Shown here: one piece after another, positions 1-64,000 of the stretch
Layout: each line of letters begins with the position of its first letter
Numbering within the stretch: the stretch's first letter is position 1
Assembly: GCA_965249055.1 (NCBI GenBank)
Contig: CBDFKX010000002.1
Coordinates: 1,936,830-2,000,829, forward strand
From: Candidatus Aldehydirespiratoraceae bacterium
GTDB taxonomy: Bacteria > Actinomycetota > Acidimicrobiia > Acidimicrobiales > Aldehydirespiratoraceae
DNA: 64,000 nt
Direction: 5' to 3'
Translations under genes and position numbers: made by a program
Notes under the pieces: generated by a model
The model's database searches: none
Seen by the model: the letters and a program-made list of their open reading frames with translations, nothing else
What the model was told of the DNA's origin: nothing

Positions 1-374
1 TCCGCAGGGGGCTTTGTGAAGCGACCCGTCGAGCGCGACCTCAGACAAGTCGAGGCCCACGATCCGGTCAAAGGCTTCCAGCGCCTCGCCGCAAACCCGG
101 TCGAACACCCCGACCGCGATCCATTCGTCGCGGCGGCCCCGAAGCGTGGTGTCAGACACCTCAAAATCCATGATCGCTTCCACATCGACCCACGACGCCC
201 CCGTCACCAACCGGATCATGATCCCCCGAAAACACACCCTGTCAGCGATCCGCGGTCGGTGACAACCCAACGGATGGCCCCGATCCGGCGGCGGCAACAA
301 CCACTTGACTGCCGCCCATACAGCATCAAACACTTCAGGCTCCAGCGCGCGCATAATGACAGAAACCTCCACCT
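1..374 (-). CDS. IS5-family (IS4/IS5 superfamily) DDE transposase, N-terminal part; the ORF runs off the left edge
   Basis: My own minus-strand translation from the ATG at 374-372 gives MRALEPEVFDAVWAAVKWLLPPPDRGHPLGCHRPRIADRVCFRGIMIRLVTGASWVDVEAIM...SEVALDGSLHKAPCG. This matches the typical N-terminus of actinobacterial IS5/IS427-group transposases. It is absent from the ORF track because it has no stop in the window. The listed 16..390 + ORF is its antisense shadow. Confidence 0.7.
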
Positions 375-455
375 GGTCGTCGTTGGTTAGGTCAACCCAA
401 AGTTCACTTCGGGCAACCCGACGACCGGTGGATGGTCACCTACCCGCGCGGCCCC
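1..455 (-). mobile_element. Partial IS5-like insertion sequence. Its inner end is placed near the TTAG at 456-459, where cas9 homology stops.
   Basis: The transposase start at 374 lies about 80 bp from the point where the cas9 reading frame degenerates into RLRGRAGR-stop. The exact terminus is not verifiable without the other end. Confidence 0.5.
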
Positions 456-2598
456 TTAGCCTCAAGAAGACGCGTACCCGACGCACATTCAACTGCTTGA
501 GTGCTTCTTCGGCGAACGTTTTCTGCACCGATTGCTCGCTATTCCCCGGGTTGTCCGCCTTGATCTGGCTCCACAGGTCTTTGAGTTCATCTCGGAGTTT
601 GCGATCGCGTACGTCGTCGAGCCTCTTTTCTGTGAGGGAGTCAAGTGACTTTGTCTCGATCAGGATAAATTTCCCGTTCTCGTCTCGCTTCGGCTTGCCT
701 TCGGAATCCCGAACGATTCCGTAGGCGGTGTCGTTGTGCAGAGCCCCGCTCGTCACATCTCTACCCGCGAGTCTCAACGTCTCCTTGTCCTTGAGAGCCG
801 TGAAGTGGTTTGGCCGATGACGTACGACGCAGCGATTCACAAGTTCGCTGACATCTGACCGGTAGCCCTGCCAAGGCAATTCTGCGGTAGCGATGTTCTC
901 AAGACATTCGTCCCGCCCGCTCGCGGTAGCAATGTTCCTCAAAAGAGATCGGGACGTCATCCCGACCACTGCCGCATCGACCATATGATGGCGATGATCC
1001 TTACGGTTCTTGCGTGCCTCTCCCGAACCCGAGAGGATGCTGTCGAGTCCCCAGTCTCGTCGCAGTTTTGCAGTCATTCGGCCCGGTGTGACCCAGATCC
1101 GGTTGTGGGGAACCGCCACTTCAAGGTAATCGCTGACGAGCCGAGAGAGGTAGCGATGTTCGTTCAGTTGACGATCGAGAAATCTATCATCTTGCTCCAA
1201 TCGCTCCATCGCGTTTTCTTTGAAGCGCCATTCTTTCTCCGCAGGCAAGAGTCTCGCCCGGGCGACAATCGCGTCGTAACGCTCGTTGTCGTGACCCCAG
1301 GCTTCAAATGGCGTTCGCTTGCCTTTCTCTTGGTTCGCAGCGGCCATGACAACGACCTTGTTGTTCATACTGATGTCAAGGCTCCGACAACCCGGCAGCA
1401 GGTGGTCCACCTCAGTTTCCGGGGAAAGCACACTCTCTATTGATAGCGATTCGCCAGTGAACGGACAGATTCGCTCGTTCGGCTTGCCTTGCTCATCCCA
1501 GAGCCGCAACCTGCCCATGTCCTTGCCTGAGAGATTTGAATGACCGGCGTCGAAAGCCGCGCTCCGTAACCGCTCGTTGCGTTCTCGGTTCTCTTTTTGG
1601 CTCTTCTTGTCTTCTCGTCGCTGTTGCTCGTTTTGTTTGAGTTCGCGTGCCAGTTCGACGACCACTTCGTAGGGTTTGCCGTGTTCGTCCACGATCGCGT
1701 TGAACAGTTTCCTTACCTGTCCGAGGGCGATATGCACCCTAGGATTGGCGAGCCGTCCGTGTTGTTCGGGTTTGCTGTACCCTGCGGGATCACCCCCTAC
1801 TGCTTGGGACAAAACGGTGCCATAGTAGGGCAATTTATCTTCATTGCCGCTGGCGTGACGGTTCGAATGATGGCCTAAACCGGCGGCCTCCACCGCTTCG
1901 TTGTAGCGGAGACCTGCAGACAGGTGCGGCAGGAGTCGTTCGATAGTGACCTTGGAGAGATGGCCGGTGCCCAGAGGCAGCCGCGCAGATGCTACGTGGG
2001 TTGCCGCTTCCTCACCGAGTCCGAATCTCTTCTCTAGCCAAGTAACGAGTTGTTGATGGTCCGTTTTCTCAATCAATCCCTCAACTAAGTCTTGTTGGTC
2101 GTCGAGGCTCAACGTGGCCCATCCGGCCTTACCAAAACACTTTGCGTTGCGTAATTTCACTCCGGTCTGATCGCCATCGATTTTCTCTCGGTTGCTCGAC
2201 ATATTGATACGGGTGCCCTCGGGCAATCCGAGGAATGCAACAATTTGGCCAAAGGTGTGGTCTTTGCTCTCCAGCAGATTGCCCACGAGCCTCTCCCGTT
2301 CTTCAGTGGTGAGAGACCTTGACTCCTGGTTTGGCGGTGCAACCCTCAGGTTGACGACCTCCTGCCAAATTCGGAATCGCTGGAACAACGGATGTGCTTT
2401 GTCGATTCTCTTATGATCGGGCAGGAGTGTGCAGTATCCCCGCTCAACAGGCCGTAGCTCACGTTGAAAAAGAACCGTGTCAACTATTCCCTTCCAGTCT
2501 TGTGGTGTGATTTGAGGGTGATGAGGTTTTTGTGCCGCGCGAATCGCATTGAGTTCATCCTCAATCATCGCTCGGTCCGGGTAGAGGCCATTTTCTAA
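436..2598 (-). pseudogene. cas9: cas9 (type II-C-like), C-terminal fragment: REC lobe, RuvC-II, HNH and RuvC-III. It lacks most of the WED/PAM-interacting region.
   Basis: Motifs found: VVVELAREL (RuvC-II), EVDHLLPGCRSLDISMNNKVVVMAAANQEKGKRTPFEAW (HNH) and HRHHMVDAAVVGM (RuvC-III). Only about 170 aa follow RuvC-III before the frame runs into the IS5-like element. Confidence 0.85.
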
Positions 2599-4252
2599 GC
2601 CTGGATCCACCGACGGGTTTGTGGGATCGTCGGTTTGGGGCCGGGTGGTCGTTGGGCTGGTGCGTGTGTGCGGGCTGGCGCGTTTTGGGGCGTTTTGGGG
2701 CGTGCGGGACTGGAGTGCGGGGCTGTGGCGGGTTGGTGGCGCTTGGGGTTGGGCTGCGCTGCGCGGGGCGCTGAGCGGCGGCTCAGATGAGCAGGGGGAG
2801 GTTGCGGATTCGTTGCAGGGCGGTGGTGAAGGTGTTCTGCCAGGGCCAGTTGAGCGGCAGGCGCAGTCTGTGGCGGCCGCTGTGGTTGACGAGGCGGCCT
2901 GGCACGGTGAGGAGCCGGTTGCGGATGGTGGCTGCGACGGTGAGTTGGCGCGTGGGGTGGGCGCGGCCGAGGCGGGCGGTCCAGCGGGCGAGGTTGTGCG
3001 CGAGCACGCAGCAGGCGAGCCAGGCGCCGTTGGCGGGGAATCGTCCTGAGGGGCAGCGGCTGAGCCCGGCGCTCTCTTTGAGGTCTCTGATGGCGAGCTC
3101 CACGGTGGCGTGGGCTCGGTGGTAGGTGTCGGCGGCTTTGGTGTCGAGGTCGTGTCTGTCGGTGACGAAGCAGTGGTAGCGCCAGTTGGGCCACAGCTCG
3201 CCTTGGGCGCCGAGCAGGCGGGTGCGGCGCACGATGAGCCGCAGCTTCGCGGGCTTGGCGTCGTCGCCGTGGAGCTTGTCGCCGCGGCGGCCGGCTTCGA
3301 TGGTGGTCTCAGCGACTTGGGCCTCGCCGCCGCGGGTGTAGGCGATCGGTGCCCAGTCGTCGTCGTCGTCTATGGCCGCTATGGCTGCTTTGACCTTGGC
3401 GTTCTGCGGGATCGTGATCGAGTAGGACGCACCGTGGGCGCCGAGGGCCGCGATCATGTCATAGGAGAAGAACCCCGCATCGGCGCGCACCGTCACCGCC
3501 GCGTGCGCCGCCAGGCGCCGCACCCTCGCCAGGGTCTCACGAGCGAAGTGCACGTTGCCGCGCTGAGACGATCCCGACCGCATCCGCGAGTGCAGCACCT
3601 CGCCGGTGTCTGAGCGCACCGCCACCAGCGGGTGATAGCCCAACACCTTGGTGTGGCCGTACGCGGCGCCGTGCTTGGCCTTGCCGCACACCTCACACAC
3701 CGTGGAGTCCAGATCCACCGTCATCTCCGCCACGCTCGGCGCGGCGCCCACAGACCACGCCCGCATCTGTGCTGACTCCAGAGCCTTGTCGAGTTGGCGC
3801 ACATGCCCGAACGTGAACGACCTCAAAAACGTCCCCAGCGTCGACGGCGCCAACGGCGCGAACGGCAGCACCGCCGCCGCCGAGCCCGACCGCAGCCGCT
3901 GCGCGTCGTCGATGCAGCACCCGCCCACCAGCATCGACGCCACCAAAGACAGCACCTTGTGACCCGCCCCCGAACCCGCCGACCCGCCCGGACGCACCGT
4001 GTCGTCGATCAACGCCTCCAAACCCAGCCTCGACATCACCGTGCCCGCCAGCAACAACCCCGCATCAGCCACCAAAGACCCATCATCGAACACCGCCCCC
4101 AACCCGTCGATCCCACCAGCTACGCTCCTCACAGGAAGTGCCTCCTCTCGTGGCCAGAATGACCGTTACATCAAACAGCATTCTCCCACGTCAGGAGGCC
4201 TTTCTGGTGGACGCGCCAACCCCCACAACCTCACCGCACCGGTGGATCCAGG
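2599..4252 (-). mobile_element. Complete IS1380-family insertion sequence (about 1.65 kb) inserted in cas9
   Basis: 14-bp perfect terminal inverted repeats: GCCTGGATCCACCG at 2599-2612 and CGGTGGATCCAGGC at 4240-4253. These are flanked by the direct repeat CTAA at 2595-2598 and 4253-4256 (one base ambiguous). The element holds a single 449-aa transposase ORF. Confidence 0.85.
2783..4132 (-). CDS. IS1380-family DDE transposase
   Basis: 449-aa ORF. The N-terminus ...FDDGSLVADAGLLLAGTVMSRLGLEALIDDTV... and the overall length are typical of IS1380-family transposases. Confidence 0.8.
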   Translation of the reverse strand: MRSVAGGIDGLGAVFDDGSLVADAGLLLAGTVMSRLGLEALIDDTVRPGGSAGSGAGHKVLSLVASMLVGGCCIDDAQRLRSGSAAAVLPFAPLAPSTLGTFLRSFTFGHVRQLDKALESAQMRAWSVGAAPSVAEMTVDLDSTVCEVCGKAKHGAAYGHTKVLGYHPLVAVRSDTGEVLHSRMRSGSSQRGNVHFARETLARVRRLAAHAAVTVRADAGFFSYDMIAALGAHGASYSITIPQNAKVKAAIAAIDDDDDWAPIAYTRGGEAQVAETTIEAGRRGDKLHGDDAKPAKLRLIVRRTRLLGAQGELWPNWRYHCFVTDRHDLDTKAADTYHRAHATVELAIRDLKESAGLSRCPSGRFPANGAWLACCVLAHNLARWTARLGRAHPTRQLTVAATIRNRLLTVPGRLVNHSGRHRLRLPLNWPWQNTFTTALQRIRNLPLLI

Positions 4253-4253
4253 C

Positions 4254-4829
4254 TAAGTTGGCGCGGATCGGCTTACCGCGGGTCTTGCGCAGCCACAGGT
4301 ATTCACCCAGGGTCCTTGCACCAGATTGTTGGATTCGATTGCGCTGTTCGCTGACCGCCTTGCGAATTAGCCCGCCTTCGCCACCGTCGGTCTTGCGGTT
4401 GCTCTTGAAACCTCGACGATCGACGAACGACATTAGCACGACACCCAGTTCATGCTCTTCCAGCCGTCGGTCCAAGCCCTCGGCACGCAGGCACCAAGGG
4501 TCAAGGTCTTGTGAGGCATTGCGTCCCGCTTCATCGGTGGTTAGCAGGCTGAGTTCGTGGAGTGTCTTAACCAGACGCTGTCGTCGGCCAATCATGCGGT
4601 CGCGGTTACGACGCATTCCACGTTTTTCGCGTCGATAGGATGCGTTCGACGTGCCGTTCTTCGGATTGCGGCCATCGGTGTGGATAAGGACTCCACCGTC
4701 AAGCAGTGAGATCGGCTCGGGCGGATCGCTATCGTCTAAGACATAGAGAACCCAACCGATGCTGTTGGTCCCTAGATCAAGTCCGAGGCGCAGCCTCTGT
4801 TGGTGTTCGTTAGGAGCCTTGGCGCGCAT
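4254..4829 (-). pseudogene. cas9: cas9, N-terminal fragment (RuvC-I and arginine-rich bridge helix)
   Basis: ATG at 4829 preceded by GGAGGAGAAG. Motifs found: LGLDLGTNSIGWVLY (RuvC-I Asp) and SYRREKRGMRRNRDRMIGRRQRLVKTL (bridge helix). Removing the IS and one TTAG copy rejoins this fragment in frame with 436-2598 (...RANL|ENGLYPDR...). Confidence 0.85.
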
Positions 4830-4845
4830 GACTTCTCCTCCGCTG

Positions 4846-4988
4846 GCTTGGAACACGTTGCCATACAGGGTCGCGAAGTGTAACGTTGTGGCAAGGGAAT
4901 GGTTGGCGATGCCTACGGGCACCAACAACAAGCTGAAATATGCACCAAGTTGCGAGACGGGCTCCGGCCCGTCTCTGCTCTGTTTTAT
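4846..4988 (+). ncRNA. Candidate structured small RNA (possible tracrRNA or repeat remnant), divergent from and partly antisense to the cas9 5' region
   Basis: The region has no credible ORF. It holds three hairpins in series: TTGCCATACA...TGTA..TGGCAA, then GTTGGCGATGCC-TACG-GGCACCAAC, then a GC-rich terminator hairpin followed by a T-tract. There is no CRISPR repeat in the window to test anti-repeat pairing. Confidence 0.3.
4954..4988 (+). terminator. Intrinsic-terminator-like hairpin
   Basis: GAGACGGGC-TCCG-GCCCGTCTC (9-bp perfect stem) followed by TGCTCTGTTTTAT. Confidence 0.55.
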
Positions 4989-5175
4989 CGCACTCTGTCC
5001 GCATCCGAGAGCGGTGGTCGGTGCATCCTCTGTAGCCTGTTGAGAGATCATTTGAAGATCGGTACCCCGCCGCCCCCTGACGTTCGGATGCTTTGTGCAA
5101 GTTCTGAAAAATGGAGTCTAGAACCTCCGCAAAGTGGAGTTTTGGACGGTGCGGATGCGGCCCATGTCGCTGTGA

Positions 5176-6042
5176 GAGTCGGGGGATTCCAGCGGAGAAG
5201 TATCCCTGGCCTCGCTGCTGGAAGGCGGACGCTGCGTGGCGAAAGATGTCGAACAGACCTACAGCGGCGTTGCTTCGGTGATCTGTCGAGGGGGTTGGCC
5301 CCGCATGATCAAGATGGCGCCGGACACGGCCCAAGCTCGCCTGCGTGACTATCTGGACAACATCACCCGCACCGACATTTCCCGAGTATCCGGCATCAAA
5401 CGCGACCCCCGGCTGGTGATGGCCCTGCTTGCATCCCTTGCCCGCAACGAAGCAACCGCCGCCTCCGGCGCTACCCTGATCAAGGATGTGGCCGGGGAAG
5501 CGGGCAACCCGCCGGCACGCTCCACGATTAGGGCCTACCTGGACGACTTGACCCGATTGTTCGTGCTTGAGCCCCTCCCGGCCTGGACCACCCATCTGAG
5601 ATCGTCGGCTCGTTTGAGAAAATCCCCGAAGCGGTTGTTCATCGACCCCTCGCTGGCCGTCGCCGCCTTGGCCGCGTCGGCGGGATCTGTCGCCCAAGAC
5701 AAGGAGGCGTTGGGGTTTCTGTTCGAATCGATGGCGATCCGTGACCTCCGGGTGTATGCCCAGTCGCTGGATGCCCACCTCTACTACTACGGAGATTCGA
5801 ATGGCCTCGAGGCTGATGTCGTGATCGAAGGATTGGACGGCCAATGGGCTGCCGTGGAGATCAAGCTCGGCGGAGGGAATGCTGTCGCCGGGGCCTTCGA
5901 ATCGCTTCGGGCAGTTCGCTCACAGATCGACACCACCCGGCGCGGAGAACCAGCCCGCCTCATCGTGCTCACCGCATTCGGCCACGGCTACCAGACCCAC
6001 GACGGCATCGCCGTCGTACCCCTGACCGCCCTCAAGCCCTGA
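5176..6042 (+). pseudogene. 5'-truncated AAA-ATPase/DUF4143-family gene. Only the C-terminal DUF4143 part is present.
   Basis: The ORF reads ...RGGWPRM...ARLRDYLDNI...LFIDPSLAVAAL...EALGFLFESMAIRDLRVYA...EADVVIE..., which matches the C-terminal two-thirds of COG1373-type ATPases. The Walker A/B N-terminal domain (about 150 aa) is missing, and the frame opens directly after a stop at 5173-5175. Confidence 0.6.
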
Positions 6043-6416
6043 ACGAGCACCGACGATGAACCTATAGGTCCCGGCGGATTTCCAGTTCCGGTCACCGATC
6101 CCCGCAGCCGCTACCGGCTCTGGCGAGCGACCGAGGTTGAGCACTGGATGCGAACCCACGTCGACGATGGGTATGAGACCCATGAGGACCACGTACGTGT
6201 GGCTATCAACGCCACTTTGGAGCTCCGCTACCACTCAAGCCACATTCCCGACGACCGGAGATCAAACCTGCTCGCTCTGGCCGGCCTGTAGACATGGACC
6301 GGTCTGGCTGGCCGTTTACCGATATATGACGTGAACTTGGATGCCGATGTCCTGAATTTTACATATACTTCATGATTTATGAGTGATTGTCACAGGGGGT
6401 CGATATAGTTACACCC

Positions 6417-7856
6417 ATGGAATTAGCCCCTGTTTCGGATCACTCGGACACCATCGCTGGTGGTGAGACGGCTGCTGGTGGCGTGGCTGTTGGTGGTGAG
6501 ACGGCTGCTGGTGGCGTGGCTGCCGGTGGGGTGGTTCATGTCGAGGTGGTGGATGTGGCCGCTTTGTGTGATGAGGGGTTGTCGTTGCGCCTGGGGGTGT
6601 TGGGTCGTGCTGAGTCTCGCTTGGCGGCGATGAAGGCGCAGGTGCTCGCTGAGGTTGGTCGTCGTCACAGCAAAGGCGATGCGCAGCGTATGGTTCGTGA
6701 CGAGTTGCAAGCCTCGAAGCGTGAGGCCAAACGCGATGTTGAGTCAGCGGCTCGGTTGGCGGAACTGCCCGCGACTAGTAAGGCGTTGGCGTCCGGTGAG
6801 ATCCCCCAAGGTCACGCTCGGTTGATTGCTCGGGCGTCGGGTGAGAGCACGATTGATGAAGAGCTGCTTGTTGAAGCAGCCAATACTGAGCCTTTTGATG
6901 AGTTCGCTAGGACTGTGAAACGTCATCAACAAGACCATGCCGACGATGACGGGCAGGCCTTGTTGGATCGTCAACGCAAGAACCGCAAAGCACGCATCTT
7001 TGAATCAGCCGAGTCCGGCATGTTCGTGCTGAGCGGTGAGTTTGATCAGATCACCGGAGCACGTATCGCTACCGCGTTGACCGCGAAAGAACGCCAGCTA
7101 TGGCACCGCGAGGACCCCAACAAGCGAGCCACGCCTCAGCAACGGATGGCTGACGCGTTGGCCGAGTTGATCTGCGAACCTGCTGGTGACGGCAAGTCTG
7201 CGGGCACTGATCTGTTGGTGATCGCTGATTTCGACGTGCTCAAGCAACAACTAGACAATCCCCGCCTCGCGGACGGTTCACCGATACCTGTCGTTGAGCT
7301 GCATCGCCTAGCCCTTGAAGCCAACTTGTTGCCTTCGATCTTTGACACCAAAGCCCAAGACATGTGGCTGGGCCGCCGGTTGCGGACCGCTTCTGAAGCT
7401 CAACGGGTCGCGTTGATCGCCCGTGATCAACACTGCATCGGCTGCGGGGCGAATCCGTTGTGGTGCCGAGCTCATCACATCATCTGGTGGTCAAAGAACG
7501 GACCCACCGACCTAGACAACCTGGTGTTGGTATGCGACGACTGCCACCACAAAATCCACGACCACGACTGGCAAGTCTACAAACACCCCGAAACCGGCAA
7601 ATACAAACTCAAACCCCCCAACCCAGCCGACACAGCAACCGCAGTCAACAAGGCAACTCCAACCTCATCCGGAGACCGGGCAGCAGCCGAAGTCAACTCG
7701 GCAACCCCAACCGGGCATCCGGGTGACCGCAAACGGGCAACCCCGGGCAGTCCAGCCGATGTCTTAAGACGCAACCGGACGGCGCAGGAACCAAACCCTC
7801 GGAGTGTGACTGCTTCGGAGGAGACTAGGGCAGGACCGGACTCAGAGCACAGGTAG
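6417..7856 (+). CDS. DUF222/HNH endonuclease (REP13E12-like family common in Actinobacteria)
   Basis: The C-terminal part reads DQHCIGCGANPLWCRAHHIIWWSKNGPTDLDNLVLVCDDCHHKIHDHDW (HNH). The N-terminal part is DUF222-like and helical. The start is uncertain (TTG 6387 or ATG 6417). The upstream region is AT-rich. Confidence 0.8.
   Translation: MELAPVSDHSDTIAGGETAAGGVAVGGETAAGGVAAGGVVHVEVVDVAALCDEGLSLRLGVLGRAESRLAAMKAQVLAEVGRRHSKGDAQRMVRDELQASKREAKRDVESAARLAELPATSKALASGEIPQGHARLIARASGESTIDEELLVEAANTEPFDEFARTVKRHQQDHADDDGQALLDRQRKNRKARIFESAESGMFVLSGEFDQITGARIATALTAKERQLWHREDPNKRATPQQRMADALAELICEPAGDGKSAGTDLLVIADFDVLKQQLDNPRLADGSPIPVVELHRLALEANLLPSIFDTKAQDMWLGRRLRTASEAQRVALIARDQHCIGCGANPLWCRAHHIIWWSKNGPTDLDNLVLVCDDCHHKIHDHDWQVYKHPETGKYKLKPPNPADTATAVNKATPTSSGDRAAAEVNSATPTGHPGDRKRATPGSPADVLRRNRTAQEPNPRSVTASEETRAGPDSEHR
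6456..6521 (+). repeat. 33-bp tandem duplication inside the HNH gene (AGGETAAGGVA x2)
   Basis: GCTGGTGGTGAGACGGCTGCTGGTGGCGTGGCT is repeated with one mismatch. Confidence 0.8.
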
Positions 7857-8099
7857 CGCCAAGGCTCAAACAAGACGGGAACGGTTGATCCGGTTGCGAG
7901 TCACCCAGCCGTTAGTAGGTCCCGGCAGGTCCGAGTTGAGTTTCGGAGATGGCCAACCGACGGCGCTCCCGGTGGACGCCGAATGTCGCTCGCGCCGATA
8001 ATCTCTGGACCTTGGTATCCTCACCGGTAGCCGAATGGTGGCTGCCGCCCGCGCAATGCGGGGCGTGCGGCTGGGTAAGAGACCCAAAGGAAATATCTA

Positions 8100-8381
8100 A
8101 TGGCTACCAGCCTGCGCCCAAAATCTGAGACCATCGCCGATATGGCGACCGCCTTTGATCTAGCCGAGAACGACACCGGTTCGCCGGAAATACAAATCGC
8201 CCTGCTATCGGCACGGATCACACACCTCACCGAACACATGAAGGTTCACAAAAAGGACCATCACACGCGGAGAGGTTTGCAGATGCTGGTAGGCCGCCGT
8301 CGTCGTCTTCTCGACTACGTCATGGACAACGATGTAGAACGCTACAGAGCAGTGATCACCCACCTCGGGTTGCGTCGCTGA
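8100..8381 (+). CDS. rpsO: 30S ribosomal protein S15
   Basis: 93 aa, reading ...[48 protein letters not shown]... It sits upstream of pnp as usual. Confidence 0.95.
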
Positions 8382-8626
8382 ATAAAGTCCGCTGAATAAA
8401 ATCAAAGGGCAATCCCACGGGGCTGCTCTCAACCGGTTGGATCCAGGTCAACACCTAGAACCAACCCGACGAATCCCAGTCGCTGGAATGTCCAGCAAAC
8501 GAAGAACACAAGACCGTTGGTGCTAGTCGAAAATCTCTGAACTGATCAGCCTCCCGAGAGGCCAAGACCAAGATCAGCGATTTCCGACTGGGAACTGGCA
8601 GTCATGTGTTCAGGAGAAACAACAAA

Positions 8627-11071
8627 ATGACTAATTCCCAATCCTTCACCGGCTCGTTCGCGCGCGGTGAGGGCAAAAACGCCACATTCGAGGTTGGCAA
8701 GTTCGCCCCCCTCGCCGGTGGCTCCGTCACCGCAAGTATCGGTGACACAGTTGTACTGGTCACCGCGACCGGAGCAGCGACACCCCGCGAAGGTGCGGAT
8801 TTCTTTCCGCTGACCGTCGATATCGAGGAGCGGATGTATGCCGCCGGCAAAATCCCCGGCTCCTTCTTCCGACGGGAAGCCCGAGCGGGTGAGCAGGCGA
8901 TACTCACCTGTCGCCTCATCGACAGACCGCTTCGCCCCGCCTTCCCTGATGGTTACCGCAATGAAGTACATGTGGTAGGCACCGTTCTCGGAGCGGACCA
9001 GAAGAACCCCTATGACGTTCTGGCTCTCAACGCCGCCTCGTTGGCCCTGTGCCTCTCGCCCGTCCCGTTCGATGGCCCCATCGGAGCAGTCCGCATGAGC
9101 TGGTCGCCAGAAGGCGAGTGGATTCCCTTCCCCACCTATCAAGAGTCCTCCGAATCGGCCTTCGACATGGTGGTCGCCGGTCGACTGAGCGACAACGATG
9201 TTGCGGTGATGATGGTTGAGGCCGGCGGAACCGGCAATTCTTGGACTCTGTACGAGTCGGGCACACCCAAGGTCGACGAAGATGTGCTCGCCGGAGGCCT
9301 TGAAGCGAGCAAGACTTGGATTCGCGAGATGATCGAGTTGCAGCAGCAGGCGGTTGACGCCGCTGGCGACATCAAAAAGATGGAACCCCCGCTCATCGTC
9401 GACCACAGCGACGAAATCTTTCAAGCGGTGCAAGCTGCGGCTACTGAGCGAATCGCCAACACGCAACAAATTGCTGACAAGAGCGAGCGCCAGGCAGCAG
9501 AAGCAGAACTCAGAGAGGCCGTCGTAGCCGAACTGGCTGAGTTCACCGCAAAAGACCCCAATGCCGCCAGACAGATCAAAAACTCCATCCGAGCGATCAC
9601 CAAACAGGTAGTCCGCAAGCGGATAGTCGAAGAAGGCATCCGCATTGATGGACGCAAGACCGACGAACTCCGCAAGGTCACCAGCGAAGTTGAGGTGATC
9701 CCCACAGCACACGGCTCCGGCCTCTTCCAACGCGGGGAGACCCAAGTGCTCAACTTCACGACACTCGGGATGGGTCGAAGCGACATGATGATCGACGACA
9801 TCTCGCCGACAGACAAGAAGCGGTACTTCCATCACTACAACTTCCCGCCTTTCTCCACTGGAGAGACCGGGTTCATGCGAGGCCCCAAACGCCGCGAGAT
9901 CGGGCACGGAGCTCTGGCCGAACGTGCTGTGTTCCCGGTGATTCCCTCCTTCGAGGAATGGCCCTACACCGTGCGAACCGTGTCTGAGGTGATGGCCTCC
10001 AACGGTTCGAGTTCGATGGGTTCGGTGTGTGGATCGACGCTCTCGCTGATGGATGCTGGCGTTCCGATCAAGGCTCCGGTTGCCGGCATCGCCATGGGCC
10101 TTGTTCACGCTGAGGGCGAATACGTCACACTCACCGACATCCTGGGTGCAGAGGATGCCTTCGGCGACATGGACTTCAAGGTCGCAGGCACAACCGATTT
10201 CGTAACTGCACTGCAGCTCGACACCAAGATCGCAGGCATCCCGGCCAACGTTTTGGCGAATGCGCTCGCGCAGGCCAAAGAGGCTCGCCTCGACATTCTC
10301 GATGTGATGGCTGAGGCCATTGCTGAGCCCCGCGAAGATGTGCGTGACACCGCGCCGAAGATCACCACCTTTGAGATCCCGGTCGACAAGATTGGTGAAA
10401 TCATCGGCCCCAAGGGCAAGGTCATCAACGCCATCCAGGCCGAGACTGGTGCCGATATTTCAGTTGATGACGACGGCATGGTCGGCGTTGTGTCGATTGC
10501 CTCGGTTGACAACGCCAAGGTGGCCGAAGCTGAGCGTCAAATCAAGCTGATCCTTGATCCACCCACCGCCGAGGTTGGTGCCACCTATCCGGGCCGAGTT
10601 GTGAACATCACCAAGTTCGGTGCCTTCGTCAACATTCTTCCCGGACGTGATGGCCTGCTCCACATCTCCAAGATTGGTGGCGGCAAGCGGATCGACCGGG
10701 TTGAGGATGTGCTCTCTTTGGGAGACGAATTGGTGGTTGTCGTCGAAGACGTGGATCCCAACGGAAAGATCTCGCTGAAGCCCGAGGGCGCTGCAGACAC
10801 CGACCGCGATCGCGGAGGTCGTGACCGTGATCGTGGAGGTCGTGACCGAGGTGGTCGTGACCGTGGCGGGCCGAATCGTGACCGCAACGACCGCAACAGC
10901 CGTAACGACCGCGGTGACCGCGAATCAGAAGCGTCCGATGACCGCAAGCGCCAGTCGGTTTCGTTCGAGGACGCCTTCGACGCAGAGCTATCCCAGCAGT
11001 TCGACAATCTCGGCCCAGACGCTCCCGCGCGCGGACGAGGTTACGGCTCTGGCGGACGCGGTCGTCGCTAA
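8627..11071 (+). CDS. pnp: Polynucleotide phosphorylase with an extra Arg/Asp/Gly-rich C-terminal tail
   Basis: Two RNase PH domains, then KH and S1 (GRVVNITKFGAFVNILPGRDGLLHIS). AGGAGA precedes the ATG at 8627. A low-complexity tail of about 95 aa follows S1 (DRDRGGRDRDRGGRDRGGRDRGG...GRGYGSGGRGRR). Confidence 0.95.
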   Translation: MTNSQSFTGSFARGEGKNATFEVGKFAPLAGGSVTASIGDTVVLVTATGAATPREGADFFPLTVDIEERMYAAGKIPGSFFRREARAGEQAILTCRLIDRPLRPAFPDGYRNEVHVVGTVLGADQKNPYDVLALNAASLALCLSPVPFDGPIGAVRMSWSPEGEWIPFPTYQESSESAFDMVVAGRLSDNDVAVMMVEAGGTGNSWTLYESGTPKVDEDVLAGGLEASKTWIREMIELQQQAVDAAGDIKKMEPPLIVDHSDEIFQAVQAAATERIANTQQIADKSERQAAEAELREAVVAELAEFTAKDPNAARQIKNSIRAITKQVVRKRIVEEGIRIDGRKTDELRKVTSEVEVIPTAHGSGLFQRGETQVLNFTTLGMGRSDMMIDDISPTDKKRYFHHYNFPPFSTGETGFMRGPKRREIGHGALAERAVFPVIPSFEEWPYTVRTVSEVMASNGSSSMGSVCGSTLSLMDAGVPIKAPVAGIAMGLVHAEGEYVTLTDILGAEDAFGDMDFKVAGTTDFVTALQLDTKIAGIPANVLANALAQAKEARLDILDVMAEAIAEPREDVRDTAPKITTFEIPVDKIGEIIGPKGKVINAIQAETGADISVDDDGMVGVVSIASVDNAKVAEAERQIKLILDPPTAEVGATYPGRVVNITKFGAFVNILPGRDGLLHISKIGGGKRIDRVEDVLSLGDELVVVVEDVDPNGKISLKPEGAADTDRDRGGRDRDRGGRDRGGRDRGGPNRDRNDRNSRNDRGDRESEASDDRKRQSVSFEDAFDAELSQQFDNLGPDAPARGRGYGSGGRGRR

Positions 11072-11118
11072 CCCTTTGGCACACCCACAGGCTCCAGCGG
11101 CTGTACTGTTGTAGAGAT

Positions 11119-12030
11119 ATGCAGCCGTTTCGCAATTTCGGCGAGAGTGACGATCCGTGGTTCCGCGTCGGTCAAGTCGCCGTAACTACCACCGTCATCG
11201 TTTCGGCGATGAGCGTGGCCTACATGTTCGTCTGGGCGTTCGAGGGTTTTGACCGTCCGATTACCACGAAACTCCTGCTAAACGCAGGGTCTCGGCATGG
11301 GACTGTGGGTGGAGGTGAGATCTGGAGGCTGGTGACATGGCCACTTCCGACGGAGCCCTCGCTGTGGACGCTGCTGTTGGTCGCAGTCTTTTGGATGCTG
11401 GGATCACAGCTGGAAGCGCTGATGGGTCGTCGGCGCTTCACGTTCTTTCTCTTGGTGCTAACCGTTGTTCCGGCGCTGGTGATGACGGCGTTGGAGTTCA
11501 CCGACATCTTCGGCTTCGCCTATGGGCTCCGCTACGTCGAACTCGGGATTCTGGTTGCGTTCGCAACCCAATACTCAAGCATCCGCTTCTGGCCAGGGAT
11601 CCCCGCCTGGGGACTAGCGGGGATCATCGTCGGGATGGCAATGCTTCAAGCCATCAGCAACCAGAGAGGCTACGAACTCGTCCTTACCGTGACGATGGCC
11701 TTCCTGGCGCCTTTGATGCTGCGGGCCCTCGGCCACGCTGAACAACACGAATGGATACCTAAGTTCCCACTGCCGGCCAAACTCGGAGGCGGTCCGAATC
11801 ATCGCCCGCCGACCCGACAACGCAAACGTTCCCAACCCCGTCAACGCAGCACTCACCTCTCTTCAGTTCCGCCCCCACCGCCACCCCCAGGCGATGTCGC
11901 TGCCCAGGCTAAGATCGACGCCTTGCTCGACAAGATGGGTGAGCATGGCTTGGAGAGCTTGACCGAAGCCGAACGCCGCACGCTCGAAGACCTCTCCAAG
12001 CGTCTGCGCGACAGGCGGGACCGAAGTTGA
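11119..12030 (+). CDS. Polytopic membrane protein, rhomboid-like; catalytic GxSG/His not evident
   Basis: GEIWRLVTWPL and LEALMGRRRF resemble rhomboid TM2/L1 motifs, and there are several TM helices. The C-terminal tail is soluble, helical and charged. I could not find a Ser-His dyad. Confidence 0.4.
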   Translation: MQPFRNFGESDDPWFRVGQVAVTTTVIVSAMSVAYMFVWAFEGFDRPITTKLLLNAGSRHGTVGGGEIWRLVTWPLPTEPSLWTLLLVAVFWMLGSQLEALMGRRRFTFFLLVLTVVPALVMTALEFTDIFGFAYGLRYVELGILVAFATQYSSIRFWPGIPAWGLAGIIVGMAMLQAISNQRGYELVLTVTMAFLAPLMLRALGHAEQHEWIPKFPLPAKLGGGPNHRPPTRQRKRSQPRQRSTHLSSVPPPPPPPGDVAAQAKIDALLDKMGEHGLESLTEAERRTLEDLSKRLRDRRDRS

Positions 12031-12037
12031 GTCGGCC

Positions 12038-12766
12038 ATGACGCGCATAGGAGTCGTGGGTGCCGAAGGGCGCATGGGCCAGGCGGTTTGCAGCGCGGTC
12101 CGAGACGACCCAGCACTTGAGCTTGTGGCTGCAATCGACATCGAAGATTCACTTGCGGTACTCGTAAAGAAGCAATGTGAAGTAGTCGTTGATTTCACGG
12201 TTGCTTCAGCAGCTCGCCAAACGCTTAGGTTCCTAGCCGCCAACGGAATTCACGCCGTCGTCGGCACGACCGGATTCAGTGATGAGGACCTGGCTCTTTT
12301 TGCTCAAGCATTTACCGAAAGCAACTGTTTGATCGCGCCCAATTTCGCCATCGGAGCGGTGCTGATGATGCGTTTCGCCGAGTTGGCAGCTCCCCATTTC
12401 TCAACGGTTGAGGTGATCGAATATCACCACGACGCCAAGGTAGATGCTCCCTCGGGAACAGCGATTCGTACGGTCGAGCGTATTAGCTCAGCTTCGGCTG
12501 ATTGGGGCGACGACCCCACGCAACACGAGGTCGTGCCAGGGGCGCGTGGAGGTCAAGGACCTGGCGGCGTGAAGGTTCATTCGGTGCGTATGCGCGGCGT
12601 TGTTGCCAATCAGGAAGTGCTGCTGGGTACGACTGGTCAAACCCTGTCAATCCGTCACGACACCATCGATCGCACCTCGTTTATGCCTGGCGTTTTGCTT
12701 GGCTGCAAGCGGGTAGCCGAATTCGAGGGGCTAACCCTCGGCCTAGATGCCTTCCTCGGTCTCTGA
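12038..12766 (+). CDS. dapB: 4-hydroxy-tetrahydrodipicolinate reductase
   Basis: Motifs found: RIGVVGAEGRMGQAV and EVIEYHHDAKVDAPSGTA. Confidence 0.9.
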   Translation: MTRIGVVGAEGRMGQAVCSAVRDDPALELVAAIDIEDSLAVLVKKQCEVVVDFTVASAARQTLRFLAANGIHAVVGTTGFSDEDLALFAQAFTESNCLIAPNFAIGAVLMMRFAELAAPHFSTVEVIEYHHDAKVDAPSGTAIRTVERISSASADWGDDPTQHEVVPGARGGQGPGGVKVHSVRMRGVVANQEVLLGTTGQTLSIRHDTIDRTSFMPGVLLGCKRVAEFEGLTLGLDAFLGL

Positions 12767-13586
12767 GCCAACCGAGTCTGCTGGATTGGGGGAGACGGTT
12801 CAGCCAGAGGGTCAATCACAGAAGCCACCAGCATCGTCGGCGCGCTGGGCGTTCTCGGTGCGCTGGATCCTCTCACACCTCTTTGTTCTGACCATGGTCG
12901 TCACCATGATCAACCTGGGGTTTTGGCAAATACGGCGCCTCGAAGAACGACAGGAGCGAAACAGCGAAATCAAGGCGGTTCTAGAAGCGGAGCCACAAGA
13001 AATCGAGACGTTACTGGCGTTGCCGACGTTGCCGCCAGACCACACAGCAGCGCTTGTCGTTGGCCAATACCTTGATGAGCATTCGTTTCTGGTAGCCAAC
13101 CGGACCTACGACACCGAGCCGGGAAACTGGCTCGTAACCCCTATGGAATTGTCAGATGGAACGGTCGTGGTCATTAGTCGGGGTTGGGTTCCCCGCCTAT
13201 GGGCCGCCGGGGTGCACGAGCATGATCTCAGTGTCCCAGATGGGGAGGTGATCGTCGTCGGCAGGGCCTTCAGCAGTGTCGGCGGGGGAAGTATCGGCAG
13301 CGACGACATTGCCATCCTGACTGAACTGAATCGACTTGATCTTGACCGGGTTTTCGAACTCACCGGTCTTGCGGTAGCGGACCTGTGGGTGCAGTTGGAT
13401 CAACAACAGCCTGCGGTCGCTTCACTGCCAGTGCCGGTGCCGCCAGAGAGCCTCGACGATGGCCCGCATCTTTCGTATGCGTTTCAGTGGTTTTTCTTCT
13501 CGGCGGGAGCCATCGTCGTCTACGGCTTGATCCTGCGCAGGCGTCACCGTGAGCCGCAAAGAGCGCCGCGCGTCGAGCCGCTGTGA
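12747..13586 (+). CDS. SURF1/Shy1-family cytochrome oxidase assembly protein
   Basis: N-terminal TM with GFWQIRRLEERQ, then ISRGWVP, and a C-terminal TM with LSYAFQWFFFS. Confidence 0.8.
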   Translation: MPSSVSEPTESAGLGETVQPEGQSQKPPASSARWAFSVRWILSHLFVLTMVVTMINLGFWQIRRLEERQERNSEIKAVLEAEPQEIETLLALPTLPPDHTAALVVGQYLDEHSFLVANRTYDTEPGNWLVTPMELSDGTVVVISRGWVPRLWAAGVHEHDLSVPDGEVIVVGRAFSSVGGGSIGSDDIAILTELNRLDLDRVFELTGLAVADLWVQLDQQQPAVASLPVPVPPESLDDGPHLSYAFQWFFFSAGAIVVYGLILRRRHREPQRAPRVEPL

Positions 13587-13665
13587 ATCGAGCCCTGTGA
13601 ACAATGACCGGAGCAAAGATCGGAATTGGAAGCCAACTCTTGCTTCGGCGTGGCACGATAACAAG

Positions 13666-14556
13666 ATGCAAGCACGCTTTGGGCGGGTACTCACCGCCAT
13701 GGTCACCCCGTTCCACTCCGACGGATCGCTGGATCTCCAAGGTGCGCAGCAACTGGCCCGTTACCTCACCACCCAAGGCGGTAGCGACGGTCTTGTGATA
13801 GCGGGTACCACAGGAGAAAGCCCGACCCTCACTCACGATGAGCAGATCGATCTGATCTCGGCGGTGACCGAAGCCATCGACAAGCCGGTAGTTGCGGGTG
13901 CAGGTAGCAACGACACTCGCGCCGCGGTGGAGTTGAGCGAACGCGCCACCGAAGTGGGGGCAGCGGGGCTGTTGCATGTAGCGGGGTACTACAACCGTCC
14001 GAGTCAAGCTGGACTGAGAGAACACTTTCGTGCCTGCGCGCAGTCCACTGATCTGCCGATACTGCTCTATGACATTCCAGGCCGCACGGGTCGCAAGATT
14101 GCCACTGAGACCATGGCGGAACTATTCGCCACAGTGCCCAACATCATTGGCGTGAAGGATGCCTCCGCAAACCCTGCCGAGACCGCCAGGTTGCTTGCGA
14201 TTTCTCCCGATGACACTCAGGTCTACAGCGGTGATGACGGACTCACTTTGGCATTGCTGGCTATCGGCGCGGTGGGCACGATCGGCGTGGCTACTCATTG
14301 GATCGGATCCGAAGTGGCCGAGATGATGGAGACATTCTTCGCTGGTGATGTGGACTCCGCCGCTGAGATCAACCGCCGACTGATCCCGTCCTATCAGTTC
14401 GAGACGGGCGACGACGCCCCCAACCCCGTCCCGACCAAGGCAATGCTGCGGGTGATGGGCCTTCCCGGTGGGCCGACGCGCATGCCGATGGGGCCTGAAC
14501 CCGAGGGCCTCCAAACAGAGGCCCAGGCGGTGCTCTCGGCGCTTGGCCGGTCCTGA
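13666..14556 (+). CDS. dapA: 4-hydroxy-tetrahydrodipicolinate synthase
   Basis: Motifs found: FGRVLTAMVTPF..., GLVIAGTTGESPTLT and IIGVKDAS. The ATG at 13666 was chosen over the longer ORF. Confidence 0.9.
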   Translation: MQARFGRVLTAMVTPFHSDGSLDLQGAQQLARYLTTQGGSDGLVIAGTTGESPTLTHDEQIDLISAVTEAIDKPVVAGAGSNDTRAAVELSERATEVGAAGLLHVAGYYNRPSQAGLREHFRACAQSTDLPILLYDIPGRTGRKIATETMAELFATVPNIIGVKDASANPAETARLLAISPDDTQVYSGDDGLTLALLAIGAVGTIGVATHWIGSEVAEMMETFFAGDVDSAAEINRRLIPSYQFETGDDAPNPVPTKAMLRVMGLPGGPTRMPMGPEPEGLQTEAQAVLSALGRS

Positions 14557-14557
14557 T

Positions 14558-16219
14558 ATGGCGGAACCGGTTCGTATCACCTTTCTTGGTGGTCTAGGTG
14601 AGATTGGTCGCAACTGCGCGGCTATTGAAACGAAGGGTCGGGTCGTGGTGCTCGACTGTGGCCAGATGTTTGCCGGGGATGATCTGCCGGGAGTTGACGC
14701 GGTTCTACCTGACCTTGACTGGCTGATCTCCAACGCTGACCGGGTCGATGCGGTGATCGCCACACATGCCCACGAAGATCACATCGGGGCGCTTCCATAT
14801 CTTCTCCGCCACATGTCGCTACCGATCTACGGGTCGGTTTTTACTCTTGGCATGATTGAACACAAGCTTCGCGAGGCCGGCCTGAAAGACCGGGCTGATC
14901 TGCGCAGAGTCAGCGACGGTGATCGCCTCAAGGTCGGCCCATTCGACTGCGAATTTCTGCCTGTTACCCACTCAATTCCTTCAGGCAACATCACCGCTTT
15001 CCACACCGATCAAGGTGTGATTCTTCACTCGAGCGACTTCAAGTTGGACCTGACTCCCGTTGATGGTCGCCGTACAGACCTGTCTCGTATCGGCGCGCTG
15101 GCCAATAATCCGGGAATCCGACTGATGCTCGCAGATTCGACCAACGCCGATCGCCCTGGTGCATCTCGCTCAGAAAAAGAAATTGGCGCGGTCCTCACAG
15201 GCTTGCTGCGCGCCAACGAAAAACGTCGTGTGATCGTCGCTTCGTTCGCGAGCCATATCCACCGACTGCAGCAGGTGGCCGATGCTGCGTTGACCACCAA
15301 CCGGATCGTCGTGCCCGTCGGGCTCTCCATGCGGCGCAATATCAAACTCGCTCGAAAGGTGGGGATTCTCCGCATCCCGGATCACGCGATCAAAGATGTC
15401 GAAGAGGTAGACGACATTGACCCCCAACGAGTATGCGTGGTGTGCACCGGATCGCAAGGAGAGCCTCGAGCGGCGCTCACCCAGATGGCCCTAGGCGAGA
15501 GTCGTTGGCTGAAGCTCGACGAAAACGACACGGTCATATTCTCCGCACACCCGATACCAGGAAATGAGACAGCGGTGGCGTCGGTCCGCAATGGTCTCGC
15601 CCGCCTCGGAGCGCTGGTGATCCACAGCGGGCTCGTCGATGTTCATACCAGCGGACATGGCAAGCAACAGGAACTCAAGACCCTTCATTCGGTTGCGGTA
15701 CCCGATTACTTCGTGCCTGTGCACGGCGAATACTCCCATCTCGTGGCGCATCGTGATCTGGCTCTAGAGATGGGGATGGACCGTGATCATGTGGTTCTGG
15801 CCGAAGACGGGGATCAACTGGAACTGTCAGATTCGGGTTTGGTGCACCTCGGATCGGTCGGCGGGGATCACCTCTATGTCGATGGCACTGTTGGAGATCT
15901 TGGCAACGCGGTGCTCGGTGATCGCCGAGTCCTGGGCAACGACGGCTTTGTCGCGGTGATCGTTCACGTCGATTTTGAACGGCGCGAATTGTTGGCCGGG
16001 CCTGATGTGGTGACACGTGGCTGGGTCGAACAGCCTGCGTTGCGAGCCCACGAGATCGCTGTTGGCGACGCGGTGGAACGCGCAGTGATGAAGGCGTTCG
16101 ACGATGACATTGATGATCTTGCTCGTCTTTCTCAGATTGTGCGCCGAGCTGCTGGGGGCATTATCTCGGAACGAACCAGACGCCGCCCGATGATCGTGCC
16201 GATGGTCCACGAAGGTTGA
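14558..16219 (+). CDS. rnj: Ribonuclease J (metallo-beta-lactamase/beta-CASP)
   Basis: Motifs found: RITFLGGLGEIGRNC and ATHAHEDHIGALPYL. The dapA-rnj synteny is typical of Actinobacteria. Confidence 0.9.
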   Translation: MAEPVRITFLGGLGEIGRNCAAIETKGRVVVLDCGQMFAGDDLPGVDAVLPDLDWLISNADRVDAVIATHAHEDHIGALPYLLRHMSLPIYGSVFTLGMIEHKLREAGLKDRADLRRVSDGDRLKVGPFDCEFLPVTHSIPSGNITAFHTDQGVILHSSDFKLDLTPVDGRRTDLSRIGALANNPGIRLMLADSTNADRPGASRSEKEIGAVLTGLLRANEKRRVIVASFASHIHRLQQVADAALTTNRIVVPVGLSMRRNIKLARKVGILRIPDHAIKDVEEVDDIDPQRVCVVCTGSQGEPRAALTQMALGESRWLKLDENDTVIFSAHPIPGNETAVASVRNGLARLGALVIHSGLVDVHTSGHGKQQELKTLHSVAVPDYFVPVHGEYSHLVAHRDLALEMGMDRDHVVLAEDGDQLELSDSGLVHLGSVGGDHLYVDGTVGDLGNAVLGDRRVLGNDGFVAVIVHVDFERRELLAGPDVVTRGWVEQPALRAHEIAVGDAVERAVMKAFDDDIDDLARLSQIVRRAAGGIISERTRRRPMIVPMVHEG

Positions 16220-16327
16220 GGACCCGGCTGGTGTAGCAACTCATGCACGGCTCGTGAGGGTTCGGGGTGCAGGGGCTCACAGTGGGGTACATGAGGGTGA
16301 CTCACCGCGCTGGTAGCGTTTCTGATC

Positions 16328-18877
16328 GTGGCAGGCAAAGCAAACTCCGCCAAACCAAACTCGAAGAGCGACTCGAACCGCGCTTCGAAGAAGTCGGCTG
16401 TCTCACGTCGCTCGGTTTTCGGCGTTTTGTCGGGCCATCGAAGCGATCTGTGGGGCCTGGGAGCAATCCTCTTAGGCCTTTTGAGCGCGGCTAGTTTGTG
16501 GTTTGGGGCCGCGGGTGTTGTAGGTGTTGCAGTCGACGATGGGCTAGCGGTGGGCGTTGGCCTGATTCGCTTCGTTGTACCGCTCGGTCTGGTTGCTCTA
16601 GGTGTGGCTCTGATTCGCGGAACTGGTGCCGAAGGTGAGTCCGAATGGCCCGCGCGCGTCACGGTTGGTGGGATCTTGCTGCTCATCTCGTTGAGCGGGC
16701 TTCTCCATGTTGTCTCCGAGCGCCCTGGGATCAACGACACAGTCGATGATCTGGGAGCAGCCGGTGGTGTGCTCGGACTCGGCGTTGGTGGTGCACTTCA
16801 CGCCGCAGCAGCGGTAACTGGGAGCCTTTTGATTCTTGGCTTGTTGGGCATCGTTGGAGTCATCGTGCTTACTGGCAGTTCCGCTGGCGCACTGGGCCGG
16901 GGTTTTGTCATGATCGTCCGTCCGCCTCTGAATTGGTTGAAGGGGCAGGTACAGGCGTTGTTCAGTGACCTGTCCAGAACCGAAGCTACCGACACGCATG
17001 TTGAGGTCTCAGAGGGCACTGATTTCGGTGCTGTCGTCGATGGTGCGGTCCTCGTGGCGGACAATGCTCGTGACAAGATTTCCCCCGCGGGCGTGGACAA
17101 CGCAGCTGAGACCACCCAAGGCGGGGTCAACGAAGGGGCCGCCGAAACCGCACCTGAGCCGCCCCGCCAACGCGTCCGCAGACCAAAACTTGAGCCTGGA
17201 GTGGTCACCGAGCAGAAGTTGCCCCTTGAGATGAGCCATTGGACGCTTCCGTCTACGTTGTTGCTGTCTCGCAGCCACAAACAAGAAATCGACACAATCG
17301 ATGTGGTTGAGCGCGGCAAGCGGCTACAGGCAACGCTCTCCCAGTTCGGTGTGGAAACCACCTTGCTTGAACCGATTGTTGGTCCGACCGTCACCCGCTA
17401 TGTGCTCACCCTGGGCGAGGGAGTGAAGGTCACGAAGTTTGAAAGTTTGCGCAAGGACATGGCCTACGCCATGGCATCGCCCGATGTACGCATCCTCGCC
17501 CCGATCCCGGGGCGGCGTGCGCTAGGGGTCGAAGTCCCCAACAACAAACGCGAGATTGTCACTATCGGCGACATCCTGGCCTCAAAAGAAGCACAGCAAG
17601 CCTCCCACCCGCTTGAGGTTGCTGTTGGCCGCGACATCAATGGCCAAAACGTGATCGTCAACATCGCCACCATGCCCCATGTGCTCATCGCAGGGGCCAC
17701 CGGTTCAGGCAAATCGTCGTGCCTGAACTCGTTGCTGTCTTCGATTCTCATGCGCTCAACCCCGGATCAGGTGCGAATGATCCTCGTCGACCCCAAGCGG
17801 GTCGAGATGGGGCAATACGACAAGATCCCTCATTTGCTCACCGCACCGGTCACAGATCCCCGAAAGGCTGCGAACGCGCTGGCCTGGGCGGTGCGTGAGA
17901 TGGACCGTCGTTACGATCTGCTCCACCAGGTGGGTGTGCGCGACATCACCGGCTACAACAAGGCTGTCGACAACAACACCTTGAAGCCTCGGCTCGGAGT
18001 CCTTGACGACAACGGCGAGCCACTCACCTTTAGCCGCTTGCCGTTTGTTCTGGTCGTGGTCGACGAACTCGCCGACTTGATGATGGTGGCAGCCCGCGAT
18101 GTGGAGGAGTCGATAGCGCGCATCGCCCAAATGGCTAGGGCTGTCGGAATCCATTTGGTGATCGCCACGCAGCGCCCTTCGGTGAATGTCATCACCGGTG
18201 TCATCAAGGCCAACATCCCGAGCCGCTGGGCTTTTGCTGTATCGAGCCTCACCGATTCCAGAGTCATTCTCGACCAAGCAGGCGCGGAGCGTTTAGTGGG
18301 AGGTGGTGACCTATTAATGCTGGGCACTACGTCTTCGGCTTTGAATCGAATCCAGGGTTGTTGGGTCGAAGAGTCCGAGGTTCGCGCCATTGTGGGCCAT
18401 TGGCGTGATCAGGCCAAGAAGTTGAAACAGGACCCAACCGTGCCACTTGAGTCTGGCGCTGGAGCCACGCCGGTCGGGTCTGTCCGTTCGCTGGCCACCG
18501 GTAGCGGGATAACCGATTCGCCGCCGCTCGATTCGATAACCGCCACTCAAACCGAAGCAGCGGAGGACGGTGATGAACTTCTCGGCGCGGCGATGGAACT
18601 AGTGATCCAAACCCAACTTGGTTCAACCTCAATGCTGCAACGCAAGCTCCGGGTCGGTTTCGCGCGAGCAGGGCGCATCATGGATCTTCTTGAGCAACAG
18701 GGCGTGGTAGGGCCATCAACGGGGTCCAAAGCTCGAGAAGTCCTTGTCAGCCACGAAGAGTTCGAAGCGCGTCGGCAGACGGGCGGAACCGCAAGCGCCC
18801 ATCTGGGTGACGGACCGAGTTCTGCGGAACGAGGCGCCCATGAGACCGATTTCGATGAGCCCGATACTGACTTTTGA
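16328..18877 (+). CDS. ftsK: DNA translocase FtsK/SpoIIIE
   Basis: N-terminal TM segments, Walker A (LIAGATGSGKSS), VVVDELADLMM, and a C-terminal gamma wHTH (STSMLQRKLRVGFARAGRIMD). Confidence 0.9.
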   Translation: MAGKANSAKPNSKSDSNRASKKSAVSRRSVFGVLSGHRSDLWGLGAILLGLLSAASLWFGAAGVVGVAVDDGLAVGVGLIRFVVPLGLVALGVALIRGTGAEGESEWPARVTVGGILLLISLSGLLHVVSERPGINDTVDDLGAAGGVLGLGVGGALHAAAAVTGSLLILGLLGIVGVIVLTGSSAGALGRGFVMIVRPPLNWLKGQVQALFSDLSRTEATDTHVEVSEGTDFGAVVDGAVLVADNARDKISPAGVDNAAETTQGGVNEGAAETAPEPPRQRVRRPKLEPGVVTEQKLPLEMSHWTLPSTLLLSRSHKQEIDTIDVVERGKRLQATLSQFGVETTLLEPIVGPTVTRYVLTLGEGVKVTKFESLRKDMAYAMASPDVRILAPIPGRRALGVEVPNNKREIVTIGDILASKEAQQASHPLEVAVGRDINGQNVIVNIATMPHVLIAGATGSGKSSCLNSLLSSILMRSTPDQVRMILVDPKRVEMGQYDKIPHLLTAPVTDPRKAANALAWAVREMDRRYDLLHQVGVRDITGYNKAVDNNTLKPRLGVLDDNGEPLTFSRLPFVLVVVDELADLMMVAARDVEESIARIAQMARAVGIHLVIATQRPSVNVITGVIKANIPSRWAFAVSSLTDSRVILDQAGAERLVGGGDLLMLGTTSSALNRIQGCWVEESEVRAIVGHWRDQAKKLKQDPTVPLESGAGATPVGSVRSLATGSGITDSPPLDSITATQTEAAEDGDELLGAAMELVIQTQLGSTSMLQRKLRVGFARAGRIMDLLEQQGVVGPSTGSKAREVLVSHEEFEARRQTGGTASAHLGDGPSSAERGAHETDFDEPDTDF

Positions 18878-18896
18878 TCTGTAGTTTTGGAAATCA

Positions 18897-19931
18897 ATGA
18901 TTAACGGCCTTATCTACGCGGTCGGCGGGCTGCTGGTGCTTGCCGTGGCTTCCGATCAGTTCGTGAAGGGAGCGGTTCGCGTAGCGGTTGTCATGCGCAT
19001 CGCCCCGGTGATCGTCGGGACGGTGATTGTGGGTTTCGGTACCAGCGCACCCGAAATGGTCGTGTCTGGAATTGCTGCTGTCGAGGGAAATCTCGACATC
19101 GGTGTCGGCAACGTCATCGGCTCCAACGTCGCCAACATTTCTTTGGTTCTGGGCTTCGCGACGCTTGTCTCCGCGGTCCCGGTGAAGCCCTCAATACTGC
19201 GCCGTGAGGTACCGATATCTGTGGCGTCGGTAGTTATCTTCGCAGTGCTGATTCAGGGAGAGATCACACGTTTGGAGGGCACGATTCTGGTGCTCTTGTT
19301 GGTCGGCGCACTGGGGTTCATCTTGCGCACCTCGTCTCGGCACCAAGCGGAACCCGACGCGCTGTCGGCAAGCGATAGATCAGCGGCGGACCGAACAGAA
19401 CCGGACACAACAGCACCCGACATCGCAGAACTCGGAGTGCTTCGTCACGAAATTGAGGAGCTCGTCGGCGAAGCAGTGCCTTCGGCGATCACCGAGTCGA
19501 TCCGTACCGTCATCGGACTGGTGCTGGTCGCGGGTTCGGCCTGGTTCATTGTCACCGGGGCCGAACGAATTGCCGAAGAACTTGACCTGACAGGAGGCTT
19601 CATCGGCTTCACCTTGGTGGCGATTGGAACCTCCGCACCCGAACTCTTCACTGCCATTGCGGCCTCGCGCCGGGGCGAGATTGAGCTCTTGATCGGAAAT
19701 CTGCTTGGCTCCAACATGTTCAACAGCTTGGCGGTCGGCGGTGTGATCGGGCTCGCGGGACCAGGGCGGGTACTCGATGCCAGCCTGTCTGTTTGGGGTT
19801 CAACGATGATGGTTGCGGTGGTGGTTGTGAGCGCGGTGATGATGATCACCAAGAAAAGTGTCAGCCGCGTCGAAGGGCTTGTGCTGCTGGCTATGTGGGT
19901 GGCCTGCGTGGCGGTGTTAGCGACCGCTTAG
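18897..19931 (+). CDS. Ca2+/Na+ antiporter (CaCA family)
   Basis: Two alpha-repeats: GTSAPEMVVS...GNVIGSNVANISLVLG and GTSAPELFTAI...GNLLGSNMFNSL. Confidence 0.85.
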   Translation: MINGLIYAVGGLLVLAVASDQFVKGAVRVAVVMRIAPVIVGTVIVGFGTSAPEMVVSGIAAVEGNLDIGVGNVIGSNVANISLVLGFATLVSAVPVKPSILRREVPISVASVVIFAVLIQGEITRLEGTILVLLLVGALGFILRTSSRHQAEPDALSASDRSAADRTEPDTTAPDIAELGVLRHEIEELVGEAVPSAITESIRTVIGLVLVAGSAWFIVTGAERIAEELDLTGGFIGFTLVAIGTSAPELFTAIAASRRGEIELLIGNLLGSNMFNSLAVGGVIGLAGPGRVLDASLSVWGSTMMVAVVVVSAVMMITKKSVSRVEGLVLLAMWVACVAVLATA

Positions 19932-19938
19932 AGTCGGC

Positions 19939-22077
19939 TCAGCGCGCCAAGATTTTGGCTAGCTCATCAAAATGGGGGAGTTGGTGGAGTGGTGCGATCA
20001 AGGTGATTTGATCGTCGGCTTCGAGTACGAACTCTTCGCTTGCCCTGTGGACTACGCCATCTCGGGCGACCGCTTCAAGGTCGAAGCCTTCGTCAATATT
20101 GAGTTCGTCGACCCTCATTCCTATCAATGCGCCGCTCGACAGTTCCGGCAGCAGCGTGTACTGGCCGATTGAGAGATTTGGCAAGAGTGCTTCTTTGACC
20201 TCAGCCTCATACGCTGCGCCGGCCACCGCGCGGGCTCCATCAGCATGCAGGTATGCCGCCAACTCTCCTGCTAGTCGTAGAGCTCTCCCTGGCGCGTCGG
20301 AGCAACCTGCCAGAAAGAACAAGGCGTTGACCCGCTCGCCGCGGCCACCCCAAGCGGCTGGTATTCGGAGTGCACGTCCAGCCTGCACGATGACCAAGTG
20401 ATCGTCGTCGGTGTCAAAAAAAGCGACGGGAGTAGCTGTCGGGTGGGTGTCTGATGGCTGGATCCATAAAGACTCGGTAGCTAGAAACCGTTCGGTCACA
20501 GCGGCCGTGTCAATACCCATTCTCGCGCCCAATACAGCAGCTGCTCGTTGCGCCGCGAAGTTGATGTCCTCTCCCTCAGGAACGCTCAATACCGCTGCTC
20601 GGGCTATCAGGCCCGGGTATTCGTCCTCGGCGCGCAGGCCGTGACTCTGCATCGCCTGGCTGATCTCTCGGTCAATTCCGCGGTCGACGAGTTTCCCCCA
20701 TCTCTCGAAGACGTGGTAGATCGCGCCTGCGTGTGTGGCCCGGGTTCGTCCGTAGATCAAGTACCAAACGGTTCCCGCAACGACAGAAGCGCCCGTTAAC
20801 AGCAGCGCTAGGGCACCAAGCTCAACAATCAGATAGCCGTCGATCAGAATGGCAGAAAGTTGCAAGTACGGAAAGAGGGGGGCTTTGAAACTTGGCGCGT
20901 AGGACGAGATTCGTGCTGCTCGCAACACCAGCACAGCCGCGTTGACGAGCAGAAGCGTGAGGAGGACGAAAGCGCTGGCAAGTTTGGCGATGGCTGCCAC
21001 ATCAAAGGCGACCACCACCGTCGCCATGCCGGCAGCCGTCAGCACTACCCCCCAAATGGGTGTTTTGAAGCGGCTGATGCGACCGAACCGCGCTGATATC
21101 AGGTGATCCCGGCTCATTGCCAGGGGATAGCGGGCGGCTGCCAAGATGCCGGCGTTGGCCGCCGAGGAGAAGGCAGCCAGCGCGGCGATTACCACGATTA
21201 CCGCACCGGCGGTCGGCATCACGACTTTTGCTGCCGAGTGGATGGGGGCCAGATCGTCGTGGAGTTCAACTGCAGGCAACACCGCCACGGTCACGAGCAT
21301 TCCCAGCGTGTAGACCGTGGTGCTGACCAATAGCGACAGTGACATACCGAGCGGGATGTTGCGCGAGGGGTCTTCGATCTCCTCGGCCGCAGAAGCAACT
21401 TTGGTGAGTCCTCCGTAGGAAACGAACACCAGACCGATAACCGCCATCAATCCTCCCACTCCGTCGGTGAGGAACGGGCTCATGTCACCGCCGCCGTCGA
21501 GCTGGGTCAGCCCGGCGCCAAGGAACCAGGCCAGAGCTGTGAGGACGAACGCCACAAGCACCATCTGTAAGGCACCACTTACCCTGGAGCCCAGAATGTT
21601 GACGATAGTGAAAGCAGCGATCAGGGCCACAGCGAGGGGCTTCGCGGGAACGTCAAAGACGATGTTGAGGTAAGCGCTCATGCCGACGAGCGCGAAAGCG
21701 TCTTTTAGAACCAACGACAACCAAGTGGCCATGCCGGCCACGGTCCCCACAGCGGGTCCGAGCGCTCGTTCCAAGAAGTAGTAGGCGCCGCCGGCGCGGG
21801 GCATGGCGGTACTGAGTTCGGCGACCGCGAGCATTGCGGGTACTGCGAGGAGTCCGGCAATGGCGTAGGCGAGCACGGCGCTGGGACCTGCTTCTGCCGC
21901 GGCCAGGCCAGGCAACAGAAACAGCCCCGAACTCAGCATGGCCCCGGTGGAGATTACAAACACATGCCGTAACCCCAGCGAACGCGTCAGGTCGCCACCG
22001 TTGGTTGCGCCCATAGCCATCTGCAACCATACGCAATTCCCTCGCGTTGGTCCATCACTAGAGGCTTGGTGCTGCAA
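19939..22077 (-). CDS. APC-family amino-acid permease fused to cytoplasmic PTS-EIIA-like and TrkA-C domains
   Basis: About 12 TM segments, followed by a soluble C-terminus of about 240 aa that ends in a TrkA-C-like segment (IGMRVDELNIDEGFDLEAVARDGVVHRASEEFVLEADDQITLIAP). The start is uncertain (Met1, Met20 or Met22). Confidence 0.7.
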   Translation of the reverse strand: MQHQASSDGPTRGNCVWLQMAMGATNGGDLTRSLGLRHVFVISTGAMLSSGLFLLPGLAAAEAGPSAVLAYAIAGLLAVPAMLAVAELSTAMPRAGGAYYFLERALGPAVGTVAGMATWLSLVLKDAFALVGMSAYLNIVFDVPAKPLAVALIAAFTIVNILGSRVSGALQMVLVAFVLTALAWFLGAGLTQLDGGGDMSPFLTDGVGGLMAVIGLVFVSYGGLTKVASAAEEIEDPSRNIPLGMSLSLLVSTTVYTLGMLVTVAVLPAVELHDDLAPIHSAAKVVMPTAGAVIVVIAALAAFSSAANAGILAAARYPLAMSRDHLISARFGRISRFKTPIWGVVLTAAGMATVVVAFDVAAIAKLASAFVLLTLLLVNAAVLVLRAARISSYAPSFKAPLFPYLQLSAILIDGYLIVELGALALLLTGASVVAGTVWYLIYGRTRATHAGAIYHVFERWGKLVDRGIDREISQAMQSHGLRAEDEYPGLIARAAVLSVPEGEDINFAAQRAAAVLGARMGIDTAAVTERFLATESLWIQPSDTHPTATPVAFFDTDDDHLVIVQAGRALRIPAAWGGRGERVNALFFLAGCSDAPGRALRLAGELAAYLHADGARAVAGAAYEAEVKEALLPNLSIGQYTLLPELSSGALIGMRVDELNIDEGFDLEAVARDGVVHRASEEFVLEADDQITLIAPLHQLPHFDELAKILAR

Positions 22078-22148
22078 CGGGGTCTGGTGGCGCTACGGTC
22101 GAGCGACGGGGTTGGCTTAGCTCGCCAACGGTTAGGGTCGGATTCACG

Positions 22149-23468
22149 ATGTCAACTCAGTCATATGCGATTGTGACGCTTGGATGTCCCAAGAATCAGG
22201 TCGACTCGGACAAGTTGGCGGGGACACTCGCCCGTACCGGCATGGCGGCCGCCAGCGATGTCGAAACCGCTGATGTGGTGGTTGTCAATACCTGCGCATT
22301 CATCGAAGAAGCCCGCCAGGAATCGGTTGAGACGATTCTGGCGGTTGCTGAGCAGCGCAATGCCGGCGCGCGGCTCATTGTCACAGGCTGTATGGCGGAG
22401 CGCTATGGCGCTGAACTGACCGCCGAATTGCCCGAGATTGATCATCTGGCGCCGTTTGGAACGTCACTCATCCCAGCGCTGACGGGAGGCTCTGGTCAGG
22501 ATTCGCCTGGCACGCAGGTTGAACCTGCAGCAGTGCCTGTTGCGCTCGGGCCGACTCGCGGGTCCGTTCGGCGGGTCCCTGACTTCGATCTACTGAACCT
22601 GCCGCGACCCACAGCACAACGGCCCTGGGCCTATGTCAAGATCGCCGAAGGATGCGATCGGGTTTGTGGCTTCTGCGCCATCCCGTCGTTTCGGGGTCCG
22701 CAACGCAGTCGCACAATCGAACAAATCATGTCCGAGGTCGAACAACTCGCGGCGCAAGAAATAGTCCTGGTAGCGCAAGACTTGGCCGCCTATGGAAGGG
22801 ATCAGGGCACACAGAAGCGGTCCATAGTTGAGCTGGTGCGAGCCGTTGCCACGGCGGTCGAAAGGGTCAGACTGCTATACCTCTACCCTTCAGATCTCTC
22901 CGAAATTCTGATCGACACAATCTGTGATTCAGGCGTTCCCTACTTCGACTTGTCGCTTCAGCATGTATCGCCTCGTTTGTTGCGGAGCATGCGTCGCTGG
23001 GGCAATGGCGAGAAGTTTCTGGACCGGATTGAGACCATCCGCGACTCAGAACCCGGCGCCGCGTTCCGTTCGAACTTCATTGTCGGCTATCCGGGCGAAA
23101 CCGAAGAAGACCACGATCAACTTTTGGAGTTCATTACCGAGGCAAGGCTTGACTGGTGCGGTTTCTTTGCCTATTCCGAAGAGGTGGGAACCTATGCGGT
23201 GTCTCTGGACCACAAGGTTGATCCAGAACTCATCGCGGATCGGCTCGCGGAGCTGTCTGAGTTGCAAGACACGATTACCGCCACCAAACGTGACGAATTG
23301 ATAGGCAGCGAGGTCCAAGTTCTTGTGGATGAATCTGGGATCGGACGCAGCTACAGAGAAGCACCTGAAATCGACGGGATCATTTCCGTGCCCCAAACTC
23401 TTGAGGTGGGAACGATTCAGACTTTGACGGTTACCGGGGCCATCGGCCCGGACCTGGAGGCGCGGTGA
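22149..23468 (+). CDS. rimO: Ribosomal protein S12 methylthiotransferase (radical SAM, MiaB/RimO family)
   Basis: Motifs found: VTLGCPKNQVDSDK and CDRVCGFCAIP (CxxxCxxC), plus a TRAM domain. It sits upstream of pgsA-cinA. Confidence 0.8.
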   Translation: MSTQSYAIVTLGCPKNQVDSDKLAGTLARTGMAAASDVETADVVVVNTCAFIEEARQESVETILAVAEQRNAGARLIVTGCMAERYGAELTAELPEIDHLAPFGTSLIPALTGGSGQDSPGTQVEPAAVPVALGPTRGSVRRVPDFDLLNLPRPTAQRPWAYVKIAEGCDRVCGFCAIPSFRGPQRSRTIEQIMSEVEQLAAQEIVLVAQDLAAYGRDQGTQKRSIVELVRAVATAVERVRLLYLYPSDLSEILIDTICDSGVPYFDLSLQHVSPRLLRSMRRWGNGEKFLDRIETIRDSEPGAAFRSNFIVGYPGETEEDHDQLLEFITEARLDWCGFFAYSEEVGTYAVSLDHKVDPELIADRLAELSELQDTITATKRDELIGSEVQVLVDESGIGRSYREAPEIDGIISVPQTLEVGTIQTLTVTGAIGPDLEAR

Positions 23469-24043
23469 GCGATTTGGCGGTGCCGCGCAGTGCTGGGATA
23501 ACCCATCCGGCGAACCTGCTGACGATCACGCGTCTGCTGTTCGCCCCGTTGTTGTTCTGGTTGCTGCTTTCAGCGCGGGACACGCGAGGGGTTTCTTGGG
23601 CAGCTTTCGGACTCGGTGTCGCCTTGGCGAGCACTGACTTCTTCGACGGAAAAATTGCCCGTAGAGCAAATGTTGTCAGCCGCAGCGGTGCATTTCTCGA
23701 TCCCTTGGCAGACAAGGTAGTGATTCTCGGCTCGGGGTTTTGCTTAGTTGCGGTGGATCGCTATTGGTGGCTTCCGGTGACACTCATGGCTGTTCGCGAG
23801 CTTGGGATTACCGCGTGGCGCGGCCGTTGGGCACGCCATGGATTGGCCTTGCCAGCTCGACGGTCAGCGAAGTACAAAACCTTCGTGCAGGGAGTTGCCC
23901 TAGCCACCGCCGTGATGCCAACGCTTCAAGACCAGGACACTCTGATAGACGTGATGTTGTGGATCGCGGTTGTATGGACGCTTGTGTCTGGGATTCAGTA
24001 CCTGATCGACGGCCAGAATGCGCTGAGCTCCACAGGTGAGTGA
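23465..24043 (+). CDS. pgsA: CDP-diacylglycerol--glycerol-3-phosphate 3-phosphatidyltransferase
   Basis: The motif DFFDGKIARRANVVSRSGAFLDPLADK matches the CDP-alcohol phosphatidyltransferase signature. Confidence 0.85.
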   Translation: MSDLAVPRSAGITHPANLLTITRLLFAPLLFWLLLSARDTRGVSWAAFGLGVALASTDFFDGKIARRANVVSRSGAFLDPLADKVVILGSGFCLVAVDRYWWLPVTLMAVRELGITAWRGRWARHGLALPARRSAKYKTFVQGVALATAVMPTLQDQDTLIDVMLWIAVVWTLVSGIQYLIDGQNALSSTGE

Positions 24044-24057
24044 TCTAAAGAGCGTCG

Positions 24058-25326
24058 ATGAACTGTGAAGTGGTGGCGGTCGGAACCGAACTGCTGCTGG
24101 GACAGATTGTCGACACCAACTCGTCGTGGATTGGTGAGCAACTGGCGCTGGTGGGCATCGACAGCCATCACCAAACAAAAGTCGGCGACAACTTGGATCG
24201 CATGATCTCGGTACTTGAGCAGGCCCTTGGTCGCAGCGACGCAGTAATCGTTTGCGGTGGTCTGGGGCCGACCCAGGACGATATAACCCGCGAGGCAATC
24301 GCTGCGGTTATGGGGGTGGAACTGGTCCGCGATGAACGAATCATCGCCAAGATCGAAACCATGTTCGGGGGCCGCAGTCGCAATATGCCGGAGAACAACA
24401 AGCGTCAGGCAGATGTGCCCGTTGGAGCGCGTGTCAATCCCGCGATGCCCGGCACAGCAGCAGGGCTGATCTGTGCACTCAGCGGTGCCAACGAAGGCAA
24501 AGTGATATATGCGGTCCCGGGAGTGCCCTGGGAGATGCAGCAGATGGTGCTGGAAGGAGTTCTCCCGGACCTGCGGGAACGAGCAGGAATCACCGCAGTG
24601 ATTCGTAGCCGGACTTTGCGTACTTGGGGTCAGTCTGAGTCTGGTCTGGCCGAACAACTCGACGAAGAAATCCGGCGTCTCGATCAGACCGGTACGGCAA
24701 CGATCGCTTTTCTTGCCAGTGGGTTGGAAGGTTTGAAGGTGCGTATCACGGCAAAAGCCCACAGCGAAGCCGAAGCGGTCGCCATTCTCGACGACGAGGA
24801 AACTCGAGTCCGAGACCTCATCGGCGACATCGTCTTTGGAACAGACGACGACACGATCGAGTCGGTAGTTCTGGACTTGTTGCGTAGGCGTCAAATGACT
24901 CTCGCCTTGGCTGAATCGTTCACTGGAGGGCTTGTCTCAAGCCGAATCGTTGCTAATCGGGGTTGCAGCGAAGTATTTCGGGGAGCGATCGTCCCGTATC
25001 ACCGTGATCTCAAGCAGTCTCTACTCGGTGCTGCCGATGTAGCTGCCGTCAGCGAACAAATGGTGATCGAAATGGCCGAAGGTGCATGCCGCGTTCTCGA
25101 TGCCGACGTTGGTCTCGCCCTGTCAGGCGTCGCTGGCCCGCAGCCCCACGAGGGTGTCGAAGCGGGGGTTGTTTGTATCGGCATTCATATTGCCGGCGAC
25201 GGACCGGCGAAAAAAAACATCTCAGAGGCGACCACAATCAAGTTGCCCTTCGACCGTGAACGGATCCGGCAGTTCAGTTGCATCATGGCGCTCAATATGC
25301 TCCGCACCCGACTACTGGACTCATAA
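24058..25326 (+). CDS. cinA: CinA-family competence/damage-inducible protein (NMN amidohydrolase domain)
   Basis: The N-terminus reads VVAVGTELLLGQIVDTNSSWI, and a C-terminal PncC domain is present. Confidence 0.85.
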   Translation: MNCEVVAVGTELLLGQIVDTNSSWIGEQLALVGIDSHHQTKVGDNLDRMISVLEQALGRSDAVIVCGGLGPTQDDITREAIAAVMGVELVRDERIIAKIETMFGGRSRNMPENNKRQADVPVGARVNPAMPGTAAGLICALSGANEGKVIYAVPGVPWEMQQMVLEGVLPDLRERAGITAVIRSRTLRTWGQSESGLAEQLDEEIRRLDQTGTATIAFLASGLEGLKVRITAKAHSEAEAVAILDDEETRVRDLIGDIVFGTDDDTIESVVLDLLRRRQMTLALAESFTGGLVSSRIVANRGCSEVFRGAIVPYHRDLKQSLLGAADVAAVSEQMVIEMAEGACRVLDADVGLALSGVAGPQPHEGVEAGVVCIGIHIAGDGPAKKNISEATTIKLPFDRERIRQFSCIMALNMLRTRLLDS

Positions 25327-25339
25327 TGGACTCAATCTG

Positions 25340-26407
25340 ATGCGTACCGAACTAGACCTTGAACTCCTCGGACAAACCATCCAGGATCTGTACCGCATGA
25401 AACAGGGCGAGGCCATGAGCGCCGTCGTCCACCTAGGCGTGCGCCTCGGGCTGTTTGATGCCCTCGACCAGGCACCCGAATCGACCTCGGCTGAGTTGGC
25501 AGATGCGACCGGCCTACACGAGCGTTGGATCCGAGAATGGCTTTGCGCGGTGGCGGCTGCGGGCCTGGCCGAGCATGACGATGGCCGCTTCAACCTGACA
25601 CCGGAGGCTAAAGCAACGCTTTGCGAACCCGATCATCCCGCGGCGACCGCTGGTGTCTTTGGGCTTCCCATCACCCATCACGAGATCAATCGGACAGCGG
25701 AGGCGTTTGAAACCGGGTTGGGTATGACCTGGAGCGAACATGGAGTCCACGCCTGTCATTTTCAGGCCGCTATGAGCGCATCGGGGCAGCGGGCCTGGCT
25801 GGTGCCGGTAATCCTCGACTCCATTGAGGGGATGACTGAGCGGTTGACAGCGGGGGCGACTGTTGTCGACGTGGGTTGCGGTTCGGGGGTGGCTGCTGTG
25901 GCCATCGCCGGCGCCTATCCGCAATCGACTGTGGTCGGCATTGACCCGTCGGCTCACGCCATTGAGTCAGCGAACCAGCGAGCGGCCTCGGAGGGTCTGA
26001 CAAACTTGTCGTTCCAGTCGGGGACCTTTGACGATCTCGGCGATTTCAGCGATGTTGATCTACTAGTGACCCTCGATGTGCTTCACGATCTGCCGAACCC
26101 CGCCGCCGCGGTCGCAGCAGCTCTATCATGCCTAGCCGACGATGGTGTCTGGATGGTGGCCGACATCAAGACCAGAGGTGGCCTTGAAGAGAACCGGCAG
26201 ATCCCGGTGCTGCCGTTGATGTACGCCATGTCGATCCTGTACTGCATGTCTTCGGCCATGTCCGAACCAAACGGTGCCGGACTGGGAACCCTGGGACTCA
26301 CCGTTGAGGTGTTCGAGGAAATGACGACTGCCGCGGGCTTCGGCAGTGTTGAGCTTCGCGAGTTCGAAATCGATCCGCTGAACCGTTATTACGAAGTGCG
26401 AATCTGA
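25340..26407 (+). CDS. Class I SAM-dependent methyltransferase with an N-terminal winged-helix domain
   Basis: Contains VVDVGCGSGVAAVAIA (motif I). The ATG at 25340 was chosen; the upstream part of the ORF overlaps cinA. Confidence 0.7.
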   Translation: MRTELDLELLGQTIQDLYRMKQGEAMSAVVHLGVRLGLFDALDQAPESTSAELADATGLHERWIREWLCAVAAAGLAEHDDGRFNLTPEAKATLCEPDHPAATAGVFGLPITHHEINRTAEAFETGLGMTWSEHGVHACHFQAAMSASGQRAWLVPVILDSIEGMTERLTAGATVVDVGCGSGVAAVAIAGAYPQSTVVGIDPSAHAIESANQRAASEGLTNLSFQSGTFDDLGDFSDVDLLVTLDVLHDLPNPAAAVAAALSCLADDGVWMVADIKTRGGLEENRQIPVLPLMYAMSILYCMSSAMSEPNGAGLGTLGLTVEVFEEMTTAAGFGSVELREFEIDPLNRYYEVRI

Positions 26408-26431
26408 CGGACGACCAGAAGCGAGCGAGAG

Positions 26432-27223
26432 ATGCCATTCATCGAGGTCAATGACCTCACCATGTATTACGAACTTCACGGTCGAGGCCCGAATCTGTTG
26501 CACATCTCGGGTAGTGGCGGTGATCTTCGCCAGACCGCTCCGCAGTTGAACGGTCTCAACCGTGACTTCTTGGGGCTGCACTATGACCAGCGCTGTCTGG
26601 GCCAGACAACGCTCGGTGATCATGAACCGACCATGTTTGACTACGCCGATGACACGGCGGCTCTTTGTGCCGCTCTGGGTTGGGGCCGCGCTCGGGTGGT
26701 CGGCACGTCGTTCGGCGGGATGGTGGCGCAGCACCTTGCCATTCGTCACCCGGATCTTGTTGAGCGATTGGTATTGAACTGCACATCGCCAGGCGGAGAA
26801 TTGGCTTCTTTCCCGCTAGACGAGCTTTCAGACGTTCCCGGGACTGAAAGGGCCGAATTGATGCTGGCGCTCTTGGATACTCGCTACCGCGTCAGCAGCG
26901 GTGATGAACTTATTGGCCTTGAAGGGCTCACTTCGCAGTATCGCGACGGTTACGCACTATCCACATCGGCTGAGTCGGCCAAGGGGTTTGCCAAACAACT
27001 CGAAGCGCGACGGCACCACGACGTAACAGCTGACCTCAACTTGGTTTCGGCTCCGACCCTCGTGTGTGCAGGGCGCTTCGACGGGATTGCTCCGGTAGCC
27101 AATTCAGAAGCGATCGTTGCGGGTATCGCGCAGGCTCAGCTGGAGGTCTTTGAGGGAGGCCATCTCTTCATGCTGCAAGACCCCAGGTCGCTCTCGGTGA
27201 CGCGCGACTTTCTTATGGAATAA
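26432..27223 (+). CDS. Alpha/beta hydrolase
   Basis: Contains VVGTSFGGMVA (nucleophile elbow) and a C-terminal GGHLFMLQDP. Confidence 0.75.
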   Translation: MPFIEVNDLTMYYELHGRGPNLLHISGSGGDLRQTAPQLNGLNRDFLGLHYDQRCLGQTTLGDHEPTMFDYADDTAALCAALGWGRARVVGTSFGGMVAQHLAIRHPDLVERLVLNCTSPGGELASFPLDELSDVPGTERAELMLALLDTRYRVSSGDELIGLEGLTSQYRDGYALSTSAESAKGFAKQLEARRHHDVTADLNLVSAPTLVCAGRFDGIAPVANSEAIVAGIAQAQLEVFEGGHLFMLQDPRSLSVTRDFLME

Positions 27224-27276
27224 GTGGGCGCTGTGGGCTGACGGCTCAGTTCGCGCGATTCGATTTGAGCGACTGC

Positions 27277-28659
27277 CTAACGCGAGCGTCGCTGGCCGTG
27301 ACCTGCAGAACTCCGGTGTCGCTGTGTGGCACCGCTGGACACACGTTGTCGGTTGCGGTGTTTGGATTTGCTGTGCTGTTTGGATTTGTCTGCGGAGTGT
27401 TGGTTCTTCGCGCCGTGTCCGTTGCGACGGGATGAATTGGAACGGGTCTTAGGCGAAGCACCGCGAGGTGCGTGTTTTCCGTTGCGTCGAGCAGGGGACT
27501 CGCCTGGGTGAACAGGCTCCGTGGGTACAGACAGAGCCGGACCATCCAGCGTGGGTGGCGCCGAGATTTCCTGTGACAGCTTGAGCCGTCGTTTCATGGC
27601 TTTGACCAGCTTGACCTGAGATGGATCTACGAACGACACCACATGTCCCTGCGCGCCGGCGCGTGCCGTTCTCCCTGAACGATGGATATAGGCAGAGTCC
27701 TCGTCGACGGGGTCGTAGTGCACCACGCACTCGACACCGTCGACGTGAATGCCGCGGGCCGCGACATCGGTTGCAACCAACGCAAGGGCTTTGCCTGAGG
27801 CGAACTCGTGGAGGGCACGGGAACGCTGTGCTTGCGAGCGGTTCCCATGGATGGCCGCTGCTGAGATTCCCACCTGTTTGAGCTGGCGGGCGGCGCGATC
27901 TGCGCCGTGGCGTGTGCGGGTGAACACGATGGTGGAGCCGAACGTGGCTATCACAGAAGCACACAGACCGATTCGCTCAGGCCTTGGAATCTCCCAAAAG
28001 TGGTGCTGAGTAGCTGCTAGGTCGGGTGCTTCGGACCCCACTGAATGGCGTACCGGATCAGTTTGGTAATTTTTGATGAGCTTGCCCACATCACCCTCAA
28101 GGGTTGCCGAGAACAGCATCGTGTGACGCGTCTCGGAAGTGTCGTCAAGAATGCGACGGACCGCTGGCATGAAACCCATGTCGGCCATGCGGTCGGCCTC
28201 GTCGATCACGACAGTCGTGACTCGCTTGAGACTGACGGTGCGGCGCTCAATGAGATCTTCTAAGCGGCCGGGTGTAGCCACTAGCACGTCAACGCCGCGT
28301 CGCAGCTTCTTGATCTGAGGCTCAAGGCCGACACCTCCGTACACCGCGGCGATGCGGCGCTCTACTGTCTCGGCCAAAGGTCGGAGTTCGGTCGCTATTT
28401 GCTCGGCCAGTTCACGAGTCGGTGCGAGAATCAACGCGCTCGGGAGTTTCGGTTCGGCTCTGCGCACTCGTGTCAGCAGGGGAATACCGAAAGCAAGAGT
28501 CTTGCCGGAGCCAGTAGGGGCGCGGCCAACGACATCACGGCCGTTCAGCAAGTCGGGGATAGTAGCGGCTTGGATCTCGAAGGGGGAGGTGATGCCACCC
28601 CGGTCCAGGACCGCGCGAATTGAATCAGGGACGCCGAGATCGGCGAACGTGGGGCTCAT
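27277..28659 (-). CDS. DEAD-box ATP-dependent RNA helicase with a basic C-terminal tail
   Basis: Motifs found: Q-motif, APTGSGKT, DEAD (VIDEADRM), SAT and HRSGRTARAG. The tail is Arg/Lys/Ser/His-rich. Confidence 0.9.
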   Translation of the reverse strand: MSPTFADLGVPDSIRAVLDRGGITSPFEIQAATIPDLLNGRDVVGRAPTGSGKTLAFGIPLLTRVRRAEPKLPSALILAPTRELAEQIATELRPLAETVERRIAAVYGGVGLEPQIKKLRRGVDVLVATPGRLEDLIERRTVSLKRVTTVVIDEADRMADMGFMPAVRRILDDTSETRHTMLFSATLEGDVGKLIKNYQTDPVRHSVGSEAPDLAATQHHFWEIPRPERIGLCASVIATFGSTIVFTRTRHGADRAARQLKQVGISAAAIHGNRSQAQRSRALHEFASGKALALVATDVAARGIHVDGVECVVHYDPVDEDSAYIHRSGRTARAGAQGHVVSFVDPSQVKLVKAMKRRLKLSQEISAPPTLDGPALSVPTEPVHPGESPARRNGKHAPRGASPKTRSNSSRRNGHGAKNQHSADKSKQHSKSKHRNRQRVSSGATQRHRSSAGHGQRRSR

Positions 28660-28786
28660 CGGGGGACACTCCGGCAGCGGGGATGGTGTGCGACGATCGC
28701 GTCGCCCACGTGGTCCGATGCTTTAGCAGGCTACCGGTGCGTCGCGCGGTTAAGACACCGCGGCGATATTCGCTCGTTGAACTCTG

Positions 28787-29710
28787 CTAGGTGTGTGCCG
28801 CCATTTGCTCAGCGAGCCGCCGAAAGCCGTCGCGCCAGGTAACCGAGCAGGGACCGACAACTCGGCGAACCGCGTCGGTGTCGATCACTGCGCTCGGAAT
28901 CGTCAACTCGTTTACCTCAAAAATCGGTGCGGGCGCTCCGGCGACATCGCAGATGTAACGGGTCCACTCCTCGACGGACACAACCTCGTCGCCGCCCCAA
29001 TTGAGAGTCGTGGTGTTCACGGTCGCGGCGTCTAACAGGGCTGGGACCTGCGCGATGATGTCGTCGTGGTGGATCGGGTTGTAACGCGAACCATCGGGAT
29101 GCAGAGGTATCGTCTGCAACGCCTGCGCCATCATCAAGTGAAAGACCGGCCAACCGCCTTGGTCGCCGTAGGGCACGCACAGTCGGGCGATGGTCGTCGG
29201 CACAGAGAACTCGCGAGCAGCGAAACGAGCGACCGCTTCGGCAGCGGTTTTAGCCGTCGAATACGTCGGCAGGAGGTTCTGGTGGTGATCGCGGCCCAGC
29301 GCTGAGTCTTCGCGCATCGGCTCGCCGTTGGTTGGTGCGTAGACAGCTGTCGTGGAGCAGTGCAGAACGGCGTGAGCATTGCGCATGTGGCTCATTAGAT
29401 GACCGGTAGCTTCGGCATTGGCCGCAAGGTCCTTGTCCCATTTGCCGGTCTTTGTGACGGCAAAGTTGAGCAGATAGTCAACTTCAGTCGGTACGGACGC
29501 CAGGTTGGGTTCGATGAGGTCGACAGCGTGGCAGACAACCCCGGCTGCCTCCATGCGCTTGCGCGCATCTGGATCTTTGAAGCGGGCGATGCCGTGGACG
29601 TCATTACCGCTCGCCGCCAGCGCCACCGCGATTGGCCCACCTACTTGGCCGGTGCAACCGGCAACCACAATTCTTCGATCTTTCACAGAAGTCACGCTGT
29701 GTTCAGTCAC
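28787..29710 (-). CDS. NAD-dependent epimerase/dehydratase-family protein
   Basis: VVAGCTGQVGGPIAVAL (Rossmann fold) and YSTAK (catalytic YxxxK). Confidence 0.75.
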   Translation of the reverse strand: MTEHSVTSVKDRRIVVAGCTGQVGGPIAVALAASGNDVHGIARFKDPDARKRMEAAGVVCHAVDLIEPNLASVPTEVDYLLNFAVTKTGKWDKDLAANAEATGHLMSHMRNAHAVLHCSTTAVYAPTNGEPMREDSALGRDHHQNLLPTYSTAKTAAEAVARFAAREFSVPTTIARLCVPYGDQGGWPVFHLMMAQALQTIPLHPDGSRYNPIHHDDIIAQVPALLDAATVNTTTLNWGGDEVVSVEEWTRYICDVAGAPAPIFEVNELTIPSAVIDTDAVRRVVGPCSVTWRDGFRRLAEQMAAHT

Positions 29711-29755
29711 GCTGTGTTCCTTGTTTGGTTCGCGAGTTGGTGGTTCGCGAGTTGG

Positions 29756-30991
29756 TCAGGAGCGAAGGATTTCACGCCACGGCTGATTCTTGTCGTAGCC
29801 AGGTTCGCGAGGCAATTGCAGTGAGCGTTCCCCGATGTTGTTCTTGAGAACCTCGTCGGTGCCGCCTCCAATCGAGATCGAGTAGCGGCCCATCAATTCC
29901 ATTTGCGCCCAGTGAATCTTCTCACCGCTGCCTGCAGTCAATGTTGGTCCCATGATGCGTGCAGCAAGATCGCCCGATATTCGCCGGTTTTTGGAAGCCA
30001 TCAACTTGATCAATCCCGGATCCATTGGTGGCGTCTCACCGCGTCGTATTGCGTATTGGACTTGCTCGCCCATCCAGCCTGAGATCATCTCGCGGCAGTA
30101 GTAATCGGCTATTTGCTGACGCAGCACCGGATCCTGCAGGCAACCCTTGCCGCTCGCCAATTCAATCAGCTTCGTGCGAGTCGGGATGCGGTTGCCTGCG
30201 ATAAACGCCGACTCGTTGGAAAGCACGGTGCGCGCCGGTGTCCAGCCTTGGTTGATTTCGCCGATGACATTGGCGACCGGCACCCGAACATCAGACAAAA
30301 AGACCTCATTGAAGTGCGCTGATTGGTTGATCTGCATCAAAGGCCGAACCTCAACTCCTGGGGTCGACATGTCAACCAACAAGAACGTGATGCCCTTGTG
30401 CTTGGGAGCATCGGGGTCGGTGCGGACCAACACAAAACCCCAGTCGCAGAACTGCGCCGAACTGTTCCACACCTTCTGACCGTTGACAATGAACTCATCG
30501 CCGTCACGTTCGGCGCGCGTCGCCAGCGCGGCCAGATCGCTTCCGGCGCCGGGCTCGCTGAAGAGCTGACAAAAAGACAACTCCGCGGATAGCAGCTTGG
30601 GAAGAAACTCCCGCTTTTGCTCTTCACTTGCGTGGCGCAACAACGTGGGTCCCAGCATGGCGATGGCGGCGCCCACAAACCCGACCCATTCCTCGTATTC
30701 CAGCGAAATCTCGCGCTCGATGCGGGTCATCCAAAACTTGCCTCCGCCGCCTCCGTACTGCGTGGGCCAAGCGATCCCCGCGTAGCCCGCCGCAAACAGA
30801 CGGCCTTGCCAAGCCTTGGCTGCCTCGAAGTGGCGACGCGCGTCCTGCGGGTCTCTGTGAACGTTGGTTTCCCAAGGTGAGTCGCCACGTTTGGGAGTCG
30901 CATTGGCGTCGTACCAGGCCCGAACTTCGGTTCGATATGCCACTTGTTCGGCGGACTCGTTGGCCTTGTGGTTTGCGGCGGTCATGGCCAA
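29756..30991 (-). CDS. Acyl-CoA dehydrogenase
   Basis: Contains CQLFSEPGAGSDLAAL and VNGQKVWNSSA, an ACAD fold of the FadE type. Confidence 0.85.
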   Translation of the reverse strand: MAMTAANHKANESAEQVAYRTEVRAWYDANATPKRGDSPWETNVHRDPQDARRHFEAAKAWQGRLFAAGYAGIAWPTQYGGGGGKFWMTRIEREISLEYEEWVGFVGAAIAMLGPTLLRHASEEQKREFLPKLLSAELSFCQLFSEPGAGSDLAALATRAERDGDEFIVNGQKVWNSSAQFCDWGFVLVRTDPDAPKHKGITFLLVDMSTPGVEVRPLMQINQSAHFNEVFLSDVRVPVANVIGEINQGWTPARTVLSNESAFIAGNRIPTRTKLIELASGKGCLQDPVLRQQIADYYCREMISGWMGEQVQYAIRRGETPPMDPGLIKLMASKNRRISGDLAARIMGPTLTAGSGEKIHWAQMELMGRYSISIGGGTDEVLKNNIGERSLQLPREPGYDKNQPWREILRS

Positions 30992-31057
30992 GAGCTTTCC
31001 TTGTGCTTGAGGTCAACGCCAAACCCCGCAACCCTCTGTAACCCAAGGACTTACGCA

Positions 31058-32176
31058 ATGCCCCCAGATATCAGCCAGGATCGCAGCGTGGTAAGCGCCG
31101 GCGCAAAGATACGAACCTTTGATGGCGAGACACCGCTTCAGGTGATGGCACGGCAAGGCCACATGGCTCAGACCTCGATGACGTCGCTGGAACGGTTTCC
31201 GTACTACACAGCCTTCCCGTTTGCTTGGTACCCGATTGTGGTGGGTGAATCGCTCGCGGTTGGGGAGGTTCGCTCAGTTCGACTCCTCGCCCGTGACCTG
31301 GTTCTGTGGCGCGACGAAGACGGCACAGCCCATGTGATGGATGCCTACTGCCCACACTTGGGAGCAAACCTTGGGATCGGTGGACGCGTTGAGGGATGCC
31401 ATCTGGTGTGTCCGTATCACTGGTGGGAGTGGGACGGTGAGGGTCGTAACGTGTCGATTCCCTATTCGGACCGGGTCAACAAGAAGGCGCGAGTTCGTAC
31501 CTATCGGACAGTCGAGCGCAACGGCTTCGTCATGTTTTGGTTCCACCCGGATCCCGACCAGTCACCGTTGTGGGAAGTACCGGAATTACCCGAGTATCGG
31601 AGCGATGAGTGGATTGCCGTTGAGCCGGCGGAGTGGGTTGTGCGCTGTCCCTGGCAGGAGCTGGCTGAGAATGGCCCCGATTATGTTCATTTGCGGACCG
31701 TGCACGGAGCAGCCACAGTTCCAGTTTTGGAATCTCTCGAGTTCGATGGCTGGTTCAATCGACTGCGCTCAACGGTCGACTTCGATACGCCGCGCGGGCC
31801 AACCCCAGGGCGTATTGATAGTGACGGCTTCGGTCCGGGGTTTAGTGTCGCACGGTTCTCGGGGATCATCGACACTGTCTTTTTCAACGTAACCGTGCCG
31901 ATCGACTGGGAGACGACTTGGTCGATGAAGGTCTATCGGATACGAAGGTCGGGTTCGGGCGAAGAGGCCGAGTTGAAGAGTCGGCGGGTTGGCGAGGCGC
32001 TGGTTCGAGACCTCCGCAAACAGATGGCCGAAGACAATGTGATCTTCGATAACAAGATCCATAATGCTGACCCGGCACTCGCCGATGCGGATGGTCCGAT
32101 CCTGCAATTCCGCAAATGGGCGAGCAAGTTCTACGCTTCGGGCGACCCTGCCGCCCATGGAAGGGATTCGCGATGA
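31058..32176 (+). CDS. Rieske [2Fe-2S] oxygenase (KshA/phthalate-family-like)
   Basis: Contains CPHLGANLG...CPYHWWEW. The ATG at 31058 was chosen. Confidence 0.8.
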   Translation: MPPDISQDRSVVSAGAKIRTFDGETPLQVMARQGHMAQTSMTSLERFPYYTAFPFAWYPIVVGESLAVGEVRSVRLLARDLVLWRDEDGTAHVMDAYCPHLGANLGIGGRVEGCHLVCPYHWWEWDGEGRNVSIPYSDRVNKKARVRTYRTVERNGFVMFWFHPDPDQSPLWEVPELPEYRSDEWIAVEPAEWVVRCPWQELAENGPDYVHLRTVHGAATVPVLESLEFDGWFNRLRSTVDFDTPRGPTPGRIDSDGFGPGFSVARFSGIIDTVFFNVTVPIDWETTWSMKVYRIRRSGSGEEAELKSRRVGEALVRDLRKQMAEDNVIFDNKIHNADPALADADGPILQFRKWASKFYASGDPAAHGRDSR

Positions 32177-32973
32177 CCGATGAGGACTATGTACCGCAAC
32201 AGAGCTACGGGACCAGAGATGACCAGGTCGACATTGAGCGGATGCGGCTGTCGATGCTGGCTGAAGCGCGAGACCCCAAGACCTGCGCGTTGTTGACGCG
32301 AGTCGGGATCGCAGAAGGCATGCACTGTCTTGAGATCGGAGCGGGTTCGGGATCGGTCAGTGCTTGGATGGCCGACCAGGTCGGGGCGCGGGGTCGGGTG
32401 ATGTCCACCGATATCGACCTTCAGTTTCATGACGAGATGCCCTCCAACGTGATCGTTCGGCAACACGACATTGCCACCGACTCGCTTCCACGGGAGCATT
32501 TCGACATCATTCATGCCCGTGCGGTGCTGCAACATGTGCCGACTCGTGACGAGGTGGTCGGTCAGCTCGTGGACGCCTTGAAACCGGGTGGTTGGCTCGT
32601 GGTTGAAGACGGCACCTTCTTGGGGTTCGGTCAACAGGGACTGCCTGAGCCGTACAAGACAATCCACCAGGTCATGTCGGCAGGAAGCCTCGACGAATGG
32701 CGCGACCCTGACTTCGGGCTTCAAGTCCTCGAAAGAATGCGGTCTGCTGGTCTCGTCGATCTCGATGTTGTGGGCGATATCTGGGCGATGCGGCCACACG
32801 AACCAAGCGGTGAGTGGTGGTTCCTGGCACTTGAGAGGGCCATTCCTTACATGGTTACCGCGGGTGTTGTAGCCGAGGCTGACGGCGAAGTGGCACTCGA
32901 ACAGGTCCGCGCGGAGGGCTTTGTGATGATGAGTCCTGCGTCGATCGCAACTTTGGGCCGCAAACCCAACTAG
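32173..32973 (+). CDS. Class I SAM-dependent methyltransferase
   Basis: Contains LEIGAGSGSVSAWMA. Its ATGA start/stop overlap with the Rieske gene suggests translational coupling. Confidence 0.7.
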   Translation: MTDEDYVPQQSYGTRDDQVDIERMRLSMLAEARDPKTCALLTRVGIAEGMHCLEIGAGSGSVSAWMADQVGARGRVMSTDIDLQFHDEMPSNVIVRQHDIATDSLPREHFDIIHARAVLQHVPTRDEVVGQLVDALKPGGWLVVEDGTFLGFGQQGLPEPYKTIHQVMSAGSLDEWRDPDFGLQVLERMRSAGLVDLDVVGDIWAMRPHEPSGEWWFLALERAIPYMVTAGVVAEADGEVALEQVRAEGFVMMSPASIATLGRKPN

Positions 32974-33046
32974 TCGCTGTCCAACTCAAGGTTTTCCAGT
33001 CTCGGCGAATGTGGAGATCGATGCTTGTTGCGGGCAGGATGTAGGC

Positions 33047-34198
33047 ATGTCTGAGGCTTACATCATTGATGCTGTGCGAACGCCCACCGGGAAGAGGGGC
33101 GGCGGGCTGTCCCACATCCATCCGGCCGATCTCGGAGCGGCGTCGATCAGTGCCTTGATCGAGCGAACCGGGATCGACCCTACCGCGGTCGAGGATGTCA
33201 TTTTCGGCAACGTGGATTCGGTCGGGGGTCAGGCCGGTGACATTGCCCGCACCTCGTGGCTCGCTGCAGGACTTCCCACCCATGTTCCGGGCACCACCGT
33301 CGACCGCCAGTGTGGCTCGGGTCAGCAGGCAGTGACGTTTGCGGCGACGATGGTGATGGCTGGCATCGCCGATCTTGTTGTTGCTGGCGGTGTCCAGCAA
33401 ATGTCGCAGATTCCGATCGGGTCAGCGATGACTTTGGCAGCCGAACTTGGCTTCGATGATCCGTTCAGCGGATCCACGGGTTGGGTCGAACGGTACGGTA
33501 CCCAAGAAATCTCACAGTTCCGCGGGGCCGAGATGATTGCTGAGAAGTGGGATATCTCCCGGGTCGAAATGGAAGAGTTCGCCTTTGAGAGCCATGAACG
33601 GGCCATTCGTGCCATTGACGAGGGCCGCTTCGATGCCGAGATTGTGCCGCTGGGGGATTGTGTCACCGATGAGGGTCCTCGTCGCGGCAGCAGCATCGAG
33701 AAAATGGCTCAGCTTCAGCCGCTTGTCGAAGGCGGACGGCTAACCGCAGCAGTGTCCAGCCAGATCAGCGATGCGTCGGCCTCGCTATTGATCGCCTCGC
33801 AGCAGGCTGTAGAGGATCACAACCTGACTCCCCGAGCTCGAATTCACCACATGAGCGTGCGCGGCGACGACCCCGTTTTCATGCTCACCGGACCTATCCC
33901 CGCAACCGCCCATGCCCTAGAGAAAACCGGCATGTCGATCTCGGACATCGATCTCTTTGAATGCAACGAGGCGTTCGCATGCGTGCCGATGGCTTGGATG
34001 CTTGAACACGACATTCCCCACGAGCGGGTCAACGTCAATGGCGGTGCTATCGCGCTTGGCCATCCACTTGGCGCCACCGGAGCAAAGCTCATGACCACCT
34101 TGTTGCACGAACTCGAACGCATCGGCGGCCGCTACGGACTTCAGACAATGTGCGAAGGCGGAGGCCAAGCCAACGTAACGATTATCGAACGGCTCTGA
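33047..34198 (+). CDS. Acetyl-CoA C-acyltransferase (thiolase)
   Basis: Motifs found: VDRQCGSGQQA (Cys nucleophile), NVNGGAIALGHPLGATG and CEGGGQA. Confidence 0.9.
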   Translation: MSEAYIIDAVRTPTGKRGGGLSHIHPADLGAASISALIERTGIDPTAVEDVIFGNVDSVGGQAGDIARTSWLAAGLPTHVPGTTVDRQCGSGQQAVTFAATMVMAGIADLVVAGGVQQMSQIPIGSAMTLAAELGFDDPFSGSTGWVERYGTQEISQFRGAEMIAEKWDISRVEMEEFAFESHERAIRAIDEGRFDAEIVPLGDCVTDEGPRRGSSIEKMAQLQPLVEGGRLTAAVSSQISDASASLLIASQQAVEDHNLTPRARIHHMSVRGDDPVFMLTGPIPATAHALEKTGMSISDIDLFECNEAFACVPMAWMLEHDIPHERVNVNGGAIALGHPLGATGAKLMTTLLHELERIGGRYGLQTMCEGGGQANVTIIERL

Positions 34199-34222
34199 CC
34201 AATCTGGACAAGGGGGACCAAG

Positions 34223-35185
34223 ATGTTCTTTGAACCCTTAGCGGTGGGATCGGTGTCGCTGCGGCTATACCCGCACGATGTCACAGCTTGTGAGCAACTC
34301 GATCTGATCCGCAACCAGGCAGAGTCGGCCGTTTCAGCTGGATACGACGGAGTAATGGTGAGTGAGCACCACGCCAACTTCCCGGGCTATCTCCCGAACC
34401 CGATTCAACTTGCGGGGTTCTTGCTTGGGTCGATGTCGGGGGGTTGGGCGGCACCTTGCCCGTTGCTGTTGCCTATGCGGGCTTATGCGTTGGTGGCCGA
34501 GGACTTGGCATGGCTTGACGCCGCCTATCCCGGTCGAGTTGGTGCCGGCTTTGCAGCGGGCGCACTTCCCGTTGACTTTCAACTTGCAGAGGTTCCGTTC
34601 AGCGAAATTGTCGGGCGATTCAAACAAGCTTTGCCGAAGGTCGTGAATGCCCTTCGTGGCCAAGACGTTTCACCATTGGGAGCTGATAGGGCCATCGCTC
34701 GCACCTCCGATAGTCCGCTGCCCATGGTTGTTGCCGCTCAGAGTCCCGCGGCAGTGCGCCGCGCCGCGGCTCTCGATCTTGGAGTTCTCTACGACAGCTT
34801 GCAGACCGCTGCGGTTACGGCCCGGCTCGGTGAGGTCTACCGCGAAGCCAACGGTACCGGTCCGCGGATCGCCATCCGACGAGTCTGGATTGGCGATCCT
34901 CCAATCGAGCAGATGGCCAAGCAGATGGCGCATTACCGCAGCTATGCACCGGGTCGTGCGATGAAGAACTGGGACGGCGATCAATTGATCGCCGCGGCTA
35001 GCGGTGTGGAGGCAGCCAACAAGCTCGCCGACTTCTTAGCCGCAGCCGATTGCGACACCGTCAACGTACGAATCCATGTGAGCGGACTCGAACCGGCGAT
35101 GGTTGACCAGCAACTCCGGTGCCACGCCGAACAGTTCCTGCCGAGGCTTCGTCAACGTATGGAGACGTTACACAGCAGCGATTAG
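34223..35185 (+). CDS. LLM-class flavin-dependent oxidoreductase
   Basis: The luciferase-like pattern GYDGVMVSEHH is present. Confidence 0.7.
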   Translation: MFFEPLAVGSVSLRLYPHDVTACEQLDLIRNQAESAVSAGYDGVMVSEHHANFPGYLPNPIQLAGFLLGSMSGGWAAPCPLLLPMRAYALVAEDLAWLDAAYPGRVGAGFAAGALPVDFQLAEVPFSEIVGRFKQALPKVVNALRGQDVSPLGADRAIARTSDSPLPMVVAAQSPAAVRRAAALDLGVLYDSLQTAAVTARLGEVYREANGTGPRIAIRRVWIGDPPIEQMAKQMAHYRSYAPGRAMKNWDGDQLIAAASGVEAANKLADFLAAADCDTVNVRIHVSGLEPAMVDQQLRCHAEQFLPRLRQRMETLHSSD

Positions 35186-35194
35186 TTGATTGTG

Positions 35195-35674
35195 TTAAAC
35201 GAGAGCGTTGTCGACGCGGGTCGTGGCGACTTCTTCGTCAACATCAAGGGCAAACGCGAGTTCCGAAATGAGTACGGTGCGAGCCTTGGTATAGAGCGAC
35301 TTCTCACCAGCGGACAGCCCCTTGGCGTGATCGCGCAGCGCAAGGTTACGGACTACCTCGGCGACCTGGTAGACGTCGCCAGACTTCAGCTTCTCTTGGT
35401 GATTCTTGAACCGCCGTGACCAGTTGGCCGGCTCTCGCACGTCGCGCTTGGCCAGCACCTCGAATAGATCTTCGACATCTTCGGTCGAAATCGGCCAACG
35501 CATACCGACCTGTTCGACCTTGTCGACAGGTACAGAAAGAACGAGATCACCGTGCGCCATGCGAAGCACGAGGTAGTCCCTCTCCTCGCCGAAAGCGGTG
35601 CGCTTTTCCTTCTTCTCGATAACGGCTGCGCCATGGTGCGGGTACACGACGCGGTCGCCAGGTTTGTAGCTCAC
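35195..35674 (-). CDS. carD: CarD-family RNA polymerase-binding transcription regulator
   Basis: The N-terminus reads YKPGDRVVYPHHGAAVIEKKEKRTAFGEERDYLVL. Confidence 0.9.
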   Translation of the reverse strand: MSYKPGDRVVYPHHGAAVIEKKEKRTAFGEERDYLVLRMAHGDLVLSVPVDKVEQVGMRWPISTEDVEDLFEVLAKRDVREPANWSRRFKNHQEKLKSGDVYQVAEVVRNLALRDHAKGLSAGEKSLYTKARTVLISELAFALDVDEEVATTRVDNALV

Positions 35675-35765
35675 AAAAGTCCTCGAAGGTCGCGAAACAC
35701 CGTGCTCAAGGATGCCAGGACTACCGCTATTCGCAACGCTCTTCGCCTGGTTTCCTCACGGTCGT

Positions 35766-36536
35766 TTATGGCCATCGCCTAATCCACTCCCCGGGAGGAG
35801 CCAAGGCTTCATCGATGCAGGCCATCAGCGAAGGCTCCAGAAGGTCACGGAGATCGTCGATAATGGTGTCTCTGTCGGGCAGGTCTGCAAGACACCATCG
35901 GGCAAAGGATCCGTCGTCGAGCCACCCGGCGATCGACGGATCCATCCCGGGCCAGCGCGTGGTGGCGTTGGAGGCCCGATGGCGGAAGGCGTCCCAGCCC
36001 AAGGGGAGCCTCGATCGCCTATTGCGCAAGCGCCACGGTTCAATCGTCTCGTCTGTGAGGGGGTGAAGCACTGACATCGACGCCCAGCTAAGCGATTCCT
36101 CGGGTCCCGCGCGCAGCACGGCGCTTATTATCCCGTCAAGCCAGAACACATCCAATACATCGGATGGAGGGGTCGACTCGACTGGTGTGGCCATGCCCAA
36201 TACTCGTCGCCCAACATCAACGGCCGGACCGAGTTCTACCTCGATCGTCATCGGGCGATCCTGGCGAAGGTCGACGATTAGTGGAGCCTCCGTCCGGCTG
36301 ACGACGATGGCAATCTGGGTATCGCTGGGGTCACAGTCGATTAGACGGGCTGGGAGTGGGTAGGCGACGGCTTGCACGGCTGGGCCGCAGCGCACGCCCA
36401 CGAGGGGGCCGTAAGGATTCTGGTTGATGCCGGGTGGCGGGGGAATGGCAACAATCTCATCGGCTAGGGCGGCAACTCCGCAGTCGAGCGAAAGTGCGCG
36501 CCAGCCGAGAGATGAGGCGGATACGGACTGAGCCAT
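35766..36536 (-). CDS. Hypothetical protein (no family recognised)
   Basis: The ATG at 36536 is preceded by GGAGA. The ORF extends to 36620, but that upstream part is His/Arg-rich. Codon usage is consistent with the neighbours. Confidence 0.45.
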   Translation of the reverse strand: MAQSVSASSLGWRALSLDCGVAALADEIVAIPPPPGINQNPYGPLVGVRCGPAVQAVAYPLPARLIDCDPSDTQIAIVVSRTEAPLIVDLRQDRPMTIEVELGPAVDVGRRVLGMATPVESTPPSDVLDVFWLDGIISAVLRAGPEESLSWASMSVLHPLTDETIEPWRLRNRRSRLPLGWDAFRHRASNATTRWPGMDPSIAGWLDDGSFARWCLADLPDRDTIIDDLRDLLEPSLMACIDEALAPPGEWIRRWP

Positions 36537-36771
36537 CTTGGTCTCCGATTGATGTCGGTGGTGATGGCGGTCCAAACCCGGATCGCGAGGGAACCCAATC
36601 CTGGTCTGGGTGTGTGACACTGCTGAAGTCGCAGCACCGGCCGCCTAAGATTCGCCTGAGTACGGGAGTTCAGTTGTCCGATTGTCGCAAGCACAGCGCT
36701 ACCACGACCTTGAGCAAGGCTCCACACCAGTGCCTTGACATCAAACGGGTTGAGGCTTAGAGGCGCTGCTC

Positions 36772-37785
36772 ATGGCTACTGTCCGCACCGAAATCTCCGA
36801 AATAGTCACTGGGTTGGGTCTGTTCGGCTATCGAGATCTAGATCGAGCGCTTGCCGCTAGACCACGCTCGATCGGCAACGTCAATGACCGGGTGTTCGAC
36901 CGACTCGACACCGCCTACGCGGCTGACAAACATGCCGAGATATTCTCCACGGCGTACGCCAGCGGCGAGATATTTGCTCGGGCCAACGTTGGGCTGCGAG
37001 GTCGTGTGCCGTGGCTGGTCGAATGGAAAGGCCCTCATCGTCCGCCCGCGTACGAACAGATTCCTGCTGATTTGCGGGTCGATCACGTGTATTTGATCAG
37101 CTGCAAATACGGCTCGGACATTCTTCACAACGCATCTCCGTGGCATGTGTTCGACCGAGCTCTGGCGGAGCGTGCGAGACGTGGCGGTGATTGGTTTGCC
37201 GAAGTCGCCGCCGAGTCCTTTCAAGAGTTCTATTCCCAAGTGCGAAACCATGTGACCGACTTGTCGCTACCGACGCGGGTGACTGCGCTCAACGCAAACC
37301 ATCGAGCTGCGCTGCGCTCGGCGCTGAAGGGGCGGTGGCCGGCGTCGTTGCGTTATGACTGGGAACTCGTGGGGTTCGAGATTGCCCGTAACAGCGCTTC
37401 GCATCTCATGGAGCGCACCTCCAGCAGGAGAGATCGAGAGGAACTGCTGTGGAGGCTTCTGCGCCTCTCAGCCTCCCCATATTTCGTGCTTGGCACAGAC
37501 CGGAACGGGGAGCCGATCCGATACCGGGTGTTGACTCCGTGGGACTTCCAGAACCGCTTCCGTATGCGGCATTTCGACATGTGGGGAGACTATGCGGGTC
37601 AGCCGACCGTTCGGTGGCGCGCAGAGGTAGTCGATCGGGCAGACGCAACCCTCAGAACCGTGGAAGGCCATGTGGAGATTCGTTGGAGCCACGGCAAATT
37701 CGCCGGAGTTCCCGAAGCCAAAATCTATCTAGACACGCCCCACCACGATGTGGCTGGTTATGAGCCCATCGACAGTGGCAACTGA
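36772..37785 (+). CDS. Hypothetical protein; possible PD-(D/E)xK-like nuclease core (speculative)
   Basis: 337-aa ORF. The segment IPADLRVDHVYLISCKYGSD is loosely D...xK-like. Its stop codon lies inside the 7-bp target duplication of the downstream element. Confidence 0.5.
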   Translation: MATVRTEISEIVTGLGLFGYRDLDRALAARPRSIGNVNDRVFDRLDTAYAADKHAEIFSTAYASGEIFARANVGLRGRVPWLVEWKGPHRPPAYEQIPADLRVDHVYLISCKYGSDILHNASPWHVFDRALAERARRGGDWFAEVAAESFQEFYSQVRNHVTDLSLPTRVTALNANHRAALRSALKGRWPASLRYDWELVGFEIARNSASHLMERTSSRRDREELLWRLLRLSASPYFVLGTDRNGEPIRYRVLTPWDFQNRFRMRHFDMWGDYAGQPTVRWRAEVVDRADATLRTVEGHVEIRWSHGKFAGVPEAKIYLDTPHHDVAGYEPIDSGN

Positions 37786-37786
37786 T

Positions 37787-37808
37787 GGGGCTTATATACG
37801 TGAGTGAC
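37787..37808 (+). repeat. Left terminal inverted repeat of the 6.86-kb element
   Basis: Matches the right end over 22 nt, with a single 1-nt indel after the GGGG. Confidence 0.85.
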
Positions 37809-37858
37809 ATTTTCTGTCGGTTGTATCGACTGTTTTTGTGTGCTGAGCAGGGATTTAA

Positions 37859-39211
37859 AGCCTTCGCGGAAACGTGGGGTGGGGGGTGGTTGAGGGTCCC
37901 TGAGTAGGGGTCGAGGCCCTGCTGGAATCGGTGATTGAACGATCAACGATCTAGGAGGGCCCCGATGGCTAACGATGATATGCGTGTGCGGTTGCATTTG
38001 CGTGAGATACGTGTGGTTGAGGTGTTGGTGGACACGCCGAGCGTGTTGAGCGTGAGGGTCGAGTCGACGGTTAGGCATCCGCGGTGTGTGGTGTGCGGGT
38101 TCAAGTGTCACAGGGTGCATGACACCCGCGAGCGTGAGATACGCGACTTGGAAATATCGGGTCGTCGCACGGTGTTGGTGTGGTCTCGTCGCCGGTTGGC
38201 GTGCGATAACTGCGAGCATCGTTGGTTAGAGGAGCACAGCGAGTTCGACGGGCGCCTGACTCGCCGCCTGGCGCGGCGGCTGGTCGCGGACGCTGAGGTG
38301 ATGGCCATCTCAGCGGTAGCGCGCCGTCATGGTGTTGGCTGGCACACTGTGATGGCGTTGGTGAAAGCCTGGTCGGGACTGATTGCTGAGCATCGTCGTT
38401 CCCAGCGCTGTCGTGTGTTGCTGGTTGATGAGACCTCGATGCGCAAACGCCACCGTTACGTGACCGTCATCGTCAACGGCGACACCGGCAAGGTGTTGGC
38501 GATGGTCCCGCATCGCGACTGTGCTGCGTTGACAGGGTTTTTGATGTCGCAACCACATAGATGGCGCCGCGGGGTCAAAGTCGTCGTCACAGACGGATCA
38601 AAGGCCTACAAAGCCTCTGTGCAGACCTGTTTGCCCCACGCCCGTCATGTGCTTGACCGGTTCGGTGTGATCAGATGGTTCTGCACCGGGCTAACCGCGG
38701 TGCGCCGCGACATCCAACGCCGCGAACCACAAGGCGTCAAACCCGCATACGACCCAGAAGTGTTCCGATCCCGGTTCTTGCTGCTGCGCAGAGGCGACAA
38801 ACTCGAACCCGGCGACCAAGCCCGCCTCGATGAACTCTTCGAGGCTCACCCCCGTCTCAAAACCGGGTGGCAAGCTCTCCAGCAGCTCCACGGCCTTTAT
38901 CTTGCTGAGGACCACAACGGCACCCTGCAAGCCCTCAGCAGGTTCTGTGACCTCTACGAGACCGGCGAACTCCCCGAGTTCCATCACATCGTCGACACCA
39001 TCATCGCCTCATCAGACGAAATCTTGGCCTGGCACCACACCAACCGGGCCTCCAACGGCAGAATCGAGGGAACCAACAACCTGCTCCAAGTCCTACGAAG
39101 AACCGCCCACGGGTTCACCAACCCAACCAACTTCGCCGCCCGAGGACTCCTGATAACATGACCCACACACCGGCACCAGCAACCCCAAATCCCACGTTTC
39201 CGCGAAGGGCC
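37859..39211 (+). mobile_element. ISL3-family insertion sequence nested in the larger element
   Basis: The inverted ends are AGCCTTCGCGGAAACGTGGG (37859-) and CCCACGTTTCCGCGAAGGGCC (-39211). The 8-9-bp direct repeat (G)GGATTTAA lies at 37850-37858 and 39212-39220. Confidence 0.85.
37965..39161 (+). CDS. ISL3-family transposase
   Basis: AGGAGGG precedes the ATG at 37965. An N-terminal zinc-finger region is present (CVVCGFKCHRVHD...CDNCEH), followed by DETSMRKRHRYVTVIVNGDTGKVLAMVPHRD. Confidence 0.9.
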   Translation: MANDDMRVRLHLREIRVVEVLVDTPSVLSVRVESTVRHPRCVVCGFKCHRVHDTREREIRDLEISGRRTVLVWSRRRLACDNCEHRWLEEHSEFDGRLTRRLARRLVADAEVMAISAVARRHGVGWHTVMALVKAWSGLIAEHRRSQRCRVLLVDETSMRKRHRYVTVIVNGDTGKVLAMVPHRDCAALTGFLMSQPHRWRRGVKVVVTDGSKAYKASVQTCLPHARHVLDRFGVIRWFCTGLTAVRRDIQRREPQGVKPAYDPEVFRSRFLLLRRGDKLEPGDQARLDELFEAHPRLKTGWQALQQLHGLYLAEDHNGTLQALSRFCDLYETGELPEFHHIVDTIIASSDEILAWHHTNRASNGRIEGTNNLLQVLRRTAHGFTNPTNFAARGLLIT

Positions 39212-39236
39212 GGGATTTAAGCTATGTGCTAGAGGT

Positions 39237-39551
39237 ATGGTTTCCGAGCCTGATGAGGTTGCGTATTCGACTGCTGTGCGTGTGCAGTTGCCGAACCTCA
39301 ACAATGCCGCGAAGCATGATGTGTGGCGTGACCGTCAGATACAGGCACAGGGCTACAACTGGGGTGTCGAGCACGCGTTGGGGGTCTTCTTCGCAGATGA
39401 ACGTATCCAGTCGGCGCGGACGCATTCTCAACCGTTGACAAAGTACCGTCAGAAGGCTCCGTACACCACAGCATCCGCCACGACCGCAGCCCGCCTCGGC
39501 GCTCACTTGCTCACTTCGGCTCGGGCGCTGCTAGGTTCTTCGGTTCTATGA
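39237..39551 (+). pseudogene. Possible 5' fragment of a second tnpB-like gene
   Basis: AYSTAVRVQLPNLNNAAKHDVWRDRQIQAQGYNWGVEHAL resembles the TnpB N-terminal pattern (A-Y/F-x-x-R-L-x-P-N...Q...G..R..YN..L). The ORF stops after 104 aa, where the RCC1 gene starts. Confidence 0.35.
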
Positions 39552-42154
39552 CTGGAGCGACCATGACCTATGACGATGCTGCTGTTTCTGTGTGTGTGGG
39601 GGGCCGCGGTCGTGTCCGCCGGTCGTTGTCGATGTCGTTGTTGGTGGCGGCGTTGTTGGTGTGGGGGTTGTCTGCGGGGTCTACCGCTGGGGCGGTAGCA
39701 GGGTACGGCGACGTACCGGCGGGTGGGTACTTCGCTGAGCCCGTTCAATGGTCCGCCGACGAAGACATTACCGGGCTTTACGGTGCCTGTTTCGATCCCG
39801 ACGCCGAGGTGTCTCGCGGCGACTTCGCGGTGTACATCTGGAACATGGAAGGGTCGCCTACCGTCGGCGTGCCCGCCCACAAGTTCACCGATGTCGCCGC
39901 CGACGGCGAGGTGGCCACAGCCGTGTCGTGGATGGTTCACAAACAGATCACCACCGGCACCAGCGAGACGACGTTCTCGCCTGATGACACGTTGACACGG
40001 GCGCAAGCGGTGACGTTCCTGTGGCGTCTCGCCGACCGCCCCGCGGATGCTCCGGAGCATCCGTTCAGCGACGTGACCGCTCCGTGGCAGCAAGGGCCGG
40101 TCTCCTGGGCGGCGCACAACAAGATCACCACCGGCACCAGCGCGACGACGTTCACGCCTGACCGGGCGTTGACACGCGCGGAGGTAGTGACGTTCCTATG
40201 GCGCTACAACAACACACCAGCAGTAACCGTCGATCCAGCGTCGCCAGTATGCGCGCCGACGTTCCAGTCGGTCTCCGCCGGTAGTTGGCATTCGTGCGGG
40301 TTGCAGACCGACGGCACAGTCACCTGCTGGGGCAGAAACGACCACGGGCAGTCTGATGCGCCTGAGGGGACGTTCCAGTCGGTCTCCGCCGGTAGTTGGC
40401 ATTCGTGGGTCACGGGCGGTGGTTGGCATTCGTGCGGGTTGCGTACCGACAACACGGTCACCTGCTGGGGCCGGAACAGATACGGGGAGTCTGATGCGCC
40501 TGAGGGGTCGTTCCAGTCGGTCTCCGCCGGCGGTTTGCATTCGTGCGGGTTGCGTACCGACAACACGGTCACCTGCTGGGGCAGCAACGGCTACGGGCAG
40601 TTAGACGGGCTTGGGGCGATAATCCGGCCTGATCTGCTTGAAGCGCTTAGGGGATCGTTCCAGTCGGTCTCCGCCGGTGGTTGGCATTCGTGCGGGTTGC
40701 GTACCGACAACACCGTCGTCTGCTGGGGTGGCAACGACGTCGGGCAGTCTGATGCGCCTGAGGGGACGTTCCAGTCGGTCTCCTTCGGTAATTCGCATTC
40801 GTGCGGGTTGCGTACCGACGGCACCGTCGTCTGCTGGGGCGACAACGGCTCCGGGCAGTCTGATGCGCCTGAGGGGTCGTTCCAGTCGGTCTCCTTCGGT
40901 AGTTGGCATTCGTGCGGGTTGCGTACCGACGGCACCGTCGTCTGCTGGGGCGACAACGGCTCCGGGCAGTCTGATGCGCCTGAGGGGTCGTTCCAGTCGG
41001 TCTCGGTCGGCTATGGGTATTCGTGCGGTGTGCCTACCGACGGCACAGTCGTCTGCTGGGGCTACAACGACGACGGGCGGGCTGATGGGACGTTCCAGTC
41101 GGTCTCGGTCGGCCGTGGGCATTCGTGCGGTGTGCGTACCGACGGCACAGTCGTCTGCTGGGGCGACAACCGCTACGAGCAGAGGGTCACGCCTGGTCAC
41201 TCGTTCCAGTCGGTCTCCGCCGGTAATTTGCATTCGTGCGTGTTGCAGACCGACGGCACAGTCACCTGCTGGGGCAGAAACTTCGACGGGGAGTCCGTTG
41301 CGCCTGGGGGATCGTTCCAGTCGGTCTACGCCGGTGATGACTATTCGTGCGGTGTGCGGACCGACAACACGGTCACCTGCTGGGGCGTCTGGGCCGGTGC
41401 GCCTGAGGGGACGTTCCAGTCGGTCTCCTTCGGTTGGGGGCATTCGTGCGGTGTGCGTACCGACGGCACGGTCACCTGCTGGGGTTTGCTGTCTTATGCG
41501 CCTGAGGGATCGTTCCAGTCGGTCTCCGCCGGTAGGACGTTCCGGTTGGTCTCCTTCGGTAGTTGGTATTGGCATTCGTGCGGTGTGCGTACCGACAACA
41601 CCGTCACCTGCTGGGGCAGCAACAACTTCGGGCAGTCTGATGCGCCTAAGGGGACGTTCCAGTCGGTCTCCGCCGGCAGTTCGCATTCGTGCGGGTTGCG
41701 TACCGACAACACGGTCACCTGCTGGGGCAGAAACGACCACGGGCAGTCTATTGCGCCTGGGGGATCGTTCCAGTCGGTCTCGGTCGGTTGGGGGTATTCG
41801 TGCGGTGTGCGGACCGACAACACCGTCACCTGCTGGGGCAGAAACGACCACGGGCAGTCTGATGCGCCTGAGGGGACGTTCCAGTCGGTCTCCTTCGGTA
41901 ATTCGCATTCGTGCGGGTTGCGTACCGACAACACGGTCACCTGCTGGGGCAGCAGGGGCCGGCCTAGCCGCTCCAACAACGAGTACCCCAACCCCTGGCA
42001 GACTGATGCGCCTGAGGGGACGTTCCAGTCGGTCTCGGTCGGTAGTTGGCATTCGTGCGGTGTGCGTACCGACGGCACGGTCACCTGCTGGGGCAGCAAC
42101 CGCGACGGTTTTCGATACGTCGGGCAGTCTGATGCGCCTGGGGTGCTCGGTTAG
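39548..42154 (+). CDS. Secreted SLH-domain protein with 16 RCC1-like (beta-propeller blade) repeats
   Basis: Signal peptide (RRSLSMSLLVAALLVWGLSAGSTAGA) followed by three SLH-like segments (FTDV...TTGTSETTFSPDDTLTRAQAVTFLWR). Then 16 copies of FQSVSAGxxHSCG(L/V)RTD(G/N)TVTCWGxNxxGQSDAPEG. Confidence 0.85.
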   Translation: MTGATMTYDDAAVSVCVGGRGRVRRSLSMSLLVAALLVWGLSAGSTAGAVAGYGDVPAGGYFAEPVQWSADEDITGLYGACFDPDAEVSRGDFAVYIWNMEGSPTVGVPAHKFTDVAADGEVATAVSWMVHKQITTGTSETTFSPDDTLTRAQAVTFLWRLADRPADAPEHPFSDVTAPWQQGPVSWAAHNKITTGTSATTFTPDRALTRAEVVTFLWRYNNTPAVTVDPASPVCAPTFQSVSAGSWHSCGLQTDGTVTCWGRNDHGQSDAPEGTFQSVSAGSWHSWVTGGGWHSCGLRTDNTVTCWGRNRYGESDAPEGSFQSVSAGGLHSCGLRTDNTVTCWGSNGYGQLDGLGAIIRPDLLEALRGSFQSVSAGGWHSCGLRTDNTVVCWGGNDVGQSDAPEGTFQSVSFGNSHSCGLRTDGTVVCWGDNGSGQSDAPEGSFQSVSFGSWHSCGLRTDGTVVCWGDNGSGQSDAPEGSFQSVSVGYGYSCGVPTDGTVVCWGYNDDGRADGTFQSVSVGRGHSCGVRTDGTVVCWGDNRYEQRVTPGHSFQSVSAGNLHSCVLQTDGTVTCWGRNFDGESVAPGGSFQSVYAGDDYSCGVRTDNTVTCWGVWAGAPEGTFQSVSFGWGHSCGVRTDGTVTCWGLLSYAPEGSFQSVSAGRTFRLVSFGSWYWHSCGVRTDNTVTCWGSNNFGQSDAPKGTFQSVSAGSSHSCGLRTDNTVTCWGRNDHGQSIAPGGSFQSVSVGWGYSCGVRTDNTVTCWGRNDHGQSDAPEGTFQSVSFGNSHSCGLRTDNTVTCWGSRGRPSRSNNEYPNPWQTDAPEGTFQSVSVGSWHSCGVRTDGTVTCWGSNRDGFRYVGQSDAPGVLG

Positions 42155-42281
42155 GGCCGGTGGGGGTCGCCGGCTTAGGTTATTCGTGCGGTGTACGCAC
42201 CGACAACACGATCACCTGCTTCCACAACACGATCACCTGCTTCCACGAAAACGAGCACGGGCAGACTGATGCTCCGTAGAT
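40258..42281 (+). repeat. Tandem coding repeats of about 111 bp (RCC1-like blades), plus a decayed out-of-frame 17th unit after the stop
   Basis: Repeat units are near-identical at the DNA level. The remnant at 42155-42281 still reads YSCGVRTDNTITC..., contains an internal 18-bp duplication and ends HGQTDAP-stop. Confidence 0.85.
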
Positions 42282-42372
42282 CGTCGCCGTGAGCAGGGAT
42301 TACCCACCTCGATAGACGGTCGAGGTGCGCCGGTCGCCGTGAGTGGCCACAACCTCGCCGTGTAGTCGAGGG

Positions 42373-43092
42373 TTATACCTCGATGATGTCACCGCGGGCT
42401 GCTGCTGCCTCGGCGTCGAGGCGGGCTGTGGCGACCGCGCGGCGTGCCTGCGTGATCGACCAGACGCCGCGCCCTGTGGCTGTCGGCTGACCGTCGGCGG
42501 TAAGCCGGTCAGCGATCTGCTGCCAGGTCAGACCGGCTGCGCGGTGTCGCTCGATGATCGGAGCGGCTTGCCGTGTTGCCGGCGAGACGGGACCGCCGAG
42601 GCGCTGCCCGCGGCGTTTCGCCGCCGCGAGCGCGTCGATGGTGCGCTCGCGGGCTATGTCGCGCTCCCAGCGGGCGAGCCCGGCGAGCACGGTCAGCATG
42701 AGCCGACCGTTGATCGTCGCGGTGTCGAAGCCGAGATCGAGCACAGCCAGCGACCAGCCGCGGCGCTCGGCGCGCTCGGCGAGGACCAGCACGTCGGCGG
42801 CGCTGCGCCCGAGGCGTGAGATGGCCGACACGACCAGCACCGAGGCGTCGCCTGCGTCGAGCGCTGCCAACGCTCCGGAGAGGCCGGGCCGGTCGTCGGG
42901 CGCTACCGATCCGGACACGCCGTCGTCGACGACGACCGAGTGCGGCTGGTAGCCCTGGGCGACCGCGTAGGCGGTGGTGCGGTCGGTCTGTGCTTCGATG
43001 CCGAGCCCCGACGCTGCCTGATCGGCGGTGGATACGCGGATGTAGCAGATCGACGGGCGGGCGCTGGTTGTGTCTGTGGTGGTGGTGGTCAC
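42373..43092 (-). CDS. Small serine recombinase (resolvase/invertase type: N-terminal catalytic domain, C-terminal HTH)
   Basis: Motifs found: ICYIRVSTADQ (catalytic Ser), VVSAISRLGRS and GLARWERDIARERT, with a C-terminal HTH (LTWQQIADRL). The start is uncertain (GTG 43092 or ATG 43134). Confidence 0.85.
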   Translation of the reverse strand: MTTTTTDTTSARPSICYIRVSTADQAASGLGIEAQTDRTTAYAVAQGYQPHSVVVDDGVSGSVAPDDRPGLSGALAALDAGDASVLVVSAISRLGRSAADVLVLAERAERRGWSLAVLDLGFDTATINGRLMLTVLAGLARWERDIARERTIDALAAAKRRGQRLGGPVSPATRQAAPIIERHRAAGLTWQQIADRLTADGQPTATGRGVWSITQARRAVATARLDAEAAAARGDIIEV

Positions 43093-43122
43093 ACTCTGTA
43101 GTATACGTGTACGGACAAACGC

Positions 43123-44640
43123 GTGTACGCGCATCGCAAGGCAACCGAACGGACCGACGAACGTGTCGAACAGTTGACCGCCGCGACTGCCGGAACCACC
43201 CATGAAGGAGCCGTAGCAGCGGCGCTAGCAGCGCTTGTTTCGTGTCGTGCAGCACAGCAGCGTCGGCTGGCGTTAGCTGACACCAACGAAGGCGCGCTGT
43301 GGGGGCTGCGACCAACCCTGCCCGACCCGGCTCTGACCGGTTTGAGCGTCGATGAACGCTCTACCGCTATCTCTACCGCAGCGGACGCCGAAGTAACCGC
43401 AGCCGAGGAGTTGAAGACTACGCTGGGCATGATCCGTCCCGGCAAAGACAAGAAATTGAAAACAGCGGTGAACAAAACCGTCTCGGCGGTCGCCGCGGAG
43501 GCCAAAGCCGTCAAACGTCTCTGCGGCCACGTCGCCAAAGGCGAGAAACGGCTGTTTCGTTCTCGCAAAGAGACCGAACGCTGCTCCGGTCCGGCGTTGG
43601 TCTTGTTCGAGGGCTGTCGTGTCCGCGATGCTGTGTTGCGGCTCCCCGGCGGTACAGAAATCCCGTTGCCGACCGGGATCGAAACAGCCGACGACATCCT
43701 CGCCCAACATGACACACCTTTGGAGTGGAAAGGCGCAGCCCACGTCGTCGACGTGACAGACCTCGCAGGCAAAGTCACACGCCGGACCGAACCTGAGCAT
43801 CGCAAATACCATGTGCATTTTCTGTGCCGCGCCACCGCACCCGCACCGAAGCCGCCACGGACCGCGGATGAGTCGTTGGGCACCGACTGGGGTGTGACAA
43901 CCGCCCTCGTATGCAGCGACGGCTCCGCGTACGGTCTTTATCCCAACGAGAAGCAGCAACGCGCGAACCAGCAACGAGGCGACCAAGCAAAACAGCTACA
44001 GAAGTCGATGTCGAACAAGACGGCTGGTAGCCGCAGACACAACCAGCAGCGCCGTCGCCGTGCCCGGTTGATCGCCAAGAACACGAACGTGCGTGTCAAC
44101 CATCAACTCCACATCGCCAAAGATGTCGTCACCAAACCAGATCTCCGCAAGGTCGTCACCGAGGACACCAAAGCCGCGAACATGACCGCATCCGCGGTCG
44201 GAACCCGAGCGTTCCCGACACGAGGTTCCGCCGCGAAGACCGGACTGAACCGCAGCATCTTAGAGACTGCGCCGGCACGACAAACCGAGTTCATCGAACG
44301 CGCCGCTGTCCGGTACAGCGTCGCTACACAGCGGGAACATCCCGCTTACACATCGTTGACCTGTTTCGTTTGTGGAACGCTTGGAGATCGCGAGATTCAA
44401 GCGAAATTCAAATGTTCAGAGTGTTGTTCGTACACCCACGCGGATGTACAAGCATCGCTCAACACCAACGAAAAAGGCAACCCGAACCTGTATCCGGCAG
44501 GATCGGATATCGGCGGCAGGGACAGCCGTCGTAAGACGTTAGAACACGCCCTCGGGGTTTTCTTAGACTCCCAAGGTGTGGACGGAGGCGTCACAAACCA
44601 ATATGCGTCAGCAGCGACCGTCGGTCACTCACGTATATAA
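43123..44640 (+). CDS. tnpB: TnpB-like RuvC nuclease (IS605/IS607 OrfB family); appears to lack the canonical first 45 aa or so
   Basis: Motifs found: SLGTDWGV (RuvC-I Asp), KVVTEDTKAANM (RuvC-II Glu), the zinc finger CFVCG...CSECC and THADVQASLN (RuvC-III Asp). The motif KRLFRSRKE matches the conserved P-x-F-K-S-K-K region. The frame opens only 8 codons upstream of the GTG at 43123. Confidence 0.8.
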   Translation: MYAHRKATERTDERVEQLTAATAGTTHEGAVAAALAALVSCRAAQQRRLALADTNEGALWGLRPTLPDPALTGLSVDERSTAISTAADAEVTAAEELKTTLGMIRPGKDKKLKTAVNKTVSAVAAEAKAVKRLCGHVAKGEKRLFRSRKETERCSGPALVLFEGCRVRDAVLRLPGGTEIPLPTGIETADDILAQHDTPLEWKGAAHVVDVTDLAGKVTRRTEPEHRKYHVHFLCRATAPAPKPPRTADESLGTDWGVTTALVCSDGSAYGLYPNEKQQRANQQRGDQAKQLQKSMSNKTAGSRRHNQQRRRRARLIAKNTNVRVNHQLHIAKDVVTKPDLRKVVTEDTKAANMTASAVGTRAFPTRGSAAKTGLNRSILETAPARQTEFIERAAVRYSVATQREHPAYTSLTCFVCGTLGDREIQAKFKCSECCSYTHADVQASLNTNEKGNPNLYPAGSDIGGRDSRRKTLEHALGVFLDSQGVDGGVTNQYASAATVGHSRI

Positions 44641-44646
44641 GTCCCC
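44624..44646 (-). repeat. Right terminal inverted repeat of the 6.86-kb element
   Basis: See the left TIR. This repeat contains the tnpB-like stop codon (44638-44640) and the exonuclease stop codon (44625-44627). Confidence 0.85.
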
Positions 44647-45350
44647 AACTGATCAACCCCAGCCCGTGGTTGAGCGCGCCTTTGGATCAGGGCGCGAGCA
44701 AGGTGGGCATCGCTCACGACGTAGGTCCGGCGCTCGTCGTCGGACAGTTGATGGATGCGTTGTCGGTCGACCTCGACAACCTCCAGACCGACCAGACGAG
44801 CGAGGGGTTTGAGAGCACAGGAGATACCCAAGCTCGCACCGACGTCGGCTCTGAACACCTGGTAGGCATCGAGATGGCCGTGGCAGTGCCAGCGAGCCCG
44901 ATACCCGCCGACCAGGTGCTGCGGAGACTGGTGACCGCCTGGAATCAAAGGGTCGTGAACCAGACACAGCCCCAGAGGCACTCCGCAGACCGCCGCGCGT
45001 TCGCTGAGGAAGGGAAGGTCGAAACACCCCCCGTTCCAGGTCACCAGGATTCCAGGTTCCAGATCGGCCAGATGTTGGTCGAGTTCTACCAGCAAGTCCG
45101 ATTCTGCGCCGTCGAACACTGCGGAGAAGTCCTCGCCGACCAGCGCCGCAGCCAGCACCGGCGCGACCTGCGGATCGAGACCGTCGGTAGTGGTGTCGGT
45201 CTCGATGTCGAGGCCGTAGAGCGGTAGTCGTCGGTGCGCCGAAAGGAATTGAGCCGTAGGGGACCGGGCCGGAAGAGACTGACTGGACACGATGGTGGTG
45301 ATAGTAGGCGCACCCTGTGACGCGCGGCCCGTAGGTCGAGCCGTCTGCAC
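44625..45350 (-). CDS. DEDDy-type 3'-5' exonuclease (RNase H-like/PolB-exo-like fold)
   Basis: Motifs found: LYGLDIETD (ExoI), LVTWNGGCFDLPFL (ExoII) and YVVSDAHLARAL (ExoIII, YxxxD). The last six codons (GTYIRE-stop) are supplied by the TIR of the inserted element. Confidence 0.7.
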   Translation of the reverse strand: MQTARPTGRASQGAPTITTIVSSQSLPARSPTAQFLSAHRRLPLYGLDIETDTTTDGLDPQVAPVLAAALVGEDFSAVFDGAESDLLVELDQHLADLEPGILVTWNGGCFDLPFLSERAAVCGVPLGLCLVHDPLIPGGHQSPQHLVGGYRARWHCHGHLDAYQVFRADVGASLGISCALKPLARLVGLEVVEVDRQRIHQLSDDERRTYVVSDAHLARALIQRRAQPRAGVDQLGTYIRE

Positions 45351-45371
45351 CGGCGGATCTGAGCCGCCTGA

Positions 45372-45480
45372 GTCAGCTGAGAGTCAGCGTCACCAGGAAC
45401 TGCAGGACCTACACGTTCTCCGCGAGTCTGGACGAGCACGGCTGGGGTCAGTTGAGAGTCAGCGTCACCAGGAACTGCAG
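45372..45480. repeat. 34-bp direct repeat (one mismatch) duplicating the 3' end of the glutaminyl cyclase gene
   Basis: TCAGCTGAGAGTCAGCGTCACCAGGAACTGCAGG lies at 45372-45405 and TCAGTTGAGAGTCAGCGTCACCAGGAACTGCAGG at 45447-45480. The flanks are unrelated. Confidence 0.85.
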
Positions 45481-46728
45481 GGGCCAGTTCTTCCCGCCGA
45501 GGATCCACTCGCCGTCTCCGTTGTAGGCAATGCCGTTGAGCACCGTATGGCGTTCATCGGTCGAGACGCCGACTTCAGCGGCGAGCGATGCGGCGTCGAT
45601 TGACACCAGCACCTCTCCAGAATCGGGGTCGATGACGATGATCTCATTGGTCAGCCAGATGTTGGCGACAACCAGCCCCTCGACACATTCGAGTTCGTTG
45701 ATCCTTGTTACGGGCTCGTTGTTGCGTCGAATGGTCGTAGTCGCCACGACCGCGAAGTCCCTGCTGCGGTGGGTGAGTGTAGAGGTGCCGTCGCTCATCA
45801 ATAGACGCGAACTGCCGTCGTCCCAACAGATCCCCCAACCCTCGCCGTCGTAACGGTACTCTCCGAGCGGCTCGAAGGTGTCGCGGTCCCAGCGCAACGC
45901 CCGACCCTCGCGCCAACTGAGTTGAATAATCTCGTCACCGACCAGAGTCAGGCCCTCGCCGAACACCTCGGAGTCGAGCGCAACCGAGCGCAGTTCATCG
46001 GGGCCGTTGAGGGCACGCAGACGGGATTCTCCGTAGAGCCCGGTGCTCTCATAGATGATCCCGCCGTCAGTCTCAAGTCCTTGAGTGAAGGCTTCGGTGT
46101 TGTGACTCCATGAAGCTTCGATCTTCACCCGCCATTCTCGATCCTCAGCAGTGCGGGGATCTGCGGGCCACGGCGACACAGCGACCTCGCCCGGCAAAGT
46201 CGTACTGGTGGTCGAGCTCGTGCCGGTCGGAGTCGTGGTCGTCGCAGAGGTTGAGCCGGTGGACGGTGCCACGCCGGTGGTTGGCCTGGTGCCGGTGTCG
46301 ATGGACGGAGCCGCGCCGGTTGTCGGCGTCGTGCTGTCGTCGGAGGCCGTGTCGGTGGATGAGTTCGTGTCGGTGGATGAGTTCGTGTCGGTGGATGGGC
46401 TCGTGTCGGTGGATGAGTTCGTGTCGGTGGATGGGCTCGTGTCGGTGGATGGGTTCGTGTCGGTGGATGAACCCGTGTCGGTGTTTGACGTTGTGCTGTT
46501 GTCGGTGACCGTGTCGGTGGATGAACCCGCACCGGAGGTTGGCGTGGTGCTTCTGTCGGTAGCGAGGCTGGAGACCTCGGCGCTGTCGCTCGGGGTCGCC
46601 GTGGTTGAAGGGCTGACAACAGGCTCACCGACAGGCCGGTCACCGTCTGATCCAGCGCACGCCGAGGCAACGAGGCAACAGAGGCACACAACCGCACCGA
46701 GCGGGCCCCGGACGAGCCGGCGGATCAT
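45448..46728 (-). CDS. Lipoprotein: glutamine cyclotransferase (beta-propeller type) with a Ser/Thr/Asp-rich repeat linker
   Basis: Lipobox-like LVASAC and an (STDTN/STDTS)n linker. The C-terminal domain reads HNTEAFTQGLE...YESTGLYGESRLR...FGEGLTL...LSWREG...GWGI...LNGIAY. Confidence 0.75.
   Translation of the reverse strand: MIRRLVRGPLGAVVCLCCLVASACAGSDGDRPVGEPVVSPSTTATPSDSAEVSSLATDRSTTPTSGAGSSTDTVTDNSTTSNTDTGSSTDTNPSTDTSPSTDTNSSTDTSPSTDTNSSTDTNSSTDTASDDSTTPTTGAAPSIDTGTRPTTGVAPSTGSTSATTTTPTGTSSTTSTTLPGEVAVSPWPADPRTAEDREWRVKIEASWSHNTEAFTQGLETDGGIIYESTGLYGESRLRALNGPDELRSVALDSEVFGEGLTLVGDEIIQLSWREGRALRWDRDTFEPLGEYRYDGEGWGICWDDGSSRLLMSDGTSTLTHRSRDFAVVATTTIRRNNEPVTRINELECVEGLVVANIWLTNEIIVIDPDSGEVLVSIDAASLAAEVGVSTDERHTVLNGIAYNGDGEWILGGKNWPLQFLVTLTLN
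46349..46474 (-). repeat. 18-bp tandem repeat (about 7 units) encoding the STDTN/STDTS linker
   Basis: GTGTCGGTGGATGAGTTC and GTGTCGGTGGATGGGCTC units alternate. Confidence 0.8.
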
Positions 46729-47933
46729 CAGGCGACACCCACCACACCCCGAGCGGCGAGGGATTCCGCATCGTCGGAACGGCCGAGGCTGCCGAGAATC
46801 TCCACGGTGTGCTCCCCGAGTCTGGGGGCCAAGCTGCGCGGAGCCCAGGGTGTGCCGTCGAAATCGACCGGTGTGGCGATCATCGATGTCGTGGCGGACT
46901 CGTCGGGAACCTCCACAAGGGCTCCCGCTGCATAGAACTGGGGATCAGCGAGAAGATCGTCGGGTGACTGGACCGGCGCCCAGAAGAAGTCTGGTTCTGC
47001 GGCGAATATCTCTGCCCACTCGGCCAGCGTCTTGGTGACGAAGATCTTGTCGAGTTCGCCGATCAGTTCTGGGCCATTCCTCGCCCGATCAGCAGCCGTC
47101 GCGAATCGCTCGTCGGTGATCCATTCCGGGTGCCCCACGGCGCGCGCCAGCGGTGGCCAGTGCCGATTGGCTTCAAGACCCACCACCCAAAAGCGCTTGT
47201 TGTCGCTAGTCACGTAGTTGTTTGTGGTGGGGTTGTACATAGTCTCGCGGTTGCCGACACCTAGTGTGAGTCCCCAGCCCACGGTGATCGACAGATCGAA
47301 ACTGATCGTGTAGATACCTGTGCGGAACAACGAGGTGGAACAAAGTTGTCCCCTTCCGGTGTGTTCACGGCTGTATAGCGCTGCTGAAACAGCGGCTGCG
47401 GCAGCCATGCCCGCGTTGTGATCGCCCATGCCGCCCCTTTGAAACGGTGGGTTGCTTCCCTCCGGCGTGAGCATGTGGGCGATACCAGAACGGGCCCAGA
47501 AAGCGGCGATGTCGTATGCCGCGCGGTCTTTGTCAGGGCCTTCAAGCCCGAACCCGGTGATTGCTGCGTACACCAATCGGGGATGTTCCCCCAGCAAGGT
47601 CTCATGGTCCAAGCCGAGGCGTTCGAGCCCAGCGAGCCGTACATTTGTGACGAACACATCTGCCTGCGCTATCAGCTCCTTGGCGATGGCCAAGCCGTCA
47701 TCATCAGTGAGATCCAAGGCGATACTGCGCTTGGACCGGTTGTCCAGTTCGAACACGGGGTTGGTGGGCATGTCTCCGCCGAGCATGTTTTGGAAGGTGC
47801 GGGCCGGGTCGCCACCGAGAGGCTCAATCTTGATCACATCGGCGCCCCAGTCCGCCAAGATTCCTCCCGCGGCGGGTCCCGCGACCCAAACTCCAATCTC
47901 AACGATCCGTACGCCCTCAAGTGGTCCTGGCAA
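46728..47933 (-). CDS. CoA-transferase family III (CaiB/BaiF-like)
   Basis: The N-terminus reads LEGVRIVEIGVWVAGPAAGGILADWGADVIKIEP. Confidence 0.85.
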   Translation of the reverse strand: MPGPLEGVRIVEIGVWVAGPAAGGILADWGADVIKIEPLGGDPARTFQNMLGGDMPTNPVFELDNRSKRSIALDLTDDDGLAIAKELIAQADVFVTNVRLAGLERLGLDHETLLGEHPRLVYAAITGFGLEGPDKDRAAYDIAAFWARSGIAHMLTPEGSNPPFQRGGMGDHNAGMAAAAAVSAALYSREHTGRGQLCSTSLFRTGIYTISFDLSITVGWGLTLGVGNRETMYNPTTNNYVTSDNKRFWVVGLEANRHWPPLARAVGHPEWITDERFATAADRARNGPELIGELDKIFVTKTLAEWAEIFAAEPDFFWAPVQSPDDLLADPQFYAAGALVEVPDESATTSMIATPVDFDGTPWAPRSLAPRLGEHTVEILGSLGRSDDAESLAARGVVGVA

Positions 47934-48125
47934 TGCTCTGCTCCTCGGTCATCGACTGAGTTGTCCCAACGCCATCAGTCTGGCCTATCGCTCAACTAGA
48001 GACACTTTCGAGCCTGTCGTAGCACTGGCCGGTTCTGTGTGAGCGGTGGTTTGAGGCGAGTTCCACTGGGATTCGTGAGTTGCGTGATTGATGGGATTCT
48101 GTTGGAGACATGCGAGGCTTAGGGA

Positions 48126-48683
48126 ATGTCTGAGTTGCGGGCGCTGGTGGTTTGCACAGGAAACACCTGTCGCTCTCCGATGGGTGAGGCGATATTGCGA
48201 GAGCGGTTCACCTCCGCAGGTATAGACGCAGCGGTCACGTCGGCGGGGACGTTGGGGTGGTCGCAGCGCCCGGCTAGCAAACATGCAGTCACGGCCATGG
48301 CCGAAATGGGGTTGGATATCGGCGGGCATGTCAGTCGCCGTATCGCTAGCGGTGATCTCGACGTAGATCTGGTGGTGGCCATGACCAGAATCCACGCAGG
48401 CGCGGTGATCGGACGCGATAGCGAACTAAGGACGCGAGTGTTCCTCCCTTCAGAGTTCAGTCGCTTAGCGACGGATTCGCCGTCCATGGGGCTGACGACA
48501 CCCTCGAGAGCTGCCATGAGAGAACGAATCGAGGCGATCGGGGCAATGCGTGAGGGCGACCTCGTCGGGCGCCCGGCGGAAGAAATCGATGATCCGGCTG
48601 GTGAACCGTTGACTGCATACCGTGCCACGGCTGCCCGACTCGACCGTCACCTCAGCAGCCTGGTGGACGCTCTTCGGAGGTAG
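48126..48683 (+). CDS. Low-molecular-weight protein tyrosine/arginine phosphatase
   Basis: VVCTGNTCRSPMGEA matches the CX5R(S) P-loop. Confidence 0.85.
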   Translation: MSELRALVVCTGNTCRSPMGEAILRERFTSAGIDAAVTSAGTLGWSQRPASKHAVTAMAEMGLDIGGHVSRRIASGDLDVDLVVAMTRIHAGAVIGRDSELRTRVFLPSEFSRLATDSPSMGLTTPSRAAMRERIEAIGAMREGDLVGRPAEEIDDPAGEPLTAYRATAARLDRHLSSLVDALRR

Positions 48684-48775
48684 GTCGACCGGCTGAGCCA
48701 CGGATTCGGGCTAATGGACTCGACCACCCTAAAGTAGATGTCAGCCTTCGCTGGAAAGTGAAAAAGGACGAGCCC

Positions 48776-50503
48776 ATGTATGACCTACTGATTCGCAACG
48801 GAGTCATTGTCGACGGCACCGGCACTGACCGATACCTGGGCGATGTGGCCGTAAAAGAAGGAAAAATCGCAGCAGTTGGCCCCAAGATCGCAGGTGCGGC
48901 TGACAAAGAGATCGACGCCGCCGGGTGCATCGTGATCCCCGGCTTTGTTGATGTACACACGCACTACGACGGACAAGTCACCTGGGACCCGGTTCTCGAA
49001 CCGTCTGCCAGCCATGGAGTCACCACGGTCGTCACAGGCAACTGCGGCGTCGGCTTCGCCCCGGTGAAGCCTGGCAGCGAGGATTGGCTGATTCAATTGA
49101 TGGAAGGTGTCGAGGACATCCCCGGAGCCGCTTTGGCTGAGGGCATCGACTGGTCTTGGGAGACATTCCCGGAATATCTCGACAGTCTCGAAGGCAGGTC
49201 TTGGGGGCTCGACGTTGGCTGTCTGGTACCCCATGGGGCGGTTCGCGCCTACGTGATGGGTGAGCGTGGTGCCCGCAACGCACCCGCCAACAGCGAAGAG
49301 ATCGCAGAGATGCGCAGAATCGTTTGCGAAGCCGTGACCGCGGGAGCCCTAGGCGTGTCAACCTCTCGGACCCTTGCGCACACAGCCATGGACGGTGAAC
49401 CGGTGCCGGGTACGTTTGCCGCAGAAGACGAGCTCTACGCGCTGGCGAAGGGTTGTGCGGACGCGGGCCATGGGCTCCTGGAACTTGCACCGATGGGTTC
49501 GGCTGGTGAAGACACAGTGGCCCCCCATACCGAAGTCGACTGGATGGTGCGCATTTCCAAAGAGACGGGAGTGCCCGTGTCGTTCGTGCTGGTTCAAATA
49601 AACGACGAACCGGAACTGTGGCGGGCGTTGATGGACCGATCCGCGCAAGCCGCGGCCGCTGGTGCTTCTCTGCATCCCCAGATTGCCGGCCGGCTCAACG
49701 GAATCCTGCTCGGGCTCGAAGGTCTGAGTCCTTGGCGTCAGCGGCCTAGCTGGGACGAGATCGCCGATTTGCCGCTGCCCGAATTGGTGGCGGAACTCCA
49801 CCGACCAGAGCGTCGCTCGGCGATCCTTGCTGAGACTCCCGATACCGACAATCCCTTCTCGCAGTTCATTCTGGGTTCGCTGCACCGAATCTATGTGCTC
49901 GGCGACCCACCCGATTACGAGCCGGGCCCGGAACGCACCATCAAGACGATGGCCGAAGCACAAGGGCGTGAACTTGATGACCTGCTCTATGACATGTTGC
50001 TGGAAGACGAAGGCAAGGCGCTGTTGTTGTTCCCCTTCCTCAACTATGCTGACGGCAACGGCGACGCGCTTCGCGAGATGCTGCAGCATCCCGCGGGAGT
50101 CGTCGGGTTGAGCGACGGGGGAGCGCACTGCGGCGTGATTTGCGATGCCTCGCAACCGACCTGGCTGCTTACCCACTGGGCCCGCGACCGCACTCGTGGT
50201 GAACAGTTGCCACTTGAGTTCATCGTCAAGAAGCAGAGCCATGACACCGCTCGCCTCTTCGGTCTCGATGATCGGGGAACGATCGAAGTGGGTGCCAAAG
50301 CGGACCTCAACGTGGTCGACTTCGACAATCTGTCGCTGATGCCGCCCCGCGTTGCCCATGACCTGCCAGCGGGCGGCAAACGCTTCGTGCAATCCGCCAA
50401 GGGCTACCGAGCGACAATCGTCAGTGGCGAGATCACCCGCCAAGATGATGCTGACACGGGAGCGCGCCCGGGACGTTTGGTGCGAGCCGGCAGCGCCGCC
50501 TGA
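48776..50503 (+). CDS. N-acyl-D-amino-acid deacylase-family amidohydrolase
   Basis: Contains YDLLIRNGVIVDGTG...PGFVDVHTHYDGQVTWD...SDGGAHCG. Confidence 0.8.
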   Translation: MYDLLIRNGVIVDGTGTDRYLGDVAVKEGKIAAVGPKIAGAADKEIDAAGCIVIPGFVDVHTHYDGQVTWDPVLEPSASHGVTTVVTGNCGVGFAPVKPGSEDWLIQLMEGVEDIPGAALAEGIDWSWETFPEYLDSLEGRSWGLDVGCLVPHGAVRAYVMGERGARNAPANSEEIAEMRRIVCEAVTAGALGVSTSRTLAHTAMDGEPVPGTFAAEDELYALAKGCADAGHGLLELAPMGSAGEDTVAPHTEVDWMVRISKETGVPVSFVLVQINDEPELWRALMDRSAQAAAAGASLHPQIAGRLNGILLGLEGLSPWRQRPSWDEIADLPLPELVAELHRPERRSAILAETPDTDNPFSQFILGSLHRIYVLGDPPDYEPGPERTIKTMAEAQGRELDDLLYDMLLEDEGKALLLFPFLNYADGNGDALREMLQHPAGVVGLSDGGAHCGVICDASQPTWLLTHWARDRTRGEQLPLEFIVKKQSHDTARLFGLDDRGTIEVGAKADLNVVDFDNLSLMPPRVAHDLPAGGKRFVQSAKGYRATIVSGEITRQDDADTGARPGRLVRAGSAA

Positions 50504-50568
50504 CCTGACCAGAAACAACTTTGACTAGAAACAATATTTGACCAGAAACGATTTCATAAAGGACCACA

Positions 50569-52305
50569 ATGTTTGATCTTCTAATTCGCAACGGGACCGT
50601 TGTAGACGGCACCGGCTCAGACCGATTCACCGCCGATGTGGCCATCACCGATGGTGTCATCGTCGCTGTCGGCTCCAACCTTGAAGGCGAAGCCCGCGAA
50701 GTCATTGATGCGACTGGCCTGCTGGTAACGCCAGGTTTTGTCGACGTGCATACTCATTACGACGGTCAGGTCACTTGGGATGAAACGCTGGAGCCAACGT
50801 CGCTGCACGGTGTCACGACTCTGGTCATGGGTAACTGCGGGGTCGGGTTCGCCCCGGTCAAACCAGGTACCGAAGATTGGTTGATCCAGTTGATGGAAGG
50901 CGTTGAAGACATCCCCGGAGCAGCCTTGAGCGAGGGTATTGAGTGGGACTGGGAGACCTTCCCTGAGTATCTCGATGCTCTGGAGCAGCGCAAGTGGTCA
51001 GTCGATGTTGGCACCCAGATTCCGCACGGGTCGGTGCGTGCCTATGTGATGGGGGAGCGGGGCGCGCGCAACGAAGCTGCCTCGCCACCCGAGATCGAAG
51101 CCATGGCCGAGATCGTGCAGGAAGCCGTGGAAGCCGGCGCTCTGGGTGTGTCGACGTCGCGCACCCTAGGACACCGGGCGATGGATGGCGAACCCGTGCC
51201 GGGTACTTTCGCGGCCGAGGACGAACTGTTTGCGTTGGGTCGAGCTCTGCGAGACGGTGGAGGGGGAGTCTTTGAGCTAGCGCCTGCTGGTGCCGCGGGA
51301 CTTGATCTTGTGGCACCGATGCGCGAAGTCGATTGGATGCGCCGGCTCTCCGCGGAAACCGGTCAACCGGTCACCTTTGCGATGCTGCAGGTACCAGGCG
51401 CACCCGATCTCTGGAAAGAGCAGATGGCGGCTTCGCTGGCCGCTACTGAAGAAGGCGCCAGGTTGTATCCCCAGGTTGCGGGTCGGCCGTTCGGAGTGCT
51501 GGTCGGATTTCAGACAGGACATCCCTTCATGCTCCGCCCTACGTACCAAGCACTCGCCCACCTCCCGATCGAAGAACGAGTAGCAGAACTGCAACGACCG
51601 GAGGTTCGAGCCGCCGTTCTCTCTGAGGAGAATGCCGAACGCCAAGGTTCGGTCCACGAGGGTGTCGCCATGCTCGTGGCCGGGATGCTTCACAATCTCT
51701 ACGTGCTCGGCGACCCCCCAAACTACGAACCGACTCGGGAACGTTCTGTTGGCGCAATTGCAGAGGTCACCGGTGTCTCGGCCGAGGAAGTCGCTTACGA
51801 CGCGTTCCTGGCTGAGGACGGCAAGGCTCTACTGATGGCCCCGCTCTACAACTACGTGGATTCCAACCACGACGTGATCCGCGAGCAGCTCACACATCCT
51901 CAAGCAGTGGTGGGGTTGGGCGACGGCGGAGCGCACTGCGGCTTGATCTGCGATGCGTCCTTGCCGACCACCATGATTTCGCACTGGACACGCGACCGTC
52001 ATCGCGGCGAGCAACTTCCGTTGGAGTGGGTCGTGCGCAAGCAGACCAAAGACACCGCCGAACTCTTCGGAATGGGTGACCGCGGCACAATTGAGGTTGG
52101 ACGCCGGGGCGATATCAACATCATCGATCACGACAAGATCAACTTGCGGACGCCTGAGCTGGTTCACGACCTTCCTGCTGGCGGCCGACGGCTGATCCAG
52201 AAAGCCGAGGGCTACGTGGCAACGGTCGTTGCCGGGGAGATTACTCGCAAGCAAGGCGAAGATACCGGCGCACGACCCGGCCGCCTGGTCCGCGGTCGAC
52301 GCTGA
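50569..52305 (+). CDS. N-acyl-D-amino-acid deacylase-family amidohydrolase (tandem paralogue)
   Basis: Colinear with 48776-50503 over its full length, with the same motifs. Confidence 0.8.
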   Translation: MFDLLIRNGTVVDGTGSDRFTADVAITDGVIVAVGSNLEGEAREVIDATGLLVTPGFVDVHTHYDGQVTWDETLEPTSLHGVTTLVMGNCGVGFAPVKPGTEDWLIQLMEGVEDIPGAALSEGIEWDWETFPEYLDALEQRKWSVDVGTQIPHGSVRAYVMGERGARNEAASPPEIEAMAEIVQEAVEAGALGVSTSRTLGHRAMDGEPVPGTFAAEDELFALGRALRDGGGGVFELAPAGAAGLDLVAPMREVDWMRRLSAETGQPVTFAMLQVPGAPDLWKEQMAASLAATEEGARLYPQVAGRPFGVLVGFQTGHPFMLRPTYQALAHLPIEERVAELQRPEVRAAVLSEENAERQGSVHEGVAMLVAGMLHNLYVLGDPPNYEPTRERSVGAIAEVTGVSAEEVAYDAFLAEDGKALLMAPLYNYVDSNHDVIREQLTHPQAVVGLGDGGAHCGLICDASLPTTMISHWTRDRHRGEQLPLEWVVRKQTKDTAELFGMGDRGTIEVGRRGDINIIDHDKINLRTPELVHDLPAGGRRLIQKAEGYVATVVAGEITRKQGEDTGARPGRLVRGRR

Positions 52306-52392
52306 TCCTCGTTTTGGCAGAACGCTGACCCGGTCTAATCGACGCGGGCCCGTTTTGGGAAGCTTCCCGGAGTTGTGGTGAAATGCGGGCGT

Positions 52393-53388
52393 ATGGCTGA
52401 ACTCCAAGACATTGATTTCACCCTCGAGTACCCTTATACCCGTACCACCGGACCGATAATCGGTCCGTTCCTGACCGGTCTTCGAGACGGTCGAATACTC
52501 GCTACAAGGGTTGGGGACAGAGTGATCTGCCCACCGGTCGAATACGACTCCGACACTGGCGCAACCGTCGGCCCCGAGAACCTCGTCGAGGTTGGTCCCG
52601 GCGGCGAGGTCACCGGCTGGACATGGGTCACACAACACACGTCGAAGCATCCTTTTGAGCATCCTTTCGCGTTCGCCCAGATCAAACTCGACGGGGCGGA
52701 CACGACCATGTTGCATGCCGTCGATGCCGGCTCCGAAGACGCAATGTCAACCGGAATGCGCGTGGTGGTGCGTTTCCGTGGTGAACGGCTCGGCACGATC
52801 AACGATGTCTATTTTATTCCTGGTGACGAGCCGCCGACTGCGCCAAAAGTCGATGACGATGCTGAGCCGGTGATGATCACCGAGCACTTGATCGGCGTGC
52901 GCATACGCGAACCGTTGCTGCCTCATCGCCGTCGCTTCGCCGAGGGGTTGCTGGCAGGAAAGATCATCGGGCAGCGCAGCCCGGCTGACGGCAAGGTACA
53001 TGTGCCTAGCCGCGGCTACGACGCCACTAACCGGGTGCCTATGACCTCGCAGCACGATGTGGAGGTGGCCGATGTCGGCACTGTCACTTCGTTCACCGAG
53101 ATAGTGCCGGTCCAGTATCACGGGCAGACCGAGACAGAGCCTTACATTCGTTGTTCGGTGCTCCTTGACGGTGCTGATACGACGGTTGGAGGAATTGATA
53201 TTCGCGATATCAGCATTGAGGATTTCCGTGTTGGCATGCGCTTGCGGATGGTGTGGCGCGACAGCGGTGACCGCAGGGGGGATCTCGACAATCGCGGCTA
53301 CGGCCTCAACGAAGAGGTGTACGAGCGCTGGGAACCGACGGGCGAGCCTGATGTCGACCCCGATTTGTTGAAGGAGCACAACTTCTAA
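52393..53388 (+). CDS. DUF35 (Zn-ribbon plus OB-fold) protein, double-domain
   Basis: Two OB-fold/DUF35-like halves lie directly upstream of two thiolase-like genes. This is the usual partner arrangement. Confidence 0.65.
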   Translation: MAELQDIDFTLEYPYTRTTGPIIGPFLTGLRDGRILATRVGDRVICPPVEYDSDTGATVGPENLVEVGPGGEVTGWTWVTQHTSKHPFEHPFAFAQIKLDGADTTMLHAVDAGSEDAMSTGMRVVVRFRGERLGTINDVYFIPGDEPPTAPKVDDDAEPVMITEHLIGVRIREPLLPHRRRFAEGLLAGKIIGQRSPADGKVHVPSRGYDATNRVPMTSQHDVEVADVGTVTSFTEIVPVQYHGQTETEPYIRCSVLLDGADTTVGGIDIRDISIEDFRVGMRLRMVWRDSGDRRGDLDNRGYGLNEEVYERWEPTGEPDVDPDLLKEHNF

Positions 53389-54518
53389 TGTCGCAGTCAA
53401 CACTGTCTAAATCAGCACAGCCTCAGTCAGCACTGTCTAAATCAGCACAGGCGAATCGCCACGAGAACGACATTGCCATCGTGGGCTTTGCTCAAACCGA
53501 CGCCCACGTCCGCTACGACGGGCCCGAAGTCGTCCTCATTATGGAATGCGTCAACGCACTGCTAGCCGATGCCGGGATTGAGCGGTACGACGTCGACTTC
53601 ACCATTGCCGGGAGCTGCGACTACCTCAGCGGTATGCCGTTCGCCTTCGTGTCAAACGTCGATGGCATGGGGGCTTGGCCCCCGGTTTATGAATCGCATG
53701 TCGAGATGGACGGTGCCTGGGGGCTGTTCGAAGCGTGGTTGCGCCTGCAGATGGGCGACATTGACATTGCCATGGTGGTGGGCTCGGGGAAGTCCTCCCC
53801 GTGCAACGCCCGTGAGGTTTTCCATCTACAAGCCGATCCTTATGTTGTGGCTCCGCTCGGACTCGACCCCGACGCCATGGCTGGAATTGCGGCCCGCTCG
53901 CTGATCGAGGAGCGCAAGGCAACCGAGGCTGAAATCGCCGAAGTCGTGGCGCGCAGCTACACCGCAGCGGCGAGCAACCCCCATGCCCAGATCCAGAGCA
54001 CGGCCACGGTTGAAGAACTTCTTACCGCTCCCTACGACATGGCGCCGTTGCGGGCCCATGATGTCTCACCCAAAGCAGACGGTGCGGCCGCGCTGCTGAT
54101 CGCGCGTCGAGACCGGGCCCGAGAGATCACCGACAACCCGGTGTGGATCACCGGACTCGACCACCGCATTGAATCACATCACGCGGGATTGCGTGACCTC
54201 ACGGATTCGCCGAGCACCCGGTTGGCAGCCGCAGGATCCGGAGTTGCCGATGGAGCAGTTGATGTGGCCGAGCTACACGTCACCCATGCCCACGAAGAAA
54301 TCATTTTGCGCAACGCCTTGAACCTCGACGGAAGCACCGAGGTGAACCCGTCGGGAGGACCGCTCGCAGGTGATCCAGTCATGGCAACCGGATTGGTCCG
54401 TGTTATCGAAGTCGCACGACGGATCGCCGCTGGTCAAGCTCGTCGGGGAGTAGCCCATGCGTCCTCGGGCGCAGCATTGCAACAAAACTTGCTGTGTGTT
54501 TTAGAAGGAGGAGCCTGA
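53388..54518 (+). CDS. Thiolase-like protein (SCP-x/Ltp type)
   Basis: Thiolase fold, with NPSGGPLAGDPVMATG near the C-terminus. Confidence 0.75.
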   Translation: MSQSTLSKSAQPQSALSKSAQANRHENDIAIVGFAQTDAHVRYDGPEVVLIMECVNALLADAGIERYDVDFTIAGSCDYLSGMPFAFVSNVDGMGAWPPVYESHVEMDGAWGLFEAWLRLQMGDIDIAMVVGSGKSSPCNAREVFHLQADPYVVAPLGLDPDAMAGIAARSLIEERKATEAEIAEVVARSYTAAASNPHAQIQSTATVEELLTAPYDMAPLRAHDVSPKADGAAALLIARRDRAREITDNPVWITGLDHRIESHHAGLRDLTDSPSTRLAAAGSGVADGAVDVAELHVTHAHEEIILRNALNLDGSTEVNPSGGPLAGDPVMATGLVRVIEVARRIAAGQARRGVAHASSGAALQQNLLCVLEGGA

Positions 54519-54519
54519 T

Positions 54520-55677
54520 ATGGCTCGGCCATGCGCAGTCGTAGGTATTGGTCAGACGAAGTACAAGCGTCGCCGCGATGATCTGTCGCTCGACGGTTTG
54601 GTACGAGAGGCCGCTCTGCGGGCCCTTGAAGATGCCGAAGTGAGCTTTGCCGATATTGACGCAGTGGTGCTGGGCAAAGCCCCTGACGCGTTGGAGGGCG
54701 TGATCATGCCCGAGTTGTCCCTAGCCGATGCGCTCGGAGCAGTCGGTAAGCCGATACATCGAGTTCACACGGCCGGATCGGTTGGGGCGTCAACCGCCAT
54801 CTCCGCGGCTGTATTGGTTGAGAGCGGCCGTTACGACACGGTTTTGACGGTCACCTACGAAAAGCAGTCAGAGGGCAACGCCACATGGGCATTGTCGGGC
54901 GGAAAATCAGGTGGCCAGGGAGCCGGTGGTACCTTCGCTCCATGGATTCGAGAGTACATACGGCGTTCGGGAGCGCCAGAACACATTGGCTGGCAGGTAG
55001 CGGTCAAGGACCGCCAGAACGCCCTGAAGAACCAATACGCGCATCTGCATCTCGACGACATCAGCATCGACATGGTGAAGGAATCGCCGATGCTTTGGGA
55101 TCCACTGCATTTTTTGGAGTCGTGCCCTTCCTCAGATGGTGCGGCAGCGATGGTGCTGAGCTGTGAGAACTTGGTTTCCCGCTCGCCGAATCCGCCAGCT
55201 TGGGTCTTGGGACACGCCAAGCGCACCGAGTTTTCGAGTTTCCCCGGGCGTGACACAGTCAAACCCCAAGCAGGCGTCGATTGCGCTGCTGCGCTCTATA
55301 AGGAGGTCGGCATCACTGATCCGCGGCGGCAGATCGACACGGCGGAGTTGTACGTACCGTTCAGTTGGTACGAGCCGATGTGGCTTGAGGGGCATCTGAT
55401 CGCACCGGATGGGCAGGGGTGGAAGATGACCGACGAGGGCGCCACGGCCCTGGACGGGGATTTTCCCGTTAATTGCTCAGGCGGTGTCTTGTCATCCAAC
55501 CCGATTGGTGCTTCGGGAATGATCCGCTGTCTTGAAGCTGCCAATCAGGTGCGTGGCACTGCAGGTGATTATCAGGTTGACGGAGCGCGAGTTGCGCTCG
55601 GCCACGCATATGGGGGCGCGGCTCAGTACTTTGCCATGTGGATCGTGTCCTCGGAACTAGACCCGGTGTTCTCTTGA
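54520..55677 (+). CDS. Thiolase-like protein (SCP-x/Ltp type)
   Basis: Contains GIGQTKYKRR..., ESCPSSDGAAAMVL and NCSGGVLSSNPIGASG. Confidence 0.8.
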   Translation: MARPCAVVGIGQTKYKRRRDDLSLDGLVREAALRALEDAEVSFADIDAVVLGKAPDALEGVIMPELSLADALGAVGKPIHRVHTAGSVGASTAISAAVLVESGRYDTVLTVTYEKQSEGNATWALSGGKSGGQGAGGTFAPWIREYIRRSGAPEHIGWQVAVKDRQNALKNQYAHLHLDDISIDMVKESPMLWDPLHFLESCPSSDGAAAMVLSCENLVSRSPNPPAWVLGHAKRTEFSSFPGRDTVKPQAGVDCAAALYKEVGITDPRRQIDTAELYVPFSWYEPMWLEGHLIAPDGQGWKMTDEGATALDGDFPVNCSGGVLSSNPIGASGMIRCLEAANQVRGTAGDYQVDGARVALGHAYGGAAQYFAMWIVSSELDPVFS

Positions 55678-55760
55678 GCCTGTGTTCTTCAGCCCCCGTG
55701 TTTTCTAGGCACCATATTGTCTAGACCGACCGCACCAAGACCAATGACTGGGGTACCGCT

Positions 55761-56675
55761 ATGACTTCTGAGGTGGCCGATCTTGATGGGCGGGTGGTGA
55801 TCGTCACCGGGGCCGCCAGAGGTTTGGGGCGTGCTCATGTGATGGCTTTCGCGGCGCACGGCGCTCGGGTTGTGGTCAACGATCTTGGCGTTGAGCGCGA
55901 TGGCACACCGTCAACCAGCGACGCTGCGAACGAGGTTGTGGCCGAGATAGTCGCCACTGGAGGCGTTGCGGTCGCGAACGCGGCTGATGTGGCCGATTGG
56001 GACCAAGCCGCGGCGCTGGTTCGTCAAGCGATTGATACCTACGGAGGGCTCGACACGCTGGTCTGCAACGCCGGGTTTCTCCGTGACCGCATGCTCGCGG
56101 GAACGTCGGAGGATGAATGGGACAGCGTCACGCGCGTGCATCTGAAGGGCCATTTCGCTCCCGCACGCCACGCCATTGAGTACTGGCGCGACCGGGCCAA
56201 AGCAGGGGAGCCGGTTACGGCCCGAGTGGTCAACACATCTTCGGGGGCTGGTCTGGCCGGATCAATCGGCCAAGGCAACTATGCGGTAGCCAAGGCCGGG
56301 ATCGCGCTTCTCACCATCCAGCAGGCTGCGGAGTGGGGGCGTTATGGCGTACTTGCCAATGCCATTGCCCCCGATGCTCGCACCCGCATGACCGAGGGCA
56401 TCTTCTACAGCTCTGAGATCCCCGAAGGCTTCGACGAAAAGGCTCCCGAGAACGTATCTCCTTTGGTTGTGTGGTTGGGCAGCGCCTCCTGCGACGTGAC
56501 GGGTCGAACCTTTGAGAACACTGGAGATCAGCTCAACGTTTGCGACGGGTGGCAGAAGGGCCCGGTTGTCTCGGTTGGCGGCCGGCGTATGACGGTCACC
56601 GAAGCGGGTGAGCTGGCCAACCGCTCGATTGCGGGCGAGCGTGCTCCGCAACCGGTGCATGGAGCGCGGAGCTAG
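55761..56675 (+). CDS. SDR-family oxidoreductase
   Basis: Contains VTGAARGLGRA, NAG and YAVAKAG. Confidence 0.85.
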   Translation: MTSEVADLDGRVVIVTGAARGLGRAHVMAFAAHGARVVVNDLGVERDGTPSTSDAANEVVAEIVATGGVAVANAADVADWDQAAALVRQAIDTYGGLDTLVCNAGFLRDRMLAGTSEDEWDSVTRVHLKGHFAPARHAIEYWRDRAKAGEPVTARVVNTSSGAGLAGSIGQGNYAVAKAGIALLTIQQAAEWGRYGVLANAIAPDARTRMTEGIFYSSEIPEGFDEKAPENVSPLVVWLGSASCDVTGRTFENTGDQLNVCDGWQKGPVVSVGGRRMTVTEAGELANRSIAGERAPQPVHGARS

Positions 56676-56686
56676 CGGAGCAGTCG

Positions 56687-57913
56687 ATGGACTTTGATGA
56701 CACCGCTGAGGAAGCCGCGTGGCGTGAGCAATGCCGTGACTTCTTGAGTCGGCACGCTGAGTTGTTGCCCAAAGAAGTTGATCTCAGCCAGAGCTACTGG
56801 GCAAAGCCTCCCAGTGCTGCCGAGAGCGCTGCCTACACGGCACGTTGCCGCAAGTGGCAGCGCACCAAATACGACGCAGGTTGGGCGGGTTTGGCGTGGT
56901 CTACTGAGTACGGGGGGCGCGGGCTAACGGGTCATCTGGCTGGTATTTTCGCTGAGGAGGAAGCCCGTTACGACCTGCCGATGGGCCAGTTTGCACAGTC
57001 GATCGGCATGGCTGGCCCGACGATTATTGCCCATGGCACAGACGCCCAAAAGAGCCGCTATTTGGAACCCATGCTGACGGGAGAGGAAACCTGGTGTCAG
57101 CTATTCTCCGAGCCCGGGGCAGGCTCGGATCTGGCTGGTCTGCGAACGTCTGGCGTGCTTGACGGCGACGAGATCATCGTCAACGGACAGAAGGTTTGGA
57201 CTTCGAGCGCTCGTGAAGCCGCGCATGGCATGTTGTTGGTGCGCACCGATGTTGATCAGCCGAAGCATCGGGGAATCACGTATTTGTTGCTCGATATGAC
57301 TACTCCGGGGATTGATATCCGTCCCCTGAAGCAACCCACGGGGCGTTCGGAGTTCAACGAGGTTTTTCTTGAAAATGTTCGGGTGCCTCTTGACTGTGTT
57401 GTCGGTGGGATCAATCGGGGCTGGGGTCCGATTCTGACCACCCTGAGCAACGAACGAGCTGGGATCGGCGGTCAGGTTTCTTATATTGGCGATGTGATCG
57501 AGTTGGCTCGGCGTTTTGGAGCAGCCGGTGATCCGGTCATTCGCCAGCAGCTCGCGCGCTTGTACACGATTGTTGAGACGATGCGGTTTCTCGGCTATCG
57601 GGTTCGCACGGCAACCTCGCGTGGTGAGCAGCCTGGTCCTGAGAGTTCGGTGCTGAAGCTGGCGGCGTCTCGTCGGTTGGAGATGATGGGTGATTTGTCG
57701 ATGGCGATCATGGGTCCAAGCGCCACGCTTTACGGCAGCGATGCCGTGTTCAATGGGTTTTGGCAGAACTACGCCTTCTTGGGGCAGTGGATGTCTCGCA
57801 TCGGTGGAGGCACCGATCAAGTGCAGCGCAACATCATCGGCGAGAACGTGCTGGGTCTTCCCCAAGAACCCAGGCCCGACAAGGGAATCCCCTTCCGAGA
57901 AATTCCCCATTAA
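56687..57913 (+). CDS. Acyl-CoA dehydrogenase
   Basis: Contains CQLFSEPGAGSDLAGL and VNGQKVWTSSA. It is a paralogue of 29756-30991. Confidence 0.85.
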   Translation: MDFDDTAEEAAWREQCRDFLSRHAELLPKEVDLSQSYWAKPPSAAESAAYTARCRKWQRTKYDAGWAGLAWSTEYGGRGLTGHLAGIFAEEEARYDLPMGQFAQSIGMAGPTIIAHGTDAQKSRYLEPMLTGEETWCQLFSEPGAGSDLAGLRTSGVLDGDEIIVNGQKVWTSSAREAAHGMLLVRTDVDQPKHRGITYLLLDMTTPGIDIRPLKQPTGRSEFNEVFLENVRVPLDCVVGGINRGWGPILTTLSNERAGIGGQVSYIGDVIELARRFGAAGDPVIRQQLARLYTIVETMRFLGYRVRTATSRGEQPGPESSVLKLAASRRLEMMGDLSMAIMGPSATLYGSDAVFNGFWQNYAFLGQWMSRIGGGTDQVQRNIIGENVLGLPQEPRPDKGIPFREIPH

Positions 57914-57982
57914 CTGTTGAGAAAAGAGTCAAGGACTTGCGAGCGGATTCTTTTGCTTGCACTCTTGGTTGGGTGAAGTCTG

Positions 57983-58210
57983 GTGCTTGTCGTAGCAAAC
58001 GTGAAAAGTGGGCATATTTTTTTTGTGACACTTCTCGTCGTATTGATTCCGCCGAGTTTCAACTGGGTCTTTGGTGTTCCCGGCAACTTGCAGTTCCTCG
58101 CTTACGCCATTGCTTGTGCGGTAGCGCTAGGCGGCATACGCGTGTGGGAACGTTGGGGGCGTCATCGGTTTCCCTTGCCGTCTGGGATAGAGACCGAGGT
58201 GAGTGCATGA
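57983..58210 (+). CDS. Possible small two-TM membrane protein
   Basis: 75-aa ORF with two hydrophobic helices, followed by a strong terminator. No homology was recognised. Confidence 0.3.
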   Translation: MLVVANVKSGHIFFVTLLVVLIPPSFNWVFGVPGNLQFLAYAIACAVALGGIRVWERWGRHRFPLPSGIETEVSA

Positions 58211-58299
58211 GCGTCCGTTTTGTCGGCATCGTCGTGTAACCCCCGTGGCGACCAGATGGTCAAACAAACAAGAAGTGTCGCCTCCCTCCAGGGGTGTAC

Positions 58300-58339
58300 G
58301 CGGCGCCCGCCTCTACGGAGCGGGCGCCGCTTCTGTTTT
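58300..58339 (+). terminator. Intrinsic terminator
   Basis: GCGGCGCCCGC-CTCTACGGA-GCGGGCGCCGC (11-bp stem) followed by TTCTGTTTT. It overlaps the 3' end of the convergent gntR ORF. Confidence 0.6.
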
Positions 58340-58783
58340 GGTGTTGTGTCGCGCGGTTGCGGCTCTGACTGCTTCGAGCGCGTCATCGAGCCCGATTCCC
58401 AGCATGGCGAGTTCAAAGACGTATCGATCAGCCGCGGTGGCCACCCTTTTGCGGCGTTCCTGGAGCGGTTCGCTGTGGGGGGGTTCGTCCACCACGAAAG
58501 TCCCGCGGCGGCCACGGCCTTCGACGATGCCGTCGTTTTCAAGTTCTCTATAGGCGCGTGCCACGGTTCCGGGAGCCAGATCAAGTGCAGCGGCGAACTC
58601 TCGAACCGTGGGGAGTTTGCTTTGGGGCTCGAGTCTCCCAACAGCGGCCATTACCGATAGTTGGGCGCGGAGCTGTTCGAATACCGGGATGTTGGTGCCT
58701 GTTTCGAGCCGGACTACGAGCCGTTTCTCGAACCCTCGCTGGTCGCGATAGGAGACGATCGGAGCGCGTTCAGTGTCTTCCAT
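58313..58783 (-). CDS. GntR-family transcriptional regulator (short, YtrA-like size)
   Basis: The wHTH reads KLPTVREFAAALDLAPGTVARAYRELENDGIVEGRGRRGTFV. Confidence 0.8.
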   Translation of the reverse strand: MEDTERAPIVSYRDQRGFEKRLVVRLETGTNIPVFEQLRAQLSVMAAVGRLEPQSKLPTVREFAAALDLAPGTVARAYRELENDGIVEGRGRRGTFVVDEPPHSEPLQERRKRVATAADRYVFELAMLGIGLDDALEAVRAATARHNTKTEAAPAP

Positions 58784-58791
58784 ATTGACTA

Positions 58792-59261
<470 letters not shown>

Positions 59262-59381
59262 AGTCTACCGAATTCATTCGACTGGGCCGAGTTCGCCGAA
59301 ACCGCCGAATTCGCCTCTCTGGTTGGCGCGAGTAATATCTGATCGCGGCGCATCAATGGGAGAGGCAACGGGAGAGGCGAA

Positions 59382-60968
59382 GTGAGCGAACAGATTCTCA
59401 ATGCTACGACGTTCTGGGAACTGCTCGAGCGTCGTACTGCGCTTTCAGGCGACCGGCTGTTCCTAGTCGACGATGCCGGTCGGCAACTCACCTATACAGA
59501 GTTCCGCGACAAAGCCGAAAGAGTTGCGGCAGGTCTGCACGGCTTGGGAATAGCTGAGGGCACTCCGGTCACCTGGGAGTTACCCACTCGGATCGAAACA
59601 ATCGTCTTGAGCTTTGCGCTGTCGCGCCTCGGCGCAGTCCAGAACCCGATTATCCACATCTACCGACATCGAGAGGTCGGATTCTGCATCGCCCAAACGG
59701 GAGCGCGCTTCGTCTTGACACCTGGAGTCTGGGGTGATTTTGACTACCACGCCATGGCAACCGAAGTCAGCCAAGATCTTGATCCCCGACCCCAAATCCT
59801 CGACGGCTATTCGAATCTTCCCGAAGGCGACCCACAGACGCTGCCGGCCGCCCCGACTGATGGCGACGCAGTGCGCTGGATCTACTACACCTCAGGCACC
59901 ACATCAGATCCCAAAGGAGTCAAGCACTCCGACAAGACCCTGATGGCAGCAGGAACTGGGCTGGCTCTGGCACTGGAAACCAACGCCGAAGATATGGGCA
60001 CCATCGCCTTCCCGTACGCCCATATCGGCGGTCCTGACTTCATCGTGATGCTGCTAGCCGACGGCTTCGGGGCGATCCTGATCGAAAAGTTCACTCCCGC
60101 TACGGCGGTGGCTGCCTACGCCGAGCACGGAGCGACGATCGTCGGTGGGTCAACCGCTTTCTACCAGATGTTCTTGGCCCAAGATCAACAACTCGGCGGT
60201 GGATCTATGCCCCGGTTACGAGCCATGGCCGGTGGTGGCGCCCCCAAGCCCCCAGAGATCTTCTTTGAAGTCAAAGAGAAGATGGGCATACCGATCGCGC
60301 ATGGCTATGGCATGACCGAATGCCCGATGATCAGCCAGGGTTCGCCGTCTGACACCGACGAACAACTCGCCCACACCGAGGGTGCGCCGATCAGAGGTTG
60401 CGAGGTGACCATTGTGACAGCCGTTGGCTCCGTCGCGCCGCCGGGTACCGAAGGCGAGGTTCGTGTCACGGGTCCGATGCTGTTCTCGGGTTACACAGAC
60501 ACAAGCCTCAATGAGGAGGCGTTCGATGCACAAGGCCGGTTTTGCACCGGTGACCTCGGAGTCAAACATGCCGATGGTCATGTGACGCTCACCGGGCGTG
60601 TCAAGGACATCATCATCCGCAAAGGCGAGAACATCTCGGCCAAAGAGGTCGAAGATGTCCTCTACTCGCTGCCGTCGGTAGAGAATGCGGCCGTGATCGG
60701 ACTGCCCGACTCCGAACGGGGCGAACGTGTTTGCGCGGTGATCGAGACCGCCGCGGGACATTCCGACTTGACTTTCGAGGAGATGACAGCGGCTTGCCGA
60801 GAGTCTGGACTGATGCTGCAGAAGACCCCCGAGCAACTTGAAATCTATCACGGACCGCTGCCTCGCAATGCCACCATGAAGATCCTCAAATACGAGCTTC
60901 GCGATCAATACAAAGACAAACAATGGCAATACAAAGACAAACAATGGCAATACAAGGACAAACAATGA
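59382..60968 (+). CDS. AMP-dependent acyl-CoA synthetase/ligase with a repeat-encoded C-terminal tail
   Basis: Contains YYTSGTTSDPKGV (AMP-binding motif), GYGMTE and TGDLG. The tail reads QYKDKQW QYKDKQW QYKDKQ. Confidence 0.85.
   Translation: MSEQILNATTFWELLERRTALSGDRLFLVDDAGRQLTYTEFRDKAERVAAGLHGLGIAEGTPVTWELPTRIETIVLSFALSRLGAVQNPIIHIYRHREVGFCIAQTGARFVLTPGVWGDFDYHAMATEVSQDLDPRPQILDGYSNLPEGDPQTLPAAPTDGDAVRWIYYTSGTTSDPKGVKHSDKTLMAAGTGLALALETNAEDMGTIAFPYAHIGGPDFIVMLLADGFGAILIEKFTPATAVAAYAEHGATIVGGSTAFYQMFLAQDQQLGGGSMPRLRAMAGGGAPKPPEIFFEVKEKMGIPIAHGYGMTECPMISQGSPSDTDEQLAHTEGAPIRGCEVTIVTAVGSVAPPGTEGEVRVTGPMLFSGYTDTSLNEEAFDAQGRFCTGDLGVKHADGHVTLTGRVKDIIIRKGENISAKEVEDVLYSLPSVENAAVIGLPDSERGERVCAVIETAAGHSDLTFEEMTAACRESGLMLQKTPEQLEIYHGPLPRNATMKILKYELRDQYKDKQWQYKDKQWQYKDKQ
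60906..60968 (+). repeat. 21-bp tandem repeat x3 at the synthetase 3' end, overlapping the next gene's RBS and start
   Basis: CAATACAAAGACAAACAATGG occurs twice, followed by CAATACAAGGACAAACAATGA. Confidence 0.85.
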
Positions 60969-61348
60969 CCCTGACCATCTATCACAACCAACATTGAAAC
61001 TCGTCAAGCAATGCCGTGGCGGTCGCCACGGAGATGAGCGTCGACTTCACAGAAGTTCGCTACATGAAGGACTTCCCCGACGAAGAAACGCTGCGAGAGT
61101 TGATAGCCAAGCTTGAAGAACCGGTCGAGAACCTGGTGCGCAAGGACGCTCAGTTCGCCAAACTCGGCCTCAACGAAGACGACTACGTCGGCGATGTCGA
61201 TGCCGTCGTTGAGGTGCTCGAGAAGTACCACCGGCTGCTTCAGCGTCCGATTCTCGTCGGGCCTGACAAAGCCATAATCGGACGCCCTTTTGAAGGCGTG
61301 ATGGCTAAGACTCGAGTGGCCGAGATGCTCAGCTCAAAAACGGATTGA
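60965..61348 (+). CDS. ArsC/Spx/YffB-family protein with an in-frame TGA (60995-60997) at the catalytic Cys position. It is either a candidate selenoprotein or a pseudogene.
   Basis: AAGGA-N6-ATG at 60965 gives MTLTIYHNQH-TGA-NSSSNAVAVATEMSVDFTEVRYMKDFP...LLQRPILVGPDKAIIGRP. This aligns with ArsC IYHNPACGTSRN..., with the TGA opposite Cys12. Confidence 0.6.
61014..61031 (+). other. SECIS-like hairpin 16 nt downstream of the in-frame TGA
   Basis: CCGTGGC-GGTC-GCCACGG, a 7-bp GC-rich stem with a GGUC loop. Confidence 0.45.
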
Positions 61349-61355
61349 GCCGGCA

Positions 61356-62702
61356 ATGACCATCGCCGCTCCCGACGTTCATACCAACAATGCGCCTGTG
61401 GGGGAGACCATTGTTTCGGTTGGTCGGGTGAGCAAACCTAGCCAGGTTGACGCCAGCCGATACACAGACCCGGCTTGGGCCCGAATCGAAGAAGAAAAAC
61501 TGTGGCCCACTACTTGGCAGTTGGTATGCACGCTCGACCATGTGTCTGGGTCGGGTGATGCCTTTGTCTACGATGTTGGCCGCCTCTCGATTCTGATAGT
61601 GCGCGGTGACGATGGCGAACTTCGCGCCTTCCAAAACGTGTGTCGACATCGCGGCATGCAGCTTTGCAACGAACATCAACGGGGCCTCACCGAACTGCGC
61701 TGTGTGTTTCACCGCTGGTCATGGAACCTGGCCGGGGAACTGAGGGAGGTGCCGTCACGCAAGGGCTTTGGCGCCTTGCTCAACGATGATTTTCCCCTTT
61801 TCGGCGCCAAGGTCGACACTTGGGGTCCGCTGGTGTTCGTCAATCCTGCTCCTGATGCCGAACCGCTAGCCGACTTCTTGGCGCCTGTTCCTGATGACAT
61901 TGCTTGGGCCGACCTGGACGACTTCCGCTGCAAGGCGCTGATGTCGATCCCGGTCCCGTCCAACTGGAAGACGATCATCGACGGTTTCAGCGAAACCTAC
62001 CATGTGCAGGGAATACACCCCGAGATGTTGCGCATGGTCGACGACGTGAACAGTCCTCAGACAATCTGGGAACGTCACGGCAAGCTCGTGCAACCCTACG
62101 GCTTGGCCAGTCCCCGTCTTCGCGGCGGTGCCACAAATCAGGAGATCTGGGAGGGGTTTGTGGAGGTGATGGGAGGACGCATTGGTCTGAGTGAGCCGGC
62201 CGATGCGGGCGTTTGCCCAGAAGTACCGCCCGGCTCAACTCTGCGCGAGGTGCTGTCCGACATGGTTGTGGATCACTTCGGTGCCACTGAGGGAGTGGAT
62301 CTCAGCCGGTTCGGGCCCGACGAGCTGATGACCATGCAGCAGTACAACCTGTTCCCGAACATCACCGTGCTGGTGTTCGGTGATCTGCTCCAAGTGGTGC
62401 GAGCACGCCCAGGAGCGACTCCTGATGACGGTTACATGGACATCATCGCCTTTGACCGAGTCAACCCTGATGCTGGACGGAAAGAACCGCTGACCGCTGA
62501 AATGGATCCCGGTTCCCACAGTCTGGGACTGGTGCTCGATCAGGACGTCAAAAACCTCAAGCGTGCCCAGCGGGGGCTTCACGCACCGGATTTGACGCAC
62601 CTCACACTGTCGGGCGAGGAATGCCGGATCGTCAACTTGCACCGCAATCTTGACCGTGTGACCGGATGCGACTCCGGTGTCGAACTCGCTTATCTGGACT
62701 GA
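61356..62702 (+). CDS. Rieske-type aromatic ring-hydroxylating oxygenase, alpha subunit
   Basis: Contains CRHRGMQLC...CVFHRWSW, with a catalytic domain containing ETYHVQGIHP. Confidence 0.85.
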   Translation: MTIAAPDVHTNNAPVGETIVSVGRVSKPSQVDASRYTDPAWARIEEEKLWPTTWQLVCTLDHVSGSGDAFVYDVGRLSILIVRGDDGELRAFQNVCRHRGMQLCNEHQRGLTELRCVFHRWSWNLAGELREVPSRKGFGALLNDDFPLFGAKVDTWGPLVFVNPAPDAEPLADFLAPVPDDIAWADLDDFRCKALMSIPVPSNWKTIIDGFSETYHVQGIHPEMLRMVDDVNSPQTIWERHGKLVQPYGLASPRLRGGATNQEIWEGFVEVMGGRIGLSEPADAGVCPEVPPGSTLREVLSDMVVDHFGATEGVDLSRFGPDELMTMQQYNLFPNITVLVFGDLLQVVRARPGATPDDGYMDIIAFDRVNPDAGRKEPLTAEMDPGSHSLGLVLDQDVKNLKRAQRGLHAPDLTHLTLSGEECRIVNLHRNLDRVTGCDSGVELAYLD

Positions 62703-63700
62703 AGGGCTTGTAGCGCCTGAATCATCTCGGCGAGGGCCTCGTTTGTTGATGTGGAGACAGTCAGAGACAGACGGTCTGCGTGGTCGCCGTATTCTTCGCT
62801 CAGCCGCTTGGCGCAATCGGCAGGCGTACCCCGCACCGCCAATAGCTCGACGACATCATCGTCGACGAGTTCGCCCAGCGTTGCCCAGTTCCCGGACTTG
62901 GTTATCTCACGAAGCCGGGGTTGCAAATCGCCGAGTCCGTGGTGGTCGAGCACGACTCGGTAAGCGGGCGTAGAACCATAGAAGGCCAGGTTGAAGCGGA
63001 TTGCTGTGGTTGCCCGCTCGTACTGTTCGTCGGTCAGGCAGGGAGCCGCGATACAGCCAACGTTGAGCGTCAGCGATGAGCGTTCCCTGTCATTACCGGC
63101 GAGACCGGCCTCGATCATCGGTAGTGTCTGTTTCGCCAAGAACGCACCAGTGTTGAACGGATGGATGACGATGCCATCCGCGTGGGCTGCCATCGCCCGG
63201 GTCATGCGGGGGCCGAGCGCTCCCACCCAGATTTCCGGAACGGGATTCTTTAGTGGTGGCGGCACGAAGATTGGGGTCATCAGGTCGACTCGGTAGAACT
63301 CGCTACGGTGCGCAAGTGGTGTGTTGTCACTCCAGTTGGCCCAAATGGCGCGCAGTACCGTGATCAACTCGACCATGCGCTCAACGGGACGGCCCCAGCG
63401 CGATGAGAAGCGCCGTTCGACGTGAGGTTTGATCTGGGTTCCGAGTCCGAGAGCGAAGCGACCTCCGCTGGCCCGCTGGAGATCCCATGCTGAATAGGCG
63501 AGGTGCATCGGCGAACGAGGGAAGGCGATTGCAACGTTGGTGTAGAGGTCGACGTCGAGTTCGGTTGCATGTATCAGCGGAAAGAAGACATCGCTGTTTC
63601 CTTCGAAGGTGAACAGTCCGTCGATCCCGGTGGCGGCCAGGTCGGCGGCGCGTGCAGCGGCGGTGGACAGATCACCGGTGAACGAAACGTCGATCAGCAT
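62690..63700 (-). CDS. LLM-class (probably F420-dependent) oxidoreductase
   Basis: Luciferase-like fold reading GIDGLFTFEGNSDVFFPL...GGRFALGLGTQIKPHVERRF. Confidence 0.8.
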   Translation of the reverse strand: MLIDVSFTGDLSTAAARAADLAATGIDGLFTFEGNSDVFFPLIHATELDVDLYTNVAIAFPRSPMHLAYSAWDLQRASGGRFALGLGTQIKPHVERRFSSRWGRPVERMVELITVLRAIWANWSDNTPLAHRSEFYRVDLMTPIFVPPPLKNPVPEIWVGALGPRMTRAMAAHADGIVIHPFNTGAFLAKQTLPMIEAGLAGNDRERSSLTLNVGCIAAPCLTDEQYERATTAIRFNLAFYGSTPAYRVVLDHHGLGDLQPRLREITKSGNWATLGELVDDDVVELLAVRGTPADCAKRLSEEYGDHADRLSLTVSTSTNEALAEMIQALQALQSR

Positions 63701-63714
63701 TCCCCGAAGCTATT

Positions 63715-63775
63715 CCAGAAGTTGCGCTCTCCAGAAGTTGCGCTCTCCAGAAGTTGCGCTCTCCAGAAGTTGGCT
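63715..63775. repeat. 16-bp tandem repeat (3.8 units) in the divergent LLM/TetR intergenic region
   Basis: CCAGAAGTTGCGCTCT occurs three times, followed by CCAGAAGTTGGCT. Confidence 0.85.
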
Positions 63776-63826
63776 GGGTGTGGCGGCGAATTCTGTTGAC
63801 TGAGGTCGCACAGCTAACATCTCGGC

Positions 63827-64000
63827 GTGCGTTCGGAAAGAACTCTCACCGACAATCAGGCTCAGCGCCGGCAACGAGTCCTGCGGGCGGCGATAGAACT
63901 CGCCGGCGAGGGCGGCTATGAGGGAGTGCAGATGCGTGAAGTAGCCGAGAGGGCCGATGTCGCTCTGGGTACCGTCTACCACTACTTCACCTCGAAAGAC
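63827..64000 (+). CDS. TetR/AcrR-family regulator, N-terminal part (runs off the right edge)
   Basis: My own translation from the GTG at 63827 gives ...RRQRVLRAAIELAGEGGYEGVQMREVAERADVALGTVYHYFTSKD, a typical TetR HTH. Confidence 0.8.
   Translation, partial: MRSERTLTDNQAQRRQRVLRAAIELAGEGGYEGVQMREVAERADVALGTVYHYFTSKD

What the first reader, a model, noticed from the sequence alone, without database searches (positions are those of the whole stretch)
436..4829. Type II-C-like cas9 inactivated twice: split by IS1380 and 3'-truncated by an IS5-like element
All Cas9 signature motifs are present across two fragments: RuvC-I, bridge helix, RuvC-II, HNH and RuvC-III. The fragments rejoin in frame once the 1654-bp IS and one TTAG copy are removed (...KPIRANL|ENGLYPDRAMIEDEL...). 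The reconstructed protein is about 911 aa and stops about 170 aa after RuvC-III. At that point an IS5-like element begins, again next to a TTAG, so the PAM-interacting domain and anything downstream are gone. On that side, where cas1, cas2 and an array could have been, only the IS5-like element lies between the cas9 remnant and the window edge. The preserved frame and motifs suggest recent inactivation. This makes it a useful natural record of CRISPR loss by IS activity and a source for reconstructing a compact actinobacterial Cas9.
Basis: partly seen in the sequence, partly recalled or inferred. Interest (0 to 1): 0.7.

Follow-up and report, generated by a model that had tools for sequence, protein, structure and literature searches.

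The report
Cas9 gene split by two transposons
A type II-C cas9 gene in an Acidimicrobiia genome is cut into three pieces by two recently inserted mobile elements, a well-documented way of switching off CRISPR; its tail, cas1 and cas2 are still in the genome, and unbroken copies coexist in the same sample.

Summary
On the minus strand, cas9 codons 1-190 (4829..4258) and 191-905 (2599..457) are separated by a 1653-bp IS1380-family element (2600-4252, 13-bp inverted repeats, CTAAG duplication). Removing 1658 bp restores a frame that aligns without gaps, at 93% identity, to an intact 1058-aa Cas9 (P0001). At 455/456 the end of an IS5-family element abuts cas9 at a TTAG (YTAR) target.

The gene is interrupted a second time, and nothing shows it is truncated. 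The window's own 3,552,646-bp contig also encodes the missing Cas9 C-terminus (P0257, 127 aa, ending at the native end), a full-length Cas1 (P0246) and Cas2 (P0271). Contigs from the source sample also carry the empty site of each IS on otherwise identical sequence, so both insertions are recent and not fixed. Relatives in four other samples lack both insertions.

The intact protein is an ordinary-sized II-C Cas9, not a compact one. A conserved candidate tracrRNA lies just upstream on the opposite strand (4885-4986).

IS inactivation of cas genes is already documented (PMC10359306). This is a clean natural example and is not new biology. That the 3' piece lies directly left of the window is inferred, not shown.

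The parts
1..455 (-). IS5-family element, partial. It holds one terminus (sense-strand end GGGGCCGCGCGGGTAGG...) and the first 118 codons of its transposase (ATG at 354..352). It runs off the left edge of the window and is co-oriented with cas9.
   Evidence: Pfam DUF4096 scores 45.9 bits (cut-off 34.3). NF033580 IS5-family transposase has E 6e-12 but is below its cut-off because only the N-terminus is available. The terminal 43 nt are 1000-3000x deep, and the many copies diverge at 456-463.
456..459 (.). TTAG (CTAA on the cas9 sense strand). This is the YTAR target of the IS5-like element and presumably one copy of its 4-bp duplication.
   Evidence: The empty-site contig reads ...GAGGCTAAG|CGAAGACAGTG... 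with a single CTAA. Other copies of the IS are also flanked by TTAG. The YTAR preference of IS5 is stated in PMC10359306.
436..438 (-). Stop codon that ends the read-through from cas9 into the IS5-like end, six codons (RGRAGR) past the break.
457..2599 (-). cas9 middle fragment, codons 191-905. It covers most of REC, RuvC-II, HNH, RuvC-III and the start of the WED/PI region. The source annotation calls it as a 710-aa ORF (P0002).
   Evidence: blastn to L001 10573-12715 gives 95.8% identity with no gaps. BLASTP to P0001. Pfam and NCBIfam hits.
2595..2599 (.). Left copy of the IS1380 target-site duplication, CTAAG.
   Evidence: (repeat I2). The site is single-copy in L001.
2600..4252 (-). IS1380-family insertion sequence, 1653 bp, with 13-bp perfect terminal inverted repeats CCTGGATCCACCG. 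The transposase ORF is 4132..2783 (449 aa). GC is 69% against 56% for cas9.
   Evidence: NF033539 scores 288 bits (cut-off 180) and PF13701 147 bits. Inverted repeats. Depth is 100-1000x in the sample's contigs.
4253..4257 (.). Right copy of the IS1380 target-site duplication, CTAAG.
4258..4829 (-). cas9 5' fragment, codons 1-190, with RuvC-I, the bridge helix and the start of REC. The start codon ATG is at 4829. The source annotation calls it as a 212-aa ORF (P0255) that reads 22 codons into the IS1380 element.
4885..4986 (+). Candidate tracrRNA, transcribed away from cas9. The anti-repeat is at 4885-4929, followed by AAGCUGA..., a terminator hairpin at 4954-4975 and a U-tract. This assignment is inferred.
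   Evidence: Repeat-like sequence sits on the strand opposite cas9 in the window and in 7 related loci. Its core co-varies with each locus's own CRISPR repeat. The terminator hairpin is conserved, with 2 compensatory pairs. No Rfam family matches.

Best explanation
This is the cas9 gene of a type II-C CRISPR-Cas locus in an Acidimicrobiia genome. Its close relatives are MAGs, some of which carry sponge-symbiont genus names.

In the assembled haplotype, two independent cut-and-paste insertions have broken cas9 into three ORFs of 212, 710 and 127 aa:
1. An IS1380-family element sits between codons 190 and 191. It is complete and flanked by a CTAAG duplication.
2. An IS5-family element sits after codon 905, at a CTAA/TTAG (YTAR) target.

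No piece carries both nuclease domains together with the PAM-interacting domain, so interference is lost in cells with these alleles. Cas9-dependent PAM selection during spacer acquisition would be lost as well. The loss of function is inferred.

The rest of the system is not deleted. The cas9 3' end, cas1 and cas2 are on the same contig, most likely directly beyond the IS5-like element just left of the window. That adjacency is inferred. A candidate tracrRNA upstream of cas9 is identical to that of an intact relative.

Both insertions are very young. The same sample still contains the uninterrupted site for each IS on otherwise identical sequence, and relatives in other samples lack both.
For: **Shown**
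- cas9 identity and subtype. The related intact locus L001 has cas9-cas1-cas2, then an array of 36-nt repeats and about 30-nt spacers, with no csn2 or cas4.
- The rejoined gene aligns without gaps, at 93% identity over 905 aa, to the 1058-aa P0001. DNA synteny with L001 runs from window 457 to 13785, apart from the IS1380 insert and a divergent stretch around the HNH gene.
- IS1380 hallmarks are present: transposase above cut-off, 13-bp inverted repeats, 5-bp duplication, and a single-copy target in L001.
- The IS5-like terminus is at 455 and TTAG flanks many copies.
- P0257 (Cas9 C-terminus), P0246 (Cas1) and P0271 (Cas2) all sit on a 3,552,646-bp contig. That is the contig length of the window's own proteins P0002, P0255, P0275 and P0290.
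- No second cas9 from that contig appears among the 120 listed homologues.
- Empty IS5 site: contigs in runs X2 and X1 match 455-2599 with 0 mismatches. They then continue with rc(TTGTCGCGAATGAATACAACACTGTCTTCG) = CGAAGACAGTGTTGTATTCATTCGCGACAA, which is the L001 sequence just past the break.
- Empty IS1380 site: an X2 contig joins 2594 to 4253.
- Occupied junctions in the same sample: X1 contigs cover 455-2623, 4228-5200 and 433-484.
- In X1, subtracting the other contigs' depths leaves about 3.5 for the empty IS5 site against 2 for the occupied one (my calculation).
- Four other samples have 4.8-5.1-kb contigs that cross both sites without either IS.

**Inferred**
- Loss of function.
- Adjacency of the 3' piece.
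- Selection, if any.
Against: - The sequence left of the window could not be read. Look-ups of the source contig returned nothing. The other IS5 end, its duplication and the position of the cas9 3' piece are therefore unseen.
- The run data are k-mer contigs, not reads. The allele proportions are rough, and the phase of the two insertions is unknown.
- The empty-site contigs could come from a near-identical co-resident strain and not from the same clonal population.
- dN/dS for cas9 against L001 is 0.49, compared with 0.18-0.30 for neighbouring genes. This fits a defence gene but does not exclude some earlier relaxation of selection.
Confidence: 0.8

Rival explanations
1. An IS5-mediated rearrangement, either an inversion or a deletion between two IS5 copies, separated the cas9 3' end, cas1 and cas2 from this site. 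Under this reading the gene here is truly truncated and the remainder lies elsewhere on the chromosome.
For: Only one end of the IS5-like element is visible. The element is highly repeated in the sample, so recombination between copies is plausible. The position of P0257, P0246 and P0271 on the contig is unknown.
Against: - The break lies exactly at an IS terminus and at a YTAR target, as expected for a simple insertion.
- The same sample carries the exact empty site continuing into the cas9 3' end.
- The C-terminal ORF ends at the native Cas9 end, and Cas1 and Cas2 are full length.
Confidence: 0.1
2. The IS5-like element marks a deletion that removed the PAM-interacting domain, cas1, cas2 and the array from the genome.
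For: None of these features is present anywhere in the 64-kb window.
Against: The Cas9 C-terminus (P0257), Cas1 (P0246) and Cas2 (P0271) are all encoded on the same 3,552,646-bp contig.
Confidence: 0.03
3. The IS insertions are assembly artefacts, with repeat reads wrongly threaded into an intact cas9.
For: The empty sites have similar or higher k-mer depth than the occupied junction in run X1. Run X2's contigs follow the empty paths.
Against: - Junction k-mers for the occupied sites exist in the run contigs: 455-2623, 4228-5200 and 433-484.
- The IS1380 element has a perfect 5-bp target duplication at a site that is single-copy in relatives. A mis-join would not create that.
Confidence: 0.05

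Closest known systems
Natural IS transposition into cas genes that inactivates CRISPR-Cas (Sheng et al., Nat Commun 2023, PMC10359306)
   Same: An insertion sequence lands inside a cas effector gene and abolishes it. An IS5-type element uses a YTAR target. The event is polymorphic and recent.
   Different: Here two different IS families hit the same cas9, in an uncultured Acidimicrobiia genome. No selective trigger such as self-targeting or plasmid maintenance has been identified. The IS1380 family is not mentioned in that paper (0 occurrences).
Intact orthologous locus on ENA contig ERZ28763718:ctg12817 (L001; Cas9 P0001, 1058 aa)
   Same: It is 93% identical at the protein level and 95.8% at the DNA level. 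It has the same upstream neighbours and an identical candidate tracrRNA. Its gene order is cas9-cas1-cas2-array.
   Different: Its cas9 is uninterrupted. Its own IS load sits elsewhere: a DDE_3 (IS630-type) transposase gene lies between cas2 and the array, and IS110-type and ISL3-type transposase genes split the array.
Cas9 chains of about 1082-1092 aa, the best PDB matches by sequence (9ar4, 6jdq, 6kc8). From my own knowledge, 6jdq and 6kc8 are Neisseria meningitidis type II-C Cas9.
   Same: Similar domain order and size (about 1060-1090 aa). These are the closest solved structures by sequence (E 1e-54 to 2e-67).
   Different: The sequence match is essentially limited to the RuvC-II/HNH/RuvC-III core (residues 466-757). 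PAM specificity and guide architecture are unknown. The tracrRNA here is upstream of cas9 and divergently transcribed.

Membership tests
Cas9 (Csn1), type II CRISPR effector | Split RuvC nuclease (motifs I, II, III) with an inserted HNH nuclease and an Arg-rich bridge helix; whole-protein profile match | tested here: met
   TIGR01865 scores 523 bits (cut-off 100). Pfam Cas9_a, HNH_4 and RuvC_III hits are present. Motifs are located.
Cas9 (Csn1), type II CRISPR effector | C-terminal WED and PAM-interacting region | tested here: met
   It is absent from the window. It is encoded as a separate 127-aa ORF (P0257) on the same contig and aligns to the C-terminus of P0001 and P0249.
Type II-C CRISPR-Cas locus | Gene set cas9-cas1-cas2 with no csn2 (II-A) or cas4 (II-B) | tested here: inconclusive
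   The feature is met in the orthologous locus L001. In the window's genome, Cas1 and Cas2 exist on the same contig, but their position and neighbours could not be read.
Type II-C CRISPR-Cas locus | CRISPR array with about 36-nt repeats | not testable with these tools
   The window has no array and no repeat copy. L001 has 25 repeats of 36 nt. The window's genome outside the window is not readable.
Type II-C CRISPR-Cas locus | tracrRNA with an anti-repeat complementary to the repeat | tested here: met
   The candidate is at 4885-4986 (+). Its anti-repeat co-varies with the repeat in 7 related loci, and the terminator hairpin is conserved. Expression was not tested.
IS1380 family insertion sequence | IS1380-type DDE transposase | tested here: met
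   NF033539 scores 288 bits (cut-off 180) over profile positions 3-419 of 419.
IS1380 family insertion sequence | Terminal inverted repeats and a short (4-5 bp) target-site duplication | tested here: met
   The inverted repeats are 13 bp, CCTGGATCCACCG. CTAAG flanks both sides and is single-copy in L001. The family norm of 4-5 bp is from my own knowledge of ISfinder.
IS5 family insertion sequence | IS5-type transposase (DUF4096 N-terminal domain plus DDE domain) | tested here: inconclusive
   Only the N-terminal 118 aa lie in the window. DUF4096 is above its cut-off (45.9 against 34.3 bits). NF033580 scores 45.6 bits, below its cut-off of 110. The DDE domain lies outside the window.
IS5 family insertion sequence | YTAR target, duplicated on insertion | tested here: inconclusive
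   The target CTAA/TTAG is seen at the visible junction, in the empty-site allele and beside other copies. The second copy of the duplication is outside the window.

The most novel reading that the evidence does not exclude
The two IS insertions may not be mere decay. They could reflect a standing, selected polymorphism in which the symbiont population keeps both CRISPR-on and CRISPR-off cells. Abundant ISs that prefer (C)TAAG/YTAR sites inside cas9 would then act as a recurrent off-switch, for example to tolerate mobile elements or escape self-targeting. The repeated IS hits in the orthologous locus of a relative (L001) hint at this.
Probability: 0.1. Interest if true: 0.5.

Novelty: new member of a known kind. 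Interest (0 to 1): 0.27.

Why it matters
This is a tidy natural example of CRISPR-Cas being switched off by insertion sequences. Two different IS families sit in one cas9, each with its empty site still segregating in the same sample, in an uncultured Acidimicrobiia lineage whose relatives include MAGs with sponge-symbiont genus names.

Nothing needs to be reconstructed from a truncated gene, because intact 1058-aa orthologues, their repeat and a candidate tracrRNA are already available. It also shows how a window edge can make an insertion look like a truncation.

It adds no new mechanism beyond what PMC10359306 describes.

Tried and rejected
- **Reading the DNA left of the window.** Look-ups of P0002, P0246 and P0257 returned no record, so the source contig could not be read.
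- **Laying the sample's runs on L001.** This was meant to find the IS5/cas9-3' junction.
- **The single genome-contig scan with P0001.** It returned only relatives at 48-65% identity. Every peptide pattern taken from P0001 differs by one or two residues in the window or falls in its missing part, so the window's own genome could not have been picked up.
- **Other IS5 end via inverted-repeat similarity.** I looked for it among loose ends at 455-463. No contig shows CTAAGCGAAG... behind 455. This is uninformative, because the inverted repeats may be imperfect and the depth is about 2x.
- **Self-targeting as a trigger.** The 23 spacers of L001 have no match in the window. The window genome's own array is unavailable.
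- **Evidence of long-term decay.** dN/dS is 0.49, and there are 10 private substitutions at otherwise invariant positions against 0-5 in relatives. This is proportionate to the longer branch and not evidence of decay.
- **RNA checks.** Rfam has no hit in the window. A plain repeat/upstream duplex-energy test was only about 2.6 SD from background. The tracrRNA call rests on the cross-locus covariation instead.
- **Native short Cas9.** This was considered and rejected.
Full report
**What is in the sequence**

The minus strand of window 436-4829 carries a cas9 gene in two pieces. The pieces run 4829..4258 and 2599..457. Between them lies a 1653-bp element (2600-4252) with these features:
- 13-bp perfect terminal inverted repeats, CCTGGATCCACCG;
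- a 449-aa ORF that scores 288 bits against the IS1380-family transposase model (cut-off 180);
- a direct CTAAG repeat on both sides.

Removing 1658 bp restores ...KPIRANL|ENGLYPDR... in frame. The rejoined ORF scores 523 bits against the Cas9 equivalog TIGR01865, matching model positions 2-878 of 1070. It contains RuvC-I, the bridge helix, RuvC-II, HNH and RuvC-III.

At its 3' end the ORF runs six codons (RGRAGR, stop at 438..436) into another element. That element's first 118 codons (ATG at 354..352, running off the window) are a DUF4096 / IS5-family transposase N-terminus.

**Comparison with relatives**

The best homologue, P0001 (1058 aa), aligns with the rejoined protein over 905 residues at 93% identity without a single gap. 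It then continues for 153 more residues.

Its contig (L001) has cas9-cas1-cas2, then a DDE_3 (IS630-type) transposase gene, then a CRISPR array. The array has 25 repeats of 36 nt with about 30-nt spacers and is itself split by IS110-type and ISL3-type transposase genes. There is no csn2 or cas4, so the locus is type II-C.

At the DNA level L001 matches the window from 457 to 13785, apart from the IS1380 insert and a divergent stretch around the HNH gene. The two segments that flank the IS1380 overlap by exactly the 5-bp target, which proves a target-site duplication. Homology stops at 457.

The window itself holds no cas1, no Cas9 C-terminus and no copy of the repeat. cas2 was covered only by the nucleotide comparison with L001.

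The closest solved structures by sequence are Cas9 chains of about 1082-1092 aa. From my own knowledge, 6jdq and 6kc8 are Neisseria type II-C Cas9.

The nearest named relatives of a housekeeping protein, S15, are Acidimicrobiaceae or Acidimicrobiia MAGs. Related Cas9 loci come from Poriferisocius, Dehalococcoidia and Tepidiformaceae MAGs.

**Is the gene truncated or only interrupted?**

The window's own proteins (P0002, P0255, S15, DapB) lie on a contig of 3,552,646 bp. Three further proteins lie on a contig of the same length:
- P0257, a 127-aa ORF that starts at an internal Met of Cas9 (MDVWLLPDGK...) and ends at the native C-terminus ...GKIGKT;
- P0246, a full-length 298-aa Cas1;
- P0271, a 101-aa Cas2.

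P0257 is closest to the C-terminal variant of another intact relative, P0249, so it is a normal allele and not a decayed one. No second cas9 from that contig appears among the 120 listed homologues.

The genome therefore carries cas9 in three ORFs (212, 710 and 127 aa) plus cas1 and cas2. The simplest reading is a second simple insertion, with the other half of the IS and the rest of the locus lying just beyond the window edge. I could not read that flank, because look-ups of the source contig return nothing. Adjacency is therefore inferred.

**Evidence from the source sample**

Three runs of one sample (X1-X3) hold 97-100% of the sampled words of the cas9 fragment. The cas9 contigs there are about 2-6x deep. 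The IS1380 interior is 100-1000x deep, and the last 43 nt of the IS5-like end are 1000-3000x deep.

Copies of the IS5-like end diverge from one another at 456-463, mostly after a shared TTAG. This places the terminus at 455 and the target at 456-459. TTAG is a YTAR site, the preference reported for IS5 (PMC10359306).

Both empty sites are present in this sample:
- **IS5 site.** Contigs in X2 and X1 match 455-2599 with no mismatch and then continue leftwards. The continuation is the reverse complement of TTGTCGCGAATGAATACAACACTGTCTTCG, that is CGAAGACAGTGTTGTATTCATTCGCGACAA. This is the L001 sequence immediately past the break.
- **IS1380 site.** An X2 contig joins 2594 directly to 4253.

Occupied junctions are seen in the same sample, in X1 contigs covering 455-2623, 4228-5200 and 433-484. 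In X1, subtracting the other contigs' depths leaves about 3.5 for the empty IS5 site against 2 for the occupied one. That is my calculation and it is rough.

Four other samples carry relatives of about 95% identity. Their 4.8-5.1-kb contigs cross both sites without either IS.

Both insertions are therefore real, recent and not fixed.

**State of the gene**

Apart from the insertions the reading frame is clean. dN/dS against L001 is 0.49, compared with 0.18-0.30 for neighbouring genes. The window's Cas9 has 10 private changes at otherwise invariant positions, against 0-5 in relatives, on a branch that is two to three times longer. This fits a defence gene disrupted very recently and gives no sign of long decay.

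**An extra part: a candidate tracrRNA**

On the strand opposite cas9, 56 nt upstream of its start, lies a repeat-like sequence (4885-4929). It is followed by AAGCUGA..., a GC-rich hairpin (4954-4975) and a U-tract.

The same arrangement occurs upstream of cas9 in L001, L002, L003, L005, L008, L009 and L010. The core of the anti-repeat changes together with each locus's own repeat (GGGAATGG, GGAAATGG or GGAAACGG). The terminator stem shows two compensatory pairs. The window and L001 are identical over this RNA.

The arrangement implies that the array is transcribed opposite to cas9. Rfam has no matching family, and expression is untested.

**Mechanism and verdict**

Two cut-and-paste transpositions into (C)TAAG/YTAR sites split cas9. 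No fragment has both nuclease domains together with the PAM-interacting domain, so interference should be lost in cells with these alleles, and probably Cas9-dependent spacer selection as well. This loss is inferred.

Whether the disruption is selected, for example by self-targeting or tolerance of mobile DNA, or is just IS bombardment of a dispensable locus, cannot be decided here. L001's spacers do not match the window, and the window genome's own array is out of reach.

IS inactivation of cas genes is documented (PMC10359306), so this is a new member of a known kind. It is of modest interest, mainly as a caught-in-the-act example in an uncultured Acidimicrobiia lineage.

Noticed in passing
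window 4885-4986 (+); also upstream of cas9 in L001, L002, L003, L005, L008, L009, L010: A conserved small-RNA gene is divergent from cas9. It has a repeat-like anti-repeat that co-varies with each locus's CRISPR repeat and a terminator hairpin with compensatory changes, so it is a likely tracrRNA. The window and L001 versions lack a small GAGCC...GGC hairpin that the other loci have.
   Followed up: partly
window 2600-2617 joined to 3928-4252 (seen in contigs of runs X1-X3, X4, X11): An internally deleted derivative of the IS1380 element (about 1310 bp missing, replaced by a 21-22-nt filler) is present at depths of 14-126 in several samples. It may be a non-autonomous, MITE-like copy.
   Followed up: no
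window 457 joined to 2598 (contigs in X1 and X11): A contig joins the IS5-like end directly to the IS1380 end through the shared AGCCT. This suggests that elsewhere the two ISs sit back to back in the same TTAG/CTAAG-type target.
   Followed up: no
window 5236-6042 (+): The DUF4143-domain gene upstream of cas9 has an in-frame TGA relative to its L001 orthologue and lacks the usual N-terminal ATPase part. It is probably a gene remnant in both genomes.
   Followed up: partly
window 39548-42154 (+), tandem repeats 40279-41952: An 868-aa protein carries 16 RCC1 repeats (111-nt period) and two S-layer homology domains. It looks like a eukaryote-like repeat protein anchored to the cell surface.
   Followed up: partly
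L001 14486-15586 and 16202-20499: The intact relative's CRISPR locus has its own IS load. A DDE_3 (IS630-type) transposase gene lies between cas2 and the array, and IS110-type and ISL3-type transposase genes split the array. The locus seems to be a recurrent IS landing site in this lineage.
   Followed up: partly
window 6387-7856 (+): This HNH-endonuclease gene (489 aa) has a short tandem-repeat N-terminus (6456-6534). It is only partly alignable to the 596-aa HNH gene at the same position in L001 (87% identity over about 1.1 kb, then diverged).
   Followed up: no
window 46348-46560: Tandem repeats of 18 and 54 nt (CGTGTCGGTGGATGAGTT-like) lie inside a coding region. Their nature was not examined.
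   Followed up: no

Follow-up and report, generated by a model that had tools for sequence, protein, structure and literature searches.

The window, by which we mean the whole 64-kb stretch of DNA analysed here, contains a 6,860-bp block (37787-44646) lying where two convergent chromosomal genes meet, one coding for a 337-aa protein and the other for an exonuclease. Comparison with a family of related elements and with the empty site of relatives identifies the block as a true insertion, bounded by terminal inverted repeats (TIRs) and a target site duplication (TSD). The features of the locus are as follows.

37779-37786, no strand: left TSD copy, 8 bp, CAACTGAT, present as a single copy in the relatives L122 and L123
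37787-37808, plus strand: left TIR, 22 nt, GGGGCTTATATACGTGAGTGAC, an IS1595-type end
37858-39211, plus strand: nested ISL3-family insertion sequence (IS) with its own inverted repeats and a transposase ORF at 37935-39161, located in the leader that separates the left TIR from the start of tnpB
39237-39471, plus strand: N-terminal tnpB fragment, about residues 11-84 of full-length homologues, after which the ORF leaves the homology and enters the insert
39472-43113, no strand: secondary insert, about 3.66 kb, dividing tnpB in two, boundaries approximate to ±15 nt
39548-42154, plus strand: gene for an 868-aa surface protein with SLH domains and RCC1 repeats, inside the secondary insert
42373-43203, minus strand: small serine recombinase of the resolvase/invertase type, inside the secondary insert
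43114-44640, plus strand: C-terminal tnpB fragment, starting at about residue 108 of homologues and complete to the C-terminus, with a 505-codon ORF from the GTG at 43123
44400-44645, plus strand: putative ωRNA-like scaffold with seven predicted helices, overlapping the tnpB 3' end
44624-44645, minus strand: right TIR, 22 nt, reverse complement GGGACTTATATACGTGAGTGAC
44646-44653, no strand: right TSD copy, 8 bp, CAACTGAT
44625-45350, minus strand: flanking PolB-exo-like 3'-5' exonuclease gene, its last six codons replaced by the insertion

In our reading the ends are two 22-nt TIRs that differ by one mismatch, without an indel, and are flanked by the 8-bp TSD CAACTGAT; we prefer this reading because the same geometry is found in every related element examined. 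A first-pass annotation of this DNA had located both arms of the repeat correctly and had seen AACTGAT directly outside each of them; the 1-nt indel that it proposed is instead a single mismatch, and its 7-bp duplication extends to 8 bp by the family geometry. Similarity between the two arms stops after 22 bp. Allowing up to 3 mismatches, the 22-mer occurs at two sites in the 64-kb window, against none expected from 100 shuffles, and with up to 6 mismatches still just those two sites are recovered.

The closest relative found (L122), whose 337-aa protein is 93% identical to that of the window, aligns collinearly up to 37786 and then again from 44647. It holds a single copy of the target (..GACAGCGGAAACTGATCAACCCCAGCC..), as does L123; the empty-site target reads AAACTGAT / TAACTGAT in L122 and L123. 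The insertion point is a 28-bp overlap of the two convergent genes, and the TGA stop of the 337-aa gene falls within the left TSD. The exonuclease, which ends ..VDQLGTYIRE (stop) in the window, ends ..VDQFPLSIGS (stop) in the relative, with PLSIGS where the window has GTYIRE. An empty site with one target copy and a pre-insertion exonuclease terminus of VDQLPLSMGS had both been predicted from the window alone: the former is present in both relatives, the latter is close to what the relative encodes, and the exact empty site upholds the claim of a real TIR-bounded insertion.

What does the element consist of once later arrivals are set aside? Five canonical relatives (L120, L121, L181, L182 and L183) measure about 1.97 kb and carry tnpB only, between the same 22-nt TIRs and 8-bp TSDs (AAACGGAT in L120, CTACCATG in L121, AAATGTTT in L181, AATATGAG/AGTATGAG in L182 and AAAGCAAT in L183); such tnpB-only elements of about 2 kb sit in Acidimicrobiia-like contigs. 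In the window this unit is interrupted twice. The N-terminal tnpB fragment shows 52-59% identity to the homologues P0002, P0004, P0008 and P0019 (tblastn, E 1e-17 to 1e-20) and at the DNA level matches positions 95-325 of the L181 element. Homology to the reference element ends near 39471 and restarts near 43114-43124, about 100 nt of tnpB having been replaced by the secondary insert, whose GC content is 63-70% against 58-62% nearby. The insert is absent from every canonical family member compared, that is, the five tnpB-only relatives and the copies from a Rhodothermales genome described below. Its surface protein has 16 RCC1_2 stretches and two SLH domains, and the DNA shows 111-nt repeat units. 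Its recombinase (Resolvase, 123 bits) has its catalytic domain at ORF residues 52-200, followed by a short C-terminal tail; the true start is probably near 43134, and the closest plasmid matches are about 40% identical and annotated 'recombinase family protein'. As both genes lie in an insert that splits tnpB, they are not native cargo, and the initial listing of them among the genes of the element has to be withdrawn. The nested ISL3 element had been correctly recognised: its transposase carries DDE_Tnp_ISL3 (189 bits), Zn_ribbon_ISL3 and HTH_Tnp_ISL3 domains, it has its own inverted repeats, and an 8-bp duplication, GGGATTTA, stands at 37850-37857 and 39212-39219. This combination of ISL3-family features belongs to the nested element only. 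The window copy is, judging from its sequence, a degenerate tnpB-only element with an ISL3 in its leader and a tnpB split by a 3.66-kb module.

The ends of the element reveal its affiliation. Two complete IS1595-family ISs, L169 (1,501 bp, perfect 8-bp TSD TATCCAAA) and L190 (1,787 bp, perfect 8-bp TSD TTTTGAAT), carry GGGAATTATATACGTGAGTGAC as one terminus and a close variant as the opposite one, and the window TIRs differ from GGGAATTATATACGTGAGTGAC at one or two positions. The same 22-mer ends L093, L143 and L150, and all five loci carry IS1595-type transposase genes, with DDE_Tnp_IS1595 and Zn_ribbon_IS1595 domains in L169 and L190 and a similar make-up in the other three; the NCBIfam model transpos_IS1595 gives 181-198 bits on the IS transposases (cut-off 75). 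The proposed search of related genomes for autonomous copies has thus led to insertion sequences of a known family (L169, L190 and L093), and the idea of an undescribed TIR family falls, the same TIR and TSD length bounding complete IS1595-family ISs. The window element shares with this family TIRs that start with GG and recur on transposase-bearing members, as well as an 8-bp TSD, CAACTGAT being present twice in the window and once in the relatives. By tblastn, no DDE_Tnp_IS1595 transposase gene was found in the element or in the whole 64-kb window, as the first reading had held for the element's interior. The element is therefore a non-autonomous derivative, as had been suggested, rather than an IS1595 member proper, and the canonical relatives, with only tnpB between their TIRs, agree. 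The 6 kb on either side of each of the five Acidimicrobiia-type relatives contained no IS1595-family transposase; the TIR in its exact Acidimicrobiia form (GGGAC...) had no match in JGI metagenome contigs and was seen on no transposase-bearing IS.

In one genome the partner is clear. In the DNA sampled from the sponge-associated Rhodothermales genome OY760427.1, the right end of a 1.46-kb tnpB element occurs at least 121 times; the same genome holds at least 16 IS1595-type transposase genes. Perfect 8-bp TSDs flank 44 end pairs, tnpB elements and composites counted together, with a palindromic, AT-rich consensus, T-W-W-N-N-T-T-W. The TIR and 16 subterminal nt of the IS nearly equal the left end of the tnpB element, and a 3.7-kb composite of IS and tnpB, with its own perfect TSDs, is found at at least seven sites. 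In OY760427.1, common ends bound the IS1595-type IS and the tnpB element, and the two also co-mobilise as a composite.

The nuclease itself belongs to a divergent clade of about 620 aa with an extra segment of about 200 aa (OrfB_IS605 just 29 bits), seen in uncultured genomes only. The C-terminal fragment in the window keeps the RuvC D/E/D motifs and the Zn finger and scores 115 bits on NCBIfam guided_TnpB, P0004 scoring 130 (cut-off 100). The GTDWG, xxED and HADxQA motifs are conserved in the family alignment and align with the matching motifs of PDB 9j09. By these motifs and the family model the TnpB would be an RNA-guided nuclease. In copies from different phyla the right TIR supplies the codons for its C-terminus, ..GHSRI or ..GHSGI before the stop, and in the window the stop TAA at 44638-44640 lies inside that TIR. 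The overlapping 3' region is predicted to fold into an ωRNA-like scaffold in which AAUAUGCG and the right TIR form the last helix. Across six sequences of a region that is also coding, 16 pairs of the consensus fold show compensatory changes; shuffles gave 7.6±1.8 and slid controls 3-7. Rfam returned no match to the region. A covarying ωRNA-like 3' structure that includes the right TIR is suggested by this model, and is just suggestive since it derives from six sequences only.

Based on these observations, we consider it probable that the block is a copy of a non-autonomous family of about 2 kb, with IS1595-type TIRs around tnpB, and that it was most likely moved in trans by an IS1595 transposase. 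The family unit would comprise one tnpB gene with its ωRNA-like 3' region, enclosed by two 22-bp IS1595-type TIRs. Elements of this kind use neither the Y1 route of IS605 nor the serine route of IS607. An IS1595-family DDE transposase most likely recognises the 22-bp ends and acts in trans, and an 8-bp staggered cut at insertion would yield the CAACTGAT duplication; we infer a cut-and-paste mechanism and, for the window's own genome, trans-mobilisation. The copy seen here would have landed in the overlap of the convergent genes and also gained the ISL3 and the SLH/RCC1-resolvase module. The right TIR may play several roles, supplying the last tnpB codons, the stop codon and the last helix of the predicted guide-RNA scaffold; if it is that last helix, any guide would be read from the TSD and flanking DNA.

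The transposase could instead be of a type still unrecognised, for instance the unusually long TnpB-like protein (about 620 aa) itself carrying out TIR/TSD transposition, with the likeness to IS1595 ends convergent or driven by the guide RNA. All six Acidimicrobiia-type copies have tnpB alone between their TIRs and lack a transposase in the surrounding ±6 kb, and the divergence of the clade, together with the RNase-H-like fold of RuvC, would suit such a role. We nevertheless regard this as very unlikely: the 22-nt TIR is shared with bona fide IS1595 ISs that make the same 8-bp TSD, the match between the left end of the Rhodothermales tnpB element and the IS end extends past the TIR, the two move as a composite, and the protein keeps canonical nuclease motifs and passes the guided_TnpB cut-off. 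We know of no TnpB that transposes DNA.

The resident serine recombinase is a still poorer candidate. It adjoins tnpB, IS607 pairs a serine recombinase with TnpB, and the window TIR begins GGG(G), as Tn3-family inverted repeats do, so that an IS607-like or a Tn3-like (TnpR-bearing, GGGG-ended) derivative, with the 7-8-bp repeat as recombination core, might be imagined. Family comparison largely refutes this, the recombinase sitting in the tnpB-interrupting insert that the five canonical relatives and the Rhodothermales copies lack. In IS607 the serine TnpA begins with a MerR-like DNA-binding domain, and its gene precedes tnpB in the same orientation; the window recombinase is divergently oriented, has its catalytic domain in the N-terminal part of the ORF, and scores 31 bits on transpos_IS607 against a cut-off of 110, so it is not an IS607 TnpA. 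Tn3-family elements have inverted repeats of about 38 bp, a 5-bp TSD and a large DDE TnpA, whereas here the TIR is 22 bp, the TSD 8 bp, and no large TnpA was found among the ORFs. IS607 is described in PMC6188088 as having neither TIR nor TSD, both of which are present here. Their presence, and the lack of a Y1 transposase among the ORFs, likewise set IS200/IS605 aside, in agreement with the initial exclusion of IS605/IS607 and Tn3.

A reading of the 22-mer as a chance or REP-like genomic motif, with a block that did not arise by transposition, is scarcely credible: solo 22-mers without a nearby tnpB or transposase do occur in several unrelated genomes (L011, L054, L079 and L080), but the absence of expected chance matches in the window, the precise break against the relatives' empty site with target duplication, and dozens of TSD-flanked copies elsewhere rule out the motif unrelated to mobility that the first-pass annotation had named among its refuting outcomes. 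It had also counted a 22-mer forming part of a conserved gene end as adverse, and the right TIR does encode ..GHSRI and the stop codon. The TIR here overlaps tnpB and the ωRNA-like region, which is no argument against mobility, and part of the TIR conservation could stem from tnpB/ωRNA constraints rather than from transposase binding.

What are the implications of a tnpB family carried between IS1595-type ends? The IS1595 family is related to eukaryotic Merlin. We tentatively propose, leaning slightly against the scenario in its entirety, that bacterial IS1595/Merlin-type transposons may have captured an OMEGA module, consisting of the long TnpB clade and its guide RNA; the 22-bp transposase-binding TIR would have become the last ωRNA helix and the last tnpB codons, and tnpB-only derivatives would proliferate on the transposase of the IS, reaching over 100 copies in a single sponge-associated genome. 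If true, such capture would add a previously undescribed DDE partner for TnpB, provide a bacterial counterpart of the Fanzor1 arrangement, and open a tractable way to ask what use a transposon that creates TSDs and double-strand breaks has for an RNA-guided nuclease. The copy in the window is dead, interrupted twice and of limited interest; the tnpB family might yield a compact nuclease clade. For annotation, the puzzle of a TIR element without a transposase can be solved once the same ends are recognised on an autonomous IS in another place, and genes inside such an element, here the resolvase and the surface protein, may be later intruders rather than cargo.

Several known systems come close to the element. 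With IS200/IS605, including tnpB-only IS1341, and IS607 the element shares TnpB and an RNA-coding region over the gene's 3' end at the right end; those elements have no TIRs, no TSD and a Y1 or serine TnpA, whereas the window element has 22-bp TIRs, an 8-bp TSD and neither TnpA. IS1595-family elements, 'usually flanked by 8-bp TSDs' (PMC8101967), have the same GG-starting TIRs and TSD length, but the window element contains tnpB in place of their transposase. The literature already covers, in general outline, TnpB carried by DDE/TIR transposons: Altae-Tran et al. (2023, PNAS; PMC10691335) describe DDE-associated TnpBs with inverted terminal repeats, as in the window, and solo TnpBs mobilised in trans, as implied by solo-tnpB copies that end like transposase-bearing ones, work summarised by Kojima (2026; PMC13565253). 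A 'new way of mobilising tnpB', as first suggested, is to that extent anticipated; what stands is that the partners named there are IS630, ISL2 and IS1031, IS1595 being absent from the main text of both papers. The tnpB 3' end lies within 250 bp of the transposon end in the DDE-associated TnpBs and overlaps it here, and PMC10691335 describes no TnpB clusters above 30 copies, compared with more than 100 in one genome for the window family. The usual view is that TnpB earns its keep because it restores IS605/IS607 elements after scarless excision, and Kojima's account (PMC13565253) treats the reason for keeping it in a TSD-making DDE transposon as unclear. Like Fanzor1/Fanzor2* in cut-and-paste transposons (PMC10711439), the window element places a TnpB-type nuclease in a TIR/TSD element that is often non-autonomous; unlike them, it is prokaryotic and has a TnpB of a bacterial clade. 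The Fanzor1 reRNA includes TIR/TSD (PMC10711439), the TIR (and TSD) being predicted in the guide-RNA scaffold, just as the right TIR lies in the last predicted helix here; the Fanzor1 guide is read from the TSD and flanking DNA, and by analogy the same reading may hold for the window family. With many natural copies that have exact ends, TSDs and empty sites, a clear partner in at least one genome and a scaffold that apparently ends in the TIR, the family therefore lends itself well as a bacterial model of the Fanzor-like arrangement.

The block between the two TIRs is a true insertion. As the first-pass annotation had it, inverted repeats are flanked by AACTGAT, and both the sequence and an empty site in relatives bear this out: AACTGAT followed by GGGGCTTATATACGTGAGTGAC begins at window position 37780, and the inverted partner followed by AACTGAT finishes at 44653. 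In a repeat search of the window the pair came out as an inverted repeat of 22 nt with 95% complementarity. With up to three mismatches the 22-mer has two sites only in the window and none in 100 dinucleotide shuffles; allowing up to six adds no further site. Two homologues of the 337-aa flanking protein, P0058 and P0061, share 93% and 91% identity with it, and on the contigs that encode them, L122 and L123, the gene for this protein and the PolB-exo-like exonuclease gene converge with a 28-nt overlap and no intervening DNA. This overlap is where the element landed. The alignment of L122 to the window, at 88-93% identity, runs as far as 37786 and picks up again at 44647, the relatives hold a single target copy (..GGAAACTGATCAACC.. 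and ..GGTAACTGATCGACC..), and the exonuclease ends ..VDQFPLSIGS* in the relative and ..VDQLGTYIRE* in the window, so that the empty site predicted from the sequence was found. The stop of the 337-aa gene falls within the TSD and is hence preserved; the exonuclease gene is unchanged in length, its last 6 residues now being TIR-encoded. The ends were first described as repeats with a 1-nt indel and a 7-bp duplication. Read against a family of tnpB elements, they become a pair of 22-nt TIRs that differ by one mismatch without any indel, and the TSD becomes 8 bp long.

Features of the insertion and its flanks (window coordinates)
36772-37785, gene of the 337-aa flanking protein
37779-86 and 44646-53, 8-bp TSD CAACTGAT, from the family comparison
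37787-37808 and 44624-44645, the two 22-nt TIRs
37858-39211, ISL3 with TSD GGGATTTA, in the 58-nt leader from the left TIR to the tnpB ATG
39225-39455, N-terminal piece of tnpB (start ATG 39237), residues ~11-84, by tblastn
39472-43113, insert of ~3.66 kb within tnpB
43114-44640, C-terminal piece of tnpB, residues ~108 to the end, by tblastn
44625-45350, minus strand, exonuclease gene

ORF and domain searches returned the gene content claimed for the element: an ISL3 transposase (DDE_Tnp_ISL3, 189 bits), an 868-aa protein with SLH and RCC1 repeats, a minus-strand protein with a Resolvase domain, and a TnpB-like ORF that has Cas12f1-like_TNB and OrfB_IS605 domains and ends in a TAA stop within the right repeat. 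With full-length homologues as tblastn queries, tnpB proved to be in two pieces. Positions 95-325 of a tnpB-only relative, L181, correspond to window 39241-39471 and homology is back at 403 (window 43124); since homology stops and then resumes, ~3.66 kb has taken the place of ~100 nt of tnpB. This insert contains the SLH/RCC1 gene and the recombinase, has 69-70% GC at its recombinase end as against 58-62% around it, and is present in none of the canonical relatives. Because the resolvase and the surface protein both lie in the insert that splits tnpB and are absent from those relatives, they are later intruders rather than element-defining cargo, and the initial view of them as the element's own genes is abandoned. 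The recombinase is one of the generic small serine recombinases. On the IS607 transposase model it reaches 31 bits (cut-off 110), and its closest plasmid matches are 'recombinase family' proteins ~40% identical. Within the module, out-of-frame RCC1 repeat units (42168-42280) follow the stop of the SLH/RCC1 gene, the recombinase is of the resolvase/invertase type and lies on the opposite strand to that gene, and a 19-nt inverted repeat (39484-39502 / 42413-42431) encloses most of the module. The module may be a surface-protein cassette under invertase control, or a mobile unit borne by its recombinase.

Homologues of the window TnpB number 57, of which the nearest are ~60% identical and 600-640 aa long. 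Five homologue loci (L120, L121, L181, L182, L183) are each a ~1.97-kb element with tnpB as sole gene. The window and these relatives share a 22-nt TIR, GGGAC/GGGAA-TTATATAC-N-TGAGTGAC, and the relatives' ends carry an 8-bp direct repeat, perfect in four of the five and 7/8 in the other. Against PLSDB plasmids, tblastn with the window TnpB gave only distant generic TnpBs (at most 36% identity). The 17-mer core of the repeat, TTATATACGTGAGTGAC, scanned over one genome per species, gave at least 119 loci, and among the matches listed most belong to a single Rhodothermales MAG, OY760427.1. In that MAG it marks the end of a repeated ~1.46-kb element whose sole gene is a tnpB. This tnpB ends ..VGHSRI*, a C-terminus it shares with the window copy, and its stop codon lies within the repeat. 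This element is massively expanded: about 0.8 Mb sampled from the 5.9-Mb MAG (L002-L119) holds at least 121 right-end copies, whereas Altae-Tran et al. 2023 (PMC10691335) state that TnpB forms no clusters above 30 copies. Solo 22-mers occur in Rhodobacteraceae, Dehalococcoidia, Latescibacterota, Methylococcaceae and Ca. Spongiisocius, and are probably remnants or small MITEs. Four of them (L011, L054, L079, L080) adjoin ordinary genes with no tnpB or transposase nearby, and were rejected as marks of autonomous elements on account of these ordinary interiors; the copy in Ca. Spongiisocius (L033) is a degraded tnpB 3' end, ..CHSRI*.

Whose ends are these? The first-pass annotation had proposed an undescribed TIR family and suggested a search for transposase-bearing copies. 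Such copies exist, and they contradict the proposal, since the same 22-mer bounds IS1595-family ISs. In an Acidobacteriota genome (L093) it ends a 1.2-kb IS encoding a 331-aa protein with DDE_Tnp_IS1595 (135 bits) and Zn_ribbon_IS1595 domains, which scores 181 bits on NCBIfam transpos_IS1595 (cut-off 75). The clearest case is made by two further ISs, which are complete and encode an IS1595-family transposase: L169 (1,501 bp; TIRs GGGAATTATATACGTGAGTGAC / GGGAATTATATAGATGACTTAC; TSD TATCCAAA) and L190 (1,787 bp; TSD TTTTGAAT). The latter, whose TIR is the same and whose 8-bp TSD is perfect, lies at 5165-6951 of an IMG/VR contig classed as viral (IMGVR_UViG_3300047335_000031), which suggests one possible route between phyla. 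In the sampled part of OY760427.1 there are at least 16 genes for IS1595-type transposases. Its IS is 1.77 kb long (e.g. L006 91-1864), and one TIR plus 16 subterminal nt nearly match the tnpB element's left end. The IS, 470 nt and the tnpB element also form a 3.7-kb composite, which is present in ~10 copies and has moved as a unit in this genome: at seven or more sites it is flanked by perfect 8-bp TSDs of its own. Tallied together, tnpB elements and composites give 44 end pairs with perfect 8-bp TSDs; the octamer consensus is palindromic and AT-rich (T-W-W-N-N-T-T-W), as expected of a DDE transposase whose target preference is symmetric. Members of the IS1595 family usually have 8-bp TSDs at their flanks, and the TIRs of the related Merlin elements are GG-terminal (PMC8101967). 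Because the ends are common to transposase-bearing ISs, and in view of the composite, the 8-bp TSDs and the GG-terminal Merlin TIRs, we take them to be of IS1595 type and the tnpB elements to be putative non-autonomous passengers of an IS1595 transposase.

Counting against such a partner, there is no IS1595 transposase in the 64-kb window or near the five relatives. In JGI metagenome contigs the exact 22-mer of the Acidimicrobiia TIR variant had no match; the looser 17-mer gave 57 loci, mostly chance matches without the GGGAA prefix, the full prefixed end being found at seven, three of them with a transposase gene adjoining (L143, L150, L169). Two high-GC candidates for the partner (L187/L188 and L189), and also L191, are IS1595-family, but were rejected as their TIRs are different or undetected. 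L187 and L188 are two copies of a 2.8-kb IS1595-family transposon (ENA ERZ19489113 s307.ptg000343l, 65% GC) with passenger genes including a DNA methylase and the TIR GGGGATTACATACTTGACTAGC; their flanks look exchanged, as after inversion between copies. The likeliest mechanism is that a DDE transposase of the IS1595 family, acting in trans, binds the 22-bp ends and inserts the unit with an 8-bp stagger; TnpB with its RNA would be a selfish passenger in a TSD-making transposon. What the sequences show directly is the ends, the TSD, the empty site, the ends held in common with autonomous ISs, and movement of the composite in one genome; we infer a partner transposase in the window's genome, cut-and-paste chemistry and nuclease activity.

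The TnpB clade passes NCBIfam guided_TnpB (115 and 130 bits, cut-off 100) and keeps the RuvC motifs GTDWG, xxED and HADxQA and a CxxC..CxxC finger, which align with the corresponding motifs of the solved TnpB-like 9j09. A consensus fold of the last 245 nt of six elements has seven helices, with 16 pairs showing compensatory changes, as against 7.6±1.8 in column shuffles (0/500 reach 16) and 3-7 with partners slid; the fold comes from only six sequences, in a coding region, and these sequences also served to derive the structure. In the last predicted helix, AAUAUGC(C/G) is matched by (G/C)GUAUAU from the right TIR, whose C/G polymorphism covaries with the upstream base in the six sequences. 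A 3' RNA structure including the right TIR is thus suggestive only, and an Rfam scan of window 36500-45500 (E<=1) gave no match. Should the predicted fold be right, the TSD and flank would be the template for the guide, an arrangement reported for Fanzor1 elements (PMC10711439).

What the window holds is a degenerate copy, interrupted twice, of an element from an IS1595-type family that is non-autonomous and carries tnpB, and the significance lies in this family more than in the copy itself. The initial judgement that neither IS605/IS607 nor Tn3 fits holds. Elements of the IS605 and IS607 families lack TIRs and make no TSD (PMC6188088, PMC13565253), unlike the window element; an IS607-like reading also founders on the recombinase's score, and a Tn3-like one on IR length, TSD size and transposase. 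A REP-type or chance repeat is rejected on the shuffles and the precise empty site; a tyrosine-recombinase core site was considered and rejected. PMC10691335 describes six branches of TnpB that are associated with DDE transposases and have inverted terminal repeats, and solo TnpBs between nearly identical ends, some TnpBs being suggested to be mobilised by transposases encoded elsewhere; a 2026 review (PMC13565253) names ISL2, IS630 and IS1031 as DDE partners. IS1595 is absent from the main texts of both, and, judged by title and abstract, none of nine papers mentioning IS1595 and TnpB has their link as its subject. The IS1595 partnership of TnpB and the TIR-ωRNA fusion are possibly undescribed. 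The first-pass annotation is confirmed in its observation and partly supported in its interpretation: as for a new way of mobilising tnpB, DDE association and mobilisation in trans are already published. The closest published kind to the window family is formed by the DDE-associated and solo TnpBs of PMC10691335.

What the first reader, a model, noticed from the sequence alone, without database searches (positions are those of the whole stretch)
43123..44653. TnpB-like RuvC nuclease with an intact catalytic triad, whose 3' end coincides with the element terminus
The D (GTDWGV), E (VTEDTK) and D (HADVQAS) residues and the CxxC...CxxC zinc finger are all present, so the nuclease core looks functional. 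In characterised TnpB systems, the omega/reRNA scaffold overlaps the 3' end of tnpB and the guide starts just past the transposon end. Here the stop codon lies inside the right TIR, so an omega-RNA would read out into AACTGATCAACCCC.... Two features are atypical. The gene sits in a TIR/TSD element, and it lacks the canonical N-terminal beta-strand/YN motif. The frame opens only 8 codons upstream, just 30 bp from a divergent recombinase gene.
Basis: partly seen in the sequence, partly recalled or inferred. Interest (0 to 1): 0.7.

Follow-up and report, generated by a model that had tools for sequence, protein, structure and literature searches.

The report
Broken TnpB gene in IS1595-type element
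The ORF is the rear four-fifths of a TnpB RNA-guided nuclease gene split by a 3.7-kb insertion, so this copy is dead, but it belongs to a little-known family of TnpB-only mobile elements that use the ends of an ordinary IS1595 cut-and-paste transposon.

Summary
ORF 43123-44640 (+) encodes a TnpB-type RuvC nuclease with D/E/D, a CxxC..CxxC zinc finger and a stop codon inside a 22-bp terminal inverted repeat. The copy is not functional. Intact relatives (55-60% identical, Acidimicrobiales) are 620-640 aa. The missing N-terminus, including the YN motif, lies 3.7 kb upstream at 39237-39455, and about 31 conserved codons are lost. The intervening 3.66 kb carries an RCC1/SLH surface-protein gene and a resolvase-type serine recombinase. 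That recombinase is not an IS607 TnpA, and no relative has one. An ISL3 also sits in the element's leader.

The TIR/TSD architecture is real and conserved: roughly 1.9-2.0 kb single-ORF elements, with perfect 8-bp TSDs in 10 of 13 loci listed. The same TIR bounds many IS1595-family transposase elements and MITEs, so these are non-autonomous IS1595-type elements, presumably mobilised in trans. The last ~260 nt show covariation-supported RNA structure, consistent with an omega-RNA ending at the terminus.

TnpB carriers alone show an oriented target signature (G|MAAV..), which may be a TAM. The closest solved relative by sequence is Cas12n, which uses an AAN PAM.

The parts
37779..37786 (.). Left copy of the 8-bp target-site duplication CAACTGAT. 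It is preceded by G at 37778, and it contains the TGA stop of the flanking gene 36772-37785.
37787..37808 (+). Left terminal inverted repeat GGGGCTTATATACGTGAGTGAC (IS1595-subgroup type).
   Evidence: The same TIR bounds IS1595-transposase elements.
37859..39211 (+). Secondary insertion of an ISL3-family IS (transposase 37935-39161) in the element's leader, just upstream of the conserved GCTAT..T -10-like box. It is flanked by the direct repeat GGGATTTAA (37850-58 and 39212-20) and has IRs of the form GCC(C)TTCGCGGAAACGTGGG.
   Evidence: Very high depth in the sample, so it is multi-copy.
39237..39455 (+). 5' fragment of tnpB: first WED beta-strand and the YN motif (VAYSTAVRVQL...QAQGYNWGVE...PLTKYRQ). 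The ORF then runs on into unrelated sequence to a stop at 39551.
   Evidence: tblastn E=1e-22 with homolog N-termini; alignment.
39456..43113 (.). 3.66-kb insertion that splits tnpB. It is bounded by a 9-bp inverted repeat: TCCGTACAC at 39458-39466 and GTGTACGGA at 43107-43115. About 31 tnpB codons are missing at the junction.
   Evidence: Junctions are covered by independent contigs.
39548..42154 (+). Cargo gene inside the insertion: 868-aa secreted SLH + 16x RCC1-repeat protein. A degenerate repeat remnant follows at about 42180-42280.
42373..43092 (-). Small serine recombinase of resolvase/invertase type (catalytic domain N-terminal, about 75 aa C-terminal tail). It lies inside the insertion and is not an IS607 TnpA.
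   Evidence: Pfam Resolvase E=1e-35; IS607 model 31 bits vs 110 cut-off; relatives sit in plasmid/phage-like contigs.
43123..44640 (+). 3' fragment of tnpB, the ORF of the finding: part of REC, WED strands, RuvC-I/II/III (D255, E347, D441) and the zinc-finger TNB domain. Homology starts at about 43114.
44387..44645 (+). Omega-RNA-like structured region overlapping the last ~85 codons. Helices include 44387-44405, 44421-44458, 44482-44506, 44512-44530 and 44535-44592. The loop AGGGACA (44518-24) is complementary to the terminal GUCCC (44641-45).
   Evidence: control region
44624..44645 (-). Right terminal inverted repeat (reverse complement GGGACTTATATACGTGAGTGAC). It encodes the C-terminal GHSRI* of TnpB.
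44646..44653 (.). Right copy of the TSD CAACTGAT. It marks the start of the flank that an omega-RNA guide would copy (about 44646-44670).
   Evidence: The guide role is inferred.

Best explanation
The finding is the 3' four-fifths of a tnpB gene belonging to a 6.86-kb, twice-invaded copy (37787-44645) of what is normally a roughly 1.9-2.0 kb single-gene mobile element. Intact family members occur in Acidimicrobiales. They consist of ~22-bp TIRs (GGGACTTATATACCTGAGTGAC), an 8-bp TSD, a ~75-bp leader with a promoter-like box, and one 620-640-aa TnpB-like ORF whose stop codon lies 5 bp from the right end. The TIRs and TSD length are those of an IS1595-family subgroup. The elements are therefore non-autonomous IS1595-type transposons in which tnpB occupies the place of the DDE transposase, and they are presumably moved in trans by an IS1595 transposase (inferred). 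The last ~260 nt, inside the CDS, fold into a conserved RNA that ends at the terminus. By analogy with TnpB, Fanzor and Cas12n, this is the omega-RNA scaffold and the adjacent flank (TSD onward) supplies the guide (inferred). In this window the system is dead. An ISL3 sits between the left TIR and the tnpB start. A 3.66-kb segment carrying an RCC1/SLH gene and a resolvase-type recombinase has replaced ~31 conserved codons in the WED/REC region. The 505-aa ORF therefore lacks its first ~105 residues. The RNA module and the right end are still intact.
For: Homologs are 620-640 aa, and the window ORF aligns only from their residue ~108. The missing N-terminus was found at 39237-39455 (E=1e-22). 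No remnant of the LQRGG..KKWSKRR segment occurs in any frame at the junctions. TIR pairs with perfect 8-bp TSDs occur in 10 of 13 loci listed, 8 of 11 independent insertion sites, each a solo tnpB in a different gene context. The same TIR bounds at least 18 elements encoding DDE_Tnp_IS1595 + Zn_ribbon_IS1595 transposases and at least 20 MITE-like derivatives, nearly all with 8-bp TSDs. RNA evidence: 7 helices, 92.7% of cells paired, 16 pairs with compensatory change against 8.8+-1.6 in shuffles (0/500) and 3-6 in slid controls. An internal control region of the same genes gives only 5 such pairs and -21 kcal/mol against 21 pairs and -51.5 kcal/mol. The window copy folds the same way, z=-2.9. 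Invariant G-U pairs indicate the sense strand. TnpB membership: NF040570 above cut-off; Foldseek top hits are TnpB 8h1j, Cas12m2 and Cas12f; the best PDB sequence match is RdCas12n 9J09, E=1e-18. Family dN/dS is 0.17-0.45. Both junctions are confirmed by independent contigs.
Against: No IS1595 transposase with these TIRs was found in the window or within 3-8 kb of any tnpB copy. The IS1595 relatives come from lower-GC viral or metagenomic contigs, so the trans-mobiliser in Acidimicrobiales is unidentified. No RNA data exist for this organism, so omega-RNA expression and guide boundaries are untested. The 505-codon fragment has no internal stop and keeps 94 of 99 family-invariant residues, so disruption is recent or the fragment retains some use. 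The AF2 model is poor over RuvC (pLDDT <50) and TM-scores to TnpB are low. The origin of the 3.66-kb insert is unresolved.
Confidence: 0.8

Rival explanations
1. IS607-like unit: the adjacent serine recombinase is the TnpA transposase of the element and works with TnpB.
For: A serine recombinase gene lies 30 bp from the ORF. A weak hit to the IS607 transposase model exists (31 bits).
Against: The score is far below the 110-bit cut-off. The catalytic domain is N-terminal with a C-terminal tail, whereas IS607 TnpA has its DNA-binding domain N-terminal (PMC6188088). The gene is divergent and sits inside the insertion that breaks tnpB. None of the 20 loci fetched for the tnpB relatives (about 11 independent insertions) has a recombinase. 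The element has TIRs and TSDs, which IS607 lacks (PMC13565253). The recombinase's relatives lie among ParA and terminase genes.
Confidence: 0.02
2. The 505-aa ORF is a functional N-terminally shortened nuclease, or it reassembles with the 104-aa upstream fragment as a split TnpB.
For: There are no internal stops over 505 codons. The triad and zinc finger are intact, and 94 of 99 invariant residues are kept.
Against: It lacks the first WED strand, the YN helix and the near-invariant LQRGG..KKWSKRR segment, which no frame encodes. All 25 full-length relatives retain these. The fragment has no obvious promoter of its own, and three family-invariant and 12 near-invariant residues have already changed.
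Confidence: 0.05
3. The 3.66-kb insert is a recombinase-controlled switch. The resolvase-type enzyme inverts or excises the segment between the 9-bp inverted repeats, for example as phase variation of the RCC1/SLH surface protein driven from the tnpB or ISL3 promoter side.
For: The 9-bp inverted repeat lies exactly at both insert boundaries (chance about 0.01 by my estimate). The recombinase gene abuts one boundary inside the segment, as in Hin/Gin-type systems.
Against: Nine bp is short for a serine-recombinase site. No strand-switch or deletion joints appear in the contigs of three runs, although depth is only ~3-7x. Excision could not restore tnpB because ~93 bp are missing.
Confidence: 0.08
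4. The whole 6.86-kb structure transposed as a unit: IS1595-type ends carrying RCC1/recombinase/ISL3 cargo. The insertions would then predate the arrival at this site rather than being in-situ decay.
For: The TSD is perfect at the outer ends. IS1595-type elements with these TIRs do carry cargo, such as the R-M system in L023.
Against: No second copy of the composite is known. The left TIR shows one mismatch. The order of events cannot be read from one copy.
Confidence: 0.12

Closest known systems
TnpB/omega-RNA of IS200/IS605 (ISDra2 TnpB, and solo-tnpB IS1341-type elements)
   Same: RuvC D-E-D plus a C4 zinc-finger TNB domain and a WED/REC N-terminus in intact relatives. A structured RNA overlaps the 3' end of the ORF and ends at the element's right boundary. 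Solo copies lack a transposase.
   Different: This family has 22-bp TIRs and an 8-bp TSD instead of subterminal hairpins with no TSD. No Y1 TnpA is present. The protein is 620-640 aa with a greatly enlarged helical REC (residues ~86-267 of P0004). The target signature is A-rich rather than TTGAT/TTAC-type.
DDE-transposon-associated TnpB branches (DDE-1 to DDE-6 of Altae-Tran et al. 2023, PMC10691335) and Fanzor in eukaryotic TIR/TSD transposons (PMC10711439, PMC3627910)
   Same: TnpB lies inside a symmetric inverted-repeat, TSD-generating transposon with the TnpB 3' end at the transposon end. Solo copies with transposon-type ends imply trans mobilisation. The TIR, and probably the TSD, form part of the RNA scaffold.
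   Different: The partner family here is IS1595 (8-bp TSD). The families named in the 2026 review (PMC13565253) are ISL2, IS630 and IS1031. No copy with transposase and tnpB together was seen. I could not check the supplementary lists of PMC10691335, so overlap with one of its DDE branches is not excluded.
IS1595 family insertion sequences (ISXO2-like DDE transposase)
   Same: TIR sequence GGGAMTTATATACNTGAGT..., an 8-bp AT-rich TSD, and the existence of cargo-carrying and MITE derivatives.
   Different: There is no IS1595 transposase. The single ORF is TnpB. Insertions are oriented relative to an asymmetric target (G at -1, A-rich TSD), which the transposase-encoding and MITE relatives do not show.
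Cas12n (type V-N/V-U4), e.g. Rothia dentocariosa RdCas12n, PDB 9J09
   Same: It is the best sequence match among solved structures (E=1e-18 over RuvC+TNB). It comes from an actinobacterial host, has an expanded REC and a disordered C-terminal tail whose coding DNA overlaps the scaffold RNA, and uses an A-rich 5'-AAN PAM (PMC12216341). That PAM resembles the MAAV start of the TSDs.
   Different: No CRISPR array or cas genes are nearby. This family is transposon-borne with TIR/TSD. The N-terminal ~245 residues match nothing outside the narrow family.
IS607 (serine-recombinase TnpA + TnpB)
   Same: A serine recombinase gene lies next to a tnpB ORF.
   Different: The recombinase has resolvase domain order, is divergent, lies inside the disrupting insertion and is absent from all relatives. 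The element has TIR/TSD.

Membership tests
TnpB (RNA-guided endonuclease, NCBIfam NF040570 / Pfam PF07282+PF01385) | RuvC-I/II/III catalytic D, E, D | tested here: met
   D255, E347 and D441 of the ORF lie in invariant columns.
TnpB (RNA-guided endonuclease, NCBIfam NF040570 / Pfam PF07282+PF01385) | C4 zinc-finger TNB domain between RuvC-II and RuvC-III | tested here: met
   CFVC...CSEC is present; PF07282 E=2e-9, 37.8 bits against a 26.3-bit cut-off.
TnpB (RNA-guided endonuclease, NCBIfam NF040570 / Pfam PF07282+PF01385) | Whole-protein profile score above the curated cut-off | tested here: met
   NF040570 scores 115.4 bits against a 100-bit cut-off, but it matches only ORF residues 216-448.
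TnpB (RNA-guided endonuclease, NCBIfam NF040570 / Pfam PF07282+PF01385) | Complete N-terminal WED/REC (first beta-strand, YN helix) contiguous with RuvC | tested here: not met
   In the window copy the first ~72 codons lie 3.7 kb upstream and ~31 codons are deleted. The feature is met in intact relatives; the P0004 model has E13-24 and H29-58.
TnpB (RNA-guided endonuclease, NCBIfam NF040570 / Pfam PF07282+PF01385) | Structured omega/reRNA overlapping the 3' end of the ORF and ending at the element boundary | tested here: met
   A covariation-supported structure occupies the last ~260 nt and is retained in the window copy. No Rfam family matches. Expression was not tested.
TnpB (RNA-guided endonuclease, NCBIfam NF040570 / Pfam PF07282+PF01385) | RNA-guided, TAM-dependent DNA cleavage | not testable with these tools
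   Only an indirect hint exists: the oriented G|MAAV target signature.
IS200/IS605 (including IS1341 solo-tnpB) | No TIR, no TSD, subterminal hairpins, Y1 (HUH) TnpA in cis or trans | tested here: not met
   The elements have 22-bp TIRs and 8-bp TSDs. No Y1 gene is seen in any locus.
IS607 | Serine-recombinase TnpA with N-terminal HTH, co-oriented upstream of tnpB; no TIR/TSD | tested here: not met
   The IS607 TnpA model scores 31 bits against 110. The Resolvase domain is N-terminal. The gene is divergent and inside the insert, and it is absent from relatives.
IS1595 family (as a non-autonomous derivative) | Terminal inverted repeats shared with elements that encode a DDE_Tnp_IS1595 transposase | tested here: met
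   The left TIR matches the L025 right-end TIR at 20/22, and at least 18 transposase-encoding elements carry the same TIR signature.
IS1595 family (as a non-autonomous derivative) | 8-bp target-site duplication | tested here: met
   Perfect in 10 of 13 tnpB elements, including the window, and in most IS1595/MITE relatives. That 8 bp is typical of IS1595 is from my own knowledge of ISfinder and Siguier et al. 2009.
IS1595 family (as a non-autonomous derivative) | IS1595 DDE transposase encoded in the element | tested here: not met
   tblastn finds none in the window or in any tnpB locus. The elements are therefore non-autonomous.
Cas12n (type V-N CRISPR effector) | Adjacent CRISPR array / tracrRNA-crRNA system | tested here: not met
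   No array lies near the element; only coding repeats were found. All neighbours are ordinary genes.

The most novel reading that the evidence does not exclude
An RNA-guided TnpB/omega-RNA module has replaced the transposase in an IS1595-type cut-and-paste element. Its TAM is read partly from outside the TSD: 5'-G-M-A-A, with the G contributed only by the empty site or left flank, while the right TSD copy is preceded by the C of the TIR. This would give built-in discrimination between occupied and empty sites. It would also explain why TnpB carriers, unlike their IS1595 and MITE relatives, sit in one orientation at G|AAA-rich targets. The lineage could be a transposon-borne sister of the AAN-PAM Cas12n effectors.
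Probability: 0.3. Interest if true: 0.7.

Novelty: new variant of a known kind. Interest (0 to 1): 0.45.

Why it matters
For this genome the answer is mundane. The ORF should be annotated as a tnpB pseudogene fragment inside a decayed IS, and the neighbouring recombinase should not be called TnpA.

The family behind it is more useful. It links TnpB to a DDE family (IS1595) that is not among those named in the literature I could read. It offers a natural comparison between TnpB-carrying and TnpB-free elements with the same ends, and only the TnpB carriers show an oriented target signature. That makes the question 'what does an RNA-guided nuclease do for a cut-and-paste transposon?' directly testable. 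The family also points to large, monomer-like TnpBs with possible A-rich TAMs related to Cas12n, which may interest genome-editing work.

Tried and rejected
- Rfam 15 at permissive E-values over 37000-45500 gave no match.
- A metagenome-contig scan gave only one extra locus, a duplicate of L004. The genome-contig scan gave 5 loci.
- A viral-contig scan for the protein family found none.
- Public runs holding the locus are three low-depth runs of one metagenome sample with no RNA data. They confirmed the junctions but cannot show expression or rare rearrangements.
- The AF2 model of an intact homolog was confident only for the N-terminal half. Foldseek still ranked TnpB and Cas12 first, but with low TM-scores.
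- ISL3 was considered as the trans-mobiliser because it also makes an 8-bp TSD. I dropped it once the IS1595 TIR match was found, since the ISL3 IR (GGCCCTTCGCGG...) is different.
- I considered that TnpB itself is the transposase of a one-ORF IS. I rejected this as unnecessary, because the ends belong to a transposase family that is well represented elsewhere.
- I considered a two-element origin of the split gene. I rejected it because the outer TSDs match perfectly.
- The supplementary files of PMC10691335 were not available, so overlap with its DDE-1 to DDE-6 branches is unchecked.
Full report
**Observation.** ORF 43123-44640 (+) encodes 505 aa. It contains LGTDWGV, VVTEDTK, CFVCG...CSECCSYTHADVQAS. 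It scores above the curated cut-off of NCBIfam 'RNA-guided endonuclease TnpB family' (115.4 vs 100 bits, but only residues 216-448 match). It also hits Pfam Cas12f1-like_TNB (E=2e-9) and OrfB_IS605, the latter just below cut-off. The stop codon (44638-44640) lies inside a 22-nt sequence, 44624-44645. The reverse complement of that sequence occurs at 37787-37808 with 21/22 identity, where 0.01 matches are expected by chance. Both copies are flanked by CAACTGAT.

**The ORF is a fragment.** The closest proteins in 5.8 billion sequences are only 55-60% identical, are 620-640 aa long, and extend about 125 residues further at the N-terminus. That N-terminus carries the canonical first beta-strand and the 'QAQAYNWGVE' helix.
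- tblastn of these N-termini against the window finds them at 39237-39455 on the same strand, E=1e-22. This is 3.66 kb upstream of the point (43114-43123) where homology resumes.
- About 31 codons are absent in every frame at both junctions. They correspond to TGS.HSLLLQRGGFW..AVKKWSKRR.Q and include nine near-invariant and two invariant residues.
- The fragment still keeps 94 of 99 family-invariant residues and has no internal stop, so the disruption is probably recent.
- Independent short-read contigs from the same sample run across both junctions, so this is not a mis-assembly.

**What lies between and around.** The intervening 39456-43113 carries two genes.
- One is an 868-aa SLH + 16x RCC1-repeat protein gene (39548-42154, +).
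- The other is a convergent 239-aa serine recombinase gene (42373-43092, -).
- The recombinase has its catalytic domain at the N-terminus. It scores 31 bits against the IS607 transposase model (cut-off 110). Its nearest relatives (55-60% identity) sit among ParA, terminase and small phage/plasmid genes. It is a resolvase/invertase-type enzyme, not an IS607 TnpA. IS607 TnpA has an N-terminal DNA-binding domain, and IS607 lacks TIRs and TSDs (PMC6188088, PMC13565253).
- The insert is bounded by a 9-bp inverted repeat, TCCGTACAC at 39458-66 and GTGTACGGA at 43107-15. How it arrived is unresolved.
- A complete ISL3 element (transposase 37935-39161, flanked by the direct repeat GGGATTTAA) sits between the left TIR and the tnpB start, just upstream of a -10-like box conserved in relatives.

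**The element family.** I fetched 20 loci encoding relatives. They represent about 11 independent insertions in Acidimicrobiales MAGs, including Ca. Aldehydirespiratoraceae.
- Each is a roughly 1.9-2.0 kb unit: a TIR, a ~75-bp leader, one 608-642-aa ORF ending 5 bp from the right end, and the other TIR. Each sits between unrelated housekeeping genes.
- The TSD is a perfect 8 bp in 10 of the 13 loci listed (8 of 11 independent insertion sites) and near-perfect in the rest.
- None contains or adjoins a transposase or recombinase that travels with it.
- Pairwise dN/dS is 0.17-0.45, so the protein is under purifying selection.
- Another copy (L005) is also broken by an insertion in its 5' part plus a frameshift.

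**Whose ends are these?** I scanned IMG/VR for the TIR signature.
- It returned at least 120 loci.
- Pairing inverted copies gave at least 18 elements of 1.2-2.6 kb. By tblastn these encode proteins similar to two transposases that Pfam assigns to DDE_Tnp_IS1595 + Zn_ribbon_IS1595 (E=1e-42 to 1e-45).
- It also gave at least 20 MITE-like derivatives of 275-870 bp, nearly all with perfect 8-bp TSDs. One element carries an MvaI/BcnI-type restriction-modification pair as cargo.
- The two IS1595 transposases are only 47% identical yet share the TIR, so the TIR marks a broad IS1595 subgroup.
- The tnpB elements are therefore IS1595-type elements in which tnpB stands where the transposase normally is. 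Mobilisation by an IS1595 transposase in trans is the obvious inference, but no such gene was seen near any copy.
- Prokaryotic TnpBs inside DDE transposons with inverted ends, and solo copies moved in trans, are already described (PMC10691335). The families named in a 2026 review are ISL2, IS630 and IS1031 (PMC13565253). IS1595 plus TnpB returned nothing relevant.

**The RNA.** I aligned the last 280 nt plus flank of 12 elements.
- Several blocks are invariant even at synonymous sites, for example GGCGGCAGGGACAGCCGTCG.
- RNAalifold predicts 58 pairs at -51.5 kcal/mol, 21 of them with compensatory changes.
- For seven helices, 92.7% of cells pair. Sixteen pairs show double changes, against 8.8+-1.6 in column shuffles (0/500) and 3-6 when partners are slid by 1-3 columns.
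- An internal 300-nt control from the same genes gives -21 kcal/mol and 5 such pairs.
- Invariant G-U pairs place the structure on the sense strand.
- The window copy folds into the same helices, z=-2.9.
- The loop of the invariant hairpin (AGGGACA, 44518-24) is complementary to the non-coding terminal GUCCC. That terminal sequence is invariant at the right end of all 13 loci, while the left-end equivalent varies. The geometry, roughly -125 pairing with -1 to -5, resembles the pseudoknot shown for IS607 TnpB reRNA (PMC10711439). This pairing never varies, so it is only a suggestion.
Expression is untested.

**Protein relatives.**
- A profile of 25 intact members finds RdCas12n (9J09) as the best solved relative, E=1e-18 over RuvC+TNB. 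Cas12f and TnpB structures follow at 1e-9 to 1e-6.
- The AF2 model (pLDDT 69, poor over RuvC) retrieves ISDra2 TnpB, Cas12m2 and Cas12f first.
- It shows an N-terminal strand, a helix, and a long helical REC expansion.
- In a 1.84-billion-protein library, only 67 representatives reach 1e-30 and only two are full length. The first ~245 residues match nothing outside this narrow family.

**An oriented target signature.**
- In the 11 independent tnpB insertions, the base before the left TSD is G in 11 of 11. The TSD is A-rich on the tnpB sense strand (45 A vs 14 T; 10 of 10 untied sites), with consensus G|MAAVNNAN|S.
- In 28 IS1595/MITE relatives with the same ends, G at -1 occurs in 7 of 28 (Fisher p=2e-5) and there is no consistent orientation.
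- A symmetric transposase should not produce an orientation bias, but a TAM requirement could.
- Cas12n uses 5'-AAN PAMs (PMC12216341).
- The right TSD copy is preceded by the C of the TIR rather than G, which would protect the occupied site.
- This reading is an inference from 11 sites. It is offered as the most novel reading, not as a finding.

**Verdict.** The finding is a real TnpB-family gene fragment with an intact catalytic core and an intact omega-RNA-like 3' module. It sits in a genuine TIR/TSD element, but the copy is a pseudogene in a doubly invaded element, and the recombinase next to it is a passenger of the insertion. The 'atypical' TIR/TSD is explained by IS1595-type ends. The locus itself is ordinary decay. 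The family is a modestly novel variant of DDE-transposon-borne TnpB and worth a targeted experiment.

Noticed in passing
window 37859-39211: A complete ISL3-family IS (408-aa transposase; IRs ~GGCCCTTCGCGGAAACGTGGG; flanked by the direct repeat GGGATTTAA) is inserted in the leader of the tnpB element. Its k-mer depth in the source sample is 100-800x against ~4-7x for the surrounding genome, so it is highly multi-copy in that community.
   Followed up: partly
window 39458-39466 and 43107-43115: A 9-bp inverted repeat (TCCGTACAC / GTGTACGGA) lies exactly at the two boundaries of the 3.66-kb RCC1 + recombinase insert. Next to the right copy is a near-palindrome GTATACGTGTAC. These may be recombinase sites or microhomology; the matter is unresolved.
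   Followed up: partly
window 39548-42280: An 868-aa SLH + 16x RCC1-repeat protein gene has highly repetitive DNA (111/138/324-bp periods). A degenerate, out-of-frame repeat remnant lies downstream of its stop (42180-42280). Contigs from the sample show many repeat-skipping joints here.
   Followed up: no
window 37758-37786 and 44625-44660: The element inserted in the overlap of two convergent genes. The TSD contains the TGA stop of ORF 36772-37785. The last six residues of the 3'-5' exonuclease-like ORF (44625-45350, -) are now encoded by the TIR (GTYIRE* instead of PLSMGS*).
   Followed up: partly
L023 11188-13766 (also L024): An IS1595-type element with the same TIRs carries a complete MvaI/BcnI-type restriction endonuclease plus an N6/N4 methyltransferase as cargo behind its transposase.
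   Followed up: partly
L029, L033, L040, L068, L088 and others (IMG/VR loci): There are many 275-870-bp MITE-like derivatives of the same IS1595 subgroup with perfect 8-bp AT-rich TSDs in viral contigs, sometimes nested (L062).
   Followed up: partly
L005 3964-7551: A second family member is also a pseudogene. A ~1.6-kb segment with a 367-aa gene on the opposite strand is inserted in the 5' part of tnpB, at a different position from the window's insert, and there is a frameshift near the RuvC-II region.
   Followed up: partly
L002/L003/L010 and L004/L007/L016-L020: The same tnpB insertion (identical TSD and flanks) is shared by different MAGs and samples. L002 and L010 are 98% identical at the protein level with dN/dS 0.45, so some copies are old, vertically inherited and still intact. 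Left TIRs are more degenerate than right TIRs.
   Followed up: partly
window 46150-46560 (within ORF 45448-46728, -): A glutamine-cyclotransferase-domain protein has a long Ser/Thr/Asp/Pro-rich low-complexity N-terminal region encoded by 18/54-bp tandem repeats.
   Followed up: no
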